From Oceanispirochaeta sp. (GTDB lineage Bacteria; Spirochaetota; Spirochaetia; DSM-2461), in contig CAXXOA010000001.1 of NCBI GenBank assembly GCA_963666275.2, positions 352,001-416,000 of the forward strand: 64,000 bases of DNA, read 5' to 3'. Under the pieces are notes generated by a model. That model ran no database searches. It saw only the letters and a list, made by a program, of their open reading frames with translations, and had not been told where the DNA came from. Made by a program: the position numbers and the translations under genes. Shown piece by piece: positions 1 through 64,000 of this stretch (its first letter is position 1; each line of letters starts with the position of its first letter).

Positions 1-108
1 GGTTCTGTGCGGGCTGTAAGATCTATGCTTTTCTGGTCAGGAACAGCTGGATTTCCGCAGGGAACTGCCCGGATTGTGTGCAGTAATCTGCCCCGTACAA
101 GTGGGAGC

Positions 109-146
109 AAAAAAAATCCCCTGCCCGGATGCGGAAGGGGATTTTT
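109..146. terminator. Likely intrinsic terminator downstream of glnK
   Basis: AAAAAAAATCCCCT...AGGGGATTTTT inverted repeat with A/T tails, 17 bp past the glnK stop. Confidence 0.7.
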
Positions 147-162
147 CTGCAGGATATAATTC

Positions 163-504
163 CTAGCCGATGGCGTCGGCGCCGCGTTCGCCCGTTCGGA
201 TCCGGACGCACTCTTTCAGTTCGGTCACAAAAATTTTACCGTCACCGATATTTCCTGTTCTGGCTCCAGCCACAATGGCATCGATGGTTTTTTCCAGGTA
301 GGGTTCTGTCACGGCAATTTCAATCTGAATCTTATTTCTCAGAATCACCTCGGAATGAACACCACGAAAACTTTCGGTGTAACCTTTCTGCTGGCCGCAA
401 CCCTTAGCAGAAGACACAGTCATTTTATGAACATCAGCCTTAAAGAGCGCCTGTTTGACGTCTTCCAGTTTCTGGGGCTGTATCAGTGCTGTAATTAAAA
501 ACAT
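163..504 (-). CDS. glnK: P-II family nitrogen regulator
   Basis: 113 aa; MTVSSAKGCGQQKG T-loop region, TGNIGDGKIFV B-loop and RIRTGE C-terminus; directly downstream of amtB. Confidence 0.93.
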   Translation of the reverse strand: MFLITALIQPQKLEDVKQALFKADVHKMTVSSAKGCGQQKGYTESFRGVHSEVILRNKIQIEIAVTEPYLEKTIDAIVAGARTGNIGDGKIFVTELKECVRIRTGERGADAIG

Positions 505-527
505 ATTTTCCGCCTCTCTTTTTAAGT

Positions 528-1856
528 TTACTCGATGATCTGGAAACCAGTGTAGGATTCCAGCCCATGTTCGCCGATGTCCAGACCAAGATTCTCTTCT
601 TCCTTGGTGACCCTCAGACCGATGGTCAGATCAATGACCTTGAAAATTGTTCCCATGGTAATGGCAACAAACAGGATGATGGACACAATCCCCAGGAGCT
701 GGATACCGAACTGGGATAAACCACCTCCGTACAGAAGACCGTCATGGGGAAGACCAAGAGCGGCTTTTCCGAAAATACCTATAGAGAGGGTTCCCCAGAT
801 ACCGTTCACACCGTGAACAGGGAAGGCTCCCACAGGGTCGTCGATATGGAGTTTATCCAGACCGATAGCCGCCAGAACGACAAGGACGCCTCCCACGGCT
901 CCGATGGCGATGGCTGCCCAGGGATCAATGAACGCACAGGGCGCTGTCACAGCTACCAGACCGGCAAGAGCCCCGTTTAAGGCCATGGACAGGTCGGGTT
1001 TTCCCGACTGAATCCATATGGTAATCATTGCCAGTATACCTCCCGCGGCTGCGGCCAGGTTGGTATTGATGGCAACACGCGCAATCAGATCGCCGTTTCC
1101 GACGGACAGTGTGGATCCGGGGTTAAATCCGAACCAGCCGAACCAGAGGATAAAAACACCCAGGGATGCCAGGGGAATATTGTGTCCGGCGATCATGTTG
1201 GAAGATCCGTCGGCACGGTATTTTCCGGTTCTCGGCTTCAGCATCATCGTTCCGATCAGAGCGGCAACACCGCCTGTTGTATGAACAACACCGGATCCGG
1301 CGAAGTCATTGAAACCCAGTCCGGCGAGCCAGCCGCCACCCCATACCCAGTGTCCCACGATGGGGTAGATAAAGGCGGAAATCAGGAAAGAGTAGATCAG
1401 ATAGGCTTTGAATTTCATCCTTTCCGCCATACCTCCGGCAACAATCGTTGCCGCGGCTCCGGTAAAGGCCGCCTGAAAAAGCCAGAAGGCGAAAAGGGGA
1501 ACATCCGCTCCGCTTTCAGCACCTGACAGAAACCATCCCGACAGGCCCATAAAGCCGTTTCCTGTACCGAACATCAGGGCATATCCGAACAGGAAATATC
1601 CCAGAGATGCCATGCAGAAGTCCAGAAAGTTCTTTGTCAGAATGTTTGTTGTATTCTTGGCCCGGATAAATCCGGCTTCAACCATACCGAATCCGGCCTG
1701 CATAAAGAAAACAAGGAAGGCGGCTATCAGAACCCAGAAGGTATCGATGCCCCGGATTATATCTGCCATATTATTTTCGGCAGCGGTAAGGGAAAACAGG
1801 GGAAGCACCGCCAGAAGGAGGGTTATGATTCCCACACGGGATAAGTGTTTTTTCAT
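528..1856 (-). CDS. amtB: Ammonium transporter
   Basis: FFMQAGF, GGMAER, DFAGSGVVH, WFGWFGFN and DDPVGAFPVHG motifs; multiple TM helices; GGAG RBS. Confidence 0.96.
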   Translation of the reverse strand: MKKHLSRVGIITLLLAVLPLFSLTAAENNMADIIRGIDTFWVLIAAFLVFFMQAGFGMVEAGFIRAKNTTNILTKNFLDFCMASLGYFLFGYALMFGTGNGFMGLSGWFLSGAESGADVPLFAFWLFQAAFTGAAATIVAGGMAERMKFKAYLIYSFLISAFIYPIVGHWVWGGGWLAGLGFNDFAGSGVVHTTGGVAALIGTMMLKPRTGKYRADGSSNMIAGHNIPLASLGVFILWFGWFGFNPGSTLSVGNGDLIARVAINTNLAAAAGGILAMITIWIQSGKPDLSMALNGALAGLVAVTAPCAFIDPWAAIAIGAVGGVLVVLAAIGLDKLHIDDPVGAFPVHGVNGIWGTLSIGIFGKAALGLPHDGLLYGGGLSQFGIQLLGIVSIILFVAITMGTIFKVIDLTIGLRVTKEEENLGLDIGEHGLESYTGFQIIE

Positions 1857-1895
1857 TTTGTAGAAGTCTCCGTTTTTGGAAGTTTTCTATTATCT

Positions 1896-1911
1896 TGCAA
1901 AAAATGTACCA
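1896..1911 (-). promoter_or_regulatory. Sigma54 (-24/-12) promoter of amtB-glnK
   Basis: Minus strand reads TGGTACATTTTTTGCA, with GG and GC at the exact spacing of TGGCACNNNNNTTGCW, 40 bp upstream of the amtB start. Confidence 0.8.
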
Positions 1912-2168
1912 AAAAATACATAAATGTAAAAAAATAAATACAAAAAAATATAAAATATTCCTTTATATAGTTATATTTGAAATATACCAATAAGTATAAA
2001 ATGAAATAAAATACTTAAAAGTAAAAAATAGCCATCCCTCCCTACAAATATGGCATTCTTGGTTGTTAAAAATACAGGAATGTAGGATAAATCTCCGGAA
2101 AGAATTCTTTCGTACTGCCCGGAACAGGGGTATAATCACCTATCTCCCTTCCTGAAGAGGTTCTCCTT

Positions 2169-3332
2169 ATGGAAAAAATGAACGATTTTGAATTTCATCC
2201 GACCCAGATCGGTTATATCACAGAGTGTGTGGAGCCCATAAGCGGTATGATTACCATCAGGGACAGCGGGCTGTACTTTGAAGATGATCCGGAACTGAAG
2301 GCTCTGCCTGTGGAGATGGAGCAGGGCGGATACGGCGTTCTGTCCAGAGATCTGTTCGAGCAGGATAAGGTCTCTTTCAGAAATGCTGGTAAATCCGTGT
2401 CTTCCCTGAACCTCTATCACGGCAAATACGAAAGCCTCAACAGCCGGGAAAATATAAGGAAACTTTTTGTTCAGATTGCCACAGGAGAAATCGACGAACT
2501 GAAATATTACATTGTTTATCATAACAACAACCTTTTCGGGGTCGTGAGCCTTCATCACATCCTCAGTCATATCTCTGATCTGCAGAGGAGGGAAGTGGCC
2601 AACTCCAGAGAGATGCGTCAGAAAATCCTGGAGAAAAATATCATAGAGGACTCCCTTTTTCAGATCCGGACCGATATACACTGGGCGCATGATCTGGGGG
2701 GAGATCACTACTATACAACCCGCATAACCGAGAGCCTGTCCATGATTGCCTGTTTTGATGTGGAGGGAGATCAGATCACGGCTTCCATGCTTACCATGGT
2801 CATTGATGCGTATTTCAAGACCAGAGAGAGGCTCCATGACCTGGACAAGGAAGATGTGGAAAAGCTGCTTCTGGGGCTGAATGCGCTCCTGCTGGAAGAA
2901 ATTCCCGATGAGAGAGATGTTACAGGACTGTTCCTTTTCATCCGGAAGGACAAATCCCTGGTTTCCCTCTACAACTTCGGATACCCTTCGCCCTTTCTGA
3001 TTCTCTCTGAGGAGGGAAAAATCCGGGCTAAACTGGTACCGCCTCAGTATGAACCGATGGGAAAGGAAGATATTGTCATATTCCGGGATGTTCCCTACAC
3101 CTGCAGGATTGAAAATCTGAGGAACATCTTTATCTATTCAGACGGAATGGAAAAATGCCTGAACCCCTTCGGCGAAAAATTCGGGATAGAGAGGATTAAA
3201 AACTGCCTGGTTAAAAACTACAGAGAACTCAATGGAGGGTTCAGTACCATTTTGAATTCCGAACTTGATCAGTTCCGCAGTACTGCCCCCCTGTTCGACA
3301 GTATTTCCACAATGGTTGTCAGTTTTTCCTGA
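2169..3332 (+). CDS. SpoIIE/PP2C-family protein phosphatase with an unassigned N-terminal region
   Basis: C-terminal GGDHY, FDVEG, NFGYPSP, YSDG, GEKFGIER and FDSIST motifs. Confidence 0.75.
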   Translation: MEKMNDFEFHPTQIGYITECVEPISGMITIRDSGLYFEDDPELKALPVEMEQGGYGVLSRDLFEQDKVSFRNAGKSVSSLNLYHGKYESLNSRENIRKLFVQIATGEIDELKYYIVYHNNNLFGVVSLHHILSHISDLQRREVANSREMRQKILEKNIIEDSLFQIRTDIHWAHDLGGDHYYTTRITESLSMIACFDVEGDQITASMLTMVIDAYFKTRERLHDLDKEDVEKLLLGLNALLLEEIPDERDVTGLFLFIRKDKSLVSLYNFGYPSPFLILSEEGKIRAKLVPPQYEPMGKEDIVIFRDVPYTCRIENLRNIFIYSDGMEKCLNPFGEKFGIERIKNCLVKNYRELNGGFSTILNSELDQFRSTAPLFDSISTMVVSFS

Positions 3333-3494
3333 ATTCGCTTTCCCGAAAGAAATCTTCATCCGGGTATCTTATTCTGCCAAAATTACCGGGACGTATATTT
3401 TTTCGGGAAACCCTGAGAAAAAATAAAACAGAATATTCTCTATTACTCCTTTTCCTGTAAGCAGATAGCTGTGATTTATTTCCGTAGCCGATCC

Positions 3495-3510
3495 TGGCAT
3501 CATTTTTGCT
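3495..3510 (+). promoter_or_regulatory. Sigma54 (-24/-12) promoter
   Basis: TGGCATCATTTTTGCT, near-consensus with correct spacing, 28 bp upstream of the ATG at 3539. Confidence 0.8.
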
Positions 3511-3538
3511 TCTTTCTTTTCAAAGCAAGGAGCTGAAA

Positions 3539-4456
3539 ATGAACCCATTGGAAACTGTCAGACACAGTATTTACACAAAGCGGAACGGCCTGGTTGAAGC
3601 GATACAGGTTCATGAAAAAGTGACCCTCCCCACCTCTGCGGGGGATCTGACCCCTCTCTACAAAACCGAGGATTTCGGCAGAAAAAAACTGATGCCTGTC
3701 CGGTTCGACAAAATGGGTAATATCCGTTCCGTTCCCCTCCAGGAGGCTGCGGATATACAAACTGCCTGCGGAACCTATTCAGCCGAACTGGTTACCTTTT
3801 ACCCCGGTGGGGCCCTCTGCAGGCTCTTTCAGCTGAACGGAAAACTCTCGGGTTACTGGAGTGAGAATAATGAGTATGAACTGGCATCGGCCGAGACGAT
3901 CCCCACACCCATGGGAGAGATCACAGTCAAACCGCTCTATCTGCATTTTTATGAAACCGGGGAGCTGAAGAGCATTACCTTCTGGCCGAAAGAGAGGGTG
4001 ATGGTGTCCACGCCTCTCGGAGATATGATGATCCGTCGGGGGATCTCTTTTTACAGAAACGGAGCGCTGGCATCCTGTGAGCCTGCCTCTCCGGAAGTTC
4101 TGAGCACTCCTCTGGGGCCGGTTCGTGTCTTTGATCCCGACCCCAATGGCATGAACGGCGAAACCAATTCCCTTCAGTTTGATGAAGAAGGGAATGTGAT
4201 CTCTTTTGCTACCAACGAAGCGGAATTTCATGTTCACGATCCTGTTTACGGAGATCTGGTTTTCCAGCCGGATCTGACTCCATCCATGTGCAGCGACACG
4301 GTTCTGGTCCGGCAGGCTCTCTATGTGGATATGGAAGAGGATCATCTTCAGTTCCGTTCCACCGCGGGAGTTATCGGCAGAACTTCACGGAAGAACAGAA
4401 TCGACCTTGTAAAACTGGCCCCTGTGTTTGTTCCCGAACCCAGCTGTTCAGCCTGA
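3539..4456 (+). CDS. Hypothetical protein with MORN-variant-like FY-x-x-G-x-L repeats
   Basis: Long ORF; AAGGAG RBS before ATG 3539; repeats TFYPGGAL, HFYETGEL, SFYRNGAL, QFDEEGNV. Confidence 0.75.
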   Translation: MNPLETVRHSIYTKRNGLVEAIQVHEKVTLPTSAGDLTPLYKTEDFGRKKLMPVRFDKMGNIRSVPLQEAADIQTACGTYSAELVTFYPGGALCRLFQLNGKLSGYWSENNEYELASAETIPTPMGEITVKPLYLHFYETGELKSITFWPKERVMVSTPLGDMMIRRGISFYRNGALASCEPASPEVLSTPLGPVRVFDPDPNGMNGETNSLQFDEEGNVISFATNEAEFHVHDPVYGDLVFQPDLTPSMCSDTVLVRQALYVDMEEDHLQFRSTAGVIGRTSRKNRIDLVKLAPVFVPEPSCSA

Positions 4457-4511
4457 AATTGAAAAAAAAGACTTTTTATCCCCTATAGATCGTCTATAAT
4501 GAATTTCATAT

Positions 4512-7103
4512 ATGAGACTTAAAGGGTTCTGGATTTTTCTTATCTCACAGATATTTCTGTCTTCTATTCTCTTTGCTCAGGAGGAGGATATTGTACATAT
4601 CCTCTATCTGAACTCCTACGATGCCAGGATGAGCTGGCCCCGGGAAATTCTGAAAGGGCTTGAAGAGCGTCTGCAGCCGGATCGCAATAACTATAACCTC
4701 CACATAGAGTATATGGATTCCAAGGAGTTTCCCTCCCGGGAGCAGCAGGACGCTTTCCGGGAGTACCTGGCAATAAAATATGCCCGGACAGATCTCTCTC
4801 TGATACTGGCTTCCGACAATAATGCCTTCTTTTTTTTACGGGACTTTCACGATACGCTTTTTCCCTCTGTTCCTGTCGTATTCAGCGGCGTCAATGATTT
4901 TGAAGACTGGATGATTGACGGCTATCCCGATTTTACAGGGATTGCAGAGATCTTCTCAGCAGAGAATACTGTGAATCTGGCACTGAAGCTTCATCCTGAA
5001 ACAGAGGAAATCTTTATTGTAAATGACTACCTCAATACAGGCCGTGCCTGGAGGCGGGATCTGGAGCAAAGGCTCAAATACCTGGAGAACCGGGTGCATC
5101 TCCAGTATTCCCAGGACCTTCCTCTGCCGGAGCTGAGAGAAAAAATCGCCTCCCTGCCTGAACATTCCATAGTTCTCCTGGGGGTGTATTACTCTGACAG
5201 GGATGGAAAGTACTCCACCTATGAAAAAACAGGCGAGCTTCTTGTTTCAGCCAGTCAGGTTCCCGTGTACTGTCTTGTCGAATTCAATATTGCCTCCGGA
5301 GCCATCGGAGGGCAGCTGATCTGGGGAAATGCCCACGGGACGAAAATGGCAGAACTGGGGCAGCGGATTCTCAATGGCGAATCTCCCCGGGACATCCCTG
5401 TGGTCAAAGAGGGGATGAACCGGTATGTGTTCAATTATCCCCAGCTGGAGCGTTTCTCCATCTCCTTGAAGGATCTCCCCGAAGACAGCATTATTGTGAA
5501 CCGTCCCTTTTCTCTGATGCAGGAGTACAGAACCGTGATTATTCTGGCTCTGGTGATGGCTTCCATACTTATCATGATTACAATTGCCCTGTTCCTCTCT
5601 GTTATAAGGAAACATCAGGTGGAAAGGACTCTCCGGGAGCTGGCGGAAGCCACCTGGGAAGGGATTGTCATTCATAGCAACGGGATGGCTATTCAGTTCA
5701 ATAAAGTATTCCTCGATATGTTCGGTTACGGGGAAGAGGAAATAATGGGAAGGAATTTTCTGAGTCTCATTACCACGCCCTCATCCCTGAAAGAGCTTGA
5801 AAAGAGGGTTTCCCAGAACCTCATGGAACCCTACGAACTGGAAGCCCGGAAAAAGGACGGCTCCGTCTTTCCGGCGGAAGTCCGTCTGAGAACACTTGAG
5901 TACAGGGGACAGACCGCAAGAGTGGCGGCCATCCGGGATCTGACGGAACAGAGGAATATGGAGGCCCAGGCTTCGGAGGCTCAGAAGCTGCAGGCTATCG
6001 GTACACTTGCCGGCGGTATTGCTCACGATTTCAATAATATACTCAGTGCTGTTGTAGGGTATTCCGACCTGGGACAGATGGTGAGTGAGCCCGATTCGGA
6101 TCATCACAAATATTTTCAGCATATTCTTACTGCGGGAAAACGGGCAAAAGAGCTCACAAATCAGATCCTTGCCTTCAGCAGGCAGGAGGGGAATGAAAAA
6201 ATCTCAGTCAATTTCAGCGCTATAATCAAAGATACACTGGGAATGCTCAAGGCCTCCCTCCCATCCAATATCATTATAGATCAGCATGTGAATGAAGCGG
6301 TCTGTGTCCTTTCGGATCCGGCTCAGCTGCAGCAGATCATTATGAACCTGGGAACCAACGCGGGTCTGGCTATGGCCGACTCGGGGGGAACTCTGTATAT
6401 CGGTTTGCGGGAAGTGCATCTGGCGGAAGCTGCCAGAGTGTCTGTGTTCACACTGGTTCCGGGAAAGTATGCCGAGCTGATTGTCCGGGATACGGGATGC
6501 GGCATGTCTCCTGAAACGGTGCAGAGAATCTTTGAGCCCTTCTTCACAACCCGGAGCCAGGGAAAAGGAACCGGACTGGGACTGTCTGTGGTTCATGGTA
6601 TTGTTATAAACCAGAAAGGGGCTGTCAAAGTGGAGAGTCAGCCGGGGAAGGGAACCGAGTTTACCATCTATCTTCCCAGCTGTGACAAAAGCGGTCTATT
6701 CGAAGAAAAAAAGCACCCTTCCGTCCTGGAGGGAGGCAGCGAAAGGATCCTTTTTGTGGATGATGAAGATGTTCAGGTTAACCTTGCCTACGATCTTCTG
6801 AATCCTCTCGGTTATAAAGTAACCGGAGTGAACAGCAGCGTTAAAGCCTATGAACTTTTTTATCAGAACCCCGATTCTTTTGATCTTGTCATCACCGATG
6901 TTTCCATGCCTGAAATGCCGGGAGATATGCTTGTGGAAAAGATCCGGGCTCTCAGAAAAGATATTCCCGTTCTCATGTGTACCGGTTACAGCAGCCGGAT
7001 AACCGATGAAAAAATCCATTCCCTTGGTATTTCTCATCTTCTGATGAAACCCCTGGTCATGAGGGATTTTGCAGAGCAGATCCGCAGGGCTTTAAAGCAG
7101 TAA
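4512..7103 (+). CDS. Hybrid sensor histidine kinase (periplasmic binding-type sensor, TM, PAS, HisKA, HATPase, REC)
   Basis: GIAHDFNNIL H-box, DTGCGM, FEPFFTT, GTGLGL; REC motifs FVDDE, VITDVSMP and KP. Confidence 0.93.
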   Translation: MRLKGFWIFLISQIFLSSILFAQEEDIVHILYLNSYDARMSWPREILKGLEERLQPDRNNYNLHIEYMDSKEFPSREQQDAFREYLAIKYARTDLSLILASDNNAFFFLRDFHDTLFPSVPVVFSGVNDFEDWMIDGYPDFTGIAEIFSAENTVNLALKLHPETEEIFIVNDYLNTGRAWRRDLEQRLKYLENRVHLQYSQDLPLPELREKIASLPEHSIVLLGVYYSDRDGKYSTYEKTGELLVSASQVPVYCLVEFNIASGAIGGQLIWGNAHGTKMAELGQRILNGESPRDIPVVKEGMNRYVFNYPQLERFSISLKDLPEDSIIVNRPFSLMQEYRTVIILALVMASILIMITIALFLSVIRKHQVERTLRELAEATWEGIVIHSNGMAIQFNKVFLDMFGYGEEEIMGRNFLSLITTPSSLKELEKRVSQNLMEPYELEARKKDGSVFPAEVRLRTLEYRGQTARVAAIRDLTEQRNMEAQASEAQKLQAIGTLAGGIAHDFNNILSAVVGYSDLGQMVSEPDSDHHKYFQHILTAGKRAKELTNQILAFSRQEGNEKISVNFSAIIKDTLGMLKASLPSNIIIDQHVNEAVCVLSDPAQLQQIIMNLGTNAGLAMADSGGTLYIGLREVHLAEAARVSVFTLVPGKYAELIVRDTGCGMSPETVQRIFEPFFTTRSQGKGTGLGLSVVHGIVINQKGAVKVESQPGKGTEFTIYLPSCDKSGLFEEKKHPSVLEGGSERILFVDDEDVQVNLAYDLLNPLGYKVTGVNSSVKAYELFYQNPDSFDLVITDVSMPEMPGDMLVEKIRALRKDIPVLMCTGYSSRITDEKIHSLGISHLLMKPLVMRDFAEQIRRALKQ

Positions 7104-7221
7104 TCCCGGATCAGTGATTTCTTTCTGGATTGAGAATTGTACACGTGTACTTGATCTGTTTGAAGATATGCGCTATGCTCTGGAAAGAACGGTAGAATTA
7201 CTGGAGAAGGAGTGTCTTATC

Positions 7222-8235
7222 ATGGGGAAAATTCTGATCACCGGCGGTGCCGGCTATATAGCGTCGCATACCAATATTGAACTTCTGAAAGCAGGATATG
7301 ACATTGTACTGGCAGATAATCTGTGCAACTCCTCTCTGGAAGCGGTTCGAAGAGTCGAGGAACTGACAGGGAAAAGCCTTCCTTTCTATGAGGTGGATCT
7401 GAAAGATATCGATGCTCTGAGAAAAGTCTTTGAGGCGGAGCCCTCCATTACAGGAGTTCTCCATTTTGCCGCCCTCAAAGCTGTGGGGGAGTCTGTTCAG
7501 AAACCCCTCATGTATTATGAAAACAACATCACCGGGTCTTTGAACCTGTACAAGGTTATGGATGAAAAAGGGGTGAAACAGCTGGTTTTCTCCTCTTCCG
7601 CTACGGTTTACGGTGATCCCGCTTCGGTTCCTGTCAGGGAGGACTTTCCCCTGCAGGCAACCAATCCCTATGGACAGACCAAGCTGATGATGGAGCAGAT
7701 CCTCATCGATGCCGCCCGGGCCAAGGGCTGGGATATTACAATCCTCCGGTACTTCAATCCCGTAGGGGCACACGAATCGGGCCGGATCGGGGAGGATCCC
7801 GAGTATCCCAACAATCTGCTGCCCTTTGTTTCCCAGGTGGCTGCAGGGATCAGGGAAAAAGTCATGGTTTTCGGAAATGACTGGCCCACTCCTGACGGAA
7901 CCGGAGTGAGAGACTATATCCATGTGGTGGACCTGGCAGTGGCCCATGTGAAGGCTCTGGATTCCCTGAAAGTGAAGAAAGGGGTTTCCATCTATAACAT
8001 CGGTACCGGTAAGGGATACTCCGTTCTGGATATGATCAAAGCCTTTGAAAAGGTGTGCGGTCATGCCATTCCCTGGGAGTTCGGTCCCAGAAGGGACGGA
8101 GATGTGGCGACAGTCTACGGTGATCCTGCTCTGGCGGCAGAAGAGCTGGGCTGGAAAGCCGAGCGGGGCCTGGACGAGATGGTCTCTTCCGCCTGGAAAT
8201 GGCAGAGCCTGAATCCCCGCGGGTACAGAAGCTGA
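7222..8235 (+). CDS. galE: UDP-glucose 4-epimerase
   Basis: ILITGGAGYI, HFAALKAVGES, FSSSATVYG, YGQTK, LRYFNPVGAH, GVRDYIHV; AAGGAG RBS before ATG 7222. Confidence 0.96.
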   Translation: MGKILITGGAGYIASHTNIELLKAGYDIVLADNLCNSSLEAVRRVEELTGKSLPFYEVDLKDIDALRKVFEAEPSITGVLHFAALKAVGESVQKPLMYYENNITGSLNLYKVMDEKGVKQLVFSSSATVYGDPASVPVREDFPLQATNPYGQTKLMMEQILIDAARAKGWDITILRYFNPVGAHESGRIGEDPEYPNNLLPFVSQVAAGIREKVMVFGNDWPTPDGTGVRDYIHVVDLAVAHVKALDSLKVKKGVSIYNIGTGKGYSVLDMIKAFEKVCGHAIPWEFGPRRDGDVATVYGDPALAAEELGWKAERGLDEMVSSAWKWQSLNPRGYRS

Positions 8236-8346
8236 CGGTCTGTAAACGCTGCAGTAACGGGAGAAGGCATTATTTCGGGTAAAAACAACTACAACAGACG
8301 GAAACTCCTTAAAATCAGAAGAGAAGGAAAGGCTCTGGAAATTGAT

Positions 8347-8610
8347 TTGGGACGCAGAGCCTTTATCATCCGTCGGAGATACGAAGCTCTCAGCGCTTTT
8401 AATGATTTTCTGATTGCTTTGTGGTTCCTGATTGGCAGTTTCTTTTTTCTCAGTACATCCCTGGAACTCCGGGGAACCTGGCTTTTTATTCTCGGGAGTG
8501 CCCAGCTTATGATAAAACCTCTTTTAAAGCTTATCAGTATTCTTCACCTGGGAAGGATTGATGTATCTTCTCCAGGTAAAAAGAGTACAAAAAGAGCCAA
8601 TAAATTCTAA
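8347..8610 (+). CDS. YrhK-like small membrane protein (start uncertain)
   Basis: RRYEALSAFNDFLIALWFLIGSFFF...GTWLFILGSAQL pattern; two TM segments. Confidence 0.7.
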   Translation: MGRRAFIIRRRYEALSAFNDFLIALWFLIGSFFFLSTSLELRGTWLFILGSAQLMIKPLLKLISILHLGRIDVSSPGKKSTKRANKF

Positions 8611-8640
8611 AGAAGACCTGAACCGGGCATTTCCGTCCTG

Positions 8641-9642
8641 CTATTCAAAATCATAGCGGAAGTTCCACTGTTGTCTGATCCTATCCAATACTTTCATTAT
8701 AGCCAGAGTTTCATCCAGAGGCATAATGTCACTCTCTTTTTTCCCCTCTCTGAGGCAGCGGACGCACTCCCGGGCTTCACAGATAAATCCGTTTTCAGGG
8801 TTCGGTTCAATTACCTGCTGGGACGAGGTGACTTCATTGCTGCCGTTATGAATATTCACTGTGAAGGAATTGCCCGAAGGAAAGTCCGGGAATTCAATAA
8901 AACCCTTTGTCCCGTAAAACCCCGCTTTATTCTCTATTTTCAAGGCATAGCTGCTCACAACCTGTGCCATGGTGCCTGAGGGGAAGCGGAATTGATAGTT
9001 GACAATTTCATCCACTCCGGATTCGGAGAACCGGCACATGGACTGAATCTCAGAAGGAATCGCATCCAGCATATAGCAGAGAAAACTGACAGGATAGATT
9101 CCCTTGTCCAGGGTGACGCCTCCGGCCAGAGCGGGATTTACCAGGCGGCTTTTGTATTTTTCCGGAACATAGTCGGCAAAAAAGATCGAAACCTGCCTGA
9201 CATCTCCTATAATTCCCGAAGCAATGATCTCTTTCATCCGGATCAGGCTGGGCAGGAACCGGACCCAGTAGGCTTCCAGAAGAAAGAGATTTTTCTCTCT
9301 GGCCAGCTCTATGAGCTTCCGGGCTTCTTCCGCATTCACCGTAAAGGGTTTTTCCATAATCACGGGTTTTCCGCTTTCCAGGATCTGTCTGGCATTTTCA
9401 TAATGGAAATTGTGGGTCGTGGCTATGTAGACTATATCAACATCCGGATCCGCAGCCAGCTGATCGTAGGTCAGAGCTTTCGGTATGGAAAAGCGACTGG
9501 CAAAACTGCCGACTCTTTCGGATGATTTGGAAGCAACCGCCTCAATGCGGCTGTCCCCGTCTTCGATGAGGGCTTCTGCCATTTTTTCCGCGATGATTCC
9601 CGCTCCCAGGATTCCCCAGCGGATCAGCTCTTCTTTTCCCAT
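8641..9642 (-). CDS. Gfo/Idh/MocA family oxidoreductase
   Basis: WGILGAGIIA, VYIAT, MEKP and GGVTLDKGIY motifs. Confidence 0.92.
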   Translation of the reverse strand: MGKEELIRWGILGAGIIAEKMAEALIEDGDSRIEAVASKSSERVGSFASRFSIPKALTYDQLAADPDVDIVYIATTHNFHYENARQILESGKPVIMEKPFTVNAEEARKLIELAREKNLFLLEAYWVRFLPSLIRMKEIIASGIIGDVRQVSIFFADYVPEKYKSRLVNPALAGGVTLDKGIYPVSFLCYMLDAIPSEIQSMCRFSESGVDEIVNYQFRFPSGTMAQVVSSYALKIENKAGFYGTKGFIEFPDFPSGNSFTVNIHNGSNEVTSSQQVIEPNPENGFICEARECVRCLREGKKESDIMPLDETLAIMKVLDRIRQQWNFRYDFE

Positions 9643-9715
9643 ACTCTCTCCCTAAAATTTTAATGTTTATTGTAACATATTCTCATGGAAAACAGTTATC
9701 CCTTCAATACAGGTT

Positions 9716-11152
9716 CTACAGTTCTCCGGGGCTTCCAGCCAGTTCTGCCAGTTTTCTGACTCCCTCCCTGATTTCAGGGGAAATAGGGGCTGCGAAGGTA
9801 ATGCGCAGACAGCTGCCGTACCGGTCTTCTGCTGAGAAGGCCTGGCCGGGAACAATGCTGATGCCATGTGCCAGTGCCTGTTCGAACAGTTTCAGGCAGT
9901 CCATTTCCCCGGGAAGCTGAACCCATAGGTAATAACCTCCCCGGGGCCGGGATACGGCTGTTCCGGGAGGAAAGGACTCTTTGATAAGACTCCGCATCTC
10001 CATGGCCTGGCGGGCCATGGTTTTCTGGAGCAGGGACAGATGTTTTAAGTACCGGGGCGTTTTTATGTATCCAGCCAGAGCTTTCTGGAGGAGTCCGCTG
10101 CTGCCCAGGGTCTGGGCCATTTTCAGGTTCCTGCATTTTCTATGATAACTGCCTCCCATAAGCCATCCGGACCTGAGAGCCGGAGCCAGGGTTTTGGAAA
10201 AGGAGCAGCAGTAGATCACCCGTCCCTCTATATCAAAACTCTTCAGCGGTTTTTCTCTGGACGGGGCAAAGGAGCAGTCATGATAGATATCATCTTCAAT
10301 GATAGTAGTGCTGTATCTATCCGCCAGAGTGACCGCACGACGTCTTGCCTCTTCACTCATAACAAATCCCAGGGGATTCTGGTACAGAGCGGTCATAACC
10401 ACGGCCTGTATGTCTTCTCTGGCCAGAACCTCTTCCAGTCTGTCCAGGTCCATCCCTGATTCGGGAGAGGTCGGAATGGTAATGATTCTCCGTTTGAGCT
10501 CTTTGAGTATCTGAATGATCCCGGGAAAGACAGGGCTTTCCAGGGCAATGATATCGCCGGGACCGGAGCAGGCCTGAACCGCCAGGCTGAGGGCTTCGGA
10601 GCATCCGTTTGTCAGGAGTATATCCTCTTTGTCCGCAGAAACACCTCTCTGCCGCATCATCCGGGATATTTCATCCCTCAGGCCCGGATCTCCCTGTTCA
10701 TCCGTGTAGTCCACCAGGGATTCGGGATTCCGGATCAGCAGCTGGTTGATCTCTTTTTTCAGGGAGCTCATGGGCAGATAGGAGCTGTCTGGCACCCCCG
10801 CGCCCAGGGGGAGAATGGAGTGATCATTGCTGGCTTCTACAATCCTTCCCATGATACTGACCGGCCTGGCTTCTCCGGAGAGGAGGGAAAAGTGCTCCTT
10901 CTGGGGAGAGGGGACGGGTGAGGCATCCTGCTGGTCGGCAAAGTAGCCTGACTTCTCCACGGCATAGATGTTCCCCCGGGCCTCCAGCAGGGCATAGGCC
11001 TGCATGACCACCGAAAGGGAGCAGCTGTAACGGCTCGCCATAACCCTCAGGGAGGGGAGTTTTGATCCCGGCCGGATCTCTCCCGCCTGAAGGGAGCGGG
11101 TTATTTCATCGGCAATCTCTTCGTATTTGTACTCTGTAACGGGGTTAACCAT
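9716..11152 (-). CDS. MocR/GntR-family PLP-dependent transcriptional regulator
   Basis: N-terminal wHTH (KLPSLRVMA...AYALLEARG) plus aminotransferase domain (QNPLG, EDDIY, SFSKTLAPALRSGW). Confidence 0.93.
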   Translation of the reverse strand: MVNPVTEYKYEEIADEITRSLQAGEIRPGSKLPSLRVMASRYSCSLSVVMQAYALLEARGNIYAVEKSGYFADQQDASPVPSPQKEHFSLLSGEARPVSIMGRIVEASNDHSILPLGAGVPDSSYLPMSSLKKEINQLLIRNPESLVDYTDEQGDPGLRDEISRMMRQRGVSADKEDILLTNGCSEALSLAVQACSGPGDIIALESPVFPGIIQILKELKRRIITIPTSPESGMDLDRLEEVLAREDIQAVVMTALYQNPLGFVMSEEARRRAVTLADRYSTTIIEDDIYHDCSFAPSREKPLKSFDIEGRVIYCCSFSKTLAPALRSGWLMGGSYHRKCRNLKMAQTLGSSGLLQKALAGYIKTPRYLKHLSLLQKTMARQAMEMRSLIKESFPPGTAVSRPRGGYYLWVQLPGEMDCLKLFEQALAHGISIVPGQAFSAEDRYGSCLRITFAAPISPEIREGVRKLAELAGSPGEL

Positions 11153-11204
11153 AACAGAACTGTAATCTGTTATGGTTCAAAAGTCAATTTTCTGATTCTG
11201 TTAT
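11147..11204. promoter_or_regulatory. Candidate MocR operator
   Basis: Perfect 12-bp inverted repeat AACCATAACAGA-N7-TCTGTTATGGTT (11147-11177) plus a further TCTGTTAT at 11197-11204, between divergent mocR and lysE. Confidence 0.7.
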
Positions 11205-11274
11205 TGTTTCTGTTTCCCCAGCATAATTTCTGAAAGAAGCCAGAGCTTCACACTTTTTTTAAGGAGAGTCTTAT

Positions 11275-11871
11275 ATGAAATCCATTCTGCTGCCGGTTAT
11301 CCTTTTTGTTCTGTCCATGACCATTACTCCGGGTCCCAACAATATGCTCCTCACCGCTACAGGGGCCCGTTTCGGGTATAGAAAAGCCCTGCCCCTGGTG
11401 GCGGGGATCGTGCTGGGGCTGCTGAGCCTGTTGATCCTGAGTGCTCTGGGGCTGGGAATCCTGTTTCAGGAGTATCCTGTGATTAAAAGCATTCTGAAAG
11501 TGACAGGAACCCTCTATATCCTCTATCTGGCATTCAGCATTGCCTTTAAGAGGAAAGGACAGTCCCATAAAGAGGAGTCTGCGAAGCCTCTGAACATCCT
11601 GCAGGGTGCGGCGTTTCAGTACCTGAATCCCAAAGCCTATATCATGTGTATCACGGCCATGTCTGTGTTTCCCCTTTCCGGAGCGGACTACCTGCCTTCG
11701 GCGCTGCTGATTATCGCCTGCTTTCTTGTGATCACACCCTTCTCCGTATCGGTCTGGGCCTACTTCGGATCGGTTCTGAACCGGATCTTCCCCCCCGGCA
11801 GGAGCCGGAAAAGGATGGACTACTTTCTGGGTTCTCTCACCGCCGCCTCAGCTGTGTTTATTGTGTTATAG
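11275..11871 (+). CDS. LysE family translocator
   Basis: ITPGPNN and FQYLNPKA motifs; about six TM helices; AAGGAG RBS. Confidence 0.92.
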   Translation: MKSILLPVILFVLSMTITPGPNNMLLTATGARFGYRKALPLVAGIVLGLLSLLILSALGLGILFQEYPVIKSILKVTGTLYILYLAFSIAFKRKGQSHKEESAKPLNILQGAAFQYLNPKAYIMCITAMSVFPLSGADYLPSALLIIACFLVITPFSVSVWAYFGSVLNRIFPPGRSRKRMDYFLGSLTAASAVFIVL

Positions 11872-11914
11872 ATGCCCTTGCCCGAGCTTCTGCAGGACAT
11901 TTCACAGAGCCGGA

Positions 11915-12730
11915 TTACTCATTTAAATTGAAGGCCAGCCTGTTCTGTTTTGCCTCCTGATCGGATTCAGGAGGCTTTTTCCAGTCCTCTTTCACATAGT
12001 CAATAAAATCATCCAGTTTGAGGGGTTCCGAATACAGGTCTCCCTGATATTTTTAACAGCCGATGTCCCTGAGAGTCATTCTGATCTCCTCATTTTCAAC
12101 GTATTCCGCAATAACATCAAAATCCAGGGACCTGCCCAGATCGACAATGGATTTGATGATATCAATGCTTCTCTCATTTTTCTGAAGCTGTCTGACCAGG
12201 GAACCGTCAAGTTTGACAAAGTCAAATTTATTGCTCTGAAGGTCGACAAGAGAGGTATAACCGGTGCTGAAATCATCTATAGCCAGTTTAATATGGCTGG
12301 CGTGGAGAATTTCAAAAGCTTCCGAGAGGTGATCGTTATCCTTTAGCTCCGCCTCTTCTGTGATTTCCGGTTTAACCCCCTGCAGGGCAATATAGGATGC
12401 AATGGCCGTTATGCAGGATAATAGGTTGATGATGCCAAAACACCTTGTTCTGTTGGAGGAATATTTATAGGTCACAGATATAATCAGATACAGCGATGCA
12501 AGACCGAAGGTAGATTCAAAAATCAGATTCAGCAAAAGGGCTATTGTTCCATTTCCGGCGCTTGTAATAAAGTTTCCTATAATGGGTATGGGAAAGTAGA
12601 GTAGCATAAGGGACACGGCTCCTGCCATAAAAACCGGCATGAGAATGAGGAAACCCTACCTTATACTGACAAGAATCAGGTTCTGTTCTAGCCTGAGAAG
12701 GGTGCTGTACATTTTTCTGCTGATCTCCAT
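11915..12730 (-). pseudogene. Decayed PTS EIIC-like / EAL fusion gene
   Basis: One frame from ATG 12730 (CAGGAG RBS): SIR*GFLILMP (TAG at 12656-12658), short TM part joined directly to mid-EAL EITEE...AIDDFSTGY...IAEYVE, then IGC*KYQGDLYSEPL (TAA at 12053-12055), final stop at 11915. Confidence 0.8.
11952..11980 (+). terminator. Intrinsic terminator after lysE
   Basis: GCCTCCTGA-TCGGAT-TCAGGAGGC followed by a T run. Confidence 0.7.
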
Positions 12731-12902
12731 GGAACTCCTGATTCTCCGTTTTATACATTCATTGTAAATTAAATCAGCATTTTTTTTTTCTCTATCAGAC
12801 AATTCTTTTCCCTTTTCAGTTCTCCCGGCTGTACCATTTAAGAAAACAGGAAGAAATTATATAATTTCCCTGAAAATAAAATTTTTTACTGGAGGTAAAA
12901 TC

Positions 12903-13190
12903 ATGAAAGACAGGACAGAGTACATTGAGAAAATGTCTGCCAGGCTGAAAGAGTGGGATGCTGAAATTCAGAAACTCGAGGCTAAAGCAGAATCCGCCCG
13001 GGCTGATCTCAGGGATGAATATCTTGAAAAAGTAAGGGATTTACGCAGTAAGAAAGAAGAGGCGAAAGGGAAACTCAATAAAATCCGAGAATCCGGAGAC
13101 GATGCCTGGAAGGAACTCAGAGATGGTCTGGAAACGAGCTGGAAAGTTCTGGGGGACTCAGTGAAAAGCGCGATGGAGAAGTTTAAATAG
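12903..13190 (+). CDS. Small coiled-coil protein, sll1863-like
   Basis: EYIEKMSARLKEWDAEI...DAWKELRDGLETSW pattern; GGAGGT RBS. Confidence 0.75.
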   Translation: MKDRTEYIEKMSARLKEWDAEIQKLEAKAESARADLRDEYLEKVRDLRSKKEEAKGKLNKIRESGDDAWKELRDGLETSWKVLGDSVKSAMEKFK

Positions 13191-13233
13191 CAGAATCTTT
13201 ACGGGGGGATACCTAACCCCTGTTAGAGGGAAC

Positions 13234-13266
13234 TCACCCGAATCCGTCACTGTGGGATCCGGGTGA
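13234..13266. terminator. Hairpin between convergent genes
   Basis: TCACCCG-A-ATCC...GGAT-C-CGGGTGA stem; weak T tail. Confidence 0.4.
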
Positions 13267-13283
13267 TATTAAAACTGTATAAA

Positions 13284-14750
13284 TCAGTAGGAATCGGCCA
13301 GGGCGGTCAGATAGGGATAGCCGTTGTTGATGGAACTGCTGATGTCCCAGATATCCTCGCTGCCGTTGGCGCTTTCACCGGCAAAATCCCAACCAGCCTG
13401 GGTAAAGGTCGCCTCTGTTTTCATCTCAGCTGTGGTTTTAGCTGTGCCGTATTGTGCCCACTTGTCTCCATTTCCGGATGCAACAGCCGCCTCATACCCT
13501 GAGGTTTGTCCATCATAGAAACAAGCTGTGAGAGACGCATCAATAACTTCAGGCGGAGCATCATAAGAACTTATAAGTCCTCCAAGAGTACCGTCTGATT
13601 CGCTTGCCCTGAGAGAACCATAGGAATAGCTTCTGGTGACTTTACCTGAAGTATCCCCTACCAGACCGCCCAGGAATCTCTGTCCTTCTATGCTTCCTCC
13701 TGCATAGCAGTCAATAATAGAGCCTTGAAGAAGATTACCAACTAACCCCCCAGCCGCCATTCCTGAAATGATAATGTTGCCTGTAGCATAACACTCTATG
13801 ATTTCATTTGCATTGTCTTCACTCTTTCCAATCAGTCCTCCTGCCTCATAAGTTCCTGTGACACTGGCAGAGGAGGAGCAACCAAGAATGAGAGTTTCAT
13901 CATCTATAAGCCCTATCAGTCCGCCAACAGACTCCCCTCCAGTCACATGGCCCGATGAATTACAGTCAATAAACAACCCGTTATCGCTTTCTCCGGCCAG
14001 GATGCCTGTATAGTCTCCTCCCTCAATATCTGCGTCCGTCACACTCAAGGAGGAGATAATTCCTTCATCAATTAAGCCGAACAGCCCCTGATAGCCATCA
14101 CCGCTGCTGATGGTCAGGCCCCTGATGGCAAACCCGTTGCCGCAGAACAGGCCTGTAAATGGACCTCTGGGGGTGCTGAGGAATGTCCAGCCCGAGATCC
14201 CCGACAGGTCAATATCATTCATCAGAAGATAGGCACCCGAAAGATTATCCCGGACCTTGTCCAGTTCATCCGCAGAGGTTACAAAGGTATAGTCTGCGGT
14301 TTCTCCTGACCGGGCTGTCATAAGAATCAGGGTATGCTCATCGCCGATGGCGCCTGAAGCGGTAACGGCTCTCATGGTCAGGGTGTACTGGGTCTTTGCA
14401 TCCAGAGAGTTCAGGGTGAGGGTTCCTGTTCCGGCAGACACCTGTGTCTGTTGTGACTGTCCTTTCCGGGGAGCATAGTCGATTGTGATATGGTCAATTG
14501 TTGAGGTTCCGGTTTCGGTCCAGGTCAGGGTAATACTCTCATCATCAGCCGCCACAGATGTTGCGGCAATAAAGGCATTGACGGTTTGGGGCGTCTCGCT
14601 GGTAGGGGAGTCCTGGCTGCTGGTATCTTCCTCAAGGACGTCTTCTCCTCCGGCCCCGGCGGAATCGCAGGAAGTAAAGAGCAGGAGCATCCCTGCCAGC
14701 AGGGTAAAGGCGGTCATTTTAAAAAACATTGATAGTTTGTCAGATTTCAT
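13284..14750 (-). CDS. Lipoprotein with FN3 domain and GLUG repeats
   Basis: Lipobox LLFTSC; ITLTW...LDAKTQYTLTMRAV FN3 pattern; YLLMNDIDL, GLFG and repeated GGLIG/GGLVG. Confidence 0.85.
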   Translation of the reverse strand: MKSDKLSMFFKMTAFTLLAGMLLLFTSCDSAGAGGEDVLEEDTSSQDSPTSETPQTVNAFIAATSVAADDESITLTWTETGTSTIDHITIDYAPRKGQSQQTQVSAGTGTLTLNSLDAKTQYTLTMRAVTASGAIGDEHTLILMTARSGETADYTFVTSADELDKVRDNLSGAYLLMNDIDLSGISGWTFLSTPRGPFTGLFCGNGFAIRGLTISSGDGYQGLFGLIDEGIISSLSVTDADIEGGDYTGILAGESDNGLFIDCNSSGHVTGGESVGGLIGLIDDETLILGCSSSASVTGTYEAGGLIGKSEDNANEIIECYATGNIIISGMAAGGLVGNLLQGSIIDCYAGGSIEGQRFLGGLVGDTSGKVTRSYSYGSLRASESDGTLGGLISSYDAPPEVIDASLTACFYDGQTSGYEAAVASGNGDKWAQYGTAKTTAEMKTEATFTQAGWDFAGESANGSEDIWDISSSINNGYPYLTALADSY

Positions 14751-14809
14751 TTTTTCCTCACAAAATAGGGGATTATGAGGTTTTTATACTCCCGAAGAGA
14801 AAAAGGGTC

Positions 14810-14831
14810 GTCCAGAAACGCGTTTTAGGAC
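14810..14831. promoter_or_regulatory. Candidate operator between the GLUG lipoprotein and AraC genes
   Basis: Near-perfect palindrome GTCC-AG-AAACGCGTTT-TA-GGAC in the divergent intergenic region. Confidence 0.45.
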
Positions 14832-14972
14832 CTTTTTCCAAGAAAAAAAGAGACCTCAGAGATATTTTGCGCTGTTTCCGGACTTATTCAAGAAGGACAA
14901 TAACTCATACTTGTAAGGGCTGTTCAGTTTTGGTGATTCACAAATCTTTTTCTTCGGGGTAAAATCATAGTT

Positions 14973-16124
14973 ATGGAGTCAGCATTCAGCTCTTTTGATA
15001 TTATCACCAGTTTCCTCATTGCTTCGAGTGGTATATTCTGTCTGCTCTTTGCACTGATTCAGGCTCTCTCCAACAGGTCTCACGAACTGATACACTATAT
15101 TCACTCGGGTTTTTTCTTTGCCCTGGGAATCTGCATTCTCAGCGATCCTGTCTCCCGACAGGGGACCGAATGGCTGGCACCGGCTCTCCTCTATGTCAAC
15201 TATCCCCTGGACTATCTTCTTCCGGTACTTCTGTATTTCTATTTTATTCTTGTTTTTGAAGATCATATTACCCTCGGGCGGAGGCACCTGCTTCTGCTGC
15301 TGCCATCCATCGCGGTTACCGGGGCTTTCATGCCTTTTTTCCTTCTTTCATCGGAAGAAAAACTGGGCATTTATCCTCTGAGTCATCACTCCTGGGGGTA
15401 TCTGAGCCCCCTGAGTCAGTATATAGATTACGGTATTTTTATGTGGATGCTCTTCTGTATGATCCTGACTTTGAAGGCCATTTCTCTTTATCTGTTCGAT
15501 AACAGAAAGCATATAAAATCTGTATTTCTTTTTCTGGTTGCCGGGGGAATCCTGGCGGCGTCTCTTATCTACTCCAATTTTACAGAGCACAATCTTCACT
15601 ACAAAATCAATATGCTGGTTATGGTTGTACTGCTGGTAATCCTGGCAGCCATGACAGTCCGCAATCCCGACTTCTATCTGAAAGTCCGTCGGAAAAGCAG
15701 TGAAATCCGCTACAACAGGTCCCAGCTGGAGACGCTCAATGTGGATGGCGTTATGGACCGTATCAACGATCTCATGGCCATGGAGCATCTCTACAGGGAT
15801 CCGGAGCTCAGTATTGGCACTCTCAGTAATATCCTGAATATTACTGGCAGGCAGCTGTCAGAGATTATCAATTCCCGATACGGTCAGAATTTCAGCTCTT
15901 TTCTTAACTCCTACCGTCTCGAGGCGGTTAAACAGGAGCTGAGAAATGATCCTGATTCAACAATCCTTGTGATTGCCATGAACTGCGGGTTCAATTCCAA
16001 ATCCACATTCAACAAGGTATTTCAGGAGTCAGAAGGTATGACTCCCAGCCAGTGGAGAAAGAGCATGGCAGATAATTCCAGGAAAGGGAAAGGAGTCAGA
16101 ACTCCCGGGAGAACCTCCGGTTGA
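14973..16124 (+). CDS. Membrane-anchored AraC family regulator
   Basis: About seven hydrophobic segments, then LYRDPELSI...LSEIIN...NSYRLE...GFNSKSTFNKVF...GMTPSQWR. Confidence 0.9.
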   Translation: MESAFSSFDIITSFLIASSGIFCLLFALIQALSNRSHELIHYIHSGFFFALGICILSDPVSRQGTEWLAPALLYVNYPLDYLLPVLLYFYFILVFEDHITLGRRHLLLLLPSIAVTGAFMPFFLLSSEEKLGIYPLSHHSWGYLSPLSQYIDYGIFMWMLFCMILTLKAISLYLFDNRKHIKSVFLFLVAGGILAASLIYSNFTEHNLHYKINMLVMVVLLVILAAMTVRNPDFYLKVRRKSSEIRYNRSQLETLNVDGVMDRINDLMAMEHLYRDPELSIGTLSNILNITGRQLSEIINSRYGQNFSSFLNSYRLEAVKQELRNDPDSTILVIAMNCGFNSKSTFNKVFQESEGMTPSQWRKSMADNSRKGKGVRTPGRTSG

Positions 16125-16266
16125 ATCCGGGGGAAGATTCCTCATGGTTCTCCGCTAATTTTAAATTCCCCGGGCGGGTTTTACACTTTTTTTCAATACT
16201 GTGCGAGAATACAGCCAGGGAAAATTTTTTACCCGGATTTATCCGGCAAGTAAGATGGAGTTAAAA

Positions 16267-16608
16267 ATGAGTGTAAATGTAGTATTTCATATTGATGAGA
16301 AAGAGAAGTGGAAGCTGCTGATCGGGAATGTCAAAAATCTGTGCAGGACTATCAATACCAGAGAATCCCGGGTTGAGATCCTTGTTAACTCCCTTGCTGT
16401 GGAACTGCTGAAGAAGGGGAGATCCTCTTCCAGCAGAGAGCTGAATGAGCTGAACAGGTCCGGGGTTAAAATATGCGCCTGCCGGAACTCTCTGGAGGGA
16501 ATGGATATCAATCCGGATGATCTCTATGATTTTATTCATATAGTCCCTATCGGAGTCAGAGAGCTGATTGACAGGCAGGCTGACGGGTTTGCCTACATAA
16601 AACCATAA
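16267..16608 (+). CDS. DsrE family protein
   Basis: VVFHIDE, ICACRNSL and GFAYIKP motifs; GGAG RBS before ATG 16267. Confidence 0.85.
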   Translation: MSVNVVFHIDEKEKWKLLIGNVKNLCRTINTRESRVEILVNSLAVELLKKGRSSSSRELNELNRSGVKICACRNSLEGMDINPDDLYDFIHIVPIGVRELIDRQADGFAYIKP

Positions 16609-16661
16609 AATTAATTATCCAGTGATTGGGACTCCCCCCGGTTTTCTGAAAGCATTTCATG

Positions 16662-16690
16662 TTGACATCCGTACAACGTACTAATACTCT
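16662..16690 (+). promoter_or_regulatory. Sigma70 promoter with candidate TetR operator in the spacer
   Basis: TTGACA-N17-TACTCT; GTAC-AAC-GTAC palindrome in the spacer. Confidence 0.6.
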
Positions 16691-16720
16691 CATAGAGAGA
16701 AGGTTTCTGATGAGGATAAT

Positions 16721-17371
16721 ATGGCAAGGAAAAAAAACTCTCCCGAACTCAAAAGGGACGTGATACTGGCAAAAGCTCTTGAAATGGCGGATACCGGGGG
16801 TATTGAATCCCTGTCCATCCGGAAACTGGCGGGAGAGCTGGATGCCGGAGCCATGTCTATCTACTACTACTTCAAGTCGAAGGATGAGATCATCGACGGG
16901 ATGATCGACAGTGTTTTTGCTGAAATTGCCCTTCCTCCGGATGATCCTGACTGGAAAGAGGCTATCAGGATCCGCTGCCGATCTGTGAGAGAGGTTCTGG
17001 GCCAACATCCCTGGGCTTCGCCCTTTATGGAATCCCGGCGCTCACCGGGAGAAAGTATCCTCCGGCACCATGACAGGGTTATCGGCTGTTTTCTCAGAGC
17101 CGGATTTTCCATTGCAGTTGTTGCCAGGGCTGTGGCTGTGATCGATGCCTTTGTTTTCGGCTTTGCCCTTCAGGAAGCCAGCCTGCCCGGAGGCGGGGGA
17201 GAAGAGATGATCGATATGGGCCGGGATATGCTGGACAGTGCTTTTGCAGGGTATCCCCACCTGGCGGAACTGACCCGGTATGCCCTGAATCCGGACTATC
17301 GATTTGGTGATATTTTCGAAGATGGCCTGGATCTGCTGTTGGGCGGGTTTGATAAATACCTTCCGGAATAA
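16721..17371 (+). CDS. TetR/AcrR family regulator with TetR_C-type C-terminal domain
   Basis: GIESLSIRKLAGELDAGAMSIYYYFKSKDEI HTH; HPW and FEDGLDLLLGG. Confidence 0.92.
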   Translation: MARKKNSPELKRDVILAKALEMADTGGIESLSIRKLAGELDAGAMSIYYYFKSKDEIIDGMIDSVFAEIALPPDDPDWKEAIRIRCRSVREVLGQHPWASPFMESRRSPGESILRHHDRVIGCFLRAGFSIAVVARAVAVIDAFVFGFALQEASLPGGGGEEMIDMGRDMLDSAFAGYPHLAELTRYALNPDYRFGDIFEDGLDLLLGGFDKYLPE

Positions 17372-17469
17372 CAGGATTCTATGCCTGCCCGGGAGCTCGG
17401 GGACACATCTGTTTCACTTTTTTTTATCTGTTGCCATGGGAGGCTCAGAGTGATTACAATAGAGAGAGG

Positions 17470-19800
17470 ATGAAAAAAAAAATCCGCCTGAATATTCACA
17501 TCCTTCTGCCTCTGATGCTCATCGTTTTTCCACTGGGGTTATTTTTCATAATCAGACTGGATACAAATGCTGTTGATTTCATAATTGATGAACGAAGCGA
17601 CTATCTCAAACATATCCTGAATACTGTCGATTACAGCTTCTCCTCCTACGAACAGCTAATTTCCACTACCGTGGAAATCGTAGAGAATCTCCCCCTCCGG
17701 AAGGAGGCTCATGAAGGGGCTCTGCAGATGGTTTTTGACTCATCCCGATCCGCACTGGTTTACGGTATCGGAATCTGGTACGAACCAGGTCTGTTTCAGC
17801 CCGGCGTGGAACGGTTCGGCCCCTATATCCGGCAGACCCGGCCTCTCAGTAAAGAAGGGGAGATCACCTATTTCTGGAATACTCCTGAATATGACTATCA
17901 GCAGCGGGAGTGGTATCATCTTTCTATGAAGGCGGAAGGGGATGATGCTGCGGTAACGCCGCCTTTTTTTGACAATGACTATACCTATATAACTTTCGGT
18001 AAGCCTTTCTACAGAGATGGCCGCAAAGCGGGAGTTGTGACTGTGGATATTATCCTTCCTCTTCTGGAAGACTACTTTGATCAGTTTGATTTTTCCTTTT
18101 TTTCGGGAATCTATCTCACCACTTCAGACGACAGTATTGTCATTTCCAAAACGGTTGCCGATTCCGAGGCTTTATACCGCTACTCTCTGGAGGGGGAACA
18201 TCCGGGGCTTTTTGTGGACCGGACTGCCATCTATGACAGGGAGGAAATCCGGGATTTTTTCCAGGGACAGGGGCAGAAGCCGGCTATTCTGGATCATCAG
18301 ACCCTGAACGGTGTGTTTAAGATTCATGGCTTTATGGATCGGAGGGCAATTTTCCGGAATATGGTCCGGCGGCATCTTTTCAATTATATTTTCTACCTTT
18401 TTTTCTGGACTGCCATTCTGATCGTTGTGCTGCTGGGAGCCACCTATCAGAGACGGAATTTTGAAAACCGGATCCTCAACTCAGAAAATGATCTTCTGAA
18501 AGAGGAGATCAAGAAGCGCCAGGAGGCGGAGAAACGGCTGGGATATCTGGCGTTTCACGATGAAATCAGCGGTCTTGATAATATTCAGTCCTTCCTGGCT
18601 AAGGAAGAACCTCCTGAAAAAGGACAGGATTCCCGGAGTCTTATTTACCTTTCCCTGACCAATATGAGGGAACTCTCTCTGATTATCTCGGACAGTCTTA
18701 TCGATGATGTTCTGGAGGTCTTTGCCGAACGGCTCCGGAGTCACTGCCCCGAGACTGCCAGACTCTACAGAGGGCGGGGATTTTCTTTCTATGTGGTCTG
18801 TACCGAAAAGGGCGACAGGATTCTGGCGGATAATCTGCTCAAGGAGTTCCGGAAACCCATGCAGATGGGGGCTCGGGATATCAGGCTCAGGATCCGGACA
18901 GGTCTTGTCCGGTTTAAAGAGGCAGACACATTAAATCAGCTCCTTTCCATGTCCCATTCCACAGTTTCTGATGAGAGTGTCAGGAACCTTGATCAGGTCT
19001 CTCTCTATAACTCGAAACTGCAGAGCAATAAAACCCGGATCCTTATGCTGGATACCGCCATGAGCCAGCCTGAGTTTACCGAAGAACTTATGATGGTGTA
19101 CCAGCCCATTGCAGGGACTGCCGACAGGAGGGCTGTAGGGTGCGAAGCCCTTGTCCGCTGGCACAGCAGGGCTCTGGAGAGTATCATTTCTCCGGTAGAA
19201 TTTATTCCTCTGGCAGAGGAAAACGGCGTGATCATTACACTGGGCTGGTTTGTGATGGAAGAGGTTCTGAAAGTCCTGTCCGGACCTCTCGGAGACAGAG
19301 ACTTTTTCATCTCTGTCAACGTCAGCCCCCTGCAGTTTCTTGAAATCGACTTTGCCGACAAACTGGACGGGCTTATGACGGAGTATAAGGTGGACCGCAG
19401 GAGGATTAAACTTGAGATTACCGAGTCTTCTGCGGCGGCAGTGATCGATTCGTTCTGGCAGATTGCTGAAGATCTGATTAAAAGGGGGTATCTCCTGGCA
19501 ATTGATGATTTCGGTACGGGAGAATCCTCTTTCTACAGACTCTATAACATGTCCTTTGATTCACTGAAAATTGACCGTTCCTTTGTGGCCGGCGCCTTCC
19601 GGGGATCCCGGAATCAGGAGATCTGCCGCTCCCTTCTGGAACTGGGAAATACCATGGGGAGCTCTGTCATTGCCGAAGGGGTAGAGACGGAAGAGGAGTT
19701 TCAGGCCCTGAAGGAGATCGGCGTTTCCTATGTGCAGGGATACCTCCTTTCCCGGCCTCTGAGTCTGGAAAAAATGCTGGAGAGCCCCCTTCTGGGCTGA
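17470..19800 (+). CDS. Cache-sensor, degenerate GGDEF, EAL c-di-GMP phosphodiesterase
   Basis: Two TM segments flanking a Cache-like region (YDYQQREWY); AFHDEISGL with no GGDEF motif; YQPI, EALVRW, EITES, AIDDFGTG, IAEGVE, VQGYLLSRP. Confidence 0.88.
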   Translation: MKKKIRLNIHILLPLMLIVFPLGLFFIIRLDTNAVDFIIDERSDYLKHILNTVDYSFSSYEQLISTTVEIVENLPLRKEAHEGALQMVFDSSRSALVYGIGIWYEPGLFQPGVERFGPYIRQTRPLSKEGEITYFWNTPEYDYQQREWYHLSMKAEGDDAAVTPPFFDNDYTYITFGKPFYRDGRKAGVVTVDIILPLLEDYFDQFDFSFFSGIYLTTSDDSIVISKTVADSEALYRYSLEGEHPGLFVDRTAIYDREEIRDFFQGQGQKPAILDHQTLNGVFKIHGFMDRRAIFRNMVRRHLFNYIFYLFFWTAILIVVLLGATYQRRNFENRILNSENDLLKEEIKKRQEAEKRLGYLAFHDEISGLDNIQSFLAKEEPPEKGQDSRSLIYLSLTNMRELSLIISDSLIDDVLEVFAERLRSHCPETARLYRGRGFSFYVVCTEKGDRILADNLLKEFRKPMQMGARDIRLRIRTGLVRFKEADTLNQLLSMSHSTVSDESVRNLDQVSLYNSKLQSNKTRILMLDTAMSQPEFTEELMMVYQPIAGTADRRAVGCEALVRWHSRALESIISPVEFIPLAEENGVIITLGWFVMEEVLKVLSGPLGDRDFFISVNVSPLQFLEIDFADKLDGLMTEYKVDRRRIKLEITESSAAAVIDSFWQIAEDLIKRGYLLAIDDFGTGESSFYRLYNMSFDSLKIDRSFVAGAFRGSRNQEICRSLLELGNTMGSSVIAEGVETEEEFQALKEIGVSYVQGYLLSRPLSLEKMLESPLLG

Positions 19801-19808
19801 ATTTCCTG

Positions 19809-20852
19809 TTATTCCCGTGACGGCAGATCAATGAACTGCCCGTAGGCCCATCCTATGGTATAATCGGCTGTTCTTAGCTTATACCAGGGATATTCGGCAT
19901 CGCCGATTGTCTGTTTTTCCACAGTCATATCCAGAAGCAGGACTTTCTCTCCCGCAGTCAGGTATCCAAGAGTGTCACAGGATAGATTGGGTTCTTCCCG
20001 GAGCCTTACCCGGGAATCATTGAGAGTGGCCCAGTGGGGGAAGCCCTTCATATATCTGTAGCCCTCATTTTCCCTGTATCTGTAAAAGGTCGATACCAGG
20101 ACAGAACTCTGTCCTTCCGGTCTGTTCAGATCCATGTCCAGAAGCATGCTCTCATGGATCTGCAGAATTTCATTGAAACCGTCCCTGTCCCGATCAAAAA
20201 AACGGAGAGAGCTGCTTTCTATATAGTCCTCTACAAGAACGCCCCCTCCGGACTCCCAGTAGGAGAGTTCTTCATTGAAAATATTGTCTTCCAGGCTGTA
20301 CCAGCTGACCGTGTTATACCCATAGCCGTCGGCGTAGTAGAAGCCTCCCATATACTCCCCTTGCAGGATCAGTTCTTTTTTCCCGTCTCCATTCCTGTCA
20401 TCCATTTCTCCCTGCAGCAGCCGGTTCAGACGGAAAAAGGAGGCGCCCTGTTCATATTCCAGAGGAACTTCCTTCAGAACCGTTCCGGTTTTATCCAGGA
20501 AAAGGAGATTATGATGTTCAAAATAATTGTCCCGGGCAAAAAAGGCTTCTGGAGTGTAGGCCGCGTAAATGGTTTCTGTTTCCGCCAGGATGGGAGAAAT
20601 ATCTCTGTGGGCAATTTCACACTCTCCCTTTTCTGAGGAGATTCTGAACAGCTTGAACGGTTCCTCTTCTCCCTGCCATTGTCCCTCTTCCAGAATGGAT
20701 ACTTTCTCACCCCGGGATAGCGCTATGTCTCTGCCCTCCGGGGTCTTCACAGTCATATTGTTCCGGATCAGTCCGAAATCTGCCGCAAAGGATGGAATGG
20801 CTGTGTACATGAGGAGGCAGAGAAAAGATAGCTGTTGAAGTTTTGTGTTCAT
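19809..20852 (-). CDS. Secreted protein with C-terminal bacterial SH3 domain
   Basis: Signal peptide (PSFA/A); LNDSRVRLREEPN...WYKLRTADYTIGWAYGQFI; two DxxGDG/DRDG Ca-binding-like loops. Confidence 0.8.
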   Translation of the reverse strand: MNTKLQQLSFLCLLMYTAIPSFAADFGLIRNNMTVKTPEGRDIALSRGEKVSILEEGQWQGEEEPFKLFRISSEKGECEIAHRDISPILAETETIYAAYTPEAFFARDNYFEHHNLLFLDKTGTVLKEVPLEYEQGASFFRLNRLLQGEMDDRNGDGKKELILQGEYMGGFYYADGYGYNTVSWYSLEDNIFNEELSYWESGGGVLVEDYIESSSLRFFDRDRDGFNEILQIHESMLLDMDLNRPEGQSSVLVSTFYRYRENEGYRYMKGFPHWATLNDSRVRLREEPNLSCDTLGYLTAGEKVLLLDMTVEKQTIGDAEYPWYKLRTADYTIGWAYGQFIDLPSRE

Positions 20853-21007
20853 AACTGTCAGGGCTCCTGAGAAAATCTGTCAGAAAACTGTATATCTGTT
20901 CACATATCACAGGATGTCTGCTATGATTTGTCACGTCTTTGAGAGAAACAATTGTTTTTTTATATCCCGGGAATCCTTCTCCCGGCAGCAGAAAGAGGTA
21001 TGTCACT

Positions 21008-22126
21008 ATGACGAAAGAACAGCCCCCGGAAGAGGTGGTTCCCCGGAATCCCTTCAGTCAATTTACCCGGAAGGACCATTTCATTCTGGTTCTCATTATT
21101 CAAGTCCTTCTGATGGGGGCATTTCTGTTTGAAACCTATCAGGCGCTCAAGATCGGAGATGAAGGGGTTGTGACGCTCTATCTGGTCTCCCTGGGGATTC
21201 TGGGGCTTGTGATTCCTTTCTTTTATACCAGAGCACGAAAGCTGAAACTCCGCATTGAAACCTGTGTTCTCGCTCTTGTCCCAGCCCTTGTGGTAATCCT
21301 CCTGTGGCTGGGGACTCTCTTTCTGAACGGCTATTTTCTGCCCGAAGAGAGGCTGTCCCGGGCAGTGAAAGACAAATCCCGGGTGAGAACGGAACACCTT
21401 CTGAGCCGCTATGATTACGAACAGGATCTTCTTCAGGACTATCTGCGCCTGGTGATCAGCAGCAGAAAGGTCAAACTTGTGGAACCCTTTGTGTTGGCCG
21501 GGGCGGATATCAATTTTCTTTATGAAGACGGAGAGACCCCCTACAGCCTGGGATACTTTGTCAGCTCCCGCCGGCAGCCGGAAGACAAGTTTCTTATGGA
21601 AGAGGAGCTCAAGCGCCTGGGGGCTCACACCTTTGCTATTGACGAAGACAGACGAAGCGACCTTCACGGGGCTGTAGCCCGGGGGGATCTGAAGGCCCTC
21701 GGGAACGCTCTGGCAGAAGGGATCATTCCCGTGGATTTTAAGGACCTTGAGGAGATGACTCCTCTTACGGAGGCTCTGATCCAGAAGGACCTGACAGCCT
21801 GGCAGATGCTTATCGAAGCGGGAGCTGACAGTGAGTTTCTATACCACGACCTTCCCCTGTCGGTCTGGGCTGCCGGGAAGGATCTGGAACCGGATTTCCT
21901 GAGCTATGCCCTGGAACATGGAGCCTATGACGGAGCCCGAAAAGAGAACTTTACCTACAGGGAGAGCCCCCTGGCCATGGCAATCCTGGCGGACAACCGG
22001 GAGGTGATGGACTATCTCTTTTCCCGGGGGGCCTACTTTGACCCGGACGAGTTTGCTCCTGTCCTGAACAGCGTGGATCCTGAGGCTGCCGCCTATGTAT
22101 CCCGGCTCTATGGTCTTGCACCCTAG
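21008..22126 (+). CDS. 3-TM-anchored ankyrin repeat protein
   Basis: Three TM helices, then GADIN, SDLHGAV, TPLTEAL, SPLAMAI repeats; AGAGGT RBS before ATG 21008. Confidence 0.85.
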   Translation: MTKEQPPEEVVPRNPFSQFTRKDHFILVLIIQVLLMGAFLFETYQALKIGDEGVVTLYLVSLGILGLVIPFFYTRARKLKLRIETCVLALVPALVVILLWLGTLFLNGYFLPEERLSRAVKDKSRVRTEHLLSRYDYEQDLLQDYLRLVISSRKVKLVEPFVLAGADINFLYEDGETPYSLGYFVSSRRQPEDKFLMEEELKRLGAHTFAIDEDRRSDLHGAVARGDLKALGNALAEGIIPVDFKDLEEMTPLTEALIQKDLTAWQMLIEAGADSEFLYHDLPLSVWAAGKDLEPDFLSYALEHGAYDGARKENFTYRESPLAMAILADNREVMDYLFSRGAYFDPDEFAPVLNSVDPEAAAYVSRLYGLAP

Positions 22127-22225
22127 GCTATAAGATTTCCCGAAACAATCCGTTCCAGATCATATTCCTCCGTGGGAGATCAGGGGGATGGACGTTTTAA
22201 TGCTGAGGAAGGAAGTCTCATCTAT

Positions 22226-23407
22226 CTACTGATCCTCAGGAAGATAGGTAAAGCCCAGATTCAGTTCCATCAGATTCAATTCATCAGAGCCATAGGCCAG
22301 TTTATACTCTCCTGCGGGTATATCCGATCCCATATGAATTTCCAGATTGAAACGCCCGTCCCCTTCAGGAATTACCCGGGTGGCCAGCAGAGGTTTCAAC
22401 AGAAAAGACAGATCATCATTCTGTTCATTGGTCCTGTTATAGATCACCAGATTGACAGGTTCGTCAGAGGGATCAAGCCGTCCATAGAGATAGAGGGACT
22501 CTCCAGGTTTCACTACGCCCCATGAGCTGAAGTAGAAGGGATCGGGATCCTTGAGAGAAGAGAAGCTGAACTTGTCGGGTCTTATATCTTTTTCGTACTC
22601 TCCGATCAGCCTGTCACCCTGGCTTATCCTGAAATGCCATACACCGGCGGGGAAAGCCGCACTGTTATGAAAAGTGAAATCCAGGCAGGGCGCCGGGAAT
22701 TGCTCCCCCGTTTCATAGTCCTCTCTTCTGAATCCGAAGGAACGTGTGTGATCACTTCCCAAATACTGCCGGAATATCCTCCCTTCCGGATCTTCGGCTT
22801 CCACAAGGATTTCATGGGGTTCCATATCATCGGGCCAGAAGAGGAGCAGACTGTCGTTCATGCTGTCAAAGATTATTTCATCAGGACCCTTCGGAACCGG
22901 AGAGGGTGGATCAAAACCGTATATCTTCATTTTCAGATCCGGAAACCCCTCAGGGTCCAGGACTATTGTATCGCGTATTGTAGTCGGGGTATCCGGATTG
23001 GGATTCCAGGGGGCCGTATAGCCGCCGTAAATCCAGCCCTCCAGCCCGTATTCCCTCAGGGAGGTGACTTTGTACCAGTAGGCAGACATCCCGTCGATAT
23101 CCTCTTTTTTCCGGCTCTGTTCGAGAACCCTCAAGACCGCTCCAGCCGGGAGGTGCCGCAGGACCGTTCCCTTCAGGCCGAATTCGGAGCGCATCCTCAG
23201 GCCCCCGCTAGTAATCTGAATAAACTCCGGAGGGAGTTCCCGGGGAGCCGGAGCCGCCTCTTCCACAGTAGAATCCTCTCGGGAGACTGCGGTGGGGGCA
23301 GTTTTCTCTGTTTCAGAAGGGCTCTCATTCGCCTGAATCTTCTGATCGCTGCATCCTGTCAACAGGAGAATTATCAATATAACGCCTCCCCAGCTGATCC
23401 TCTTCAT
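22226..23407 (-). CDS. Lipoprotein with bacterial SH3 domain
   Basis: Lipobox LLLTGC; GLRMRS...IDGMSAYWYKV...EGWIYGGY. Confidence 0.82.
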   Translation of the reverse strand: MKRISWGGVILIILLLTGCSDQKIQANESPSETEKTAPTAVSREDSTVEEAAPAPRELPPEFIQITSGGLRMRSEFGLKGTVLRHLPAGAVLRVLEQSRKKEDIDGMSAYWYKVTSLREYGLEGWIYGGYTAPWNPNPDTPTTIRDTIVLDPEGFPDLKMKIYGFDPPSPVPKGPDEIIFDSMNDSLLLFWPDDMEPHEILVEAEDPEGRIFRQYLGSDHTRSFGFRREDYETGEQFPAPCLDFTFHNSAAFPAGVWHFRISQGDRLIGEYEKDIRPDKFSFSSLKDPDPFYFSSWGVVKPGESLYLYGRLDPSDEPVNLVIYNRTNEQNDDLSFLLKPLLATRVIPEGDGRFNLEIHMGSDIPAGEYKLAYGSDELNLMELNLGFTYLPEDQ

Positions 23408-23640
23408 TCTATTCTCCTTTTGCTGCGGGATCTCCTGGAAGTCACTATTCCTCCCTGTCAGACGGGAAGCTGTTTGCTTATGAAGAATCCTTTCAATCCT
23501 GATGTGCCAGTTTATTATTCAATCAGGATCGGATAAATCGTAGGGATTGTCAACATATGTTAGCGATTGTTTCTCTTGCGGGCCGCCTCACTATCCTGCT
23601 AGGATATTCAGGGTTATAGCCTGAAACGGGAGGAGAGGAA

Positions 23641-24519
23641 ATGCGTCAGCTGGGGGAACAGACCTGGGTTCTGGAAGGGCCTACCAATATCGGTTTTATT
23701 GTCAGGAATAGAGATGTCCTTCTCATCGACAGCGGCAACGACAAAGAGGCGGGACGGAGGATCAACAAGGTTCTGAAAGAGAAGGACTGGACTCTCAAAG
23801 GCCTGATCAATACCCACTCCAATGCAGACCATATCGGAGGGAACGACTACTTTCAGCGGAACCTGAACTGCCCGGTTTATGCGCCGGTGCTGGAATACTG
23901 TTTTATCGAACACCCCGAGCTGGAGGCTGCCTTCCTCTGGGGGGGATACGCCGTAAAGGATCTGCGCAGCAAATTCTTTCAGGCCAGACCCTCGAGGGTG
24001 ACCGGGTTTCTCTCTCCCGGTGATGACAGGGGGCTGGGGCTGGAGATCCTCTCTCTGAAGGGGCACTTCTTCAATATGATCGGCATCCGGACTCCCGATG
24101 ATGTGCTCTTTCTGGGGGACTGCCTCTTCGGCAGCGCCATTCTGGAGAAGTACGGGATTCCCTTTATTTACGATGTTGCGGCTTACAAACAGACCATACA
24201 GGATGTCAGGGAGCTGGAAGCCCGGTACTATGTGCCTTCCCACGGCCCGGCGGAAGAAGAGATTGATCCTCTGGCACAAAACAATCTTGCCATGGTGTCG
24301 GCTATTGAGTCCCAGGTAAAGAATATTCTCTCGGGCCCTGGAAAAACCTTTGACAGGATCCTCAAGGATATCTGCGACCTCAGGGGAATTGTCCTGAATG
24401 CGGGACAGTACGCCCTTGTCGGGTCTACGATCCGATCCTTTCTGACCTATCTGAACGACAGGGGAGAGGTCCGGTTTGATTTTACTGAGAACAGGATGCT
24501 CTGGAGCCTGTCAAACTGA
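23641..24519 (+). CDS. MBL-fold metallo-hydrolase
   Basis: LIDSG, THSNADHIGG, GH, GD and PSHG motifs; GGAGG RBS. Confidence 0.9.
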   Translation: MRQLGEQTWVLEGPTNIGFIVRNRDVLLIDSGNDKEAGRRINKVLKEKDWTLKGLINTHSNADHIGGNDYFQRNLNCPVYAPVLEYCFIEHPELEAAFLWGGYAVKDLRSKFFQARPSRVTGFLSPGDDRGLGLEILSLKGHFFNMIGIRTPDDVLFLGDCLFGSAILEKYGIPFIYDVAAYKQTIQDVRELEARYYVPSHGPAEEEIDPLAQNNLAMVSAIESQVKNILSGPGKTFDRILKDICDLRGIVLNAGQYALVGSTIRSFLTYLNDRGEVRFDFTENRMLWSLSN

Positions 24520-24629
24520 GGCTGCTGGCAAAGAGTAAACGCAATTTTACAGAATCTCTTGAAGCGCATAATCATCTCCTGTACACTCATACGTAAATTT
24601 TAATTTACTTAAAAAGCGTGGACCCCCCA

Positions 24630-27600
24630 ATGAACAGAATTTTCCGGATTCTTCTTTTATTTCTGATGCCTGTTTCTGCCATGGCCCTGGATTCTCAGGA
24701 TCTTTACAGGCAGTTTGACTTTCACTATGCCGTGGCCCGGGAGGATATAGCAGAGGCAGAACGTCTTCTGAAAGAGGGGGCGGACCCGAATATTCTTCCC
24801 TCCGATCTACTTGCTTCAGAGCTGGGCGAGGACTACTGGTACTCCTTTAATTCGGTGATGGAAAAATCCCCCCTGGCCGTGGCCCTGAGGGCGGGGAATA
24901 CCCCGCTGGTGGAGATGCTCCTGCAGTACGGCGCTGATGGGGCAGCCAACAGAAATACCCTGGAAGCCGCCATGGACCGGGGTTTTCCGGATCTGGCTCT
25001 GGAGAGTCTGAATCATCTGGTTGAAAAGAACCGGGGGAACCTTCCCGAAGAGTACCTGGGGGGGGATCATCCACTTATAATAAAAGCCGCCCGGAACGGA
25101 CAGGGGGAACTGGTGAGATTTTTCCTGGACCATGGTGAATCCCTTTCGGTCAGCGAAGACTACGGACTGGACCTCTTTTTCACGGCTATACAGGGAAATC
25201 TGCCGGGCATTGTTCAGAGGTTTCTGGATCAGGGGCGGGATGTCAATTCTGTCTCTCCCTTTGATCAGACCGCTCTGGATATGGCTGTCCGATGGGGCAG
25301 CCGGGAGGTGGTGCTTCTGCTGCTGGAGAGGGGCGTGGATTACGAGGCCGATTCCCTTTCCCGGCTCTGTGTTTATGCAGGGCTCTTTGATATAACCGAG
25401 AAAATATACTCTGACCATCCTGAGGTCAACTATGACTATACCAAGGCCCTCTGGAATGCGGCTTTGCAGGGGGATCCTGAAATCATTGCCTATTACAGGG
25501 ACCGGGCCGGTGATGAAATTCTGGACTTTCAGTACAAGGGAAGGAATTTCCTCCACACGGCCGCAACCGGGGGAGACCTTTCCTTCATAAAAGACATTGT
25601 GGACTCCCGGCGCCTGGATCCTCTGGAAGTGACCGATGTAGCCTCCCCGGCCTATACGGCGGCTACACACTCCCGTAATCCCGAAGCGGTGAGGTATTTC
25701 CTCTCTCTGGGATGGGATCCTGACGAAGTCTCCCATGACAATACAGCTCTTGCCTCCCTTGTATTTCAGGACGACGATGAAGCGTCTCTGGAGATCATCA
25801 GAATCCTTCTGGATGCCGGAGCGGATCCCCTCTTCAGAATAGATGCAGACTCTGTCAGGAGCGATGCTCCCCTGAGTAAAGCTTTAGGCTATGGAAAGGC
25901 CCGGATCCTGGAGCTCTTTCTGGAAAAGGAAGCCGTCCGGGAGTATCTGCAGGAGGGGAAGAAGGTCTCCCGTCCCCTGTTTGGCAAGGAAAGCACTCTG
26001 GATGAACTGATTAAATCGGACTACGGGTATTTTCACAGGGACTATCTGGATTCCTGCCGCCTTATGCTTGAAACAGGGGCGGATCTGGGAAGTGATTACA
26101 GCGGCCGGTCCCGCATGACCGAAATGGTTCTGTTCCGGGATCTGACCCTTTTCTCTCTTTTTCTGGAATATGCGGACCGCCCGGGAGTCCGGGAGGGGCT
26201 GCAGCAGTCCATGATCCTGGCTGCCGGAATGGGTCGGCTGCGGTTCCTTGATATGGTGCTTCAGACCGGCATTTCTCCGGACTTCACTTTCAAAAACTAC
26301 TCCCCCCTGGGCTCGGCGGTGGAAACGGGAATGACAGACGCCGTCAGGATGCTTCTGGAGGCCGGGGCTGATCCGAACAGGCGCAGTACAGACAATAAAC
26401 TTCCCCTGGAACTCCTGGAGGAAAACTCCGATGAAATCCGGGAAGTCCTTATCAGCTACGGTGCTGAAGATCCGGCGGCCCTTCCCTTCGGAGCGGAGGA
26501 TCTCATTTTAGCCGCCCGGAAAGGTGACCTGGAAAAGACAGCCCGTCTGATTGCGCTGGGGGCCGATGTGAATGCCTTCGGTGAGGAGGAGCTTGTCCCT
26601 CTTGAGATTGCCGCTGCCAATGGAAACAGGGCGCTGGCGGAGCTGCTCATCGAAAACGGCGCTTCCCTGAATGCTGTGGGGGACAGGTTCATCCATCTCC
26701 TGGAGAAGTCATTTATAAACCGTCACTACGATATGTACCGGTATCTCCTTACCAAAGGGGCCAGTCCGCTGGAGGAGAACTCCGAAAACAGCACCCTCAT
26801 GTACAATGTGATCCGTTCGGGGAATTTTCCTCTCATAGAGGATACGGTAAACGCCATGACTCCCGGGGAGCGGGAGAGGATATTCAGTATCTCCCTGGGC
26901 GACAGGGGAACGCTCCTTCACATCGCCGCCTTTGCGGGAACCTATGAGACCCTGAATTTTTTTATAGGCCTGGGATATCCTGTGGATGTGCACAGCGAAA
27001 ACGGCGATACCCCTCTGATCGATGCGGCTTCCCGGGGACATCTCCCCATGGTGGAGCTGCTTCTCGAGGCCGGGGCTGATCCTGATTTTCGGGGGAGTGA
27101 AAGGAATCGTCTCTATACCCCTCTTATGGCGGCAGCCTCCGCCGGCAGTTCACCCTGTGTGAAGAGGCTCCTTGACGCCGGAGCCGATCCTTCGGTGGTG
27201 AATAAAAACGGAGAAAATGCCAGGGATCTGGCATCGGGAGCCATGATTGTCTCGCTTCTGAACGAAGCCGGGGTTAAAGGCAACGTAGATCTGAACAGAG
27301 CCCTTGTGAACGGCGTCTCCTATTACGATTATGATGCTGTTCTGGAGGCCCTTGAGGAGGGAGCGGATCCTGATACTCTCTGGACTGACGGTTATCCTGT
27401 TCTCCTGACTGCGGTCAGCATGGGTATGTCCATGGTCAGCGAACCGGCTTTCCTTATCGTAGAGGCCCTCCTGGCGGCAGGGGCTGATCCCAATGCCCGG
27501 AGCCGGAACGGAAGTACGGCCCTTTTTAAAGCCAGTGCCTCTTTCCGTGGAGTGGAACTGGGGCTTCTCCTGCTCAGGTACGGCGCCGATCCCTCTCTGG

Positions 27601-28010
27601 AAAATCAGTTCGGGAAAACAGCCTATCAGGAGGAACCGGGTGAAAATAACAGCATCATGCTGCGGTTCTATCATGCCATCCTGGAGGGAAACCTGGCAGA
27701 ATGCCGGAATCTGAGGGCAGAGTTTCCCGATTTTGATCTGAACTACGCAGACGTCTGGGGACGGACCCTTCTGATGCTGGCCTTTGAGGAGGAACAGGTC
27801 GGGATAGCGGAATTCCTGATAGCGGAAGGAGCTGATACGGCCATCAAAAGCCGTATCTTCCCGGGGTATCTGTCAGATATTTTTCCCGATGATCCGCTGC
27901 CGGAGAAGCTGAGCCGGTCCGGGACTATCACTCTGGAGATCCTGGCGCGATTCAATGAGACCGGTGAGCTGAAGGAGCTGCTGGAGGGAGCCCGGGGGGC
28001 GGACCGGTGA
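24630..28010 (+). CDS. Large secreted ankyrin repeat protein
   Basis: Signal peptide (SAMA/L); many TPL/TAL...LL..GADP(N) repeats over about 1100 aa. Confidence 0.92.
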   Translation: MNRIFRILLLFLMPVSAMALDSQDLYRQFDFHYAVAREDIAEAERLLKEGADPNILPSDLLASELGEDYWYSFNSVMEKSPLAVALRAGNTPLVEMLLQYGADGAANRNTLEAAMDRGFPDLALESLNHLVEKNRGNLPEEYLGGDHPLIIKAARNGQGELVRFFLDHGESLSVSEDYGLDLFFTAIQGNLPGIVQRFLDQGRDVNSVSPFDQTALDMAVRWGSREVVLLLLERGVDYEADSLSRLCVYAGLFDITEKIYSDHPEVNYDYTKALWNAALQGDPEIIAYYRDRAGDEILDFQYKGRNFLHTAATGGDLSFIKDIVDSRRLDPLEVTDVASPAYTAATHSRNPEAVRYFLSLGWDPDEVSHDNTALASLVFQDDDEASLEIIRILLDAGADPLFRIDADSVRSDAPLSKALGYGKARILELFLEKEAVREYLQEGKKVSRPLFGKESTLDELIKSDYGYFHRDYLDSCRLMLETGADLGSDYSGRSRMTEMVLFRDLTLFSLFLEYADRPGVREGLQQSMILAAGMGRLRFLDMVLQTGISPDFTFKNYSPLGSAVETGMTDAVRMLLEAGADPNRRSTDNKLPLELLEENSDEIREVLISYGAEDPAALPFGAEDLILAARKGDLEKTARLIALGADVNAFGEEELVPLEIAAANGNRALAELLIENGASLNAVGDRFIHLLEKSFINRHYDMYRYLLTKGASPLEENSENSTLMYNVIRSGNFPLIEDTVNAMTPGERERIFSISLGDRGTLLHIAAFAGTYETLNFFIGLGYPVDVHSENGDTPLIDAASRGHLPMVELLLEAGADPDFRGSERNRLYTPLMAAASAGSSPCVKRLLDAGADPSVVNKNGENARDLASGAMIVSLLNEAGVKGNVDLNRALVNGVSYYDYDAVLEALEEGADPDTLWTDGYPVLLTAVSMGMSMVSEPAFLIVEALLAAGADPNARSRNGSTALFKASASFRGVELGLLLLRYGADPSLENQFGKTAYQEEPGENNSIMLRFYHAILEGNLAECRNLRAEFPDFDLNYADVWGRTLLMLAFEEEQVGIAEFLIAEGADTAIKSRIFPGYLSDIFPDDPLPEKLSRSGTITLEILARFNETGELKELLEGARGADR

Positions 28011-29401
28011 TAAAACGATTCTTCTCTCTTATTATTTTTCTCATTCTCCTGTCAGATCTTTTCTCCTATGATCTGAGAAAAGATTTCGGCCGGCATTATG
28101 GAGAGGATGATCTGTTTCAGGCGGTTTACAGCATTGATGATTACAGGAATGACTGGAAGCGGAAAGAGCTGTTCCGTTTCTTTAACGATCAGACTCTCCA
28201 GCCTGAATCTCTGGATTCTGACGTGACAGTGACCGATCTTGTTCCCATGTCCCCGCAGGAGCGGCGGATACTCAGGAACGCCTACTATGCCCGCAGGGGG
28301 TACAGGTTCAGATCCCCCGAGCTGACAGAGTATTTTTCAGCCTTTGAATGGTACAGTCCCGTCACTTCAGATCCCGGAGAGATAGAGAAAGGGTTCAGTG
28401 ACAGGGAGAAGGCCAATATAGAGCTGATCCGGAAGGTGGAAGCCGATCCGGAGATTTATGACCCTGAGGTTCTCTATGCTGCAGTCAATAACCGGGATCT
28501 CTACACCTTGGAGCATTATACCGCCCGGGGGGGAACCTTCGATTTTGTTTTCAGAAATACAACACCCCTCCTGAACTTCCTGGATCCCGATCAGTTTCAT
28601 ACTGTTGCCGGGGACTCCCGGATGACAGGCGACGGGGTGATCGATCCTGTAGAGGGGGAGGTTATCCGTTTTCTCCTGGAACACGGGGCCCAGGCGGATT
28701 ACAATCCCAACCATGCGGGCTGGTCTCCCTGGTTCCTTATCTTTCTGAATCAGCTGGTCCGGGGAGATGGTGATTATACTCTACTGGAATGGATCCTCCG
28801 CCGGCAGCCCTCTCTGATGGAAGAGACTGAGGTGTTCAATTCGGAAATCTACACTACAGGCATGGGGAATGTTTTTCATTCTCCCCTGACAGTTGCCGCC
28901 GGATTCGGCGATACCGGGGTTATTGAACTTTTTTTCAGCCTGAAAACAGACCTGGATCCGCAGAGCATCTGGAATGAAGGACGGTTGAATGAGGCCCTGC
29001 TAAAGGCTGACTTTTACGATGAATCGGGAGCAATGGAGTTGCTTCTGAAAGCCGGGGCGGATCCGGGAAAGTCCCTGTTTAAAGAGAGACTGAAATACTT
29101 TTCCCCTGGACGGGATCTTCCCTTTCTGGAGCTCCTGGCGGCTTATGCTGACCACGGGGTGCTTCAGTCGGCTCTGGCCCTGGGAGCCTTTTACGGGGCC
29201 CGGGAGTTTCTGGAATCTCTCCGGATCTATCCGCTGAATCCGGATGCTCCGGAGTGGGTGGAAACGGGATGGACCACGGGAAAGGAGGCCGATCCCAATG
29301 CGGGGTACTCGGAAATCAGCGCCCTGGAGGCGGATCTTCAGTATCAGAAAGGAGCCAACAGGGATCTGCTCCTGCAGTTCCGGAGTTCCTCTGGAGAATA
29401 G
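28007..29401 (+). CDS. Secreted YARHG domain plus ankyrin repeat protein
   Basis: Signal peptide; ILRNAYYARRGYRFRSPELTEYF...WY; TPLL, SPLTVAA and LLLKAGADP; 4-bp overlap with the upstream gene. Confidence 0.85.
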   Translation: MIKRFFSLIIFLILLSDLFSYDLRKDFGRHYGEDDLFQAVYSIDDYRNDWKRKELFRFFNDQTLQPESLDSDVTVTDLVPMSPQERRILRNAYYARRGYRFRSPELTEYFSAFEWYSPVTSDPGEIEKGFSDREKANIELIRKVEADPEIYDPEVLYAAVNNRDLYTLEHYTARGGTFDFVFRNTTPLLNFLDPDQFHTVAGDSRMTGDGVIDPVEGEVIRFLLEHGAQADYNPNHAGWSPWFLIFLNQLVRGDGDYTLLEWILRRQPSLMEETEVFNSEIYTTGMGNVFHSPLTVAAGFGDTGVIELFFSLKTDLDPQSIWNEGRLNEALLKADFYDESGAMELLLKAGADPGKSLFKERLKYFSPGRDLPFLELLAAYADHGVLQSALALGAFYGAREFLESLRIYPLNPDAPEWVETGWTTGKEADPNAGYSEISALEADLQYQKGANRDLLLQFRSSSGE

Positions 29402-29578
29402 GGTTTCTCAAATTCTGGCAGTTTGCTTTTCTCCTTAAACTCCATCTGCAGGAGCTGTCCTTCCGGGGTTCCGGGATCTTACCCTTTCTGATAAAAATAA
29501 GAGACGGTGCGGGGCAACCCTGTCATGGTATTCGTTTCCCCACCGGTATATAAATAAAACTGAGAGGCCCTATTTCCT

Positions 29579-30031
29579 ATGTTATTTGTTTTTGATCTGG
29601 ACTTTACCCTCTGGGACTGCGGGGGTACCTGGTGCGACTGTACCTCTCCCCCCTACAGGGTCGACAGAGGCCGGGTGCTGGACCGCTCGGGCCGGCATAT
29701 CACCCTCTACCCCGATGTCCCTGAGATTCTGCAGACCCTGACAGACCATGGCCATCAGCTGGCGGCGGCCTCCCGGACCCACGAACCCGCCTGGGCCCGG
29801 CAGCTCCTGGCCCTTCTGGAGGTGGATCCTCTGTTTCACTACAAAGAGATCTACCCGGGGCCGAAACATCCCCATTTCAGAAGCCTGAAAAAGAAGAGCG
29901 GCCTGGCCTATGAGGATATGGTTTTCTTTGATGACGAGGAGCGGAACATCGAAGATATCAGCCCCCTGGGGGTGCAGGCCGTGTATGTGTACCAGGGAGT
30001 GGACTGGTCCCATGTTAAACCCTTCCTGTAA
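29579..30031 (+). CDS. Magnesium-dependent phosphatase-1 (HAD IIIC) family
   Basis: VFDLDFTLWD, AASRT, EIYPGPK and FFDDEERNI motifs. Confidence 0.88.
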   Translation: MLFVFDLDFTLWDCGGTWCDCTSPPYRVDRGRVLDRSGRHITLYPDVPEILQTLTDHGHQLAAASRTHEPAWARQLLALLEVDPLFHYKEIYPGPKHPHFRSLKKKSGLAYEDMVFFDDEERNIEDISPLGVQAVYVYQGVDWSHVKPFL

Positions 30032-30036
30032 TCAGG

Positions 30037-31488
30037 CTATAAGCTCTCTTTGTAAAAATTCAATACTACAGCATTGATATCAGGAGAGAAGCTGCCTCTT
30101 TCGGCAAACTGAAGGAGAGAGGAATCTACCTGGACTCCCTGTTCCAGCAGAAATTGAACCGCTTCCGGATTATTTAAATCAATGGCTTTTCTCAGGGCTG
30201 TATACCCCTGATTCATGGCATTGATATCGGCGCCGTATTGAATCAGAAGGGACACAAGCGGAAGAATCTCCTTCCGGTCCCAGGATAAGGTTAAAAGAAG
30301 AGGCTTCCCATAGTCATCTGTAATAGTGGGATCCGCCCCTGCTTTGAGAAGTATCTCAGCCATTTTCAAATATTTATCCTGATACTCGGGATTAAAGTTC
30401 AGACAGATTTGACAGAGGGGACGTATATTCTGAGAGTCAACTATTTCAAGCAGGATAGGTTGTGTCCTCAACACATCTTTCATGCCTTGAATATCTCTTT
30501 CTCTGATCCTGTTGTGAAGAGCTGTCATACCGCGGGAATCCCAGTCTATGGCAATGGCTCCCCATTCTACAAGTTGTGCTCTGGTGGTATCATCCAGGGC
30601 GTTCATATAAGGGACCCGGCCGAATTGGTCAATCAGATTAATGTCGGCACCATGGGCAATCAGTATTTTTATGGCTTCCCAGAAGTCATCCCGGTTCTCA
30701 GCTTTCTTCAGATAGGTCACAAGTGTATGTAGGGCAGGACTTTTGGGAGTACTGTCTCCTGTGATCAGAGGGGTGTCGGGATCAATACCCTGATCCAGAA
30801 GAAAATTCAGCATTTGAGAATCAAAAATTGAATACCACGGGAGAGCAGCAACCAGTTGCTGTCCTTCTCTGTAATGAATATCTGCACCCAGTGACACCAG
30901 TCTGCTATATGTTTCCGGTGAACGGCTGAAGACGGCTTCCTGGAGAGGAAAGGGAGAGGTTTTATCATAGTTGTTCAGGTCAACACCGTGATCCATAAAA
31001 AGCTCTACCATAGGCCAGTCTCCTTTAGCGACCGCCTTGCAGAGGCTGTCTTCCAGTGTTCCCATGGTTAAAGTGTCTGTAGAGTAGAAACTGCCATCTA
31101 TTATACGATAGCGGTTCAGAACCTTTTCGACCTTTTTCAGATCCTCCTTTATTACAGCCTGAAACAAACGGTTGTCCGGGATTCTGTAGTTGGCCAGAAG
31201 AGTCCAGACTATCAGGCCTGAGAAGATCATGGCTGAAAATATGCGTATGACTCCTTCTCTGATTCTTATCCCTTTTTTCCAGGGAAAGAAAAGAGAAATT
31301 GATATGCCGGCAAAAAAGAGAGCCCCCAGGGCCAAATAGGCTGTATCATTATCCCCTTCCCGCAGGTTGTGAACGCTGTGAGGTAAGATAAAAAGACACA
31401 ACAGTCCGTAAAGAAGAATGAGCAGGAAAGTCCGCAATCGATTGTTCAGAACAGGATCCTTTTTGAATTGGTGTTTATTATTCTGCAT
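30037..31488 (-). CDS. 3-TM-anchored ankyrin repeat protein (paralog of 56582-57985)
   Basis: Three TM helices and ankyrin repeats; shares SLCKAV..G.W.MVEL, GVDLNNY and HYR.GQQL.AALP with its paralog. Confidence 0.88.
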   Translation of the reverse strand: MQNNKHQFKKDPVLNNRLRTFLLILLYGLLCLFILPHSVHNLREGDNDTAYLALGALFFAGISISLFFPWKKGIRIREGVIRIFSAMIFSGLIVWTLLANYRIPDNRLFQAVIKEDLKKVEKVLNRYRIIDGSFYSTDTLTMGTLEDSLCKAVAKGDWPMVELFMDHGVDLNNYDKTSPFPLQEAVFSRSPETYSRLVSLGADIHYREGQQLVAALPWYSIFDSQMLNFLLDQGIDPDTPLITGDSTPKSPALHTLVTYLKKAENRDDFWEAIKILIAHGADINLIDQFGRVPYMNALDDTTRAQLVEWGAIAIDWDSRGMTALHNRIRERDIQGMKDVLRTQPILLEIVDSQNIRPLCQICLNFNPEYQDKYLKMAEILLKAGADPTITDDYGKPLLLTLSWDRKEILPLVSLLIQYGADINAMNQGYTALRKAIDLNNPEAVQFLLEQGVQVDSSLLQFAERGSFSPDINAVVLNFYKESL

Positions 31489-31599
31489 TTTATCTGGAGA
31501 TTCATGCCTCTGTCAACGGGCTTCTTTTCGAACTGGAATACCAGCGCTCTCCTATGTTTCTTAAGCCCTTAACATTACAGAAAAATCCTCCCCGTCCCG

Positions 31600-32985
31600 T
31601 CAGGGCAGGTTCAGAAAATCCAGGACTGAGTCATCCGAAAAGAGGGAACTCCCCAGCTCCGCCGGCGTGTAGGAGTGATCATTTTCGGTAAGCGGATCCA
31701 GACCTTTCCGGATAAAGGTGTTCGCCAGAGCGGCCATGTTCTTCTGAGCCGGTTCATCCAGGACTTCCCGGTAGGCCCTGTCCACGATCAGGTGGAGCAG
31801 GGTGTTTTTCCGGTCGTCCCGGGCTTTCACGTCAGCGCCGTACTCCAGGAGCAGTTCCGGAAGCTCTGTTCCCTGGGCATTGTAGGCGCAGATCATAAGA
31901 GGAGTCTGGCTCCACTGGTCCCGCCAGTCCGGATCGGCGCCCCTTTCCAGCAGGAGACGGGCCGCTTCCGCCTGGTCTCCCGCCGCCGCATAAAAGAGGG
32001 GGGACCAGCCGTCTGCATTTCCCCGGTTCAGGGGGATCTCGCCCTGCCGGATCAGCTCTTCCATCAGAGGGATGTCTCCCTCCAGAGCGGCCAGATGGAG
32101 GGCTGTTTCCTTCGCCTTTCCGGAAACAGGAATATCTTCGGCTCCCAGGGCTTCCAGATCTTCCCGCCAGTCTTCCTGATCCGCCATATAGAGGGGAGGC
32201 TGCAGATAGTTATTGGGCCGGTTGATATCTCCTCCCTGGTTCTGAACAATCCGGATCAGCTCCAGGGGAGCATGATTTTTCACCGCATAGTGCAGGGGAG
32301 TGTTCCCCGAAGAATCTTCCCGGTTGGGGTCAGCTCCGGCGCCAAGGAGCGCCTCCAGGGTCTCCGGATCGTCCCTGTCATCTTCAAAAAACAGATGGAG
32401 GGCCGTCTGGTTAAGGGAATTGACGGGGATATTGACATCTGCTCCCAGCCGGACCAGTTCTCCCAGAGCCTTCCCTGAACCGAACTGTACTGCCGTGAGA
32501 ACATAGTACTCTCTTCTGGTTAAGTAATCCGTATAGTCTGGATTGGCCCCGTGGACTATAAGATTCTCAATGACTTCCGGTTTATCAGCCCCCACTGCCG
32601 CATTCAGAGCGGCCCCCAGTTCGGGTGAGTCAAAGGATTTCTCACTCAGAGACTTTTCCAGCCTTTCCACCATCCCTTCCTGAGCGTACATCATGAGGTT
32701 GTCCCTGTCCCGGCTGTGGCTGTCGAAGTTTGCTGCAATGCTGGCCACTCCACTGATCATAAAGATTCCCAGTGGCGCTATGATCAGCCAGATTCTGTAG
32801 GGATTATCCGATTTCGCTGCCGAATAGTAGACCCCCAGTACCATAAAAAAGAGGCTCCCCAGCCAGGCCAGTCCCGCATCCTGATCAAAGGCATGGATCC
32901 GCTCAAAAGCCAGACGGAGGGCTATCACCGTATAGGCAAGTTCAAAGATAAGGAGAAACAGGGGGAAGGGTTTTTTCTGCGCCAT
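31600..32985 (-). CDS. 3-TM-anchored ankyrin repeat protein
   Basis: Three TM helices; GNTPLHYAV, ETALHLAA, GWSPLFYAA and QTPLMICA repeats. Confidence 0.92.
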   Translation of the reverse strand: MAQKKPFPLFLLIFELAYTVIALRLAFERIHAFDQDAGLAWLGSLFFMVLGVYYSAAKSDNPYRIWLIIAPLGIFMISGVASIAANFDSHSRDRDNLMMYAQEGMVERLEKSLSEKSFDSPELGAALNAAVGADKPEVIENLIVHGANPDYTDYLTRREYYVLTAVQFGSGKALGELVRLGADVNIPVNSLNQTALHLFFEDDRDDPETLEALLGAGADPNREDSSGNTPLHYAVKNHAPLELIRIVQNQGGDINRPNNYLQPPLYMADQEDWREDLEALGAEDIPVSGKAKETALHLAALEGDIPLMEELIRQGEIPLNRGNADGWSPLFYAAAGDQAEAARLLLERGADPDWRDQWSQTPLMICAYNAQGTELPELLLEYGADVKARDDRKNTLLHLIVDRAYREVLDEPAQKNMAALANTFIRKGLDPLTENDHSYTPAELGSSLFSDDSVLDFLNLP

Positions 32986-33170
32986 GGAAGATCCTTTTTG
33001 TTTATGTCTATCTGTTTTTAATCAGAAGTGAGTATTGAAGAATACGCTCTATTTGTAAACCCCTGTTTGGAGATCTTTATTTTCCGGCGAGACTGATTGC
33101 TTTTAATTTTTGAAGAGAGAGATGATTTTTTTCAGTTAGGTTTTCTATGAAAAGAAAGAATGAAAACTGT

Positions 33171-33200
33171 AAACAACACCCCTCTCCCTCTGGGAGAGGG
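33171..33200. repeat. REP-like hairpin, copy 1
   Basis: AAACAACACC followed by CCCTCTCCC-TCT-GGGAGAGGG perfect 9-bp stem (33180-33200). Confidence 0.65.
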
Positions 33201-33318
33201 AGGAGTCTCCTGTAAAACAGAAACATCCCCCTTCCCTGAACCGAAAAATCTTCACCAAGTTGACAGAGCAATAGGGATGTGCTTGTATACTAATAATCCA
33301 TAAAAAAGGAATTCTCAC

Positions 33319-33594
33319 ATGAAAAACTTCAAGCATTACCTTTTTCTCTGCTTTATTACCCTGGTTACAGAAGGCTATTTACTTCATGAAGCTTTTTACG
33401 CCCACCGGGCCCGGGAAAAGGATGCCTTTGCCATTATTATTCCTGCGATTTTTATTGTCTGGATTATTTTCGGTTACTTTTCCCGGAAATACTTCCGGAT
33501 TCCCTGGAAGATCTTCATCCCTCTGTTTGCGATCGGGGCGGGGATTTTGATCTGGATTCGGCTGGCTTTTCTACAGCCCGGCTGGATCATCTAA
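33319..33594 (+). CDS. Small 3-TM membrane protein resembling the ankyrin anchor module
   Basis: 91 aa; three hydrophobic segments with an EKDA loop and a basic second loop; AAGGA RBS. Confidence 0.7.
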   Translation: MKNFKHYLFLCFITLVTEGYLLHEAFYAHRAREKDAFAIIIPAIFIVWIIFGYFSRKYFRIPWKIFIPLFAIGAGILIWIRLAFLQPGWII

Positions 33595-33631
33595 TCTCTT
33601 TTTATACATCATTATCTCAGGAGAACCATTT

Positions 33632-35497
33632 ATGACCCATGAAAAAGCAAACCCGAAGAGTCATCCCCGAAACCTTGCTCTGGCCTGGCTCGCCCATATC
33701 GGAGTCAATGCGTATTCCTTTGTCAGGTGCCTGGAATACTTAAGGGAAGGGAATGAGCAGGTTTTACATATACAGCTCCTGGGAATCTGGCTTTTCGGTG
33801 TGATTGGAGCTTTTACAATAAAGATAGGTCATAATTTCCGGGCCCGACTCATATTTTTTCTTTTTTCCTTCCTGGCGCCCATGATCTTCGGGGGAATGTT
33901 TGTGGTTGAATCAATACAGGCATCCCTGGAACCGCAAGCCCAGCTGAGACGGGTGATAGAAGAGGGAAAAAATGAGCAGCTTGAAGATCTTCTCCATAAG
34001 GGAATAATGAAACAAAACGAGATTCAGTACTCTTTGCTTACAGCTATCAGGTGTGATAATACCGATGCCCTGGCGCTGCTGGCAGGGCAGGGAGCTGATG
34101 TGAATCTTGCTGTGGGTGGGGTTAATCTTCCCCTGAACCGAGCCGTTGAAGAGAATGTGCCCCGGGTGGTTCAGACCCTGCTGGATCTGGGAGCGGATAT
34201 AAACGGCTCGGATATCCATGGGCAGACTCCACTCCATACGGCCGTGAAAGAAAGAAAACGATCTCTGCTCGGGCAGTTGCTGGAAGCCGGCGCCGACCCC
34301 AATGCTTTTGACAACAGAGGATATCCCCCGGCAAATTATACAGACGAAGAAGAGATCCTGAAGATTCTGGCCGATGCGGGGGGCCGGAGGGTGGAGATGA
34401 TTGATCCCCGGGAAGGGATAACCAGTCTTCATGCCGCCGTGAAGGCCGATGACAGGGACCTGGTAAAAGAGATCCTGACAGAGGGGTTTCCTCCGGTGGA
34501 TGTGGTGGATGCGCAGGATCGAACTCCTCTTATGTATGCGGCCCGGGAGGGGCTGACCGATATGGTACGAATCCTTCTGGACGGGGGAGCAGACGTCAAT
34601 GCTGAAACCCCGCAGGGGAGCAGTGCCCTTTTTGCCGCTGCCTATTCGGGATCCGCCAATGTATGCCGCCTCCTTCTTGACCGGGGGGCTGATCTTTCGG
34701 TTTTTACAGAAGGCTATTCTCCTCTGAATATTGCCGTTGAAAACGGGCATTCCTCCCTTTTTACGCTTTTTCTGGAACAGGGTTTTGCCATTGCGGATGA
34801 AACAATAGAACTGGCCTATGAAAATGAGAACCTGGCCTTAAGGAAGCTGGTTCTGGAGGGGGCTATTCAGAGTCAGGAGTTTGATCTTAACAGTCTTATC
34901 TTTCCGGCTCTAAAGAATGGGGATCTTACGACCCTGTTCCATCTGGCAGAGAAGGGGGTAGACTTTAATACCAGAGGATCCCATGGATTGACTGCCGCTC
35001 ATTATCTTTTTGCAGACAGTTCCTCCGATCCCCGTTTGATCCGGTTTATCCTGGAACAACAGACAGATCTTACAGTTCAGGACTATCAATCCTATACTCC
35101 TCTGGATTATGCTGTTATGAATGATAATCTGTCCGGTTTTAATACACTCTGGTCATTTATCGGGGAAGAGATCTCCCCGGAACAGCTGAATCTCACTTTT
35201 CTCCATTCCGTGGAATTCGCTTCTCCCGCAACTATGGCACGCCTCCTGACTCTGGGGGCGGATATCCATTTTGTGGAAACCGGTTCTACAGATCCAGTTC
35301 TGTTTCATCTGCCCGATTATTTTGATGGGATAGAAGTGGCTGTGGAAAGAGAAAAAGCTCTTGATGATCTGGAGCAGTGTATAGCCATCCTGGTTCAGGC
35401 CGGTGCCGATCCTGATGAGTCGATTGACAACTGGACCCTTGAGGATCAGTACGGAGAGGATAGTTCCGTTATGAATATTATAAGGTCATACAGATAA
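33632..35497 (+). CDS. 3-TM-anchored ankyrin repeat protein
   Basis: Three TM helices; GQTPLHTAV, RTPLMYAAREG, SALFAAAYSG and YTPLDYAV; AGGAG RBS. Confidence 0.92.
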   Translation: MTHEKANPKSHPRNLALAWLAHIGVNAYSFVRCLEYLREGNEQVLHIQLLGIWLFGVIGAFTIKIGHNFRARLIFFLFSFLAPMIFGGMFVVESIQASLEPQAQLRRVIEEGKNEQLEDLLHKGIMKQNEIQYSLLTAIRCDNTDALALLAGQGADVNLAVGGVNLPLNRAVEENVPRVVQTLLDLGADINGSDIHGQTPLHTAVKERKRSLLGQLLEAGADPNAFDNRGYPPANYTDEEEILKILADAGGRRVEMIDPREGITSLHAAVKADDRDLVKEILTEGFPPVDVVDAQDRTPLMYAAREGLTDMVRILLDGGADVNAETPQGSSALFAAAYSGSANVCRLLLDRGADLSVFTEGYSPLNIAVENGHSSLFTLFLEQGFAIADETIELAYENENLALRKLVLEGAIQSQEFDLNSLIFPALKNGDLTTLFHLAEKGVDFNTRGSHGLTAAHYLFADSSSDPRLIRFILEQQTDLTVQDYQSYTPLDYAVMNDNLSGFNTLWSFIGEEISPEQLNLTFLHSVEFASPATMARLLTLGADIHFVETGSTDPVLFHLPDYFDGIEVAVEREKALDDLEQCIAILVQAGADPDESIDNWTLEDQYGEDSSVMNIIRSYR

Positions 35498-35505
35498 AGA
35501 TTATG

Positions 35506-35554
35506 AAACAACAAACCTCTCCCTCCTTCGACTCCGCTCAGGAACCGGAGAGGG
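35506..35554. repeat. REP-like hairpin, copy 2, with an extra element in the loop
   Basis: First 20 nt match copy 1 at 18/20; loop holds CTTCGACTCCGCTCAGGAACC before GGAGAGGG. Confidence 0.6.
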
Positions 35555-35578
35555 GCTAAAAACCTGAAACCCTTTCTC

Positions 35579-36208
35579 TTATGGGGTTAATTCTACTGCA
35601 AAATCATCGGGTGCCATGAAAAGCAGGATAATGGGAATCTCTATGACCATGGAGGAACCATAGATGTTTACGAGGATCTGGTCTGTTTCCTCCATGCCGG
35701 AAGAATCAGAATCGACTTTCACTCCCGCCTTTTTCATGTCTTTCAGGTCGCCGCTGAGATCAATGAGCAGCGTGTATTTTGCTCCCGACATAAAGGCCAA
35801 AGCCGTTTCATCGGTTTCTTCCTCATCACTGAGAGAGGGGATGACGATCTCATAGCCTTTTTCTGTTTTCACAGGCAGAAAGTAGGTCGTTTCAAGCCCG
35901 GAAGTGATATCACTGACTTTTCCGGAGACTTTGATTTCCGCCCCGATATGGTAGGGCGTATTCACAGGGCTTACGCTCGCATACAGCTCGTTGTATTCCC
36001 CGAAGATTTCGTCTCCGATCTCATCAAATTCGGAGTAGTCCATCTCCTCTCCGGAAAAAGAGCCGATCATGTCCATCATCGCTTTCTGCATTGTGTAGCG
36101 AACTGTTACATCCGCTTTGCCCTTATGGAGAGAGACTGTATGGAAAATATCAAGGCAGCTTGTCAGTAACAGGGTGAATGCACAGAGTGCTATTAGTTTG
36201 AATTTCAT
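35579..36208 (-). CDS. Lipoprotein of unknown function
   Basis: MKFK...LLLTSC lipobox; AAGGA RBS. Confidence 0.8.
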   Translation of the reverse strand: MKFKLIALCAFTLLLTSCLDIFHTVSLHKGKADVTVRYTMQKAMMDMIGSFSGEEMDYSEFDEIGDEIFGEYNELYASVSPVNTPYHIGAEIKVSGKVSDITSGLETTYFLPVKTEKGYEIVIPSLSDEEETDETALAFMSGAKYTLLIDLSGDLKDMKKAGVKVDSDSSGMEETDQILVNIYGSSMVIEIPIILLFMAPDDFAVELTP

Positions 36209-36384
36209 TTTGTTTCCTTAATAGGGAGAGATCGTTATACCCTATTATACAGAGTTCTCCCTGTTTCTGTCAGTTCATAAAACTTATCTATGAAATTAAC
36301 GTTCTCTTGTCAGGCTGAGTAAACAGGTATCTGCCGGAAAGGGGTTTTACACGGTTAATTGAGGAGTTTCGGTTCTGAGAATTG

Positions 36385-37062
36385 TCAAAGTGTGGAGATT
36401 CTCCTTTTCATTCTCCTGTAAGGAGATGAAATTCCTTCCTTTTTCCAGGACAGATACCCTCTGACAGCCAGAATCAGAAGGATTACATAGAGGAGAGAAA
36501 GGAATTTCACCTCTTTAATCCAGTAAAGGCCGATGGCAATCACATCCACCACAATCCATATGAGCCAGCTTTCAGTCCGTTTGCGGGCCAGCAGATACAT
36601 GGCGGCAAAACTGGCCACTGTGGTGAACGCATCCAGGTAAGGAAAGTCGGCGGCCAGAGGGAAGAGGGCCGGAAGAAAAAGGTGGATCCGGGCCATGAGA
36701 AAACCGCCGGTCCCCGACAGGAGAGCTATGGCCCCCAGCCAGAGCAGGTTATTCAGGCGGGTACCTCTTCTGACAGCGATCTCTCTGGTGTCTCTTCGCT
36801 CCCGACTCCAGTACCACCAGCCGTAGGTGCTGGCTCCCAGGTAGTAGATCTGTTCCAGGCAGTCCGAATAGAGCTGGATCTGATAAAAGAGCATACCGTA
36901 GAGGATCACCGAGGCTATTCCCACGGGCCAGTTGAGCATTCTTTTCTGCGAAATGAGCCACACCGACCAAAGGTAAAGAATCGTACCCACGAATTCGATA
37001 TAGCTCATGGGGTACCCCAAAAAGGTGAAAAATATACTGTCTATGGAAAAGAAATTTACCAT
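36385..37062 (-). CDS. pnuC: PnuC family nicotinamide riboside transporter
   Basis: NWPVG, YGWWYW, PYLDAFTT and ESWLIWIVVD motifs; overlaps nadR by 7 bp. Confidence 0.9.
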   Translation of the reverse strand: MVNFFSIDSIFFTFLGYPMSYIEFVGTILYLWSVWLISQKRMLNWPVGIASVILYGMLFYQIQLYSDCLEQIYYLGASTYGWWYWSRERRDTREIAVRRGTRLNNLLWLGAIALLSGTGGFLMARIHLFLPALFPLAADFPYLDAFTTVASFAAMYLLARKRTESWLIWIVVDVIAIGLYWIKEVKFLSLLYVILLILAVRGYLSWKKEGISSPYRRMKRRISTL

Positions 37063-38051
37063 GTGCGATTCTCCTTGTAATGATTCAGTTCCCGGGCAAC
37101 CCGGTCCATCCTTTCGTTCAGACTGCCTTCCAGAAGGACATAGGGGATTTCTCTCCTATCCAGATCCCGGCGAAACCTCCTTTGGAACAGGCTCCTATGG
37201 ACTTCTCCGGAACGGTCCTCCGTATCGTCATAGGGAATATCGTCGCCGCAGAGAAAATGAAGGTCGTATCGGTCCCGGCAGTCATCGGCCAGAAGCTCCA
37301 GTTCCTTTACAGCCGATCCATGATAATCCAGAGCGAAATGATAGGTAGACAGGGCTCCCGTGTCAACAAAGAAGTAATCCCCCCCTATATAGGCCTTTTC
37401 TACTTCCTTTTTCCGGTGAATCAGAGCTAATTCCAGGAGCTGTTCACCGGTCAGACGACGATTCCTCTGGTGCTTTTCCCAATATTCCCGGCCGTACTCG
37501 GCCATCCAGGGGCAGGCATATTTTTCTGCCAGGGCTCGGGCCAGGGTCGTTTTGCCCGTGCCGGGGGCTCCGTGAAATACGGCTTTGATTATATGGTCAA
37601 AGTAGACCGGCGGGGGTAAGAATTCCCGAAATGCCGGGGGATTTTCCCGTATCATGGTTCCCGAAACAGGGATGTGGATTCTCCGGGGATCAACTTGGCG
37701 GTTTCGGCACTTAAGGGCGCGGCTCATGTGTTCCCCGTAGGGTTCGGAGGAGTAGAAACTGTGAATAGGAGTACCCTTGAGAACTTTAAGAACGTACTCT
37801 TCCTGACATTTCATTATCTCCGGTGAGTAGCCCGTCTCCTCCGGTCCGTCCGGGGCCGTAATTGGCTCAACCCGATGGGGGAAGCACTCCCTAATCCAGG
37901 CCGCCCTTTTATTAAGCGGTATGGATGTAAGACGGCTTTGGTAGATAATCACCTTAACCAGGTCCATCTCTCTAAGGGCCGTTTCGATGACATGGGCATG
38001 GCCCCGATGGAAGGGAGCGTATTTACCCAGGCATAATCCGATTTTTCTCAT
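37056..38051 (-). CDS. nadR: NadR-type NMN adenylyltransferase / ribosylnicotinamide kinase without HTH
   Basis: GKYAPFHRGH (HxGH), SSEPYG, VSGTMIR, Walker A GAPGTGKTT and EYGREYWE. Confidence 0.88.
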   Translation of the reverse strand: MRKIGLCLGKYAPFHRGHAHVIETALREMDLVKVIIYQSRLTSIPLNKRAAWIRECFPHRVEPITAPDGPEETGYSPEIMKCQEEYVLKVLKGTPIHSFYSSEPYGEHMSRALKCRNRQVDPRRIHIPVSGTMIRENPPAFREFLPPPVYFDHIIKAVFHGAPGTGKTTLARALAEKYACPWMAEYGREYWEKHQRNRRLTGEQLLELALIHRKKEVEKAYIGGDYFFVDTGALSTYHFALDYHGSAVKELELLADDCRDRYDLHFLCGDDIPYDDTEDRSGEVHRSLFQRRFRRDLDRREIPYVLLEGSLNERMDRVARELNHYKENRTW

Positions 38052-39403
38052 AGACTGTCGGGGACCTCCGTTTGGAAGGTTATGATTTTCCTATCCTCAT
38101 CCAGGCCGATGTTATCGCCCATCTTAAGGGGGAGGTTTTCGGCTCCGTACCTCTTGAGTACATTCGTGAGAGAGGTGAGAACTTCCTCTTCCTTTCCCGT
38201 GTTTACGGGCAGACCTACTTCCAGTGAGTAATCAGCCCTCTGCACTATTTTATAGGCCGGGAGGGCCAGGGGCGCCAGGGCGCGGGAAAAATCCACCGTA
38301 TTGATCCACCTCCCTTGGGGCAGGGAAAAACGTACCGGCTTTCGGCCCTGGAAATCTATCAGATATAACCTGTCTTCTTCTCTTTCAAACCGGCAGAAAT
38401 CACCCGTTCGGTAGCGGATAAGGGGTAGGTAGGGATTATTGCCCCCGCTCAGGGCCAGCTCTCCCCACTCTCCGTCGGGAAGGGAGCGGTCCTCTTCAGG
38501 ATCGAGGACCTCCAGATAAAGGTCGGGGCGCATGGATTGGGTCATCCCTTTTCTTGTCCAGGCGATGTTACGGCACTCGGTCATGGAATAGACGTCAAAC
38601 AGGGGGCACTGAAAGTGGGCTTCCAGCCTATCGGCCAGTCCGGAAGAGAGGGCCATCGCACTGGAGATCATGGCGTGGGGTCTCAGGGGGATTCCCCTTT
38701 CCATCAGGGCGGCGAAGGCCAGGGGATCCCCGGTCAGCAGGGAGGGATTGAGCTCTGTCAGATACTCCCTGCAGTCATGCGGATCTCTCCACTGGCCGGG
38801 ATGGAGGTTGATCTTTATAAAACCGGCCCCGTCCAGATAGGACGAGACAGAGGCGTATGTCAGTGTTTCCAGCTGGCTGCAGATCAGGGCTATGGCTGTT
38901 GTGCCCGGACCTCTTGCCAGGCTAATCCCTTCGGTTGAGAGCATTTTTTCTACCTGCGGCAGCCAGGAGGAGGCTTCTTCCGGTCCGAAGATCACATCCA
39001 GCGGGGCTCCCGTTGTTCCCGAGGTGGCGTAGCAGAGGATATCATCGAGGGGGGCACTGTCTCTCACAAAGTTCCAAGGCGCCCTTCGCAGGTCCTCCCG
39101 GGTAAAGGAGGGGGCTCGGGAGAAATCCGCCGGATAATCCCGGTAAGCGGGAACGTCGGAAAGGACATCTTGGTAGAACCCTTCTATGAAGTCTTCCGTA
39201 GCAAAATCCCCCCTACCGTCCATATAGTTTCTGTAGGCATTCAGGTTTTCAAGATGTTTCCCGGTCAGCCGGTCTCCGGACTTGAAATTGTACAGGGGAG
39301 AGTTGGGATGCTGGCGCAGAGCGTTAAGCCAGTTTAGATTTTCAGCGGCGGGGAACCGTTCCTCATCGGTGAGAACCGGCATAATCTCTTTACTCTCTGC
39401 CAT
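38048..39403 (-). CDS. CapK / phenylacetate-CoA ligase-like adenylate-forming enzyme
   Basis: TSGTTG P-loop, YSMTE, PLIRYRTGD and GR motifs. Confidence 0.85.
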   Translation of the reverse strand: MAESKEIMPVLTDEERFPAAENLNWLNALRQHPNSPLYNFKSGDRLTGKHLENLNAYRNYMDGRGDFATEDFIEGFYQDVLSDVPAYRDYPADFSRAPSFTREDLRRAPWNFVRDSAPLDDILCYATSGTTGAPLDVIFGPEEASSWLPQVEKMLSTEGISLARGPGTTAIALICSQLETLTYASVSSYLDGAGFIKINLHPGQWRDPHDCREYLTELNPSLLTGDPLAFAALMERGIPLRPHAMISSAMALSSGLADRLEAHFQCPLFDVYSMTECRNIAWTRKGMTQSMRPDLYLEVLDPEEDRSLPDGEWGELALSGGNNPYLPLIRYRTGDFCRFEREEDRLYLIDFQGRKPVRFSLPQGRWINTVDFSRALAPLALPAYKIVQRADYSLEVGLPVNTGKEEEVLTSLTNVLKRYGAENLPLKMGDNIGLDEDRKIITFQTEVPDSL

Positions 39404-39974
39404 AGGTATTAGCCGCTTCCCGGGCTCTCTTTTCCCGCATCTTCCTTTTTATTTCCTCCGCCCGGCTGTGGGCCTGGCGGCTCTGTTCTTCCAGTTCGGC
39501 GCGATAGAGAGTATCCAGGGCCTTCAGCCTGTCTTCCCCTTCACTGGGCGTTTCTCCCCGGGGGAATAGACCGCACCAGTGAAGGGCCAGGCGGCACAGC
39601 TCTTCCCTGCGGGCCGGGTTTCCGATCATCTGGGGAGGAGAGACAAGGCGGACTAACCTGTTCATATGATCGTACCCCCGGGAAAACCCCGGGCCCAGTA
39701 CTTCTTTTCCGTGAAACCAGGGGTGGGAGTAGAGATAGGCCAGAACCTGCAGCCCCTGCCAGTGCCCGATCTCCCAGTTTTCCCAGCGTTCTTCCAGCCG
39801 GGATGCCAGTTCCCCGGGTATTTTCACTTCCTGGAAAATAAAGAGATCCTTCACAATCGCCAGGCTGTGAACCTTGGACCGGGAGTGGGAAGGAAAGGGG
39901 AGAGGGGATTCCAGAAACAGAGACGGGCACTCGCTGAGGTAATTCAGCAGCTCTTCAAGGGGCGGGCTGTTCAT
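39390..39974 (-). CDS. Hypothetical helical protein of the MoxR-vWA operon
   Basis: ATGA overlap with vWA gene, GGAGG RBS; RREELCRL motif and charged coiled-coil C-terminus. Confidence 0.8.
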   Translation of the reverse strand: MNSPPLEELLNYLSECPSLFLESPLPFPSHSRSKVHSLAIVKDLFIFQEVKIPGELASRLEERWENWEIGHWQGLQVLAYLYSHPWFHGKEVLGPGFSRGYDHMNRLVRLVSPPQMIGNPARREELCRLALHWCGLFPRGETPSEGEDRLKALDTLYRAELEEQSRQAHSRAEEIKRKMREKRAREAANTYGRE

Positions 39975-41698
39975 CCTTTTCCTCCAAATTTCCCGGCGGC
40001 AAATTTTTTCGCGAACCGGGAAAGCTCTTCGTCATTGGACACATAGTGAATCGTCCATCCCTCTTTTCGCAAAATATCCGCCTCCTTTTTATGATACTCC
40101 GGCCGGGAATAGAGGACCAGTGACCCGCCGCCTCCGCAATTCTCCAAAGCCTTCCTGGCTACATCCCAGGTTTTCTCTCCCTCTCCATTCCAACCTCCTC
40201 CCAGCATGGCAAAAATATCATCATCGGTAAGGAGAAGGATATGGGTCTTGCTTTTGCGGAGGCGGGAGAAGTCCGTTCGCAGCCGGGGGATGCCAAAGGC
40301 GTATCCGGTCCCGAGATAGGATACAAGGACATCCATTATTTTACGGGGATCCCGTACAAAGCCCTCCGTTTCCATGAAAGAGCCCGGTTCACCCGAAAGG
40401 GTTACTTTCACACGGGCTCCCCCACGCAGGGCGGATTGGGCGATGATGGTCCCCGCCAATACAGGCCAGCTGAAATTAATGGCCGGATTACCCATAGAAC
40501 CGGAACAGTCTATTCCTATGTAAAGATCCAGGGGGGTGTCGGCCAGGGTATCCCCTTCATCAGGGGCAAAGACACGCTTTACCGTGGTCATCCCGGGAAT
40601 AATTTCGGGGCTTCTTATGAGGGAACCGAACCAGTCTATTTCCCCCGGATTATCTCCCAGGTCCCACGACTCGAGCCCTTCGGGAATGACCCCTTCGGTC
40701 TGGGGAACCTTCTCTTTGGGGAAGGGTATGAGATAGGGGGCGGATATTTGCTTATAGTACCGGGCCAGAGCTTTGTTTATATCCAATCCCGCCGGGTCTA
40801 GCTGCCGTAAATAGTCCAGATAGTCCCGGGGAGATTTGTATCTCTGCCGGGGCCCTTCCCCTCTGGGGGACCTGTCGGGAATCCTATCGGCCGAATTTAT
40901 CCCGTCCCGATCCCTCAGGGGCTCATCGTCAATGTCTTCCGGGGGGGCTTCCAAGTCTGCCCCGACTCCGGAACAGCCTTCGGAAGCTTTCAAGGCATCC
41001 ATTATGAGAGTCCAGGTTTCGGCTTTACCCTCCTCCTCCCACAGATAGGGGTAAAATAGAATTGCATAGGAGTAGGCCCCTTCCAGCCAATCCCCCGAGT
41101 AGGAGCGTATAATATGAGCCCCCATTTCGCTATCCCTTTCCATCTGTTCCCCCCTGTCTTTACTGGGGCGGACTTGGGTCAGCTCCCCGGGCTGGAGGGA
41201 GTAGAGCTTCTCGTAAATGCCCAGATAAAGGTTCCAGACGGGGGAGGAATTAGCTCTTTTATCCCTTTTCTGAATCTTTTTGTAGATATCATCCATGCGA
41301 AGGCCCCGGCGGCTCTGGAGATGGTAGTTTATCAGATGATCGGCAAAGAGATTCATAATTCGGGGGGCATGCTCCTCCTTTTCGGTCAAGGCTTTTCTGA
41401 CCAGGGTGAGCATGCGCCCGTTATCGGTGAGATTGGCCGGCACATAAACGTGGTGGCCAATCTCATGGGCCAGTATCTCCAGGGCATAGTCGTCCAGGCC
41501 GTACTGCTTTATGAGCGAGCCATCCAGGACAATGCGGTGATCCTTGAGCCTGATCATGGCAAAGCTGCCCTCCAGTCCCTGTTCCTTCGCTTCCTCCCGG
41601 GAAAAGCACCAGTGGGGAGGACGCATCATTACCAAGTGGCTCCACTGCCCCAGGGCTTCTTCCCATCGGTCGTCCCACATGCTGCGCATTTCATCCAT
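39971..41698 (-). CDS. HExxH metallopeptidase-like domain fused to vWA domain
   Basis: LAHEIGHH plus NLFADHLIN (DUF2201_N-like); MIDAS IDCSGSMG, GTG and LLTDDD; TGATG coupling at 41698 (ORF open to 41719). Confidence 0.85.
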   Translation of the reverse strand: MDEMRSMWDDRWEEALGQWSHLVMMRPPHWCFSREEAKEQGLEGSFAMIRLKDHRIVLDGSLIKQYGLDDYALEILAHEIGHHVYVPANLTDNGRMLTLVRKALTEKEEHAPRIMNLFADHLINYHLQSRRGLRMDDIYKKIQKRDKRANSSPVWNLYLGIYEKLYSLQPGELTQVRPSKDRGEQMERDSEMGAHIIRSYSGDWLEGAYSYAILFYPYLWEEEGKAETWTLIMDALKASEGCSGVGADLEAPPEDIDDEPLRDRDGINSADRIPDRSPRGEGPRQRYKSPRDYLDYLRQLDPAGLDINKALARYYKQISAPYLIPFPKEKVPQTEGVIPEGLESWDLGDNPGEIDWFGSLIRSPEIIPGMTTVKRVFAPDEGDTLADTPLDLYIGIDCSGSMGNPAINFSWPVLAGTIIAQSALRGGARVKVTLSGEPGSFMETEGFVRDPRKIMDVLVSYLGTGYAFGIPRLRTDFSRLRKSKTHILLLTDDDIFAMLGGGWNGEGEKTWDVARKALENCGGGGSLVLYSRPEYHKKEADILRKEGWTIHYVSNDEELSRFAKKFAAGKFGGKG

Positions 41699-42603
41699 CA
41701 GTGTATCACTTCTACCCACAGGTAATGGCTATCCTCCTTCAAATGGATTTTAAGTTTTCCCTTTTCCTTCCCCCCGGGAAGGCTAAAGATTTTTTCCTCA
41801 TGGAAGGGATAGGGTACAAGCCGGCAGCCGAAGGAGTCGGCAAAGAGCAGAAAAGCCCTCTTCTGATCATGGAGAATGAGCCCGGTGGAACCATGAGTGT
41901 CTGTCCCTTTCAGGTTGCGGCAGTGGGGAGGTAGGAGAAATGGCCCGCCGTATCCGGCAAATCCGCCCAGCCGCCCCCCCGTATAGTCCCCCGGGATAGC
42001 CCAGGGATTCTCCCGGGCCGATTCCAATTGGCTGCGGCTATAGGGAAAAAGGGACGCCAACTGCCTATCCGAAAGCAGCTCACATCCATCCAGAGCTGGT
42101 ATGCGCAATTCGGCCATTCCCAAGGTCCAGGCGGCCAAACGGCCCAGGGCAAAGACCTCTTCCTTTCGTTCGCATACCTTAAGGAGGGCTGCCATTTTAT
42201 CGAGCCAGTCCCGCCGGGTCCGGGCATCGGGGAGAGAACGAATCCCGTTGTCCCAGGACGTAAGAAAGGGGCGTAATTCACCGGAAGTGAGGGCTCCCTT
42301 CCGGTTGATAAAAGGAACCAGGAGCAGCCAGCCTTTAAGATAATCCCCATTAAGCCTCATCTCTCCGCCCCGCACCAGAGAGGAGAGGGTCGTTTCAATT
42401 CCGTGGATCATCAGGTTGAGCAGATGGTCCGATTCTCCGAAGGCAGCATAGAGAGCGGTGAACAGAGGTGTCAGGTGTTTACCCAAATCGGCATCGGCCA
42501 AACGGGGATGGGAGAAAAGCAGCCCGTCCAGAACCGGCTGGATGTTCTCCTCTTCCCGGGCTAGAAAAGAGGCCAGACCCCTTTCTATTTCCACTGGAGC
42601 CAC
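41698..42603 (-). CDS. Hypothetical protein of the MoxR-vWA operon
   Basis: 301-aa ORF overlapping both neighbours; LAAWTLGMAELR, NPW and GGFAGYGGPF motifs. Confidence 0.8.
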   Translation of the reverse strand: MAPVEIERGLASFLAREEENIQPVLDGLLFSHPRLADADLGKHLTPLFTALYAAFGESDHLLNLMIHGIETTLSSLVRGGEMRLNGDYLKGWLLLVPFINRKGALTSGELRPFLTSWDNGIRSLPDARTRRDWLDKMAALLKVCERKEEVFALGRLAAWTLGMAELRIPALDGCELLSDRQLASLFPYSRSQLESARENPWAIPGDYTGGRLGGFAGYGGPFLLPPHCRNLKGTDTHGSTGLILHDQKRAFLLFADSFGCRLVPYPFHEEKIFSLPGGKEKGKLKIHLKEDSHYLWVEVIH

Positions 42604-44162
42604 CTCTTGTAGTTTGTATAGCGCTGGTGGAAGTACTTCAATTTGAGAATATCGTCGGCCATATGCCCGTACAGTTTCCCGCTTCGGCTCATTTCGCTGA
42701 GGATCTGCTCAATCTGGAACATTCTCTTCTCCACCTCCGAGATGGAGAGACCCTCCATCCCTTTCTCAAAGAGTTCCTCCATCCTGGCCACCGGGTCGTA
42801 TTCGTCCAGTTTCAGCCGGGCATACTCCTGGCAGGAGAGGTCGAAGCATTTTCGTATCCAGGTTATCCGGTCAACCCGGTATGGGGCGTTCTCCTCCTTC
42901 TCGAAGAAGGGCGATTCCAAATAGGGAGTAAGGGAGTCGTGCAGAACAAAGGGCAGAATCTGCCGGACATCTTCCAGTTCCACCTCATCCAGCCCTCTGA
43001 AGTAGGCCATGGCCTTGGCATAGAGCAGAAGGGTCATGAGCTTTCTTACGGAGAGGCCGTTTTTGGCCTGGCTTCCCAGATCACGGTTCATATCCTTGCC
43101 GCTTTCGAGTTCCATCAGTGATTGAAAGTCCAGGCCGGAAAGCTTGGCCGTGTCCTTTGTCATATAGTCCAGCTTCGTCGATGCCGGTTCGAAAAACTCA
43201 AACTGCCGGGCGAAAAATTCGATTTTACGGCGGAGCGGGGCGGGAATGGCAACGGCAAGGATCTCCTTATACAGGGTGTCCAGCTCCTCATCGGTAAAGA
43301 TTATCTCCCGGGGAATGTTCTTTTCCGGCTTGTACCCCGTTTCTATTCTCCTTTGGAGATCCTCTACGAAGCGGGTATTGAAGTGGAGAGCCTTTATAAC
43401 CACATCGATTCTGTCTTTGAGCGCCTCAATAACCTGATAGGTTCCGCCCCCGGCGTCATCGTTGGCGGTCAGGTACCAGGCTGCTTCGGGGCATTCGTAG
43501 ATCTGATCCATAATTTCCGCATAGTTATCCGCCAGAACTGTGAGCAGGGCCGATTGGGTTCTGGTGGGGATCCGGTTGTACTCATCAATGATCTTAACCC
43601 TCATTTCCAGCCATTTCCGCCAGGAGATCCGGATTTTGGTGGGATCTTCCGACTTCATGAGATCACCGGGGAAGGGGTGTCCCAGCAGGTCGGCTACAGT
43701 CATTTGGGGCTGACCATGCTGAATGGCTCGTTTCATATCTTTTAAATCGTAACCGGCCAGGAGTCCCATGAGAATGGACGTGGCTGTTTTTCCCCGGCCC
43801 GGACCGCCGACAATCAGACAGCGTTTGCGCACCGCCAGGGTCAAAAGGGGGATCAGGACAAAACTGGAGTAGCACTGGCCGGTGGGAAGATCAACCTGAA
43901 CCTTGGAGTCCCCGAAAAAGTAGGACTGGGGAGCCTTGTCGTTATACTCAATATCGTAGAAAGGGCTGATAATAGCCGTATTGGTAATCCAGAAATAGGC
44001 CTGGCGCAGTTTTTCATCCAGTCCCGGGGAGTCTTCAGATACGGAACTCTCAGGGGTGGGATCAAAGAGGTCCCTGATCCTGAAAGGGGATTTTTTTCCT
44101 CCCTTTTCTCCTGGATTGGTCGGTGCCGCCGGTATATGATAAGATGGGTTTTCCGGTTTCAT
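42585..44162 (-). CDS. MoxR-family AAA+ ATPase
   Basis: Walker A GGPGRGKT, Walker B IIDEYNR, QSALL, TAN, EALKDR and SVR; CAGGAG RBS. Confidence 0.9.
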   Translation of the reverse strand: MKPENPSYHIPAAPTNPGEKGGKKSPFRIRDLFDPTPESSVSEDSPGLDEKLRQAYFWITNTAIISPFYDIEYNDKAPQSYFFGDSKVQVDLPTGQCYSSFVLIPLLTLAVRKRCLIVGGPGRGKTATSILMGLLAGYDLKDMKRAIQHGQPQMTVADLLGHPFPGDLMKSEDPTKIRISWRKWLEMRVKIIDEYNRIPTRTQSALLTVLADNYAEIMDQIYECPEAAWYLTANDDAGGGTYQVIEALKDRIDVVIKALHFNTRFVEDLQRRIETGYKPEKNIPREIIFTDEELDTLYKEILAVAIPAPLRRKIEFFARQFEFFEPASTKLDYMTKDTAKLSGLDFQSLMELESGKDMNRDLGSQAKNGLSVRKLMTLLLYAKAMAYFRGLDEVELEDVRQILPFVLHDSLTPYLESPFFEKEENAPYRVDRITWIRKCFDLSCQEYARLKLDEYDPVARMEELFEKGMEGLSISEVEKRMFQIEQILSEMSRSGKLYGHMADDILKLKYFHQRYTNYKRWLQWK

Positions 44163-44190
44163 GTTTCACTCCTGCCCTCAAATTGGGCAT

Positions 44191-44218
44191 ACTATAAATT
44201 AAATCTGATTATTTTCAA
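44191..44218 (-). promoter_or_regulatory. Candidate sigma70 promoter of the MoxR operon
   Basis: Minus strand TTGAAA-N16-TATAGT in an AT-rich leader. Confidence 0.5.
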
Positions 44219-44335
44219 ATATAGCTCATTAATAGCAGTGGATTTTTCTTCCAGTAGGGAATCGGATACTTGTTTATGTAAAATATTATAGAGGGTCAGA
44301 ATATATTGAGGAAATACCTTCTGCTCAAAGATATT

Positions 44336-44444
44336 GGGTCCAGACCCTTCCCTATAAAATCTTCAGTCAGAGCGATCAGGTTTAACTGCGCTGTTTCATC
44401 CAGGACTTCATGCAAGGCTCTCTCCACGATAAGATGGAGCAGGG
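44336..44444 (-). pseudogene. Relic of an ankyrin gene C-terminus
   Basis: LLHLIVERALHEVLDETAQLNLIALTEDFIGKGLDP aligns with LLHLIVDRAYREVLDEPAQKNMAALANTFIRKGLDP of 31600-32985. Confidence 0.8.
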
Positions 44445-44497
44445 ACAGGGGTGAGGGTAAAAAAAAATTAGCTCTAAAACTTTCCAAATCAATTATG

Positions 44498-44557
44498 TTT
44501 TTATGGGTATAACCATAAAAAGTATTCTATATAACTTGGAAATTATGATTATAACCA
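44498..44557. promoter_or_regulatory. Orphan operator-like repeat pair
   Basis: TTTTTATGG-N6-CCATAAAAA palindrome; TTATGnnTATAACCA occurs at 44501 and 44543. Confidence 0.45.
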
Positions 44558-44761
44558 GAAAAGACACACCCTCATTTCTATTCAGGAGAGCCCAACAGGG
44601 AGGGAATCCTTGGGAATAGAGTAGTCTTGTTAGACGATTTCCGGGGCTTTTCCATCTCAGAAACGAGCCTAATAATGTTCATCATCTGGGAGGATTGATA
44701 TCGTCCGGTTTATTAAATTTTACTGGGAGAACGGGAATTGTGAATCATCTTACAAATAGAA

Positions 44762-45079
44762 CTAGAATCCAGTAACCAAGAGATCAATAGCAGCAGTAAT
44801 TTGCAGTCTGAGATCTTTCAGATTACCGACTTTCGATCCAATCAGAGAAACAGGAACAGCAGCCATTTCAGACAGGAATATGATGAATTTTCTGTTTTGG
44901 ATAATGCAGGGAATATGGATACGGGTCAGCATTTGATCTGAATATTCATCAGCCACTCTTAATGGTGCTACAAGTCGTGTTGCCAGAATATCCATAGCGT
45001 CCGATTGCAGATTAATCAGATAGGGTACTTCTCCGGAACTTTTAGGATTTTTGTTCTTATAGATATCAAACTGAGGCAA
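44762..45079 (-). CDS. ccdB: CcdB family toxin
   Basis: MPQFDIYKN, PYLINLQSD, TRLVAPL and AIDLLVTGF; TTG start abutting the ccdA stop. Confidence 0.88.
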   Translation of the reverse strand: MPQFDIYKNKNPKSSGEVPYLINLQSDAMDILATRLVAPLRVADEYSDQMLTRIHIPCIIQNRKFIIFLSEMAAVPVSLIGSKVGNLKDLRLQITAAIDLLVTGF

Positions 45080-45298
45080 TTAAAAGGTCCTCAAATCATC
45101 ACTGAATACACCAGTAGTATCAATGTGTTTGTTGTAGCTTTTAATACTGTCTTTGTTTTCTGCTACCCAGGATTCTTCAGCAGCCTTTTTTAATTCTTCC
45201 CTGAGAGCTTTTTCCAGAACTGAGGAAATAACAATTTTCTTTTTTCTGGCAGCATCCAGAAGGTCTTTATCAATACTAACGTTGGTTCTGGCTTTCAT
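45080..45298 (-). CDS. ccdA: CcdA family antitoxin
   Basis: KARTNVSIDKDLLDAAR RHH region, WVAENKDSIKSYN and GVFSDDLRTF. Confidence 0.88.
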   Translation of the reverse strand: MKARTNVSIDKDLLDAARKKKIVISSVLEKALREELKKAAEESWVAENKDSIKSYNKHIDTTGVFSDDLRTF

Positions 45299-45304
45299 GT
45301 GCAT

Positions 45305-45327
45305 ATTGTAACACATGGATCATGTGT
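45305..45327 (-). promoter_or_regulatory. ccdAB extended -10 promoter and operator
   Basis: Minus strand TGT-TACAAT ends 6 nt before ATG 45298; ACACATG-GAT-CATGTGT palindrome at 45311-45327. Confidence 0.6.
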
Positions 45328-45375
45328 AATGAAGTGTTTGGTAATAAATAGAAGAATTTTCCTACCTGTATGGAT

Positions 45376-46289
45376 TTAATTATTTTTGTCGATTTCTGCG
45401 TTGATCATAGCTTCAACAGGGCTGTCAGGTTCCGTATACTCCAGGACTGTCTTTCCGTCAGAATCAACAGCCAGGGGATCGGCCCCTGCCTGAAGGAGCA
45501 GTTCAACCACTTCTATATGATCGTTAGCTAACATCAAAGGGGGTTTACCTAAATTACTTCTTAGATCAGGAATGAATCCTTCCTTGAGTATCTGTTTGAC
45601 CCTTTCAAGATCTCCTTCCAACGCAGCTTTATGTAATTCTGACTCACCCCATCTATCGAGGATTATCCTTCTAAATCCCAGAGATTTTAATTCTTCCGCC
45701 AAATCAGGATCTGCATATCTGGCAGGAGGATATCCCTGGTTATCAGTGGCATTGCCGTCGGCGTCAAATTCCAGCAGCAGATCAATTATCTCTCTGCTCA
45801 TGTCGCTTCCGTTCTCATTCAAGGCATAGTGAAGAGCTGTCCATCCGTGGAAATCGCGAATATTCGGATCAACCCCCTTTTCCAGGAACAGTCTCAGATC
45901 CCCGGGCTCTGCTCCCGGGCCGCTTCATGTATGACTGTTTCTCCCTTGTAGTTGGGAAGGGAAAGAGCCGCACCTTCTTTCAGCAGGTACTCGGCTATCT
46001 GAACCGAATCATTTTCTATTGTACTGAAAAAGATGGGACTTCCGGGATCGTTTACTTCCGCTCCGGCATCAATAAGGAGTTTTACTATGGAAAGGTTTTC
46101 AACCCTGCAGGCAAAGTTAAGCAGATTATATTCGTAATCGTTAAGATCTACTCCCTGCTGAAGAAATAGCACAAGAGATTCCTGATTACCTTGACCTATG
46201 GCTCTCTGCAATAGCCATTTCCAGGAGTCAGATGATAACTCCTTTGTTTCCAGGATCTTTTCTATGGTATCGATTTCTCCTTTATCCAT
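45376..46289 (-). pseudogene. Frameshifted, 5'-truncated ankyrin repeat gene
   Basis: ETVIHEAAREQSPGI* continues in another frame as LRLFLEKGVDPNIRDFHGWTALHYAL; frameshift near 45895; no TM anchor or signal peptide. Confidence 0.8.
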
Positions 46290-46350
46290 GGCTCGCGCTA
46301 TCCGGTTGGTAGGATGGCCTTTACTTTGAGTGTTTCTGTCTCCGCATAAA

Positions 46351-46668
46351 TCAATACCAGCCCAGATAAAAGGCTATCTGGTTTTCAGGGGTCATATACT
46401 TGGGGCCGCCCCGTTCCACACTGGCGTAGCCGCCGAAGATCCAGCCGTCGATTTCACTATTAAACCGGATTTTGATCCAGTGATCTTTCCGGCCATCTAT
46501 GACTTCGGTCTCTTCAGTCAGAGCAAGGGGTTCAAAGTTCATCTGAGGAGAGGCTTTTTTCGGGGAGCGGATCTGGTTAATGACAGAAGAGCCTGCATAA
46601 ACAGGGGAGTTGTTCGGTAGAGGAAGGATATAAATTGAAAAGCTTAACAGAAAGACAAGTCGTTTCAT
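46351..46668 (-). pseudogene. Short or degraded SH3-domain secreted protein
   Basis: Signal-like MKRLVFLLSF, then only the second half of an SH3b domain (EVIDGRKDHWIKIRF...GWIFGGY). Confidence 0.5.
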
Positions 46669-46826
46669 GGTATAGTCCCTGGATGAATGAGTGTTGACAG
46701 TACTATCATGAACATGTTCAATTTGAAAACTGTCATTTAATATTGGAGCCGGTAGCATTGCAAAAGAATATCAGTTTTGTCAGGACGATTCCCAGTTTGA
46801 AGAAATTTTATTTCAGGACGGTCCTA

Positions 46827-49800
46827 ATGCATTCACCACGATTTTTCAGAGTTCCTTTTCTTTCATTTTTCCTTTTCACATCTTTCCTGACTTTCCAATC
46901 CTGTTCCAGAGAGTTGGAAACTATAGAACCAGTCTCCCGGAGTGTAGCCTCTCTACCGGAAAACAGTGAAGTCATCTGCGCCGGTACCTGGCGGTCCGAT
47001 GAGGGCGAGGAAACTATTGCCGCACTGCTCAGGGAAAAAGGGACGGAGAAACTTTTCCTTTTCCCCAGCGGCAGGGAGGTCAATATAAGTGACTTTCAGG
47101 AAGCTGTTTTCGGGACTTCTCCGGGAGAGTTCCTCTGTTGGGGATACGGGGAAGACCAGACAATGGTTATTCAGAACTATGAGGGTGTAATAGAATCTAT
47201 TCCTCTGGATTACTACCAGGAAAGGGTTATTCTCTGCTCCAACGGGAAGGATTATGCCTATCTGGACTGGGCAAAAAATAACTTTTTCCTCTATAAAAAC
47301 GGAAAGCGAATTTATTCCAGTACGGTATATCCTCATGTCCTGTTTGACAGAAAGGGGCGCCTCTATTTCAGCTGTCATACAGATCATATTCCCCAGTCGG
47401 GAGAAAAACGGAATTTCAACGATCTGGTGTTGATGAATGAAGACAGGCAGATCCTGGTGCCGGCGGGTATCTACTCTACAGGTCAGGATAATCTGAAAGT
47501 CCGGTTCGACCCTTCCAACCGGCTGTTCATCGAATCTGTATTTACAATTGACTACGAAGAGTCTCTTGTTCTTCTCAGGCGGGCCGACTCCCACTATCCT
47601 GATGAGGTCGATGTCATGGCAGACCGGGAAGCTTACGGAGAATATCTGAAAAAGCACAGCCTCTTCTGTATCGATACGAAAACCGATGGTTCACCTGCCG
47701 AAGAAATCCAGCAGGAGTGTGTTATCTATAAACAGGGAGAAGAGTATGCCCGGGAACAGATTATTACGGAATATGATTTCAGTCCCCGGGGAGACTCCCT
47801 TACCTATGGGGCCTTTAATCTGAAGGAACCCGGTTTCTTTGACAAGTTCAGTAACACCAGCTATCGGGCGGCTGATGGCACCTACGGTCTGGATTACCAT
47901 CTGGACTTCACCATAAAAAGGGACGCGAAGACTCTTTTCCAGGCGGAACTGGTCAAAATCCGCTCTCTGGCCCGCATCCTTGGTTTGCCTGCGGATAGGG
48001 CAATCTTGGAAGCAACGAAGCCGGTTTTTTCCCGGGGCGAACTACAGGAGGACGGTCTTGTCTCCTCTCTCGAATTTGCCGGTGACAGCCGGGTGCTTAT
48101 GAATATCAATATGCCTGTCTCCGACTGGGATGATTACAAAAAAACAGAATTTGTCAGGGTCAGTCATAAATCCTTCTATTTTAAAACAAGTCATCAACTT
48201 TCCTTTAACAATACCCATATAGAGTCCCATTTTCAGATCAACCGGGATCCTATTGAGGGAATCAAGGGCTACCGGCTCCTGGACAGGGAAGAGGAGCTTC
48301 CTCCGGGAACCTTTATTCTCATCGGCCAGGATGAACGGGAGTACCCGATTATAGGGGGAAAAGTCAGCGCAACATCCTTTGATCGTATTCTGGGAGCCTC
48401 TTCCAATGGAAACGGCATGGTGGAGTTTACAGCCCTTGAGGGGAAAGAGCTCCGGTCTCTGACTTTTCATTCTCCCCTGAAAGAGACCCGGGAAGAAAGG
48501 AAAGAAGCTGCTCCCGATATAGAGGGTCTGACGATTAATGAGCGGGCAATGGATGATCAGGGGATTTATCTGGCTACAGATCAGGGAATGTTTATCTCCT
48601 TTGACGGGGGGAAGTCCTGGGAGCAGCATAACAGGAACACCGTTCTTCCTTCCCTGGATCAGGATAATATTTCAACTCTAATACTGAGCTCTGATGAAGG
48701 GTATCTTCTCTCTCAGGGTATCCTGTGGAAAAGGGTATCCAACGGCCGCTGGGAGCCTCTGAGTTTTCCCTTTGAGTCTCATGATATGATCAGTGATGGA
48801 ACGTCCCTCTATCTGAGCAGCCTGGGGGAAAATTTCATAGCCCCCCTTACAAATCCTCAGAATTATGTAACCACCTATTATTACAACAATGAAAAAGCCT
48901 CCCTCTTCGAGGGAGATCCTGTAACGGCGGATCTGGCGGATGCCCGTTTCTACAAAAATACAAAATGGGTCCTGGACAGAAAAAGCCAGGTCTATTATCA
49001 GGATGATAATATCTGGACGGGACTGGGATTTCACAGGAGTGGAGATGAACGGCAGGAGAATATTTTCAGTTTCGCCTTCGGAGAGGACTCCATTTTCCTC
49101 GGTACCTGGAAAGGCTTGTTCCGCTCCCGTAACGGAGGAACTTCCTGGGTGGGATATGATGTTTCCCGGGGGGTAAGCGGGAACTTTATACGGGAAATTG
49201 CTCTTCAGGATAACAGGGTTTTCGCTCTGACCGGAACCACCGTGGTCATTATGGAAGACGGGATACAATATTTCAAATTTGTTGGAGACGACTATGGTTA
49301 CCGCTGGTCTTTCCAGGGGGAAAATGCCGTATCCTATGAGCTGGGCGAAGAGCTTCCGGACTATGAAGTGCATGGAAACCGGGCCTACCGGGAAAAGGAC
49401 AACTACTGCGGTATCTCCTACTCCTACGACGGGGGAACCACCTGGGAGAATATTCATCTGGAAGAGATCGCCGAAAGAAAGGATAACTCCTATTGGGGGG
49501 CCCATATTGTCAGCGATGAAAACTGGCTCTACTTGAGTATCGGATCGGAAATCTATAAGACCGGACTGGATGAGATGAATTGGCAGAGAATGGACAGCCC
49601 CGGTGATGAGTCTGTCCGGGAGATGAAAATCATGGAAGGAAAGCTCTATATAAGAACCGAATCGAAGGACACCAGCCGGTATTTCTTTTTTCAGGACGGC
49701 TGGCAGCCCTTTGAACCGGAGAGTATCAGGAGTTTCCCTTTTATGGACTGCCAGTCAGTTGAGTCTGACGGGGAGTATATCTACGCCTATCCTCAGGAGG

Positions 49801-49850
49801 GGGAGCCCATGAAGTACTCCAAGTCGGAACGCCAGTGGTTTGATAAGTGA
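46827..49850 (+). CDS. Large lipoprotein with BNR/Asp-box beta-propeller repeats
   Basis: Lipobox-like FLTFQSC; SFDGGKSW, SRNGGTSW and SYDGGTTW Asp boxes. Confidence 0.82.
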   Translation: MHSPRFFRVPFLSFFLFTSFLTFQSCSRELETIEPVSRSVASLPENSEVICAGTWRSDEGEETIAALLREKGTEKLFLFPSGREVNISDFQEAVFGTSPGEFLCWGYGEDQTMVIQNYEGVIESIPLDYYQERVILCSNGKDYAYLDWAKNNFFLYKNGKRIYSSTVYPHVLFDRKGRLYFSCHTDHIPQSGEKRNFNDLVLMNEDRQILVPAGIYSTGQDNLKVRFDPSNRLFIESVFTIDYEESLVLLRRADSHYPDEVDVMADREAYGEYLKKHSLFCIDTKTDGSPAEEIQQECVIYKQGEEYAREQIITEYDFSPRGDSLTYGAFNLKEPGFFDKFSNTSYRAADGTYGLDYHLDFTIKRDAKTLFQAELVKIRSLARILGLPADRAILEATKPVFSRGELQEDGLVSSLEFAGDSRVLMNINMPVSDWDDYKKTEFVRVSHKSFYFKTSHQLSFNNTHIESHFQINRDPIEGIKGYRLLDREEELPPGTFILIGQDEREYPIIGGKVSATSFDRILGASSNGNGMVEFTALEGKELRSLTFHSPLKETREERKEAAPDIEGLTINERAMDDQGIYLATDQGMFISFDGGKSWEQHNRNTVLPSLDQDNISTLILSSDEGYLLSQGILWKRVSNGRWEPLSFPFESHDMISDGTSLYLSSLGENFIAPLTNPQNYVTTYYYNNEKASLFEGDPVTADLADARFYKNTKWVLDRKSQVYYQDDNIWTGLGFHRSGDERQENIFSFAFGEDSIFLGTWKGLFRSRNGGTSWVGYDVSRGVSGNFIREIALQDNRVFALTGTTVVIMEDGIQYFKFVGDDYGYRWSFQGENAVSYELGEELPDYEVHGNRAYREKDNYCGISYSYDGGTTWENIHLEEIAERKDNSYWGAHIVSDENWLYLSIGSEIYKTGLDEMNWQRMDSPGDESVREMKIMEGKLYIRTESKDTSRYFFFQDGWQPFEPESIRSFPFMDCQSVESDGEYIYAYPQEGEPMKYSKSERQWFDK

Positions 49851-49888
49851 TTGTCATTCAGACAGCAGCTACCGGTGCCAATCATGTA

Positions 49889-49917
49889 TTGCTGTTCTTT
49901 AAATAGTCGTTTATGCT
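49889..49917 (+). promoter_or_regulatory. Duplicated sigma70-like promoter, copy 1
   Basis: TTGCTG-N17-TATGCT. Confidence 0.6.
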
Positions 49918-49960
49918 GTGGCTTCTCTATAATTCAACCCGCCTTTACCGGAGTGTACAC

Positions 49961-50779
49961 ATGAAAGAATCCCGGCCGTTTCCCTGGCCTTTACTGCTGC
50001 TGATCCAGATTGCCTATGTGATCTGGGTTTCTCTCAAAACCTATCATCTGGACAATAACCACGACAGCGATGCCGCCGCCTTCTACAGGATCAGTCTGCT
50101 GCTCCTGCTGGGAGCGGGATTTTTTGTCAGGTTTGACGGGGCCGAAAAGAAGTTCCGGAAATACTTTCTGATCATTCCCGCTGCTCTCTGGATCATCTTT
50201 TTTGCAGGCGGTGAGATCCGGGACTATACCCCTGTAGGCAAGGGGGTGGAAAAACTCAATGCAGCCTGCCGGGACAGCAGTTTTTCCAGAACCGTCCTGA
50301 GACTCCACAAAAAATATCACTACTCCCGGCATCAGCTGGAAGAGGCCATGGGGAAGGCTGTCTATTATGACAATCCGGAGATTGCCCGGGCCCTTCTCAG
50401 CCTGGAAGTGCCCCTGGATTATCCCACCCGGGAATTTGATCCGGATAACTTCCGCACCTGGCCATGGATGCACCAGGCCGCTATTTCGGAATCTATGGAT
50501 GTGATGGATCTGCTTCTGGAGTCGGGTGTTCCCATAGATATCACCGATGCCCGGGGCAGGACCCCCCTGATGTTAGCGGCCTTTCAGATCAAACCCCTGT
50601 CGATGAAGTATCTGCTGGATCACGGGGCAGATATGAGCGCCCGGGATGAGCAGGGACTAGATGCGGCTCAGGTTTTTCTCTCAAGCAATCTGTCTGTATC
50701 GGGCGATAAAAAGAGGGCCCTGCAGGATCTCCTGGCTGACGCAGGGGCGGATTTTTCTTGTGCAGACAGGGGAGAATAA
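49961..50779 (+). CDS. 3-TM-anchored ankyrin repeat protein (short tandem paralog)
   Basis: QIAYVIW anchor; WPWMHQAA and GRTPLMLAA; ACCGGAGT RBS. Confidence 0.88.
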   Translation: MKESRPFPWPLLLLIQIAYVIWVSLKTYHLDNNHDSDAAAFYRISLLLLLGAGFFVRFDGAEKKFRKYFLIIPAALWIIFFAGGEIRDYTPVGKGVEKLNAACRDSSFSRTVLRLHKKYHYSRHQLEEAMGKAVYYDNPEIARALLSLEVPLDYPTREFDPDNFRTWPWMHQAAISESMDVMDLLLESGVPIDITDARGRTPLMLAAFQIKPLSMKYLLDHGADMSARDEQGLDAAQVFLSSNLSVSGDKKRALQDLLADAGADFSCADRGE

Positions 50780-50852
50780 TAGGCAGGTGAAAGGTATTTT
50801 CTGACGCTGCGATAACAGCCCGTTCTTAAGAAATCCGGGGATTAATAGTGTA

Positions 50853-50881
50853 TTGCTGTTCTATAAGTGAACGTGTATATT
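50853..50881 (+). promoter_or_regulatory. Duplicated sigma70-like promoter, copy 2
   Basis: TTGCTG-N17-TATATT. Confidence 0.6.
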
Positions 50882-50921
50882 GTTATAGATTCCTGAATCT
50901 CAGTTAGACCGGAGTTTCCCC

Positions 50922-52706
50922 ATGAAAGATAACAGAAAATTTTCCCGGATCCCAATACTCCTTCAAACCGCCTATGTGATCTGGATATTTTTTCAGACCT
51001 GGCAGCTCTCACAAAGCCATATCAATGGGGACGCTCTGTTTTTTGGTGCCAGTCTGGCTGTGCAGCTGATGGCAGTGGTTCTTATTTTCCTTGTGACCCT
51101 GAAAAAGGGGAGAATAGAGCTGCTTCTCCTGCCTTTCTTTTTCTGGATGCTGATCATGGTGGGAGGACAATTCGGGAATTACCACTCCCCGGCGGGGGGA
51201 ACTCAGCAATTTGAACACCTCTCCGGGGAAGAGAAAAAGCTGTTACGGGCAGCCGGGAAAGGATCAGCCCAGAAGATTCTGGGGCTTCAGGAAAAGTATC
51301 ATTACTCTCCGGATTTTCTGAAAAAAGCCATGCACCAGGCCCTGGTAAAGGATAATCGCGAAATGTTTCAGGCGGCGGAGGAGCTGGGAATACCTCTGGA
51401 CAGGCTCAATCCAGAGGACTTATATTTCCAGCCCTGGATTCATCAGGCTGTGATGGAAGAAGCTTTAGATGTGATGGCCTACCTTCTGGAAAGGGGAATT
51501 TCTGTTGATTCAACAGGTCCCCTGGGGATGACAGCCCTTATGGTGGCGGCTTATGAGGGCAAACCCCGGGCAGTAGAGTTTCTGATCTCTCAGAGGGCCG
51601 ACCTGGAAGTTATGAATAACCGGGGATTCCGAGCTATCGATCTCAGCGTCATGGATGAATGGGACGGGCCTTTGAATGACAGACAGCATATTGTAGAGGT
51701 GAAACAAACCATCTTCGATCAGCTGGTTCAGGCAGGCTCAGCTAAGGAAGCATTGAATCCCTATAGTCTGACACTGCTGGATCTGTCGGGGAACTGGCTG
51801 GGGGACCATCTGGAAAGTTTGGGGTATAAGCATGGAGCGGAAACCTTCGATTACGGAGAAACTCTCCTTCATCAGGCGGCAGAGAAGGGTGATCTTCAGC
51901 TGATAAGGGAGATTATGGATGAAGGGGCCATACCCATTGATTACGGAAGCTGGCAGGAATGGAGGTCCCCCCTCTTCTTCAGTCTTTATAACCAGGAGAA
52001 TACAGCTGCACTGAAGCTCCTGGTGGACCGGGGAACCGATGTGAACCTGCCTGATAGAGAGGGACTTACGCCTCTGATGTACGGCTGCTCCCATATAACT
52101 GAATCCTCAGAGCCTCTTCAATATCTGCTGGACCATGGAGCCGATCCTTTACTGGAATCTGATGAAGGCTTAAACGCCCTGGACTATCTGACGGACAATC
52201 CCCATCTGGATTTCAGCCTCTGGAAAGAAATGATTCAAAGGGGGATTCCCGTTGATTCAGCTGTGATGGCGAAAGCGGTAAAGTCCTGGTTCGAAACAAA
52301 GGATTTTATCCTGAATAGGGATCAGGATCTTACCCCTTCTGAAAAAAAGGTCAAACTAAGCGCCAACGATGCCGGTCTGGCCTGGATCTGGGAGCAGGGA
52401 GAGGGGGCTATAGCTGAAGATCAGTGGGATGGTCTTCTTATGGCGGCAGCCAGTTATTCCAATCTGCCCTGTTTCCGGATAGCCCTGGCTCACGGCGGTA
52501 ATCCCGACTTTGAAGACAGGGGTGTCTCTGTTGTTCAGAGGATACTGATTGAAGACGGGATAGAACTTATGAAGTCCCTGGTAGAGAATCACCCCCGGTG
52601 GCAGAATCTCCCGGAGGATCATGAGAGGCTGAACTGCCTTCAGGAGGAAGCGGAAGAGTACGTTTCCTTTGATCTGTTAGATTACTTTACAGATATGGGA
52701 GCATAG
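50922..52706 (+). CDS. 3-TM-anchored ankyrin repeat protein (tandem paralog)
   Basis: QTAYVIW anchor; PWIHQAV, GETLLHQAA, EWRSPLFFSLYN and TPLMYGC. Confidence 0.9.
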   Translation: MKDNRKFSRIPILLQTAYVIWIFFQTWQLSQSHINGDALFFGASLAVQLMAVVLIFLVTLKKGRIELLLLPFFFWMLIMVGGQFGNYHSPAGGTQQFEHLSGEEKKLLRAAGKGSAQKILGLQEKYHYSPDFLKKAMHQALVKDNREMFQAAEELGIPLDRLNPEDLYFQPWIHQAVMEEALDVMAYLLERGISVDSTGPLGMTALMVAAYEGKPRAVEFLISQRADLEVMNNRGFRAIDLSVMDEWDGPLNDRQHIVEVKQTIFDQLVQAGSAKEALNPYSLTLLDLSGNWLGDHLESLGYKHGAETFDYGETLLHQAAEKGDLQLIREIMDEGAIPIDYGSWQEWRSPLFFSLYNQENTAALKLLVDRGTDVNLPDREGLTPLMYGCSHITESSEPLQYLLDHGADPLLESDEGLNALDYLTDNPHLDFSLWKEMIQRGIPVDSAVMAKAVKSWFETKDFILNRDQDLTPSEKKVKLSANDAGLAWIWEQGEGAIAEDQWDGLLMAAASYSNLPCFRIALAHGGNPDFEDRGVSVVQRILIEDGIELMKSLVENHPRWQNLPEDHERLNCLQEEAEEYVSFDLLDYFTDMGA

Positions 52707-52804
52707 AGTTCTACTGCCGGTGAAGAATACTCTTGAAAAAAGACATTCCCTGAAATGAAAAAAAAGACGATGGGCTTTGACGGAGTTCGGTGTTTAATAG
52801 TATG

Positions 52805-52833
52805 CTCCTGTTTAATAAGTAAACGAATATCTT
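52805..52833 (+). promoter_or_regulatory. Duplicated sigma70-like promoter, copy 3
   Basis: CTCCTG-N17-TATCTT with a spacer similar to copy 2. Confidence 0.5.
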
Positions 52834-52869
52834 TGTTTTCCTTACATCCCAGTTTAACCGGAGTCCCCC

Positions 52870-54897
52870 ATGAAAAAAGAAGCGAAACGTTTCCCCTGGC
52901 TGTTGTTCCTTGTTCAGATCGCCTATGTGATCTGGATCTTTTTTAAAACCTACAAGCTGTCCCGTGTCAATGACGACGATGCGGCTCTTTTTTACAGGAT
53001 CAGTCTGATCGCCCTGCTGCTGACGGGATTTTTTATCAATTTTTCTGATGAAATAAAAAAATACAGGAAAGTGTTCCTCATAGTGCCTTTTTCTCTCTGG
53101 ATGGTCCTAATCGCCGGGGGGATGATCAAAGACTACAGTCCCGAAGAGGCGGCCAGGGAAAAACTCTTCAAGGCCGCCGAATCCGGAAAAGCCGAAAAGA
53201 TCCTTTCTCTTCAGGAAAAGCATGAATATTCCCGGGACACTCTGGAAACGGCCATGTGGTATGGCATCTATTCGGATAATCCCGGGGTGTTTAGGGCAGC
53301 AAATGAACTGGGACTCTCTCTGGATTCTCCTTCCCGCCCTTTCGATCCCGAGCAGACCCTCTCCTGGCCCTGGATCCATCAGGCCGCGGAAGAGGAAGCT
53401 CTGGATGTTATGACATACCTCCTGGAAGCGGGAATCCCTGTTGATAGCGCCGATCCCCGTGGAATAACTCCCCTGATGGTTGCTGCGGACCGTTCCAGAC
53501 CCGGAGCTGTGGAGTTTCTGATCAGTCAGGGAGCCTATCTGGAAGCTGTAGATGACCGGGGTTACCGGGCTATCGAGATCGGTGTATTGAACAACTGGGG
53601 CGGCGACGAAGAGGAGGAGAAAAAGGTTTTTGATCTCTTTGTGCAGGCCGGCTCGGATACGGAAAAGAGGAATCGCTACGGCCATACCCTGCTGAATATG
53701 GCCCGGTATCCTCTGGATGATTACCTGGAGAGCCTGGGATATGAGTCTGGAGCGGAATTGGATTTCGGAGAAACTGACCTCCACAAGGCCGCCGAAAGGG
53801 GCGATCTGAAAGAGATCCGCCGCATCCTCGATAATGATGAGGTTTTCATTGATTTCGGCGACCGGGATGAGTGGCGGTCTCCCCTGTTCTACAGCCTGTA
53901 TAACCTGGATAACACCCCGGCTCTGAAACTCCTTGTGGATAGGGGAGCCGATGTGAACCTGCCCGACAAAAACGGCATTACCCCTCTGATGTACGGATGC
54001 TACAACATCTGGAACTCTTCGGTGTCCCAGCTCTATCTGCTGGATCACGGGGCCGATCCCTTTATGGTCAGCAATGAGGGCTTTACAGTTATGGACTTTC
54101 TCATGGACAACAGCCTGCAGGATTTCACCCTCTGGAAGGCCCTTATTGAAAGGGGCGTTCCCGTGGATCGCCAGGTTCTGATGACATCAGTCTACTCCTG
54201 GTACCAGACAAAAGACTACACCCTCCATTACGAAGAGGATATTTCCTCCGCCGGCAGAAGGCGGAAGCTGGCGGCCCTTGATGCGGATCTGGCCTGGATC
54301 TGGCAGAAAGGGGAGAGTTCCCTGACCGGGGAGGAATGGGGAGGACCTCTTCTGGCTGCGGCGGAGTACAACAATCTGCCCTGCTTCCAGATCGCTCTCT
54401 CCCATGGAGGCTCACTGGATTATGAGTACGAGGATGTGTCGGTCACCCGCAGGATCCTGATTGAAGACGGCCTGGAGCTTATGAAATACCTGGTTGCAGA
54501 AGATAAGGCCTGGCAGAATCTGGCGGAGGATCAGGAGAGACTGAACCATGTCTTTCATGAGTCTGTGGTCTATGGCTCCATCGGCCTGGCTGAGTATTTT
54601 ATGGATTTGGGAGCGGATATCCATTCCAGAGGCGATGTATTTTTTCACGGGGGCGAGGGGACGCCGGTTTTATTTGAAGTTGAACCATCCGAACCGGCAA
54701 CAGGCTCGTCTTTCAGAGACAAGGAAGATCTTGTGGTGGCCCTCTATAAACTGCTCATACAGAGAGGCGCCGATCTGAAGGCTGTGGATAAAGAGGGAGA
54801 TACGGTAAGGGAATCCCTCTCCTGGCGGAACAGCAATCAGGAAAAGCTGCTCCTCAGGGCTCTGGATGAGCTGGGGATCGATCCGGAGGATGTGTGA
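52870..54897 (+). CDS. 3-TM-anchored ankyrin repeat protein (tandem paralog)
   Basis: QIAYVIW anchor; WPWIHQAA, GETDLHKAA, EWRSPLFYSLYN and TPLMYGC. Confidence 0.9.
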   Translation: MKKEAKRFPWLLFLVQIAYVIWIFFKTYKLSRVNDDDAALFYRISLIALLLTGFFINFSDEIKKYRKVFLIVPFSLWMVLIAGGMIKDYSPEEAAREKLFKAAESGKAEKILSLQEKHEYSRDTLETAMWYGIYSDNPGVFRAANELGLSLDSPSRPFDPEQTLSWPWIHQAAEEEALDVMTYLLEAGIPVDSADPRGITPLMVAADRSRPGAVEFLISQGAYLEAVDDRGYRAIEIGVLNNWGGDEEEEKKVFDLFVQAGSDTEKRNRYGHTLLNMARYPLDDYLESLGYESGAELDFGETDLHKAAERGDLKEIRRILDNDEVFIDFGDRDEWRSPLFYSLYNLDNTPALKLLVDRGADVNLPDKNGITPLMYGCYNIWNSSVSQLYLLDHGADPFMVSNEGFTVMDFLMDNSLQDFTLWKALIERGVPVDRQVLMTSVYSWYQTKDYTLHYEEDISSAGRRRKLAALDADLAWIWQKGESSLTGEEWGGPLLAAAEYNNLPCFQIALSHGGSLDYEYEDVSVTRRILIEDGLELMKYLVAEDKAWQNLAEDQERLNHVFHESVVYGSIGLAEYFMDLGADIHSRGDVFFHGGEGTPVLFEVEPSEPATGSSFRDKEDLVVALYKLLIQRGADLKAVDKEGDTVRESLSWRNSNQEKLLLRALDELGIDPEDV

Positions 54898-54926
54898 TGT
54901 TTCACCGGAGAAGAGGGAGGAATAAA

Positions 54927-55829
54927 ATGGGAAGAAGAGATTTGAAAAAATATCTGTTGCGGATCTGCCTCTGTGCTTTGCTTCCGTCTCTATCCGCTCA
55001 GTCGGAAAACCGCCTGCTGGAACTGACAAAACCCTATATGAACGGTCCGGATGTGATGTTCCTGCAGCAGCAGCTGATCTATCTGGGTTACGATCCGGGT
55101 TCAGACGGGGCTGATGGCTGGTTCGGCCCCAGAACCTCACAGATGGTGAAAAGCTATGAAGAAGATCACAGCCTGACAATAGACGGCCAATGGCCTTCCG
55201 GGACCCCTCTTACGGATATGAAAACGTCCTACTCTGTGAGTCCGCTGGAGACAGTTCCAGCCAGGATCAGTCCCCTGGCTACCTTCAGGAACCATCAGTT
55301 CAGTCATCTGGAAGGTTCCCTTAGCTATCATACCTATTTCGGTGCATTTACCGTGACATACCATACCCAGGGCGGTCCGGAACCTTACCTGACACTGGAT
55401 GTGGGACGACGGGAATTTTATGTTACCAGTGGTTTTGAACTCTCTCCGGACGGACGATTCCTGCTGATGGAACAATGGGATCTTTCCAGCTCTTCCGGAT
55501 CCCAGGGGTTCGATATTATCGATCTCCTGACAGGCCAGAATTTTTTTATATCCTACTGGAAACTGGATCCGGAAAAGGATCGGGGCCTGAGAGATACGGT
55601 TTACAGGGTGAACCTCAGGTGGATCGATGACAATACCATCGCCGCCAATCCGGAGTTTGATTACAGGCAGTTTGACGGCCATCCGGGGCATGAAGAGGCT
55701 TTGAAGGAGGAACTGGGAGAGCTGGCAGGAGTCAGTGATCCCCTGGATCTCGGCTGGTATGCCCTCTCCTTCGGTTCTCCCGAGGCCGGTGAAATCCTCG
55801 GTCCCGCAAGGTTTGTCGCAAAGGATTAG
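54927..55829 (+). CDS. Secreted peptidoglycan-binding domain protein
   Basis: GGGAGG RBS; signal peptide; GPDVMFLQQQLIYLGY...DGWFGPRT...LTIDG (PG_binding_1 pattern). Confidence 0.82.
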   Translation: MGRRDLKKYLLRICLCALLPSLSAQSENRLLELTKPYMNGPDVMFLQQQLIYLGYDPGSDGADGWFGPRTSQMVKSYEEDHSLTIDGQWPSGTPLTDMKTSYSVSPLETVPARISPLATFRNHQFSHLEGSLSYHTYFGAFTVTYHTQGGPEPYLTLDVGRREFYVTSGFELSPDGRFLLMEQWDLSSSSGSQGFDIIDLLTGQNFFISYWKLDPEKDRGLRDTVYRVNLRWIDDNTIAANPEFDYRQFDGHPGHEEALKEELGELAGVSDPLDLGWYALSFGSPEAGEILGPARFVAKD

Positions 55830-55940
55830 ATCAGAAAGGGCTGGTTCTCATCAATCACGATAGGCTGCTTACAGGCAAAATACCTGAAGATTTTTCCCGG
55901 TGGCTATCCCGAGAGCCGGGGGCATAATCCTCTGGCTCCT

Positions 55941-56432
55941 TCAATCCTTCCGGGGTCTTTCCCAACGGTTGAAGGTCAGGTTTCTGTCATTCTGTGATGA
56001 CCAGCCTTCATAGATGTCCTCTGTCCGTTTGAATAAGCTGAAATGGCCTGTTCCACGGGAACCCCAGTCGGAATCAAAGCGCCATTCCTCCCTGTCATAA
56101 TCATATGCCACGTTGGTCAGTCCTGATGTAAAAATGAAGTTCACAGAATAGGAATTCATTTGGACATGCGTACCATCACGCCGTATGGACTGATGCATTT
56201 CCAGTGATCCGTCTTTTTCCGATACCACAAATGTTCCACCGTAAAGGAAATCCTGGTTCACAAGCATATACTGATTCCATTCACCGAGAATGGGGAGGGA
56301 GGTCGGCTCGTTTGTCTGTTCTTCCGGAAGATATCCCTGGGATAGGGAGGTACAGCCGGAGAGGAGCAGGAACACCAGGGAGATCAGTGTCATTTTGACA
56401 GGAAGAATCGGTTTTGATTGCGTTTGCACCAT
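55941..56432 (-). CDS. Lipoprotein of unknown function
   Basis: Lipobox LLLSGC; beta-rich mature region; AAGGA RBS. Confidence 0.7.
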   Translation of the reverse strand: MVQTQSKPILPVKMTLISLVFLLLSGCTSLSQGYLPEEQTNEPTSLPILGEWNQYMLVNQDFLYGGTFVVSEKDGSLEMHQSIRRDGTHVQMNSYSVNFIFTSGLTNVAYDYDREEWRFDSDWGSRGTGHFSLFKRTEDIYEGWSSQNDRNLTFNRWERPRKD

Positions 56433-56581
56433 ATAGTAAAATCCTTTTGATTTGATTATTGCTGACTGCCGGGAAATTCATAAGAGAAACTCCCATGTTA
56501 TAGTATATGGCAGTTTTTTAATAGAGGAGTTTTATGAGACCAACGGACAATGACGTCTCATTCTTTTCCTTCCTTTTCCTG

Positions 56582-57985
56582 TCAGTACTTCTTCAGTAAT
56601 TCATTAATTTCCGGCCGGAACCGGTCTTCCCGGGCCATCCGGATCCATTCCGGTTCCGGCCTGGCTCCCCGTTCCAGGAAGTAGGCCAGGGCCTCGGGGT
56701 TGTTGCTGTCTATGGTCCTTGTCAGAACAGTCCGGTCCTTATACTGCACATCCCATCGGGCGCCGTTTTCCATAAGCAGCTTTGCCAGGGGCAGGACATC
56801 TTCGTACCACATCAGATCCAGAATGGCATACCTTCCCGCAAGGGTCCTTTGATTGGGATCGGCCCCGGCCTCCAGCAGAAATCTGATAATCTCCAGGCTT
56901 TCGCCGGGGAGGGAAGGATCGTACTGGACGCAGGCTTTATAGAGGGGACGGATCCGGGCGTCGGCACTGACTTCCAGGAGCAGCGGCCGGGTCCTGAGAA
57001 GTTCCCGCACCTTTTCCAGGTCCCTTTCCCCTATGGCTCTATGAAGGACTGTTTCTTTGTTTTCGTCCCTTTCGATGGGAATCGCCCCCATCCGGACCAG
57101 TCTGTTCCGGCTGGCTTGGTCCTCCGTTTTCATATAGGGAGTTTCCCCTTCCCGGTCCGGCAGATTGATATCAGCTCCCAGAGCCGTCAGGGTTTCCATG
57201 GCTTCCCACAGCGCATCGGGATTCCCGGCCCATTCCAGGGAGGCCACCAGTGTATGCAGGGGAGGGTTGCTCGGCAAAGGCCAGCTGTCTTTCTCCCGCA
57301 GGTGGATATTCGGATTCACCCCGCGGTTAATAAGATGGGTGAGCATGTCCTTATCAAAGTCCCTGTTCAGGGGAAGAGCGGCAAACAACTGCTGACCCAT
57401 GCGGTAGTGAGGGTCCGCTCCGAGCTCTACCAGCCTGTCGTAGGCGTCGGTCGACCCGATATCCACGGCGGTCTGCAGAGGGGATTCGTCGGTCAGGTGA
57501 TAGTTATTCAGGTCCACCCCCTGCTCCGCAAGGAGCTCCACCATCTCCCATCGGCCGGCCCTGACCGCGCGGCAGAGGGAGGACTCCATCTGGCCAGGGG
57601 AGATCCCTTCGGCGGTATACCTGTCAGCCGAAACTGTACGGGGGTATCTTGTCAGGAGTCTCTCCGCCCTATTCAGGTTATTCTTCTCGACCGCTGCATA
57701 GAGTCTGTCGTCGGGAAAGGGAACAGAGTGGATCAGGGTGATCAGATAGACCGCCGTAAGAAAGAAGGCCGAAGCGATTCGGATCAGGATAGACTTTATG
57801 AGAGATCTTTTAGGCCAGGGGAACAGAAAGGCCAGCACCAGCAGGCCGGTAATGAGTATCCCCAGGGAGGCCCTTGCGGGACTCTGGATTCCCCGGCGCA
57901 GATTGTGAAAGCTGATGCTGAAGGTCAGGCCTATGAGGATCAGAGCAGCAGAAATGAGGAGAACGTATCTGAATCTGGAGGTCAT
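56582..57985 (-). CDS. 3-TM-anchored ankyrin repeat protein (paralog of 30037-31488)
   Basis: Three TM helices; SPLQTAV, PPLHTLV, ETVLHRAI and LLEAGADPN; AAGGAG RBS. Confidence 0.9.
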   Translation of the reverse strand: MTSRFRYVLLISAALILIGLTFSISFHNLRRGIQSPARASLGILITGLLVLAFLFPWPKRSLIKSILIRIASAFFLTAVYLITLIHSVPFPDDRLYAAVEKNNLNRAERLLTRYPRTVSADRYTAEGISPGQMESSLCRAVRAGRWEMVELLAEQGVDLNNYHLTDESPLQTAVDIGSTDAYDRLVELGADPHYRMGQQLFAALPLNRDFDKDMLTHLINRGVNPNIHLREKDSWPLPSNPPLHTLVASLEWAGNPDALWEAMETLTALGADINLPDREGETPYMKTEDQASRNRLVRMGAIPIERDENKETVLHRAIGERDLEKVRELLRTRPLLLEVSADARIRPLYKACVQYDPSLPGESLEIIRFLLEAGADPNQRTLAGRYAILDLMWYEDVLPLAKLLMENGARWDVQYKDRTVLTRTIDSNNPEALAYFLERGARPEPEWIRMAREDRFRPEINELLKKY

Positions 57986-58040
57986 GAGGGCTCCTTTTGT
58001 CCCTTTTTATCCCGGTCCGGCTGAGAAATCCGGTCTTTCA

Positions 58041-59561
58041 TCACCAGTCTATGGGAAAGTAGTCTTTCAGGAATTTGCCGCACCAGTGTTCTCCTGTATT
58101 GATTCCGTCGAAAACAGGATCCAGGACCCGGGCCGCTCCATCCACTATATCCAGGGGGGGCTGAAAATCGTGGAGTTCTTCTTTGCGTTTTGAAAGCTGC
58201 GCCGGATCTTCATCTGTGACCCATCCTGTATCCACCGCATTCATATAGATTCCGTGTCGTTCCAGTTCCCCCGCAGAGGTGTGTGTCAGCATGTTCAGGG
58301 CGGCTTTGGCCATATTGGTGTGAGGATGACGCTCTCCCTTTTTAAACCGCAGGAACTTCCCCTCCATGGCCGAGACGTTGACAATGTGTTTCTGCCCTGT
58401 ATTCTCTCTCTGCATAAACGGGGTCAGCTTGTTGCAGAGTACAAAGGGGGCTACCGCATTGACAAGCTGGATTTCGAGCATTTCCGAGGTTTGAACCTCC
58501 CCCAGTTTCAAACGCCAGCTGTTGGTGGTCCGCAGATCCACCTGCTGCAGGTCCACATCCAGTTCTCCCCGGGGAAAAACAGTTTCCACCGATTTCTCTT
58601 CATCAAAGTCATAGGGCACCTGGGAGAGCCGGGCGGATTCGCGCAGTCCTATCCCGGGAGCTTTTCCTCCCCAGGTGGCGGGAAGGGTGGATCCCTGGCC
58701 GATGGCAGGGCGGGAGAACGACTCCAGGCGGTCTGTGAAAATATGGAAGTTTTTCAGGAGTTCCGCCACGGGAGTTGCCATTTCGGACAGATCCATCAGT
58801 TCATTGTCCATAAGATGGGCGTAAAACTCCGCAGGGCGCCTGACGGTCTGGGCGGCATTGTTGATAAGGATATCCAGACGGGGATAGGTCTGTTCCACAT
58901 GGTTGCAGAACAGTTCCACGCTGGGGGTATGCCTCAGGTCCAGGCCGTAGATATGGAGTCTGTGTCCCCACTGGGAAAAGTCTTTTTCCTTTGCATAGCG
59001 TATAGCGGAATCTACGGGAAACCGGGTTGTGGCAATGACCCGGGCGCCGGCTCTGAGGAGCATAAGAGTAGCCTGGTAGCCGATTTTAAGACGCGAACCA
59101 GTGATCAGGGCGACCTGACCGGTTAGATCGGCAGTCTGAAAGCGTTTCCTGTAGTTCAGTTCCGCACAGGAAGGACACATGGCGTCATAGAAAAAATGGA
59201 GACGGGTGAATTCAGTTTTACAGACATAGCAGTTCCGGGGGGACTGAAGAACCGGGGCATCCTCTGTATCCCCGGCAGGACCGGAAATCTGCAGGGGGGC
59301 TGTAAAGACTTTTTTTGTCCTTGCCCGGCGTATTCCCGTGGAAGCCCGGGCTTCTCTCTCTTTCAGGGAGGCTTCCTGTTTCAGAAGCTTTCTTTTGGCC
59401 TTGTTCTTTTTACGGATCTCCTGGGCATCCGGACGGGACAAACGGCCGGCCAGTTTCAGAATCTCTATCTGTTTTTCCCGGGGAATGGCAGAAAAGCCTT
59501 CCGGTTTTTCAACACACTCCCTCAGGAAGACTATGCAGTTTTCAATATCAATATTTGTCAT
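58041..59561 (-). CDS. SDR family oxidoreductase with N-terminal CxxC...CxxC motif
   Basis: CYVC...[38 protein letters not shown] and NAVDTGW. Confidence 0.88.
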
Positions 59562-59632
59562 TAGAACCTCTTATCATTTCTGCGGTTCTTATGCAATTCG
59601 CAAACCTTAATATATGAAAGATAAAAGGTCCT

Positions 59633-61342
59633 TTAGACCCCTTTCTCCAGATAGTCAAAGTATTTCTCCATCTCCCCGCTGAAGAGGGCAATCTCCTCGG
59701 CGTCCTGCTTTTCCAGCAGTGATTCGAACTGACCCAGAACCTTGCCGATCTTTGTCCGCTCCTCACCCAGATACTCTTCCCATAGCCTCTCTCCGCGCGC
59801 TATAAGGGCCTTGTTTTTTCCCGTCTCCCGGGGGTGGATTTTCAGGGCTTCCAGTTTTTTCAGCTGTTTCTCCAGTTCCTCCCTGGAGAGAACTCCGGGA
59901 TTCTCCTCAATGATGAGGCTCTTTCTTTCACCTGTTTCAGGAATATGGACTTCCACCTCCAGAAGGCCGTTGATGTCGTAGGTATAACGGACTTCTACTG
60001 CAATGCGGCCCGCCGGGGCGGAGGGGATGTCCACACTGATGGTCCCCAGCCTTATGTTGTCTTTTACCTGCCTGTGTTCACCCTGGTAGACTTCGATCTT
60101 CATTTGCTTCTGGTTGTCTTTGACCGTTCCCAGCCGCTCCATCCGGGAAACAGGCACGGTGCTGTTCCGGTTTATAATGGGCAGGAACATTCCCGGGCGC
60201 CTCATCTCCCCCTGTACATCCATGACAGCAGTTCCCAGGGTATAGGGGCAGATATCCGTGAGAATCACATCCTCAAGGGCTTTGTCCCGGGCTTTGAGGC
60301 CCCCCTGGATTCCCGCTCCCATCCCCACTATTTCATCGGGGTTCAGGGAGAGAGAAGGAATTCGTTTGAATATTTTATAGATCATATCCCGGAAGATCGC
60401 CATTCGGGTGGCACCTCCCACCAGCACAAGCTCGTCGATCTCTCCGGTATCGACTCTGGCATCCCGTATGGTCCGTTCGATCGGTCTGTAGAGCTTTTCC
60501 AGCAGGGGAGCGGCCGCATGGGTGAACTCTTCCCGGGTGATAGTCAGGTCCCGCTTCCGGGCTGTCCCTGATACGGCCTTTCCAAGGGTAACGCTTATGG
60601 TAGAGGATTCCTTTTCGGAAAGGGCGAATTTACACTTCTCAGCCTGACGGTAGAGGATCTCCCTTTCCTTCTCCGTCAGAGAGGAGAGGGAAAAGGAGTG
60701 TTGATCCAAAAAAAACTGAACCAGAACCTCAGTAAAATCTTCTCCTCCCAGGCGGTTGTCTCCGGCTACAGCGTGGACTTCCATGATCCCATCGGTGAAC
60801 TCCAGAAGAGACACGTCGAAGGTTCCCCCTCCCAGGTCCAGAACAAGAAACATCCCGTCTCCGAATCTTTCGTGCAGACCGTAGGCAATGGCAGCCGCGG
60901 TGGGTTCATTCACAAGCCTTTCCACCTTGAGGCCCGCCAGTATCCCGGCGTTTCGGGTGGCCTTCCTCTGAGTATCATTAAAATAGGCGGGAACGGAAAT
61001 CACTGCCTCTTCCACTTTTTCTCCCAGAAAGACTTCCGCATCCTCCTTCAAAGAGCGCAGTACAAGAGAGGAGAGCTCCTCGGGAAGGAAGTTCCGGTTT
61101 CCCAGGGTAAAAACCTTTCCCGAGCCCATGTCTCTTTTGAAAAAAGAGGCCGATTCCTGAGGATGTGTTATCAGCCTGTTCCGGGCGCTTTCACCCACCA
61201 GAATTGTTCCTTCTGCGTCTACATTGATCACAGAGGGGGTCAGTGTACTTCCCAGGCTGTTGGGGATGAGCTGAACCTTCTCTCCGTTCCAGTAGGAAAC
61301 CAGTGAGTTGGTGGTTCCCAGATCTATTCCTATAATTGCCAT
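59633..61342 (-). CDS. hscC: HscC-type Hsp70 chaperone
   Basis: IGIDLGTTNS, VPAYFND, NEPTAAA, DLGGGTFDVS, LVGGATRM and YTYDINGLLEV; short C-terminus; coupled to a J-domain gene. Confidence 0.88.
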   Translation of the reverse strand: MAIIGIDLGTTNSLVSYWNGEKVQLIPNSLGSTLTPSVINVDAEGTILVGESARNRLITHPQESASFFKRDMGSGKVFTLGNRNFLPEELSSLVLRSLKEDAEVFLGEKVEEAVISVPAYFNDTQRKATRNAGILAGLKVERLVNEPTAAAIAYGLHERFGDGMFLVLDLGGGTFDVSLLEFTDGIMEVHAVAGDNRLGGEDFTEVLVQFFLDQHSFSLSSLTEKEREILYRQAEKCKFALSEKESSTISVTLGKAVSGTARKRDLTITREEFTHAAAPLLEKLYRPIERTIRDARVDTGEIDELVLVGGATRMAIFRDMIYKIFKRIPSLSLNPDEIVGMGAGIQGGLKARDKALEDVILTDICPYTLGTAVMDVQGEMRRPGMFLPIINRNSTVPVSRMERLGTVKDNQKQMKIEVYQGEHRQVKDNIRLGTISVDIPSAPAGRIAVEVRYTYDINGLLEVEVHIPETGERKSLIIEENPGVLSREELEKQLKKLEALKIHPRETGKNKALIARGERLWEEYLGEERTKIGKVLGQFESLLEKQDAEEIALFSGEMEKYFDYLEKGV

Positions 61343-62832
61343 GATGTTTTCTCCCTGTTTAAAAAGAATACTCCCCGGGGCATCTCCTTATGGGCAAAAC
61401 TATCCGCCATAAAGCTGAATTCCTTCCTATCTCCCTCCGTATCTTGAGAAAGGCTCCGGGATAGCAGCCGGTAGCCGAAATCGTCGTAAAAGAGGGCCAC
61501 GAATATTCGCCGGCCATCAGCCCTCTCATTTAAAAAAGGAATTTTTTTTCCTTCTTCGTTCCTCTCGAAAAGTGACATATTCTCTTCGGTAAGTTCCAAA
61601 ATTAAAATGCGGTAACCCTTTTCCCCCGGATCACTTAACAGCATAAGCTGTCCCTCTAAATCTTCCCACAGTCCATTGTATTGGGCGGAGAACTCTTCCG
61701 TTTCCCAGAGTATGACGGCGGAATGGTCTTCTCCCGGTGACCGGAGGGTAATGCGGCCCATCTCTTTTCTGCTTGCTGTATTTACAAGGGGGACGGATAT
61801 GTCCATGGGGAAGGGGGGGATTTCCTCTCTCGGAATGACCGGTTTTTCCATGGTCTTTTCCCCGGTGGAGTATGAAGAGCTGTCTGAGGTATAGGTAAAA
61901 ATTTTATGAAATATCAGTAACAGGGCCGGGATGGCAATAATCAGAAGAAGAACTTTTACCCACTCGGGCTGGGGCTCTGCTTTGGCCGTCCATATATTGA
62001 CCGTTTGCCAGGCCTCTATTGTTTTTTTTGCCAATTCCAGAGACTTGTCATTCCGGCATTTTCGTTTAAGCTCTCTTAACCCCTTCCGGGCTTCTTTAAA
62101 CCGGCCGGATTCTATTAAATCAATAACCCCGTCTCTCCGGATCAGATAGGCCTCCCGGTCAACGATTCCGGCGGGAGCCTGGTAGTCCAGGTCCCAGTGG
62201 GGCTGATCCATCCGCTTGAATACCTGGCTGAGAACTGCACTGTTCTGTTTGCTGTTAAAGTGAGAGTGGTTTTCGCTCAGGGAGAACTGTTCGTTCAGAT
62301 ATTTGAGAACATCCTGGGGGATATGGGGATGGGAGAGAAGAAAGATCAGGAGAACTTCCCGGTACTGCTCTCTTGCGTTTAGATTGAACAGATTTAAATC
62401 ACAGAGAATCCTCTCCCAGCTTTCTTTTTGTATTCTGTCTGTATAATTATTGTATAGCCGCTGCAGTTCCGACCGGAAGGCACTGGTATCAACCTCTTCT
62501 TCGGATGAGGTATTCTCTTTTCTCTGCTCAGCAAAAGGGGGGCCTGATTCACTGGTTTCTGTTTTTCCGGGGAAGAGAGTCTCTTCTTGAGGGTCCTGCT
62601 CTTCCGTATTCAAACTGAACGGACGGCCGGTAGAGCTGTCCTGAGTCTCTGCCTGCTCCAAAGCCAGCTCATAGGCCCGGCGCAGCTCCTGGAATTCCTC
62701 AGGCTTTTCTTCCGGATTCGTAACCTTCAGTTTTTTGAGATAAGCTCTTTTGATGGCTTTTCGGTCTGCTGTTTTTTCAATTTCAAGGATTTTCCAGCAT
62801 CGGGTCAGGCTCAGTAAGTCATTAAAATCCAT
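61330..62832 (-). CDS. Membrane-anchored J-domain co-chaperone (DjlB/DjlC-like)
   Basis: CWKILEIEKTADRKAIKRAY...TNPEEKPEEFQELRRAYE; one internal TM segment; 13-bp overlap with hscC. Confidence 0.82.
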   Translation of the reverse strand: MDFNDLLSLTRCWKILEIEKTADRKAIKRAYLKKLKVTNPEEKPEEFQELRRAYELALEQAETQDSSTGRPFSLNTEEQDPQEETLFPGKTETSESGPPFAEQRKENTSSEEEVDTSAFRSELQRLYNNYTDRIQKESWERILCDLNLFNLNAREQYREVLLIFLLSHPHIPQDVLKYLNEQFSLSENHSHFNSKQNSAVLSQVFKRMDQPHWDLDYQAPAGIVDREAYLIRRDGVIDLIESGRFKEARKGLRELKRKCRNDKSLELAKKTIEAWQTVNIWTAKAEPQPEWVKVLLLIIAIPALLLIFHKIFTYTSDSSSYSTGEKTMEKPVIPREEIPPFPMDISVPLVNTASRKEMGRITLRSPGEDHSAVILWETEEFSAQYNGLWEDLEGQLMLLSDPGEKGYRILILELTEENMSLFERNEEGKKIPFLNERADGRRIFVALFYDDFGYRLLSRSLSQDTEGDRKEFSFMADSFAHKEMPRGVFFLNREKTSWQL

Positions 62833-62961
62833 GAGAGTAGAATACTTCCTATTTGAATATTATTAAACGGGTATTTTATTTTAAATATCAGTCTTTTTTC
62901 TTTTCCTGGATCAAAGAAGCTATGAGAACAATCCTCGGTTGAAGAAGGAATGAATATTTTA

Positions 62962-64000
62962 TCAGTCAGGCAGATGAAAGGCCTTTTTCAGATCCTCAAT
63001 ATGCTCTTCCTCCATGATCCTCACGTTGCCCAGCTGCATGGCTCCCAGGACGGCTTTGGCTGTGTATTCGGAAACCTCCAGACGGTCGTAGGCGCTGAGC
63101 AGCGAATCGGATGTCACTATGAATCCGTTATTCTGAATCATAAGGAGAGGATGGGAAGGTGTCAGCTTTTCGGCAATCTGTTCCGGATCTTCTATGGAGG
63201 TGGGGTAGGGGACTGTATCCAGATCCCGCATCAGGATATAGGCTTCCGGGATGATCCGGGAGTTCAGCAGGGTCTCTGTGATATTGAAGGCCATCAGATT
63301 GGGGGGATGGGCGATCAGGATTGCATTAATACCCGGCTGTTTCCTGAATATCTCCTGATGGAGCAGGACTGAGCGGCTGGGGGTCTTGCCGATCTCCCGC
63401 ATGCCCCTGGAAATCAGGACAATATCCTGAGGTACCAGGTACTTTCTGTCGTACCCGTAGGGGGTTATCAGAAAGGAGTCACCATCCAGACGGACTGCAA
63501 AGGTTCCTTCGGTACTTGTAAAAAGGTTCTGGTCGTAGCTCCGGTGGATCAGATCGCACATCTCCTGGCGCAGGGCCCGTTCCCGGCTTCCCGGGACGGA
63601 GGGAACAAACTCGGGCAGCTCGTTGCTCCGCTTCTTTTCGCCCGACTGAAGCTCCTCATCGCTGATCTGCCGGGGAGTTCCCAGTGTGCGCGCCTTGATT
63701 TGAATCCGGGCTGTGTAATCCAGGGTTTCAAACTGCATGAACGCTGTAAAAAGGTCATCCGCCCCGGTAACGGTTCCATGGTTTTCCAGAATCACAATAT
63801 CCGATCCTCCGGCAAAGGCTGAGGCGATCTTGCTTCCCAGATCTTCGCTGCCCGGGACGCCGTAGGGAACGAACTCCACGGGGCCGCAGATCCTCCGTGT
63901 ATTGGGCAGGATGTCTGTCCGGGGGCACATCCCTGCGGCCGAGAACGCCACCAGGGCAGGGGGATGGGCGTGGAGAACCGCCTTCAGGTCGGGACGGGCT
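62962..64000 (-). CDS. Class II aldolase/adducin family protein with two domains (5' end outside the window)
   Basis: AVLHAHPP and LENHG in domain 1; STEGTF, ITP, PSRS and IAHPP in domain 2; frame open to the window edge. Confidence 0.88.
   Translation of the reverse strand, partial: ARPDLKAVLHAHPPALVAFSAAGMCPRTDILPNTRRICGPVEFVPYGVPGSEDLGSKIASAFAGGSDIVILENHGTVTGADDLFTAFMQFETLDYTARIQIKARTLGTPRQISDEELQSGEKKRSNELPEFVPSVPGSRERALRQEMCDLIHRSYDQNLFTSTEGTFAVRLDGDSFLITPYGYDRKYLVPQDIVLISRGMREIGKTPSRSVLLHQEIFRKQPGINAILIAHPPNLMAFNITETLLNSRIIPEAYILMRDLDTVPYPTSIEDPEQIAEKLTPSHPLLMIQNNGFIVTSDSLLSAYDRLEVSEYTAKAVLGAMQLGNVRIMEEEHIEDLKKAFHLPD

Follow-up and report, generated by a model that had tools for sequence, protein, structure and literature searches.

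The window, a 64,000-nt stretch of a contig of the spirochaete Oceanispirochaeta sp., contains seven minus-strand genes in which each open reading frame overlaps the next. They encode, from the upstream end, a MoxR-class AAA+ ATPase of 525 aa (positions 42585..44162, with AAA_3 and AAA_lid_2 above cut-off); U301, a 301-aa protein without known family (41698..42603); the HExxH-vWA protein (39971..41698); U194, a 194-aa protein without known family (39390..39974); a PaaK-like ANL adenylating enzyme of 451 aa, hereafter the ligase, recognised by its AMP-binding profile and motifs (38048..39403); a NadR-like protein with NMN adenylyltransferase and ribosylnicotinamide-kinase domains (37056..38051, AAA_28 and CTP_transf_like); and a PnuC-family transporter with the WxxWxxxD motif, above the TIGR01528 cut-off (36385..37062). 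The coordinates of all seven frames and the recomputed overlaps of 19, 1, 4, 14, 4 and 7 nt are the same as in a preliminary description of this DNA, and profiles and motifs confirm the gene identities and order given there. The 1-nt overlap between U301 and HExxH-vWA is valid for the ATG at 41698, which lies in TGATG and yields 575 aa; an alternative in-frame GTG at 41719 extends the overlap to 22 nt and the protein to 582 aa. A sigma-70-like promoter candidate, TTGAAA-16-TATAGT (44191..44218, minus strand), is located 29 nt before the MoxR start, and the gene downstream of the operon has a promoter-like sequence of its own at 36273-36244, both being consensus matches only, of a kind found 12 times versus 8.0 +/- 3.3 in shuffled sequence. 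Rfam gave no match within window positions 33000-48000. The ccdAB genes noticed earlier and a frameshifted ankyrin gene are present upstream of the operon. The flanking genes differ in a 93%-identical relative, and the host genome has one copy of the core.

The MoxR protein has the intact Walker A and B, sensor and Arg finger of its class, and the motifs GGPGRGKT (Walker A), IIDE (Walker B), TAN, DR and GLSVR are conserved, with PDB 2r44 as structural-database match. Of 300 other genomes from the phylum, 20 encode relatives with 58-63% identity, and the mean identity across the family is 63%, indicating a conserved rather than hypervariable protein. The adjoining vWA protein carries the MIDAS DxSxS-T-D signature expected of a MoxR/vWA pair: among 40 aligned sequences (582-aa numbering), D404, S406, S408 and D499 are invariant and T471 is nearly so, and both HEIGH and DCSGS are invariant. 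The HExxH domain is a candidate zincin-like metallopeptidase: the motif and the downstream N123 and D127 are invariant, and Peptidase_M48 matches only weakly (E 0.02). The window protein has no Pfam match above threshold and is therefore named by its motifs; Pfam VWA gave weak matches only, in 2 of 30 family members, and DUF2201 gave none in the members. Length and architecture are uniform within the family, in which no effector Pfam was found. U301 has no Pfam match; its predicted structure (pLDDT 87) is helical in the N-terminal part and beta-rich in the C-terminal part, the latter barely covered by the fold search (best Z 6.9, rmsd 3.0, 76 aligned), and its conserved residues include W159, G162, GGF-G-GG-F--PP and FAD-FG. 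For both U301 and U194, no known fold stood out as a clear match, Foldseek returned nothing at E<=0.001 and the ESM Atlas no usable match. U301 is found in 101 of 102 loci and remains with MoxR and vWA where the system splits; it is probably an adaptor of the MoxR motor.

The ligase shows an AMP-binding (ANL) match (E 4.6e-11), and its nearest solved structures are PaaK ligases, with profile matches to PDB 9s3l, 4r1l, 2y27, 6siw and 6wuq at E 7e-28 to 1e-11; against TIGR02155 (PaaK) it scores 42.3 bits, below the cut-off of 646.3. Its motifs TSGTTG, YSxTE and RYRTGD are intact. A role as NadE substitute was rejected, the host already encoding NadE, in addition to NadD. A 25%-identical ANL match was also seen in an unannotated 7.7-kb "phage" record. 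NadR matches TIGR01526 (E 4.9e-40, yet below cut-off), retains HxGH and Walker A and lacks the HTH; with an HxGH nucleotidyltransferase, a P-loop kinase and a PnuC transporter, the pair has the signatures predicted for riboside salvage. The recognisable motifs, described earlier as intact, are so in MoxR, the vWA MIDAS, HExxH, the ligase, NadR and PnuC.

The seven genes are a real and widespread microbial system. Among the 102 loci flanked by 5 kb or more, the five-gene core (MoxR, U301, HExxH-vWA, U194 and ligase) is complete in 94, the ligase is present in 96, and nadR or pnuC is nearby in 81, in many layouts, supporting the earlier view of one conserved functional unit. The system spans about 15 bacterial phyla and four archaeal records (Asgard/Bathyarchaeota), and cultured hosts among the records include Flavobacterium, Pontibacter, Janthinobacterium, Massilia and Desulfosarcina. 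It is apparently undescribed: no account of the gene set was found in open-access PMC and bioRxiv, although supplements and de Souza and Aravind 2012 may mention such neighbourhoods, and the gene set is absent from passages of PMC7159879, PMC7824862, PMC13036017, PMC9303977, PMC4498308, bioRxiv 2026.09.08.750141 and 2026.10.19.760177. The preliminary description knew of no characterised system with these parts, and had named as arguments against its reading a described operon or MoxR-vWA loci that rarely carry the ligase or nadR-pnuC; since these genes are commonly linked and no described operon was found, those arguments fall.

The presence of nadR-pnuC beside a five-gene operon could be due to chance, as the order and orientation of these genes vary, PnuC is near only 54 of the 102 loci, and 32 of the 280 genomes in the phylum sample that lack the system, 26 of them from one family, have NadR. 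However, NadR is found in all 21 system-bearing genomes and, by genus, in 7/7 system-bearing genera versus 8/119 others. At least six layouts show the linkage, the NadR proteins involved come from three or more deep clades, and in one genome where the operon is split (G301) NadR goes with the U194-ligase half. Housekeeping genes brought together by chance are thus very improbable, and largely refuted.

NadR can be replaced by a pair of radical-SAM genes (RS1-RS2). Of 39 genomes with ligase-RS1-RS2, mostly MAGs of unstated completeness and some of them related, none was found to have NadR, and the exclusion breaks in two cases (L181 and G625). RS1-RS2 also occurs without the system, the ligase being present in 5 of 36 such genomes, and of the 23 stand-alone RS1-RS2 loci examined, 6 have adjoining NAD/ADP-ribose genes. 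The idea that the pair substitutes for an NMNAT was rejected, as one cluster (L307) carries nadD and nrtR. Neither accessory, NAD genes or radical-SAM pair, is nearby in 16 of the 102 loci. Because NadR is swappable for the radical-SAM pair, a role in substrate supply fits better than NAD+ rescue.

This bears on the suggestion of the preliminary description that the locus serves conflict or defence, its MoxR-gated peptidase and its ligase acting while PnuC and NadR replenish NAD+. MoxR-vWA pairs form the core of published conflict systems according to passages of Kaur et al. 2020 (PMC7159879); Macro-TIR-like genes are inserted after MoxR in 8 loci (7 if a twice-present contig is counted once), TCAD9 kinase-phosphatase fusions, ADP-ribosylglycohydrolase (ARG), NADAR and NrtR occur as neighbours, and ccdAB adjoins the operon in the window. 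PADLOC (library dated 2023), proposed earlier as a check, returned no system match and only generic P-loop hits of 20-30 residues in NadR, no relative was found on viral contigs with U194 and vWA as queries or on plasmids with MoxR as query, the conserved, single-copy core has no variable sensor or effector, and in genus g80 the chromosomal neighbours of the system are the same genes in 13 genomes. Together with the ability of radical SAMs to replace NadR, this leaves the conflict module less supported and improbable.

The tail of U194 may point to another function. U194, which has no Pfam or NCBIfam match, is predicted to form a helical bundle (pLDDT 93) with a 39-residue C-terminal helix ending EAANTYGRE; E124, E125, R128 and E141 are invariant, and the best fold-search result reached Z 4.9 (rmsd 4.3, 91 aligned). 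The last residue is acidic in 144 of 149 distinct sequences (140 Glu, 4 Asp), the exceptions being REW (3/149), one QV and one LL, and in 145 of the best 150 of 716 cluster representatives, with REW in 4 of 150; a remote homologue ends GWRE. The last 44 residues are basic overall, with 12 K/R versus 9 D/E. Among the five core proteins checked, U194 alone has a fixed C-terminal end, the commonest last residue of the others reaching at most 48/129. Conservation of the tail as a by-product of overlap with the ligase gene was rejected, since it is kept at gaps of -20 to +921 nt. Longer fused forms of U194 or of the ligase were searched for and none was found, which is weak evidence.

U194 and the ligase are also linked in the genome. 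Five genomes have MoxR-U301-vWA by itself, and in every one of them U194 adjoins the ligase at another site; two loci (L181 and L188) have duplicated U194-ligase pairs whose accessory genes differ. L181 and L335 have genes of a tailoring type (Asn-synthetase-like or PP-loop, MGT glycosyltransferase) after the cassette. Three loci (L120, L104 and L095) have U194 adjoining vWA with the ligase elsewhere, and two (L327 and L346) have one U194 and two ligases. Covariation was scored as APC-corrected mutual information over variable columns of 128 loci under three weightings, leaving out loci without single-copy core genes or with a U194 not ending in E, D or W. The last 10 residues of U194, 5-6 of about 135 variable columns, take part in 15, 16 and 19 of the 20 highest-scoring U194-ligase pairs, a signal that deep clade structure can inflate, against 1/1/2 with vWA, 0/1/2 with U301 and 3/2/6 with MoxR. 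With near-invariant columns included, the maximum z is 5.1, equal to the U301-ligase control, and the mirror-tree partial correlation does not single out U194-ligase (0.09 vs 0.53 for U194-U301). MoxR K257 pairs with a U194 tail column at z up to 6.3. The top pair joins U194 position -5 with ligase 278/279, directly after YSxTE, a stretch which we take to line the acid pocket. In 154 of 157 scored pairs the charges are swapped, a basic -5 going with Gly/Ser278 (99) and a non-basic -5 with Arg278 (55), as in the window's ligase (R278), with 3 exceptions and only 2-3 independent parsimony changes. U194 is thus probably the substrate of the ligase, as carrier or tag. The alternative of the preliminary description, a chaperone-assembled complex making a modified metabolite, comes closer than its conflict reading, but missed this role of U194.

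By analogy with known carriers, it is tentatively proposed, at somewhat less than even probability, that the ligase adenylates the terminal carboxylate of U194 and loads it with a molecule derived from the NAD pool, and that MoxR and the zinc protease unload it. The ligase would bind the end of the long helix and adenylate the terminal Glu or Asp, and the acyl-AMP would then react with a small nucleophile taken from the pyridine-nucleotide/ADP-ribose pool or akin to its members. In the window's host, this nucleophile could be imported by PnuC and activated by NadR, and in other genomes the radical-SAM pair or other tailoring enzymes may make or modify the small molecule. From the precedent of MoxR-vWA pairs, MoxR, as a hexamer aided by U301 and the MIDAS site of the vWA protein, would hold U194 in its loaded form, and the HExxH domain would release the product or recycle U194. 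Because some U194s end REW, QV or LL, modification of the alpha-carboxylate would need trimming or the use of a side chain.

The tail, linkage and covariation data would also fit a tagging system in which the U194 Glu is joined to target lysines, MoxR-vWA remodels the targets, the zincin de-tags them and the NAD genes serve stress. In pupylation, Pup, PafA, Dop and Mpa provide a Glu-ending modifier, an ATP ligase, a peptidase and an AAA+ in one locus, a parts list mirrored here, and protein-modifying neighbours (TCAD9 fusions, ADP-ribosylglycohydrolase, NADAR) recur. Nevertheless, tagging would leave unexplained the mutual exclusion of NadR and radical SAMs and the different small-molecule enzymes of duplicated cassettes, and U194 is a folded protein of 194 aa whereas Pup is disordered; it is considered unlikely. 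Similarly doubtful is an activase, in which the ligase acts on a small aromatic acid such as nicotinate or NaMN, adenylating it, and MoxR-vWA switches the ligase on by pulling off the U194 tail, a pseudo-substrate plug or MIDAS handle. Aryl acids are substrates of the nearest solved ligases, a plug would covary with the pocket too, a PncA-like domain linked to the system is without the catalytic Asp and Cys, as expected of a sensor, and passages of PMC13036017 describe a MIDAS that draws its sixth ligand from the target. However, U194 tail-vWA covariation is almost nil, a terminal acid, present in 144 of 149 sequences, is not obviously needed by an inhibitor, the host's NadE and NadD already exist, and the peptidase is left without a clear role.

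If the ligase does activate a protein C-terminal acid, as in the preferred carrier scheme, its conjugation or carrier chemistry would be new, joining that of ubiquitin-like E1s, PafA, LysX and PEARLs, in a system spread over many bacterial phyla and archaeal records, and the MoxR-vWA motor would gain a defined candidate client, something missing for most pairs of this type. The uncharacterised radical-SAM pair is a candidate NAD-linked module able to stand in for NadR-PnuC. The chances appear evenly balanced that an ANL enzyme acting on an acidic-tail protein as an E1/PafA analogue, with a MoxR motor and a zinc peptidase, is a third kind of C-terminal activation, building an NAD-related metabolite on a carrier or tagging proteins, with the radical-SAM pair as an unrecognised pyridine-nucleotide branch.

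Compared with known systems, the proposed scheme would resemble those of LysW or Pup, with new chemistry. Pupylation parallels the system in having an acidic-tail modifier, an ATP ligase, a peptidase and an AAA+ motor, of which modifier and peptidase are putative here; its PafA/Dop-type ligases have a glutamine-synthetase fold, whereas here the ligase is an ANL enzyme and the modifier is folded, with no sequence or fold kinship found and no homologues of Pup, PafA/Dop, proteasome or Mpa among the window proteins or scanned neighbours. U194 ends in Glu as AmCP/LysW carriers do, but the LysW-family carrier and its ATP-grasp ligase LysX are absent, the ligase being a PaaK-like ANL enzyme and neither LysX nor a PEARL. 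AmCP/LysW and pearlin pathways, as passages of PMC9303977 present them, combine an acidic C-terminal carrier, an ATP-dependent ligase, tailoring enzymes that include radical SAMs and a releasing peptidase, and so share an acidic-end protein, ligase, variable tailoring enzymes and, here putative, peptidase with this system; AmCPs bind via negative charge, whereas the tail of U194, a helical protein of 194 aa, is basic, and an AAA+-vWA motor belongs to the core here. In NorQ-NorD and CbbQ-CbbO, a clade-7 AAA+ lies beside a MIDAS vWA partner (passages of PMC13036017), and group 2.2 jumbo phages pair MoxR with a peptidase-vWA fusion (passages of PMC7824862), as here; in the present system the 525-aa MoxR proteins form a family of their own, there is neither a cNOR nor a Rubisco client, U301, U194 and the ligase are obligate parts, and no viral copies were found. 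Ternary conflict systems (of the VMAP, iSTAND, FtsH and beta-propeller kinds; passages of PMC7159879) and the Esr pathway (passages of bioRxiv 10.64898/2026.09.08.750141) likewise have a third gene between MoxR and vWA and occasional TIR/Macro-like and TCAD9 neighbours, but no variable sensor and no C-terminal or vWA-fused effector was found here, and the main text of PMC7159879 does not mention nadr, adenylat, hexxh, tcad9 or isochorismatase. The ligase shares the ANL core motifs of PaaK and PaaK-like NatL2/AjiA1, and differs in a conserved, family-specific N-terminal extension of 80 aa, in SSAM where PaaK has GAEP and in having no paa genes among the scanned neighbours. Finally, PnuC-NadR riboside salvage is matched by two intact NadR domains and an intact transporter motif; NadR here has no HTH repressor domain, stays below the TIGR01526 cut-off and is tied to the five-gene core.

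When the ORFs of the minus-strand operon (36385-44162) were re-read in the window, all seven were recovered in the order that had been proposed, i.e., MoxR, the 301-residue protein U301, HExxH-vWA, the 194-residue protein U194, a PaaK-like ANL ligase, NadR and PnuC, with successive overlaps of 19, 1, 4, 14, 4 and 7 nts. The family labels were upheld by family comparison; that of the HExxH-vWA protein is based on invariant motifs, and Pfam gave no match above threshold for it. The nearest named relative, titled Spirochaetia (L001, 93% in vWA), has the same seven genes within different flanks. Each operon gene is single-copy in the host genome, which also carries nadD and nadE; pncA, pncB, NAMPT and nrtR were not found there with a single query each. 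Two tandem, distant PaaK/CapK-like ORFs lie elsewhere in the host (G000:C2:111677-114371, minus strand) and are, by score, unrelated to the operon ligase family.

About 600 nts upstream of the operon lies an intact ccdA-ccdB pair (44762-45316, minus strand; Pfam CcdA and CcdB above cut-off), which is missing from the flank of L001. An ankyrin-repeat gene (45376-46289, minus strand) is split into two ORFs by a frameshift near 45900, and several further ankyrin-like membrane proteins are encoded at 30037-35497 and 49913-50779. The lipoprotein-like ORF at 35579-36208 (minus strand), which belongs to no known family and has its own promoter-like site and a lower GC content (0.46), is outside the system.

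Among 8000 scored candidates, 1768 were related to the vWA protein at E<=1e-10. From 380 GTDB vWA loci, 80 were taken for analysis; a second scan contributed 80 of 155 loci, less 15 contigs already in the first set. Counting used the 102 loci in which vWA is flanked by 5 kb or more on both sides; they are enriched in Flavobacterium and one spirochaete genus (g80), hence rows are not independent. MoxR was present in 100, U301 in 101, U194 in 98 and the ligase in 96, and all five core genes, hereafter the system, in 94. NadR was found in 79 loci, PnuC in 54, and the complete seven-gene set in 51. The preliminary description had MoxR-vWA linked to the ligase and nadR/pnuC, and this linkage proved common (ligase 96/102, NadR or PnuC 81/102). 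Chance linkage of nadR/pnuC to the core is a very improbable explanation. The record titles, some of them apparently wrong for MAGs, place the system in about 15 phyla of bacteria and also in four records from archaea (Helarchaeota, Sigynarchaeum, Promethearchaeota and Bathyarchaeota). The queries used gave no relative in viral contigs or plasmids. A version with a radical-SAM pair occurs in Asgard and Bathyarchaeota records (L320:2-10059, L329, L322, L323). In a divergent version at L335:4369-15574 (genome G522; MoxR 45%), there follow a ligase, a radical SAM enzyme, a PP-loop-like enzyme and an MGT-like glycosyltransferase, as read from sequence, echoing locus L181; this locus looks like a biosynthetic cluster.

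The NAD link is real, but as an accessory slot. The placement of nadR/pnuC varies (upstream, downstream, convergent, order swapped, or between U194 and ligase), and in a quick tree the NadRs of the loci fall in at least three deep clades. A profile built from system-linked sequences, run on a sample of 301 genomes from the phylum, found NadR in 21/21 genomes with this MoxR versus 32/280 others. Whole-genome checks of 15 loci without a nearby nadR gave a match elsewhere in seven; of the remaining eight, seven have radical-SAM genes directly after the ligase and in one the contig stops there.

This radical-SAM pair, RS1-RS2, rarely coexists with NadR. NadR was absent from every locus of the RS2-enzyme scan (80 of 88 loci taken), and a query that gave matches in other genome sets gave none in 39 genomes carrying ligase-RS1-RS2, most of them MAGs, with no more than 56 candidates scored per genome. 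Exceptions are L181, which has both on duplicated cassettes, and genome G625, with RS pair, system and NadR. For RS1-RS2 lacking a ligase, 6/23 loci examined (with only some plus-strand ORFs scanned) have adjacent NAD or ADP-ribose genes, namely pncB-pncA; pncB-pncA-nadE-nadD-nrtR; pnuC-NAMPT-Macro-nadE; nrtR-tpt1-ARG (ADP-ribosylglycohydrolase); a NadR-type kinase; and a PncA-TCAD9 fusion. Uncharacterised radical-SAM pairs or trios co-directional with NAD-salvage or ADP-ribose genes (L307:6520-15176, L258:5155-9240, L313:3773-12919, L281:5876-11051) reached no NCBIfam cut-off; they also occur in small Dojkabacteria genomes, and nothing was found in the open-access literature on radical SAM combined with NrtR, pncB and nadE. 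A Methyltransf_24 gene follows stand-alone RS1-RS2 at L257:10059-11051, L274, L281, L282 and L284, in hosts including Sorangium and Enhygromyxa, where the ligase is absent.

Other recurrent neighbours include a radical SAM/SPASM-like enzyme adjoining the system in 16 loci, and Macro-TIR-like, NrtR, ARG and NADAR genes. Defence with NAD rescue, in which such NAD-related neighbours could be placed, is nevertheless improbable. A fusion of PncA-like and TCAD9 kinase-like domains, often with a dual-specificity phosphatase, also recurs (L087:13253-15097, L066:3878-6187, L097:4988-7339 and other loci); its PncA-like first domain is without the catalytic Asp and Cys, and the fusion is a candidate nicotinamide-sensing switch. 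In Planctomycetota records, a Macro-like plus TIR/deoxyribosyltransferase-like gene lies between MoxR and U301 (L092:7903-8916, L098, L102, L103, L111, L180, L206).

U194 is the key component of the system. Of 149 distinct U194 sequences (two truncated ones left out), 144 have a C-terminal Glu or Asp, as do 145 of the best 150 of 716 representatives and 27 of the 28 rows taken from RS2 loci, archaeal ones included (KVTRE in L320, KPSRE in L329); a remote homologue that the HMM missed keeps this acidic end too. In the predicted structure, helices form a bundle and the terminal one is 39 residues long; fold searches with this model gave no clear match. The commonest operon split separates MoxR-U301-vWA from U194-ligase (5/5 checked), although U194 remains with vWA in L120, L104 and L095. 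Duplicated U194-ligase pairs with differing accessory genes occur in L181 and L188, and the RS1-adjacent ligase of L181 clusters with other RS1-RS2 ligases (weak support, 82).

In a covariation set of 128 loci (effective number 40-83), U194 tail columns made up 15-19 of the top 20 U194-ligase pairs, against 1-2 with vWA, 0-2 with U301 and 2-6 with MoxR. The strongest pair joins U194 position -5, counted from the C-terminus, to ligase 278/279, just after the YSxTE motif. In 154 of 157 scored pairs, the ligase has Gly/Ser278 where the -5 residue is basic and Arg278 where it is not; this swap amounts to only 2-3 changes on the tree, and a mirror-tree test gave no support for U194-ligase coevolution. 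The stretch after YSxTE can be aligned to PaaK; in ANL enzymes, residues of this stretch form the wall of the acid pocket. Because its terminal carboxylate is nearly invariant and its last residues covary with the ligase, U194 would most simply be the ligase substrate.

In the PaaK-type reaction, ATP serves to activate a carboxylate, and AMP and PPi are set free (PMC4498308). There are known carrier systems in which an acidic terminus is combined with tailoring enzymes and with a peptidase that frees the product (PMC9303977), and MoxR-vWA pairs hold targets via MIDAS and remodel them (PMC13036017). Taken with the substrate inference for U194, these precedents lead us to favour, tentatively, a reading in which an NAD-pool-related small molecule would be loaded on U194 and released with the assistance of the MoxR motor. 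Protein tagging with U194 would draw on the same tail and ligase evidence and is an unlikely alternative; activation of U194 by the ligase, common to tagging and to loading on a carrier, is itself probable. That the system is an activase switch we judge just as unlikely as tagging.

No description of the system was found in the open-access literature searched. MoxR with a peptidase-vWA is described for jumbo phages, without the system's other genes (PMC7824862). The system differs from ternary conflict systems, and likewise falls outside AmCP, pupylation and PaaK; it may nonetheless operate in the manner of a carrier or tagging system.
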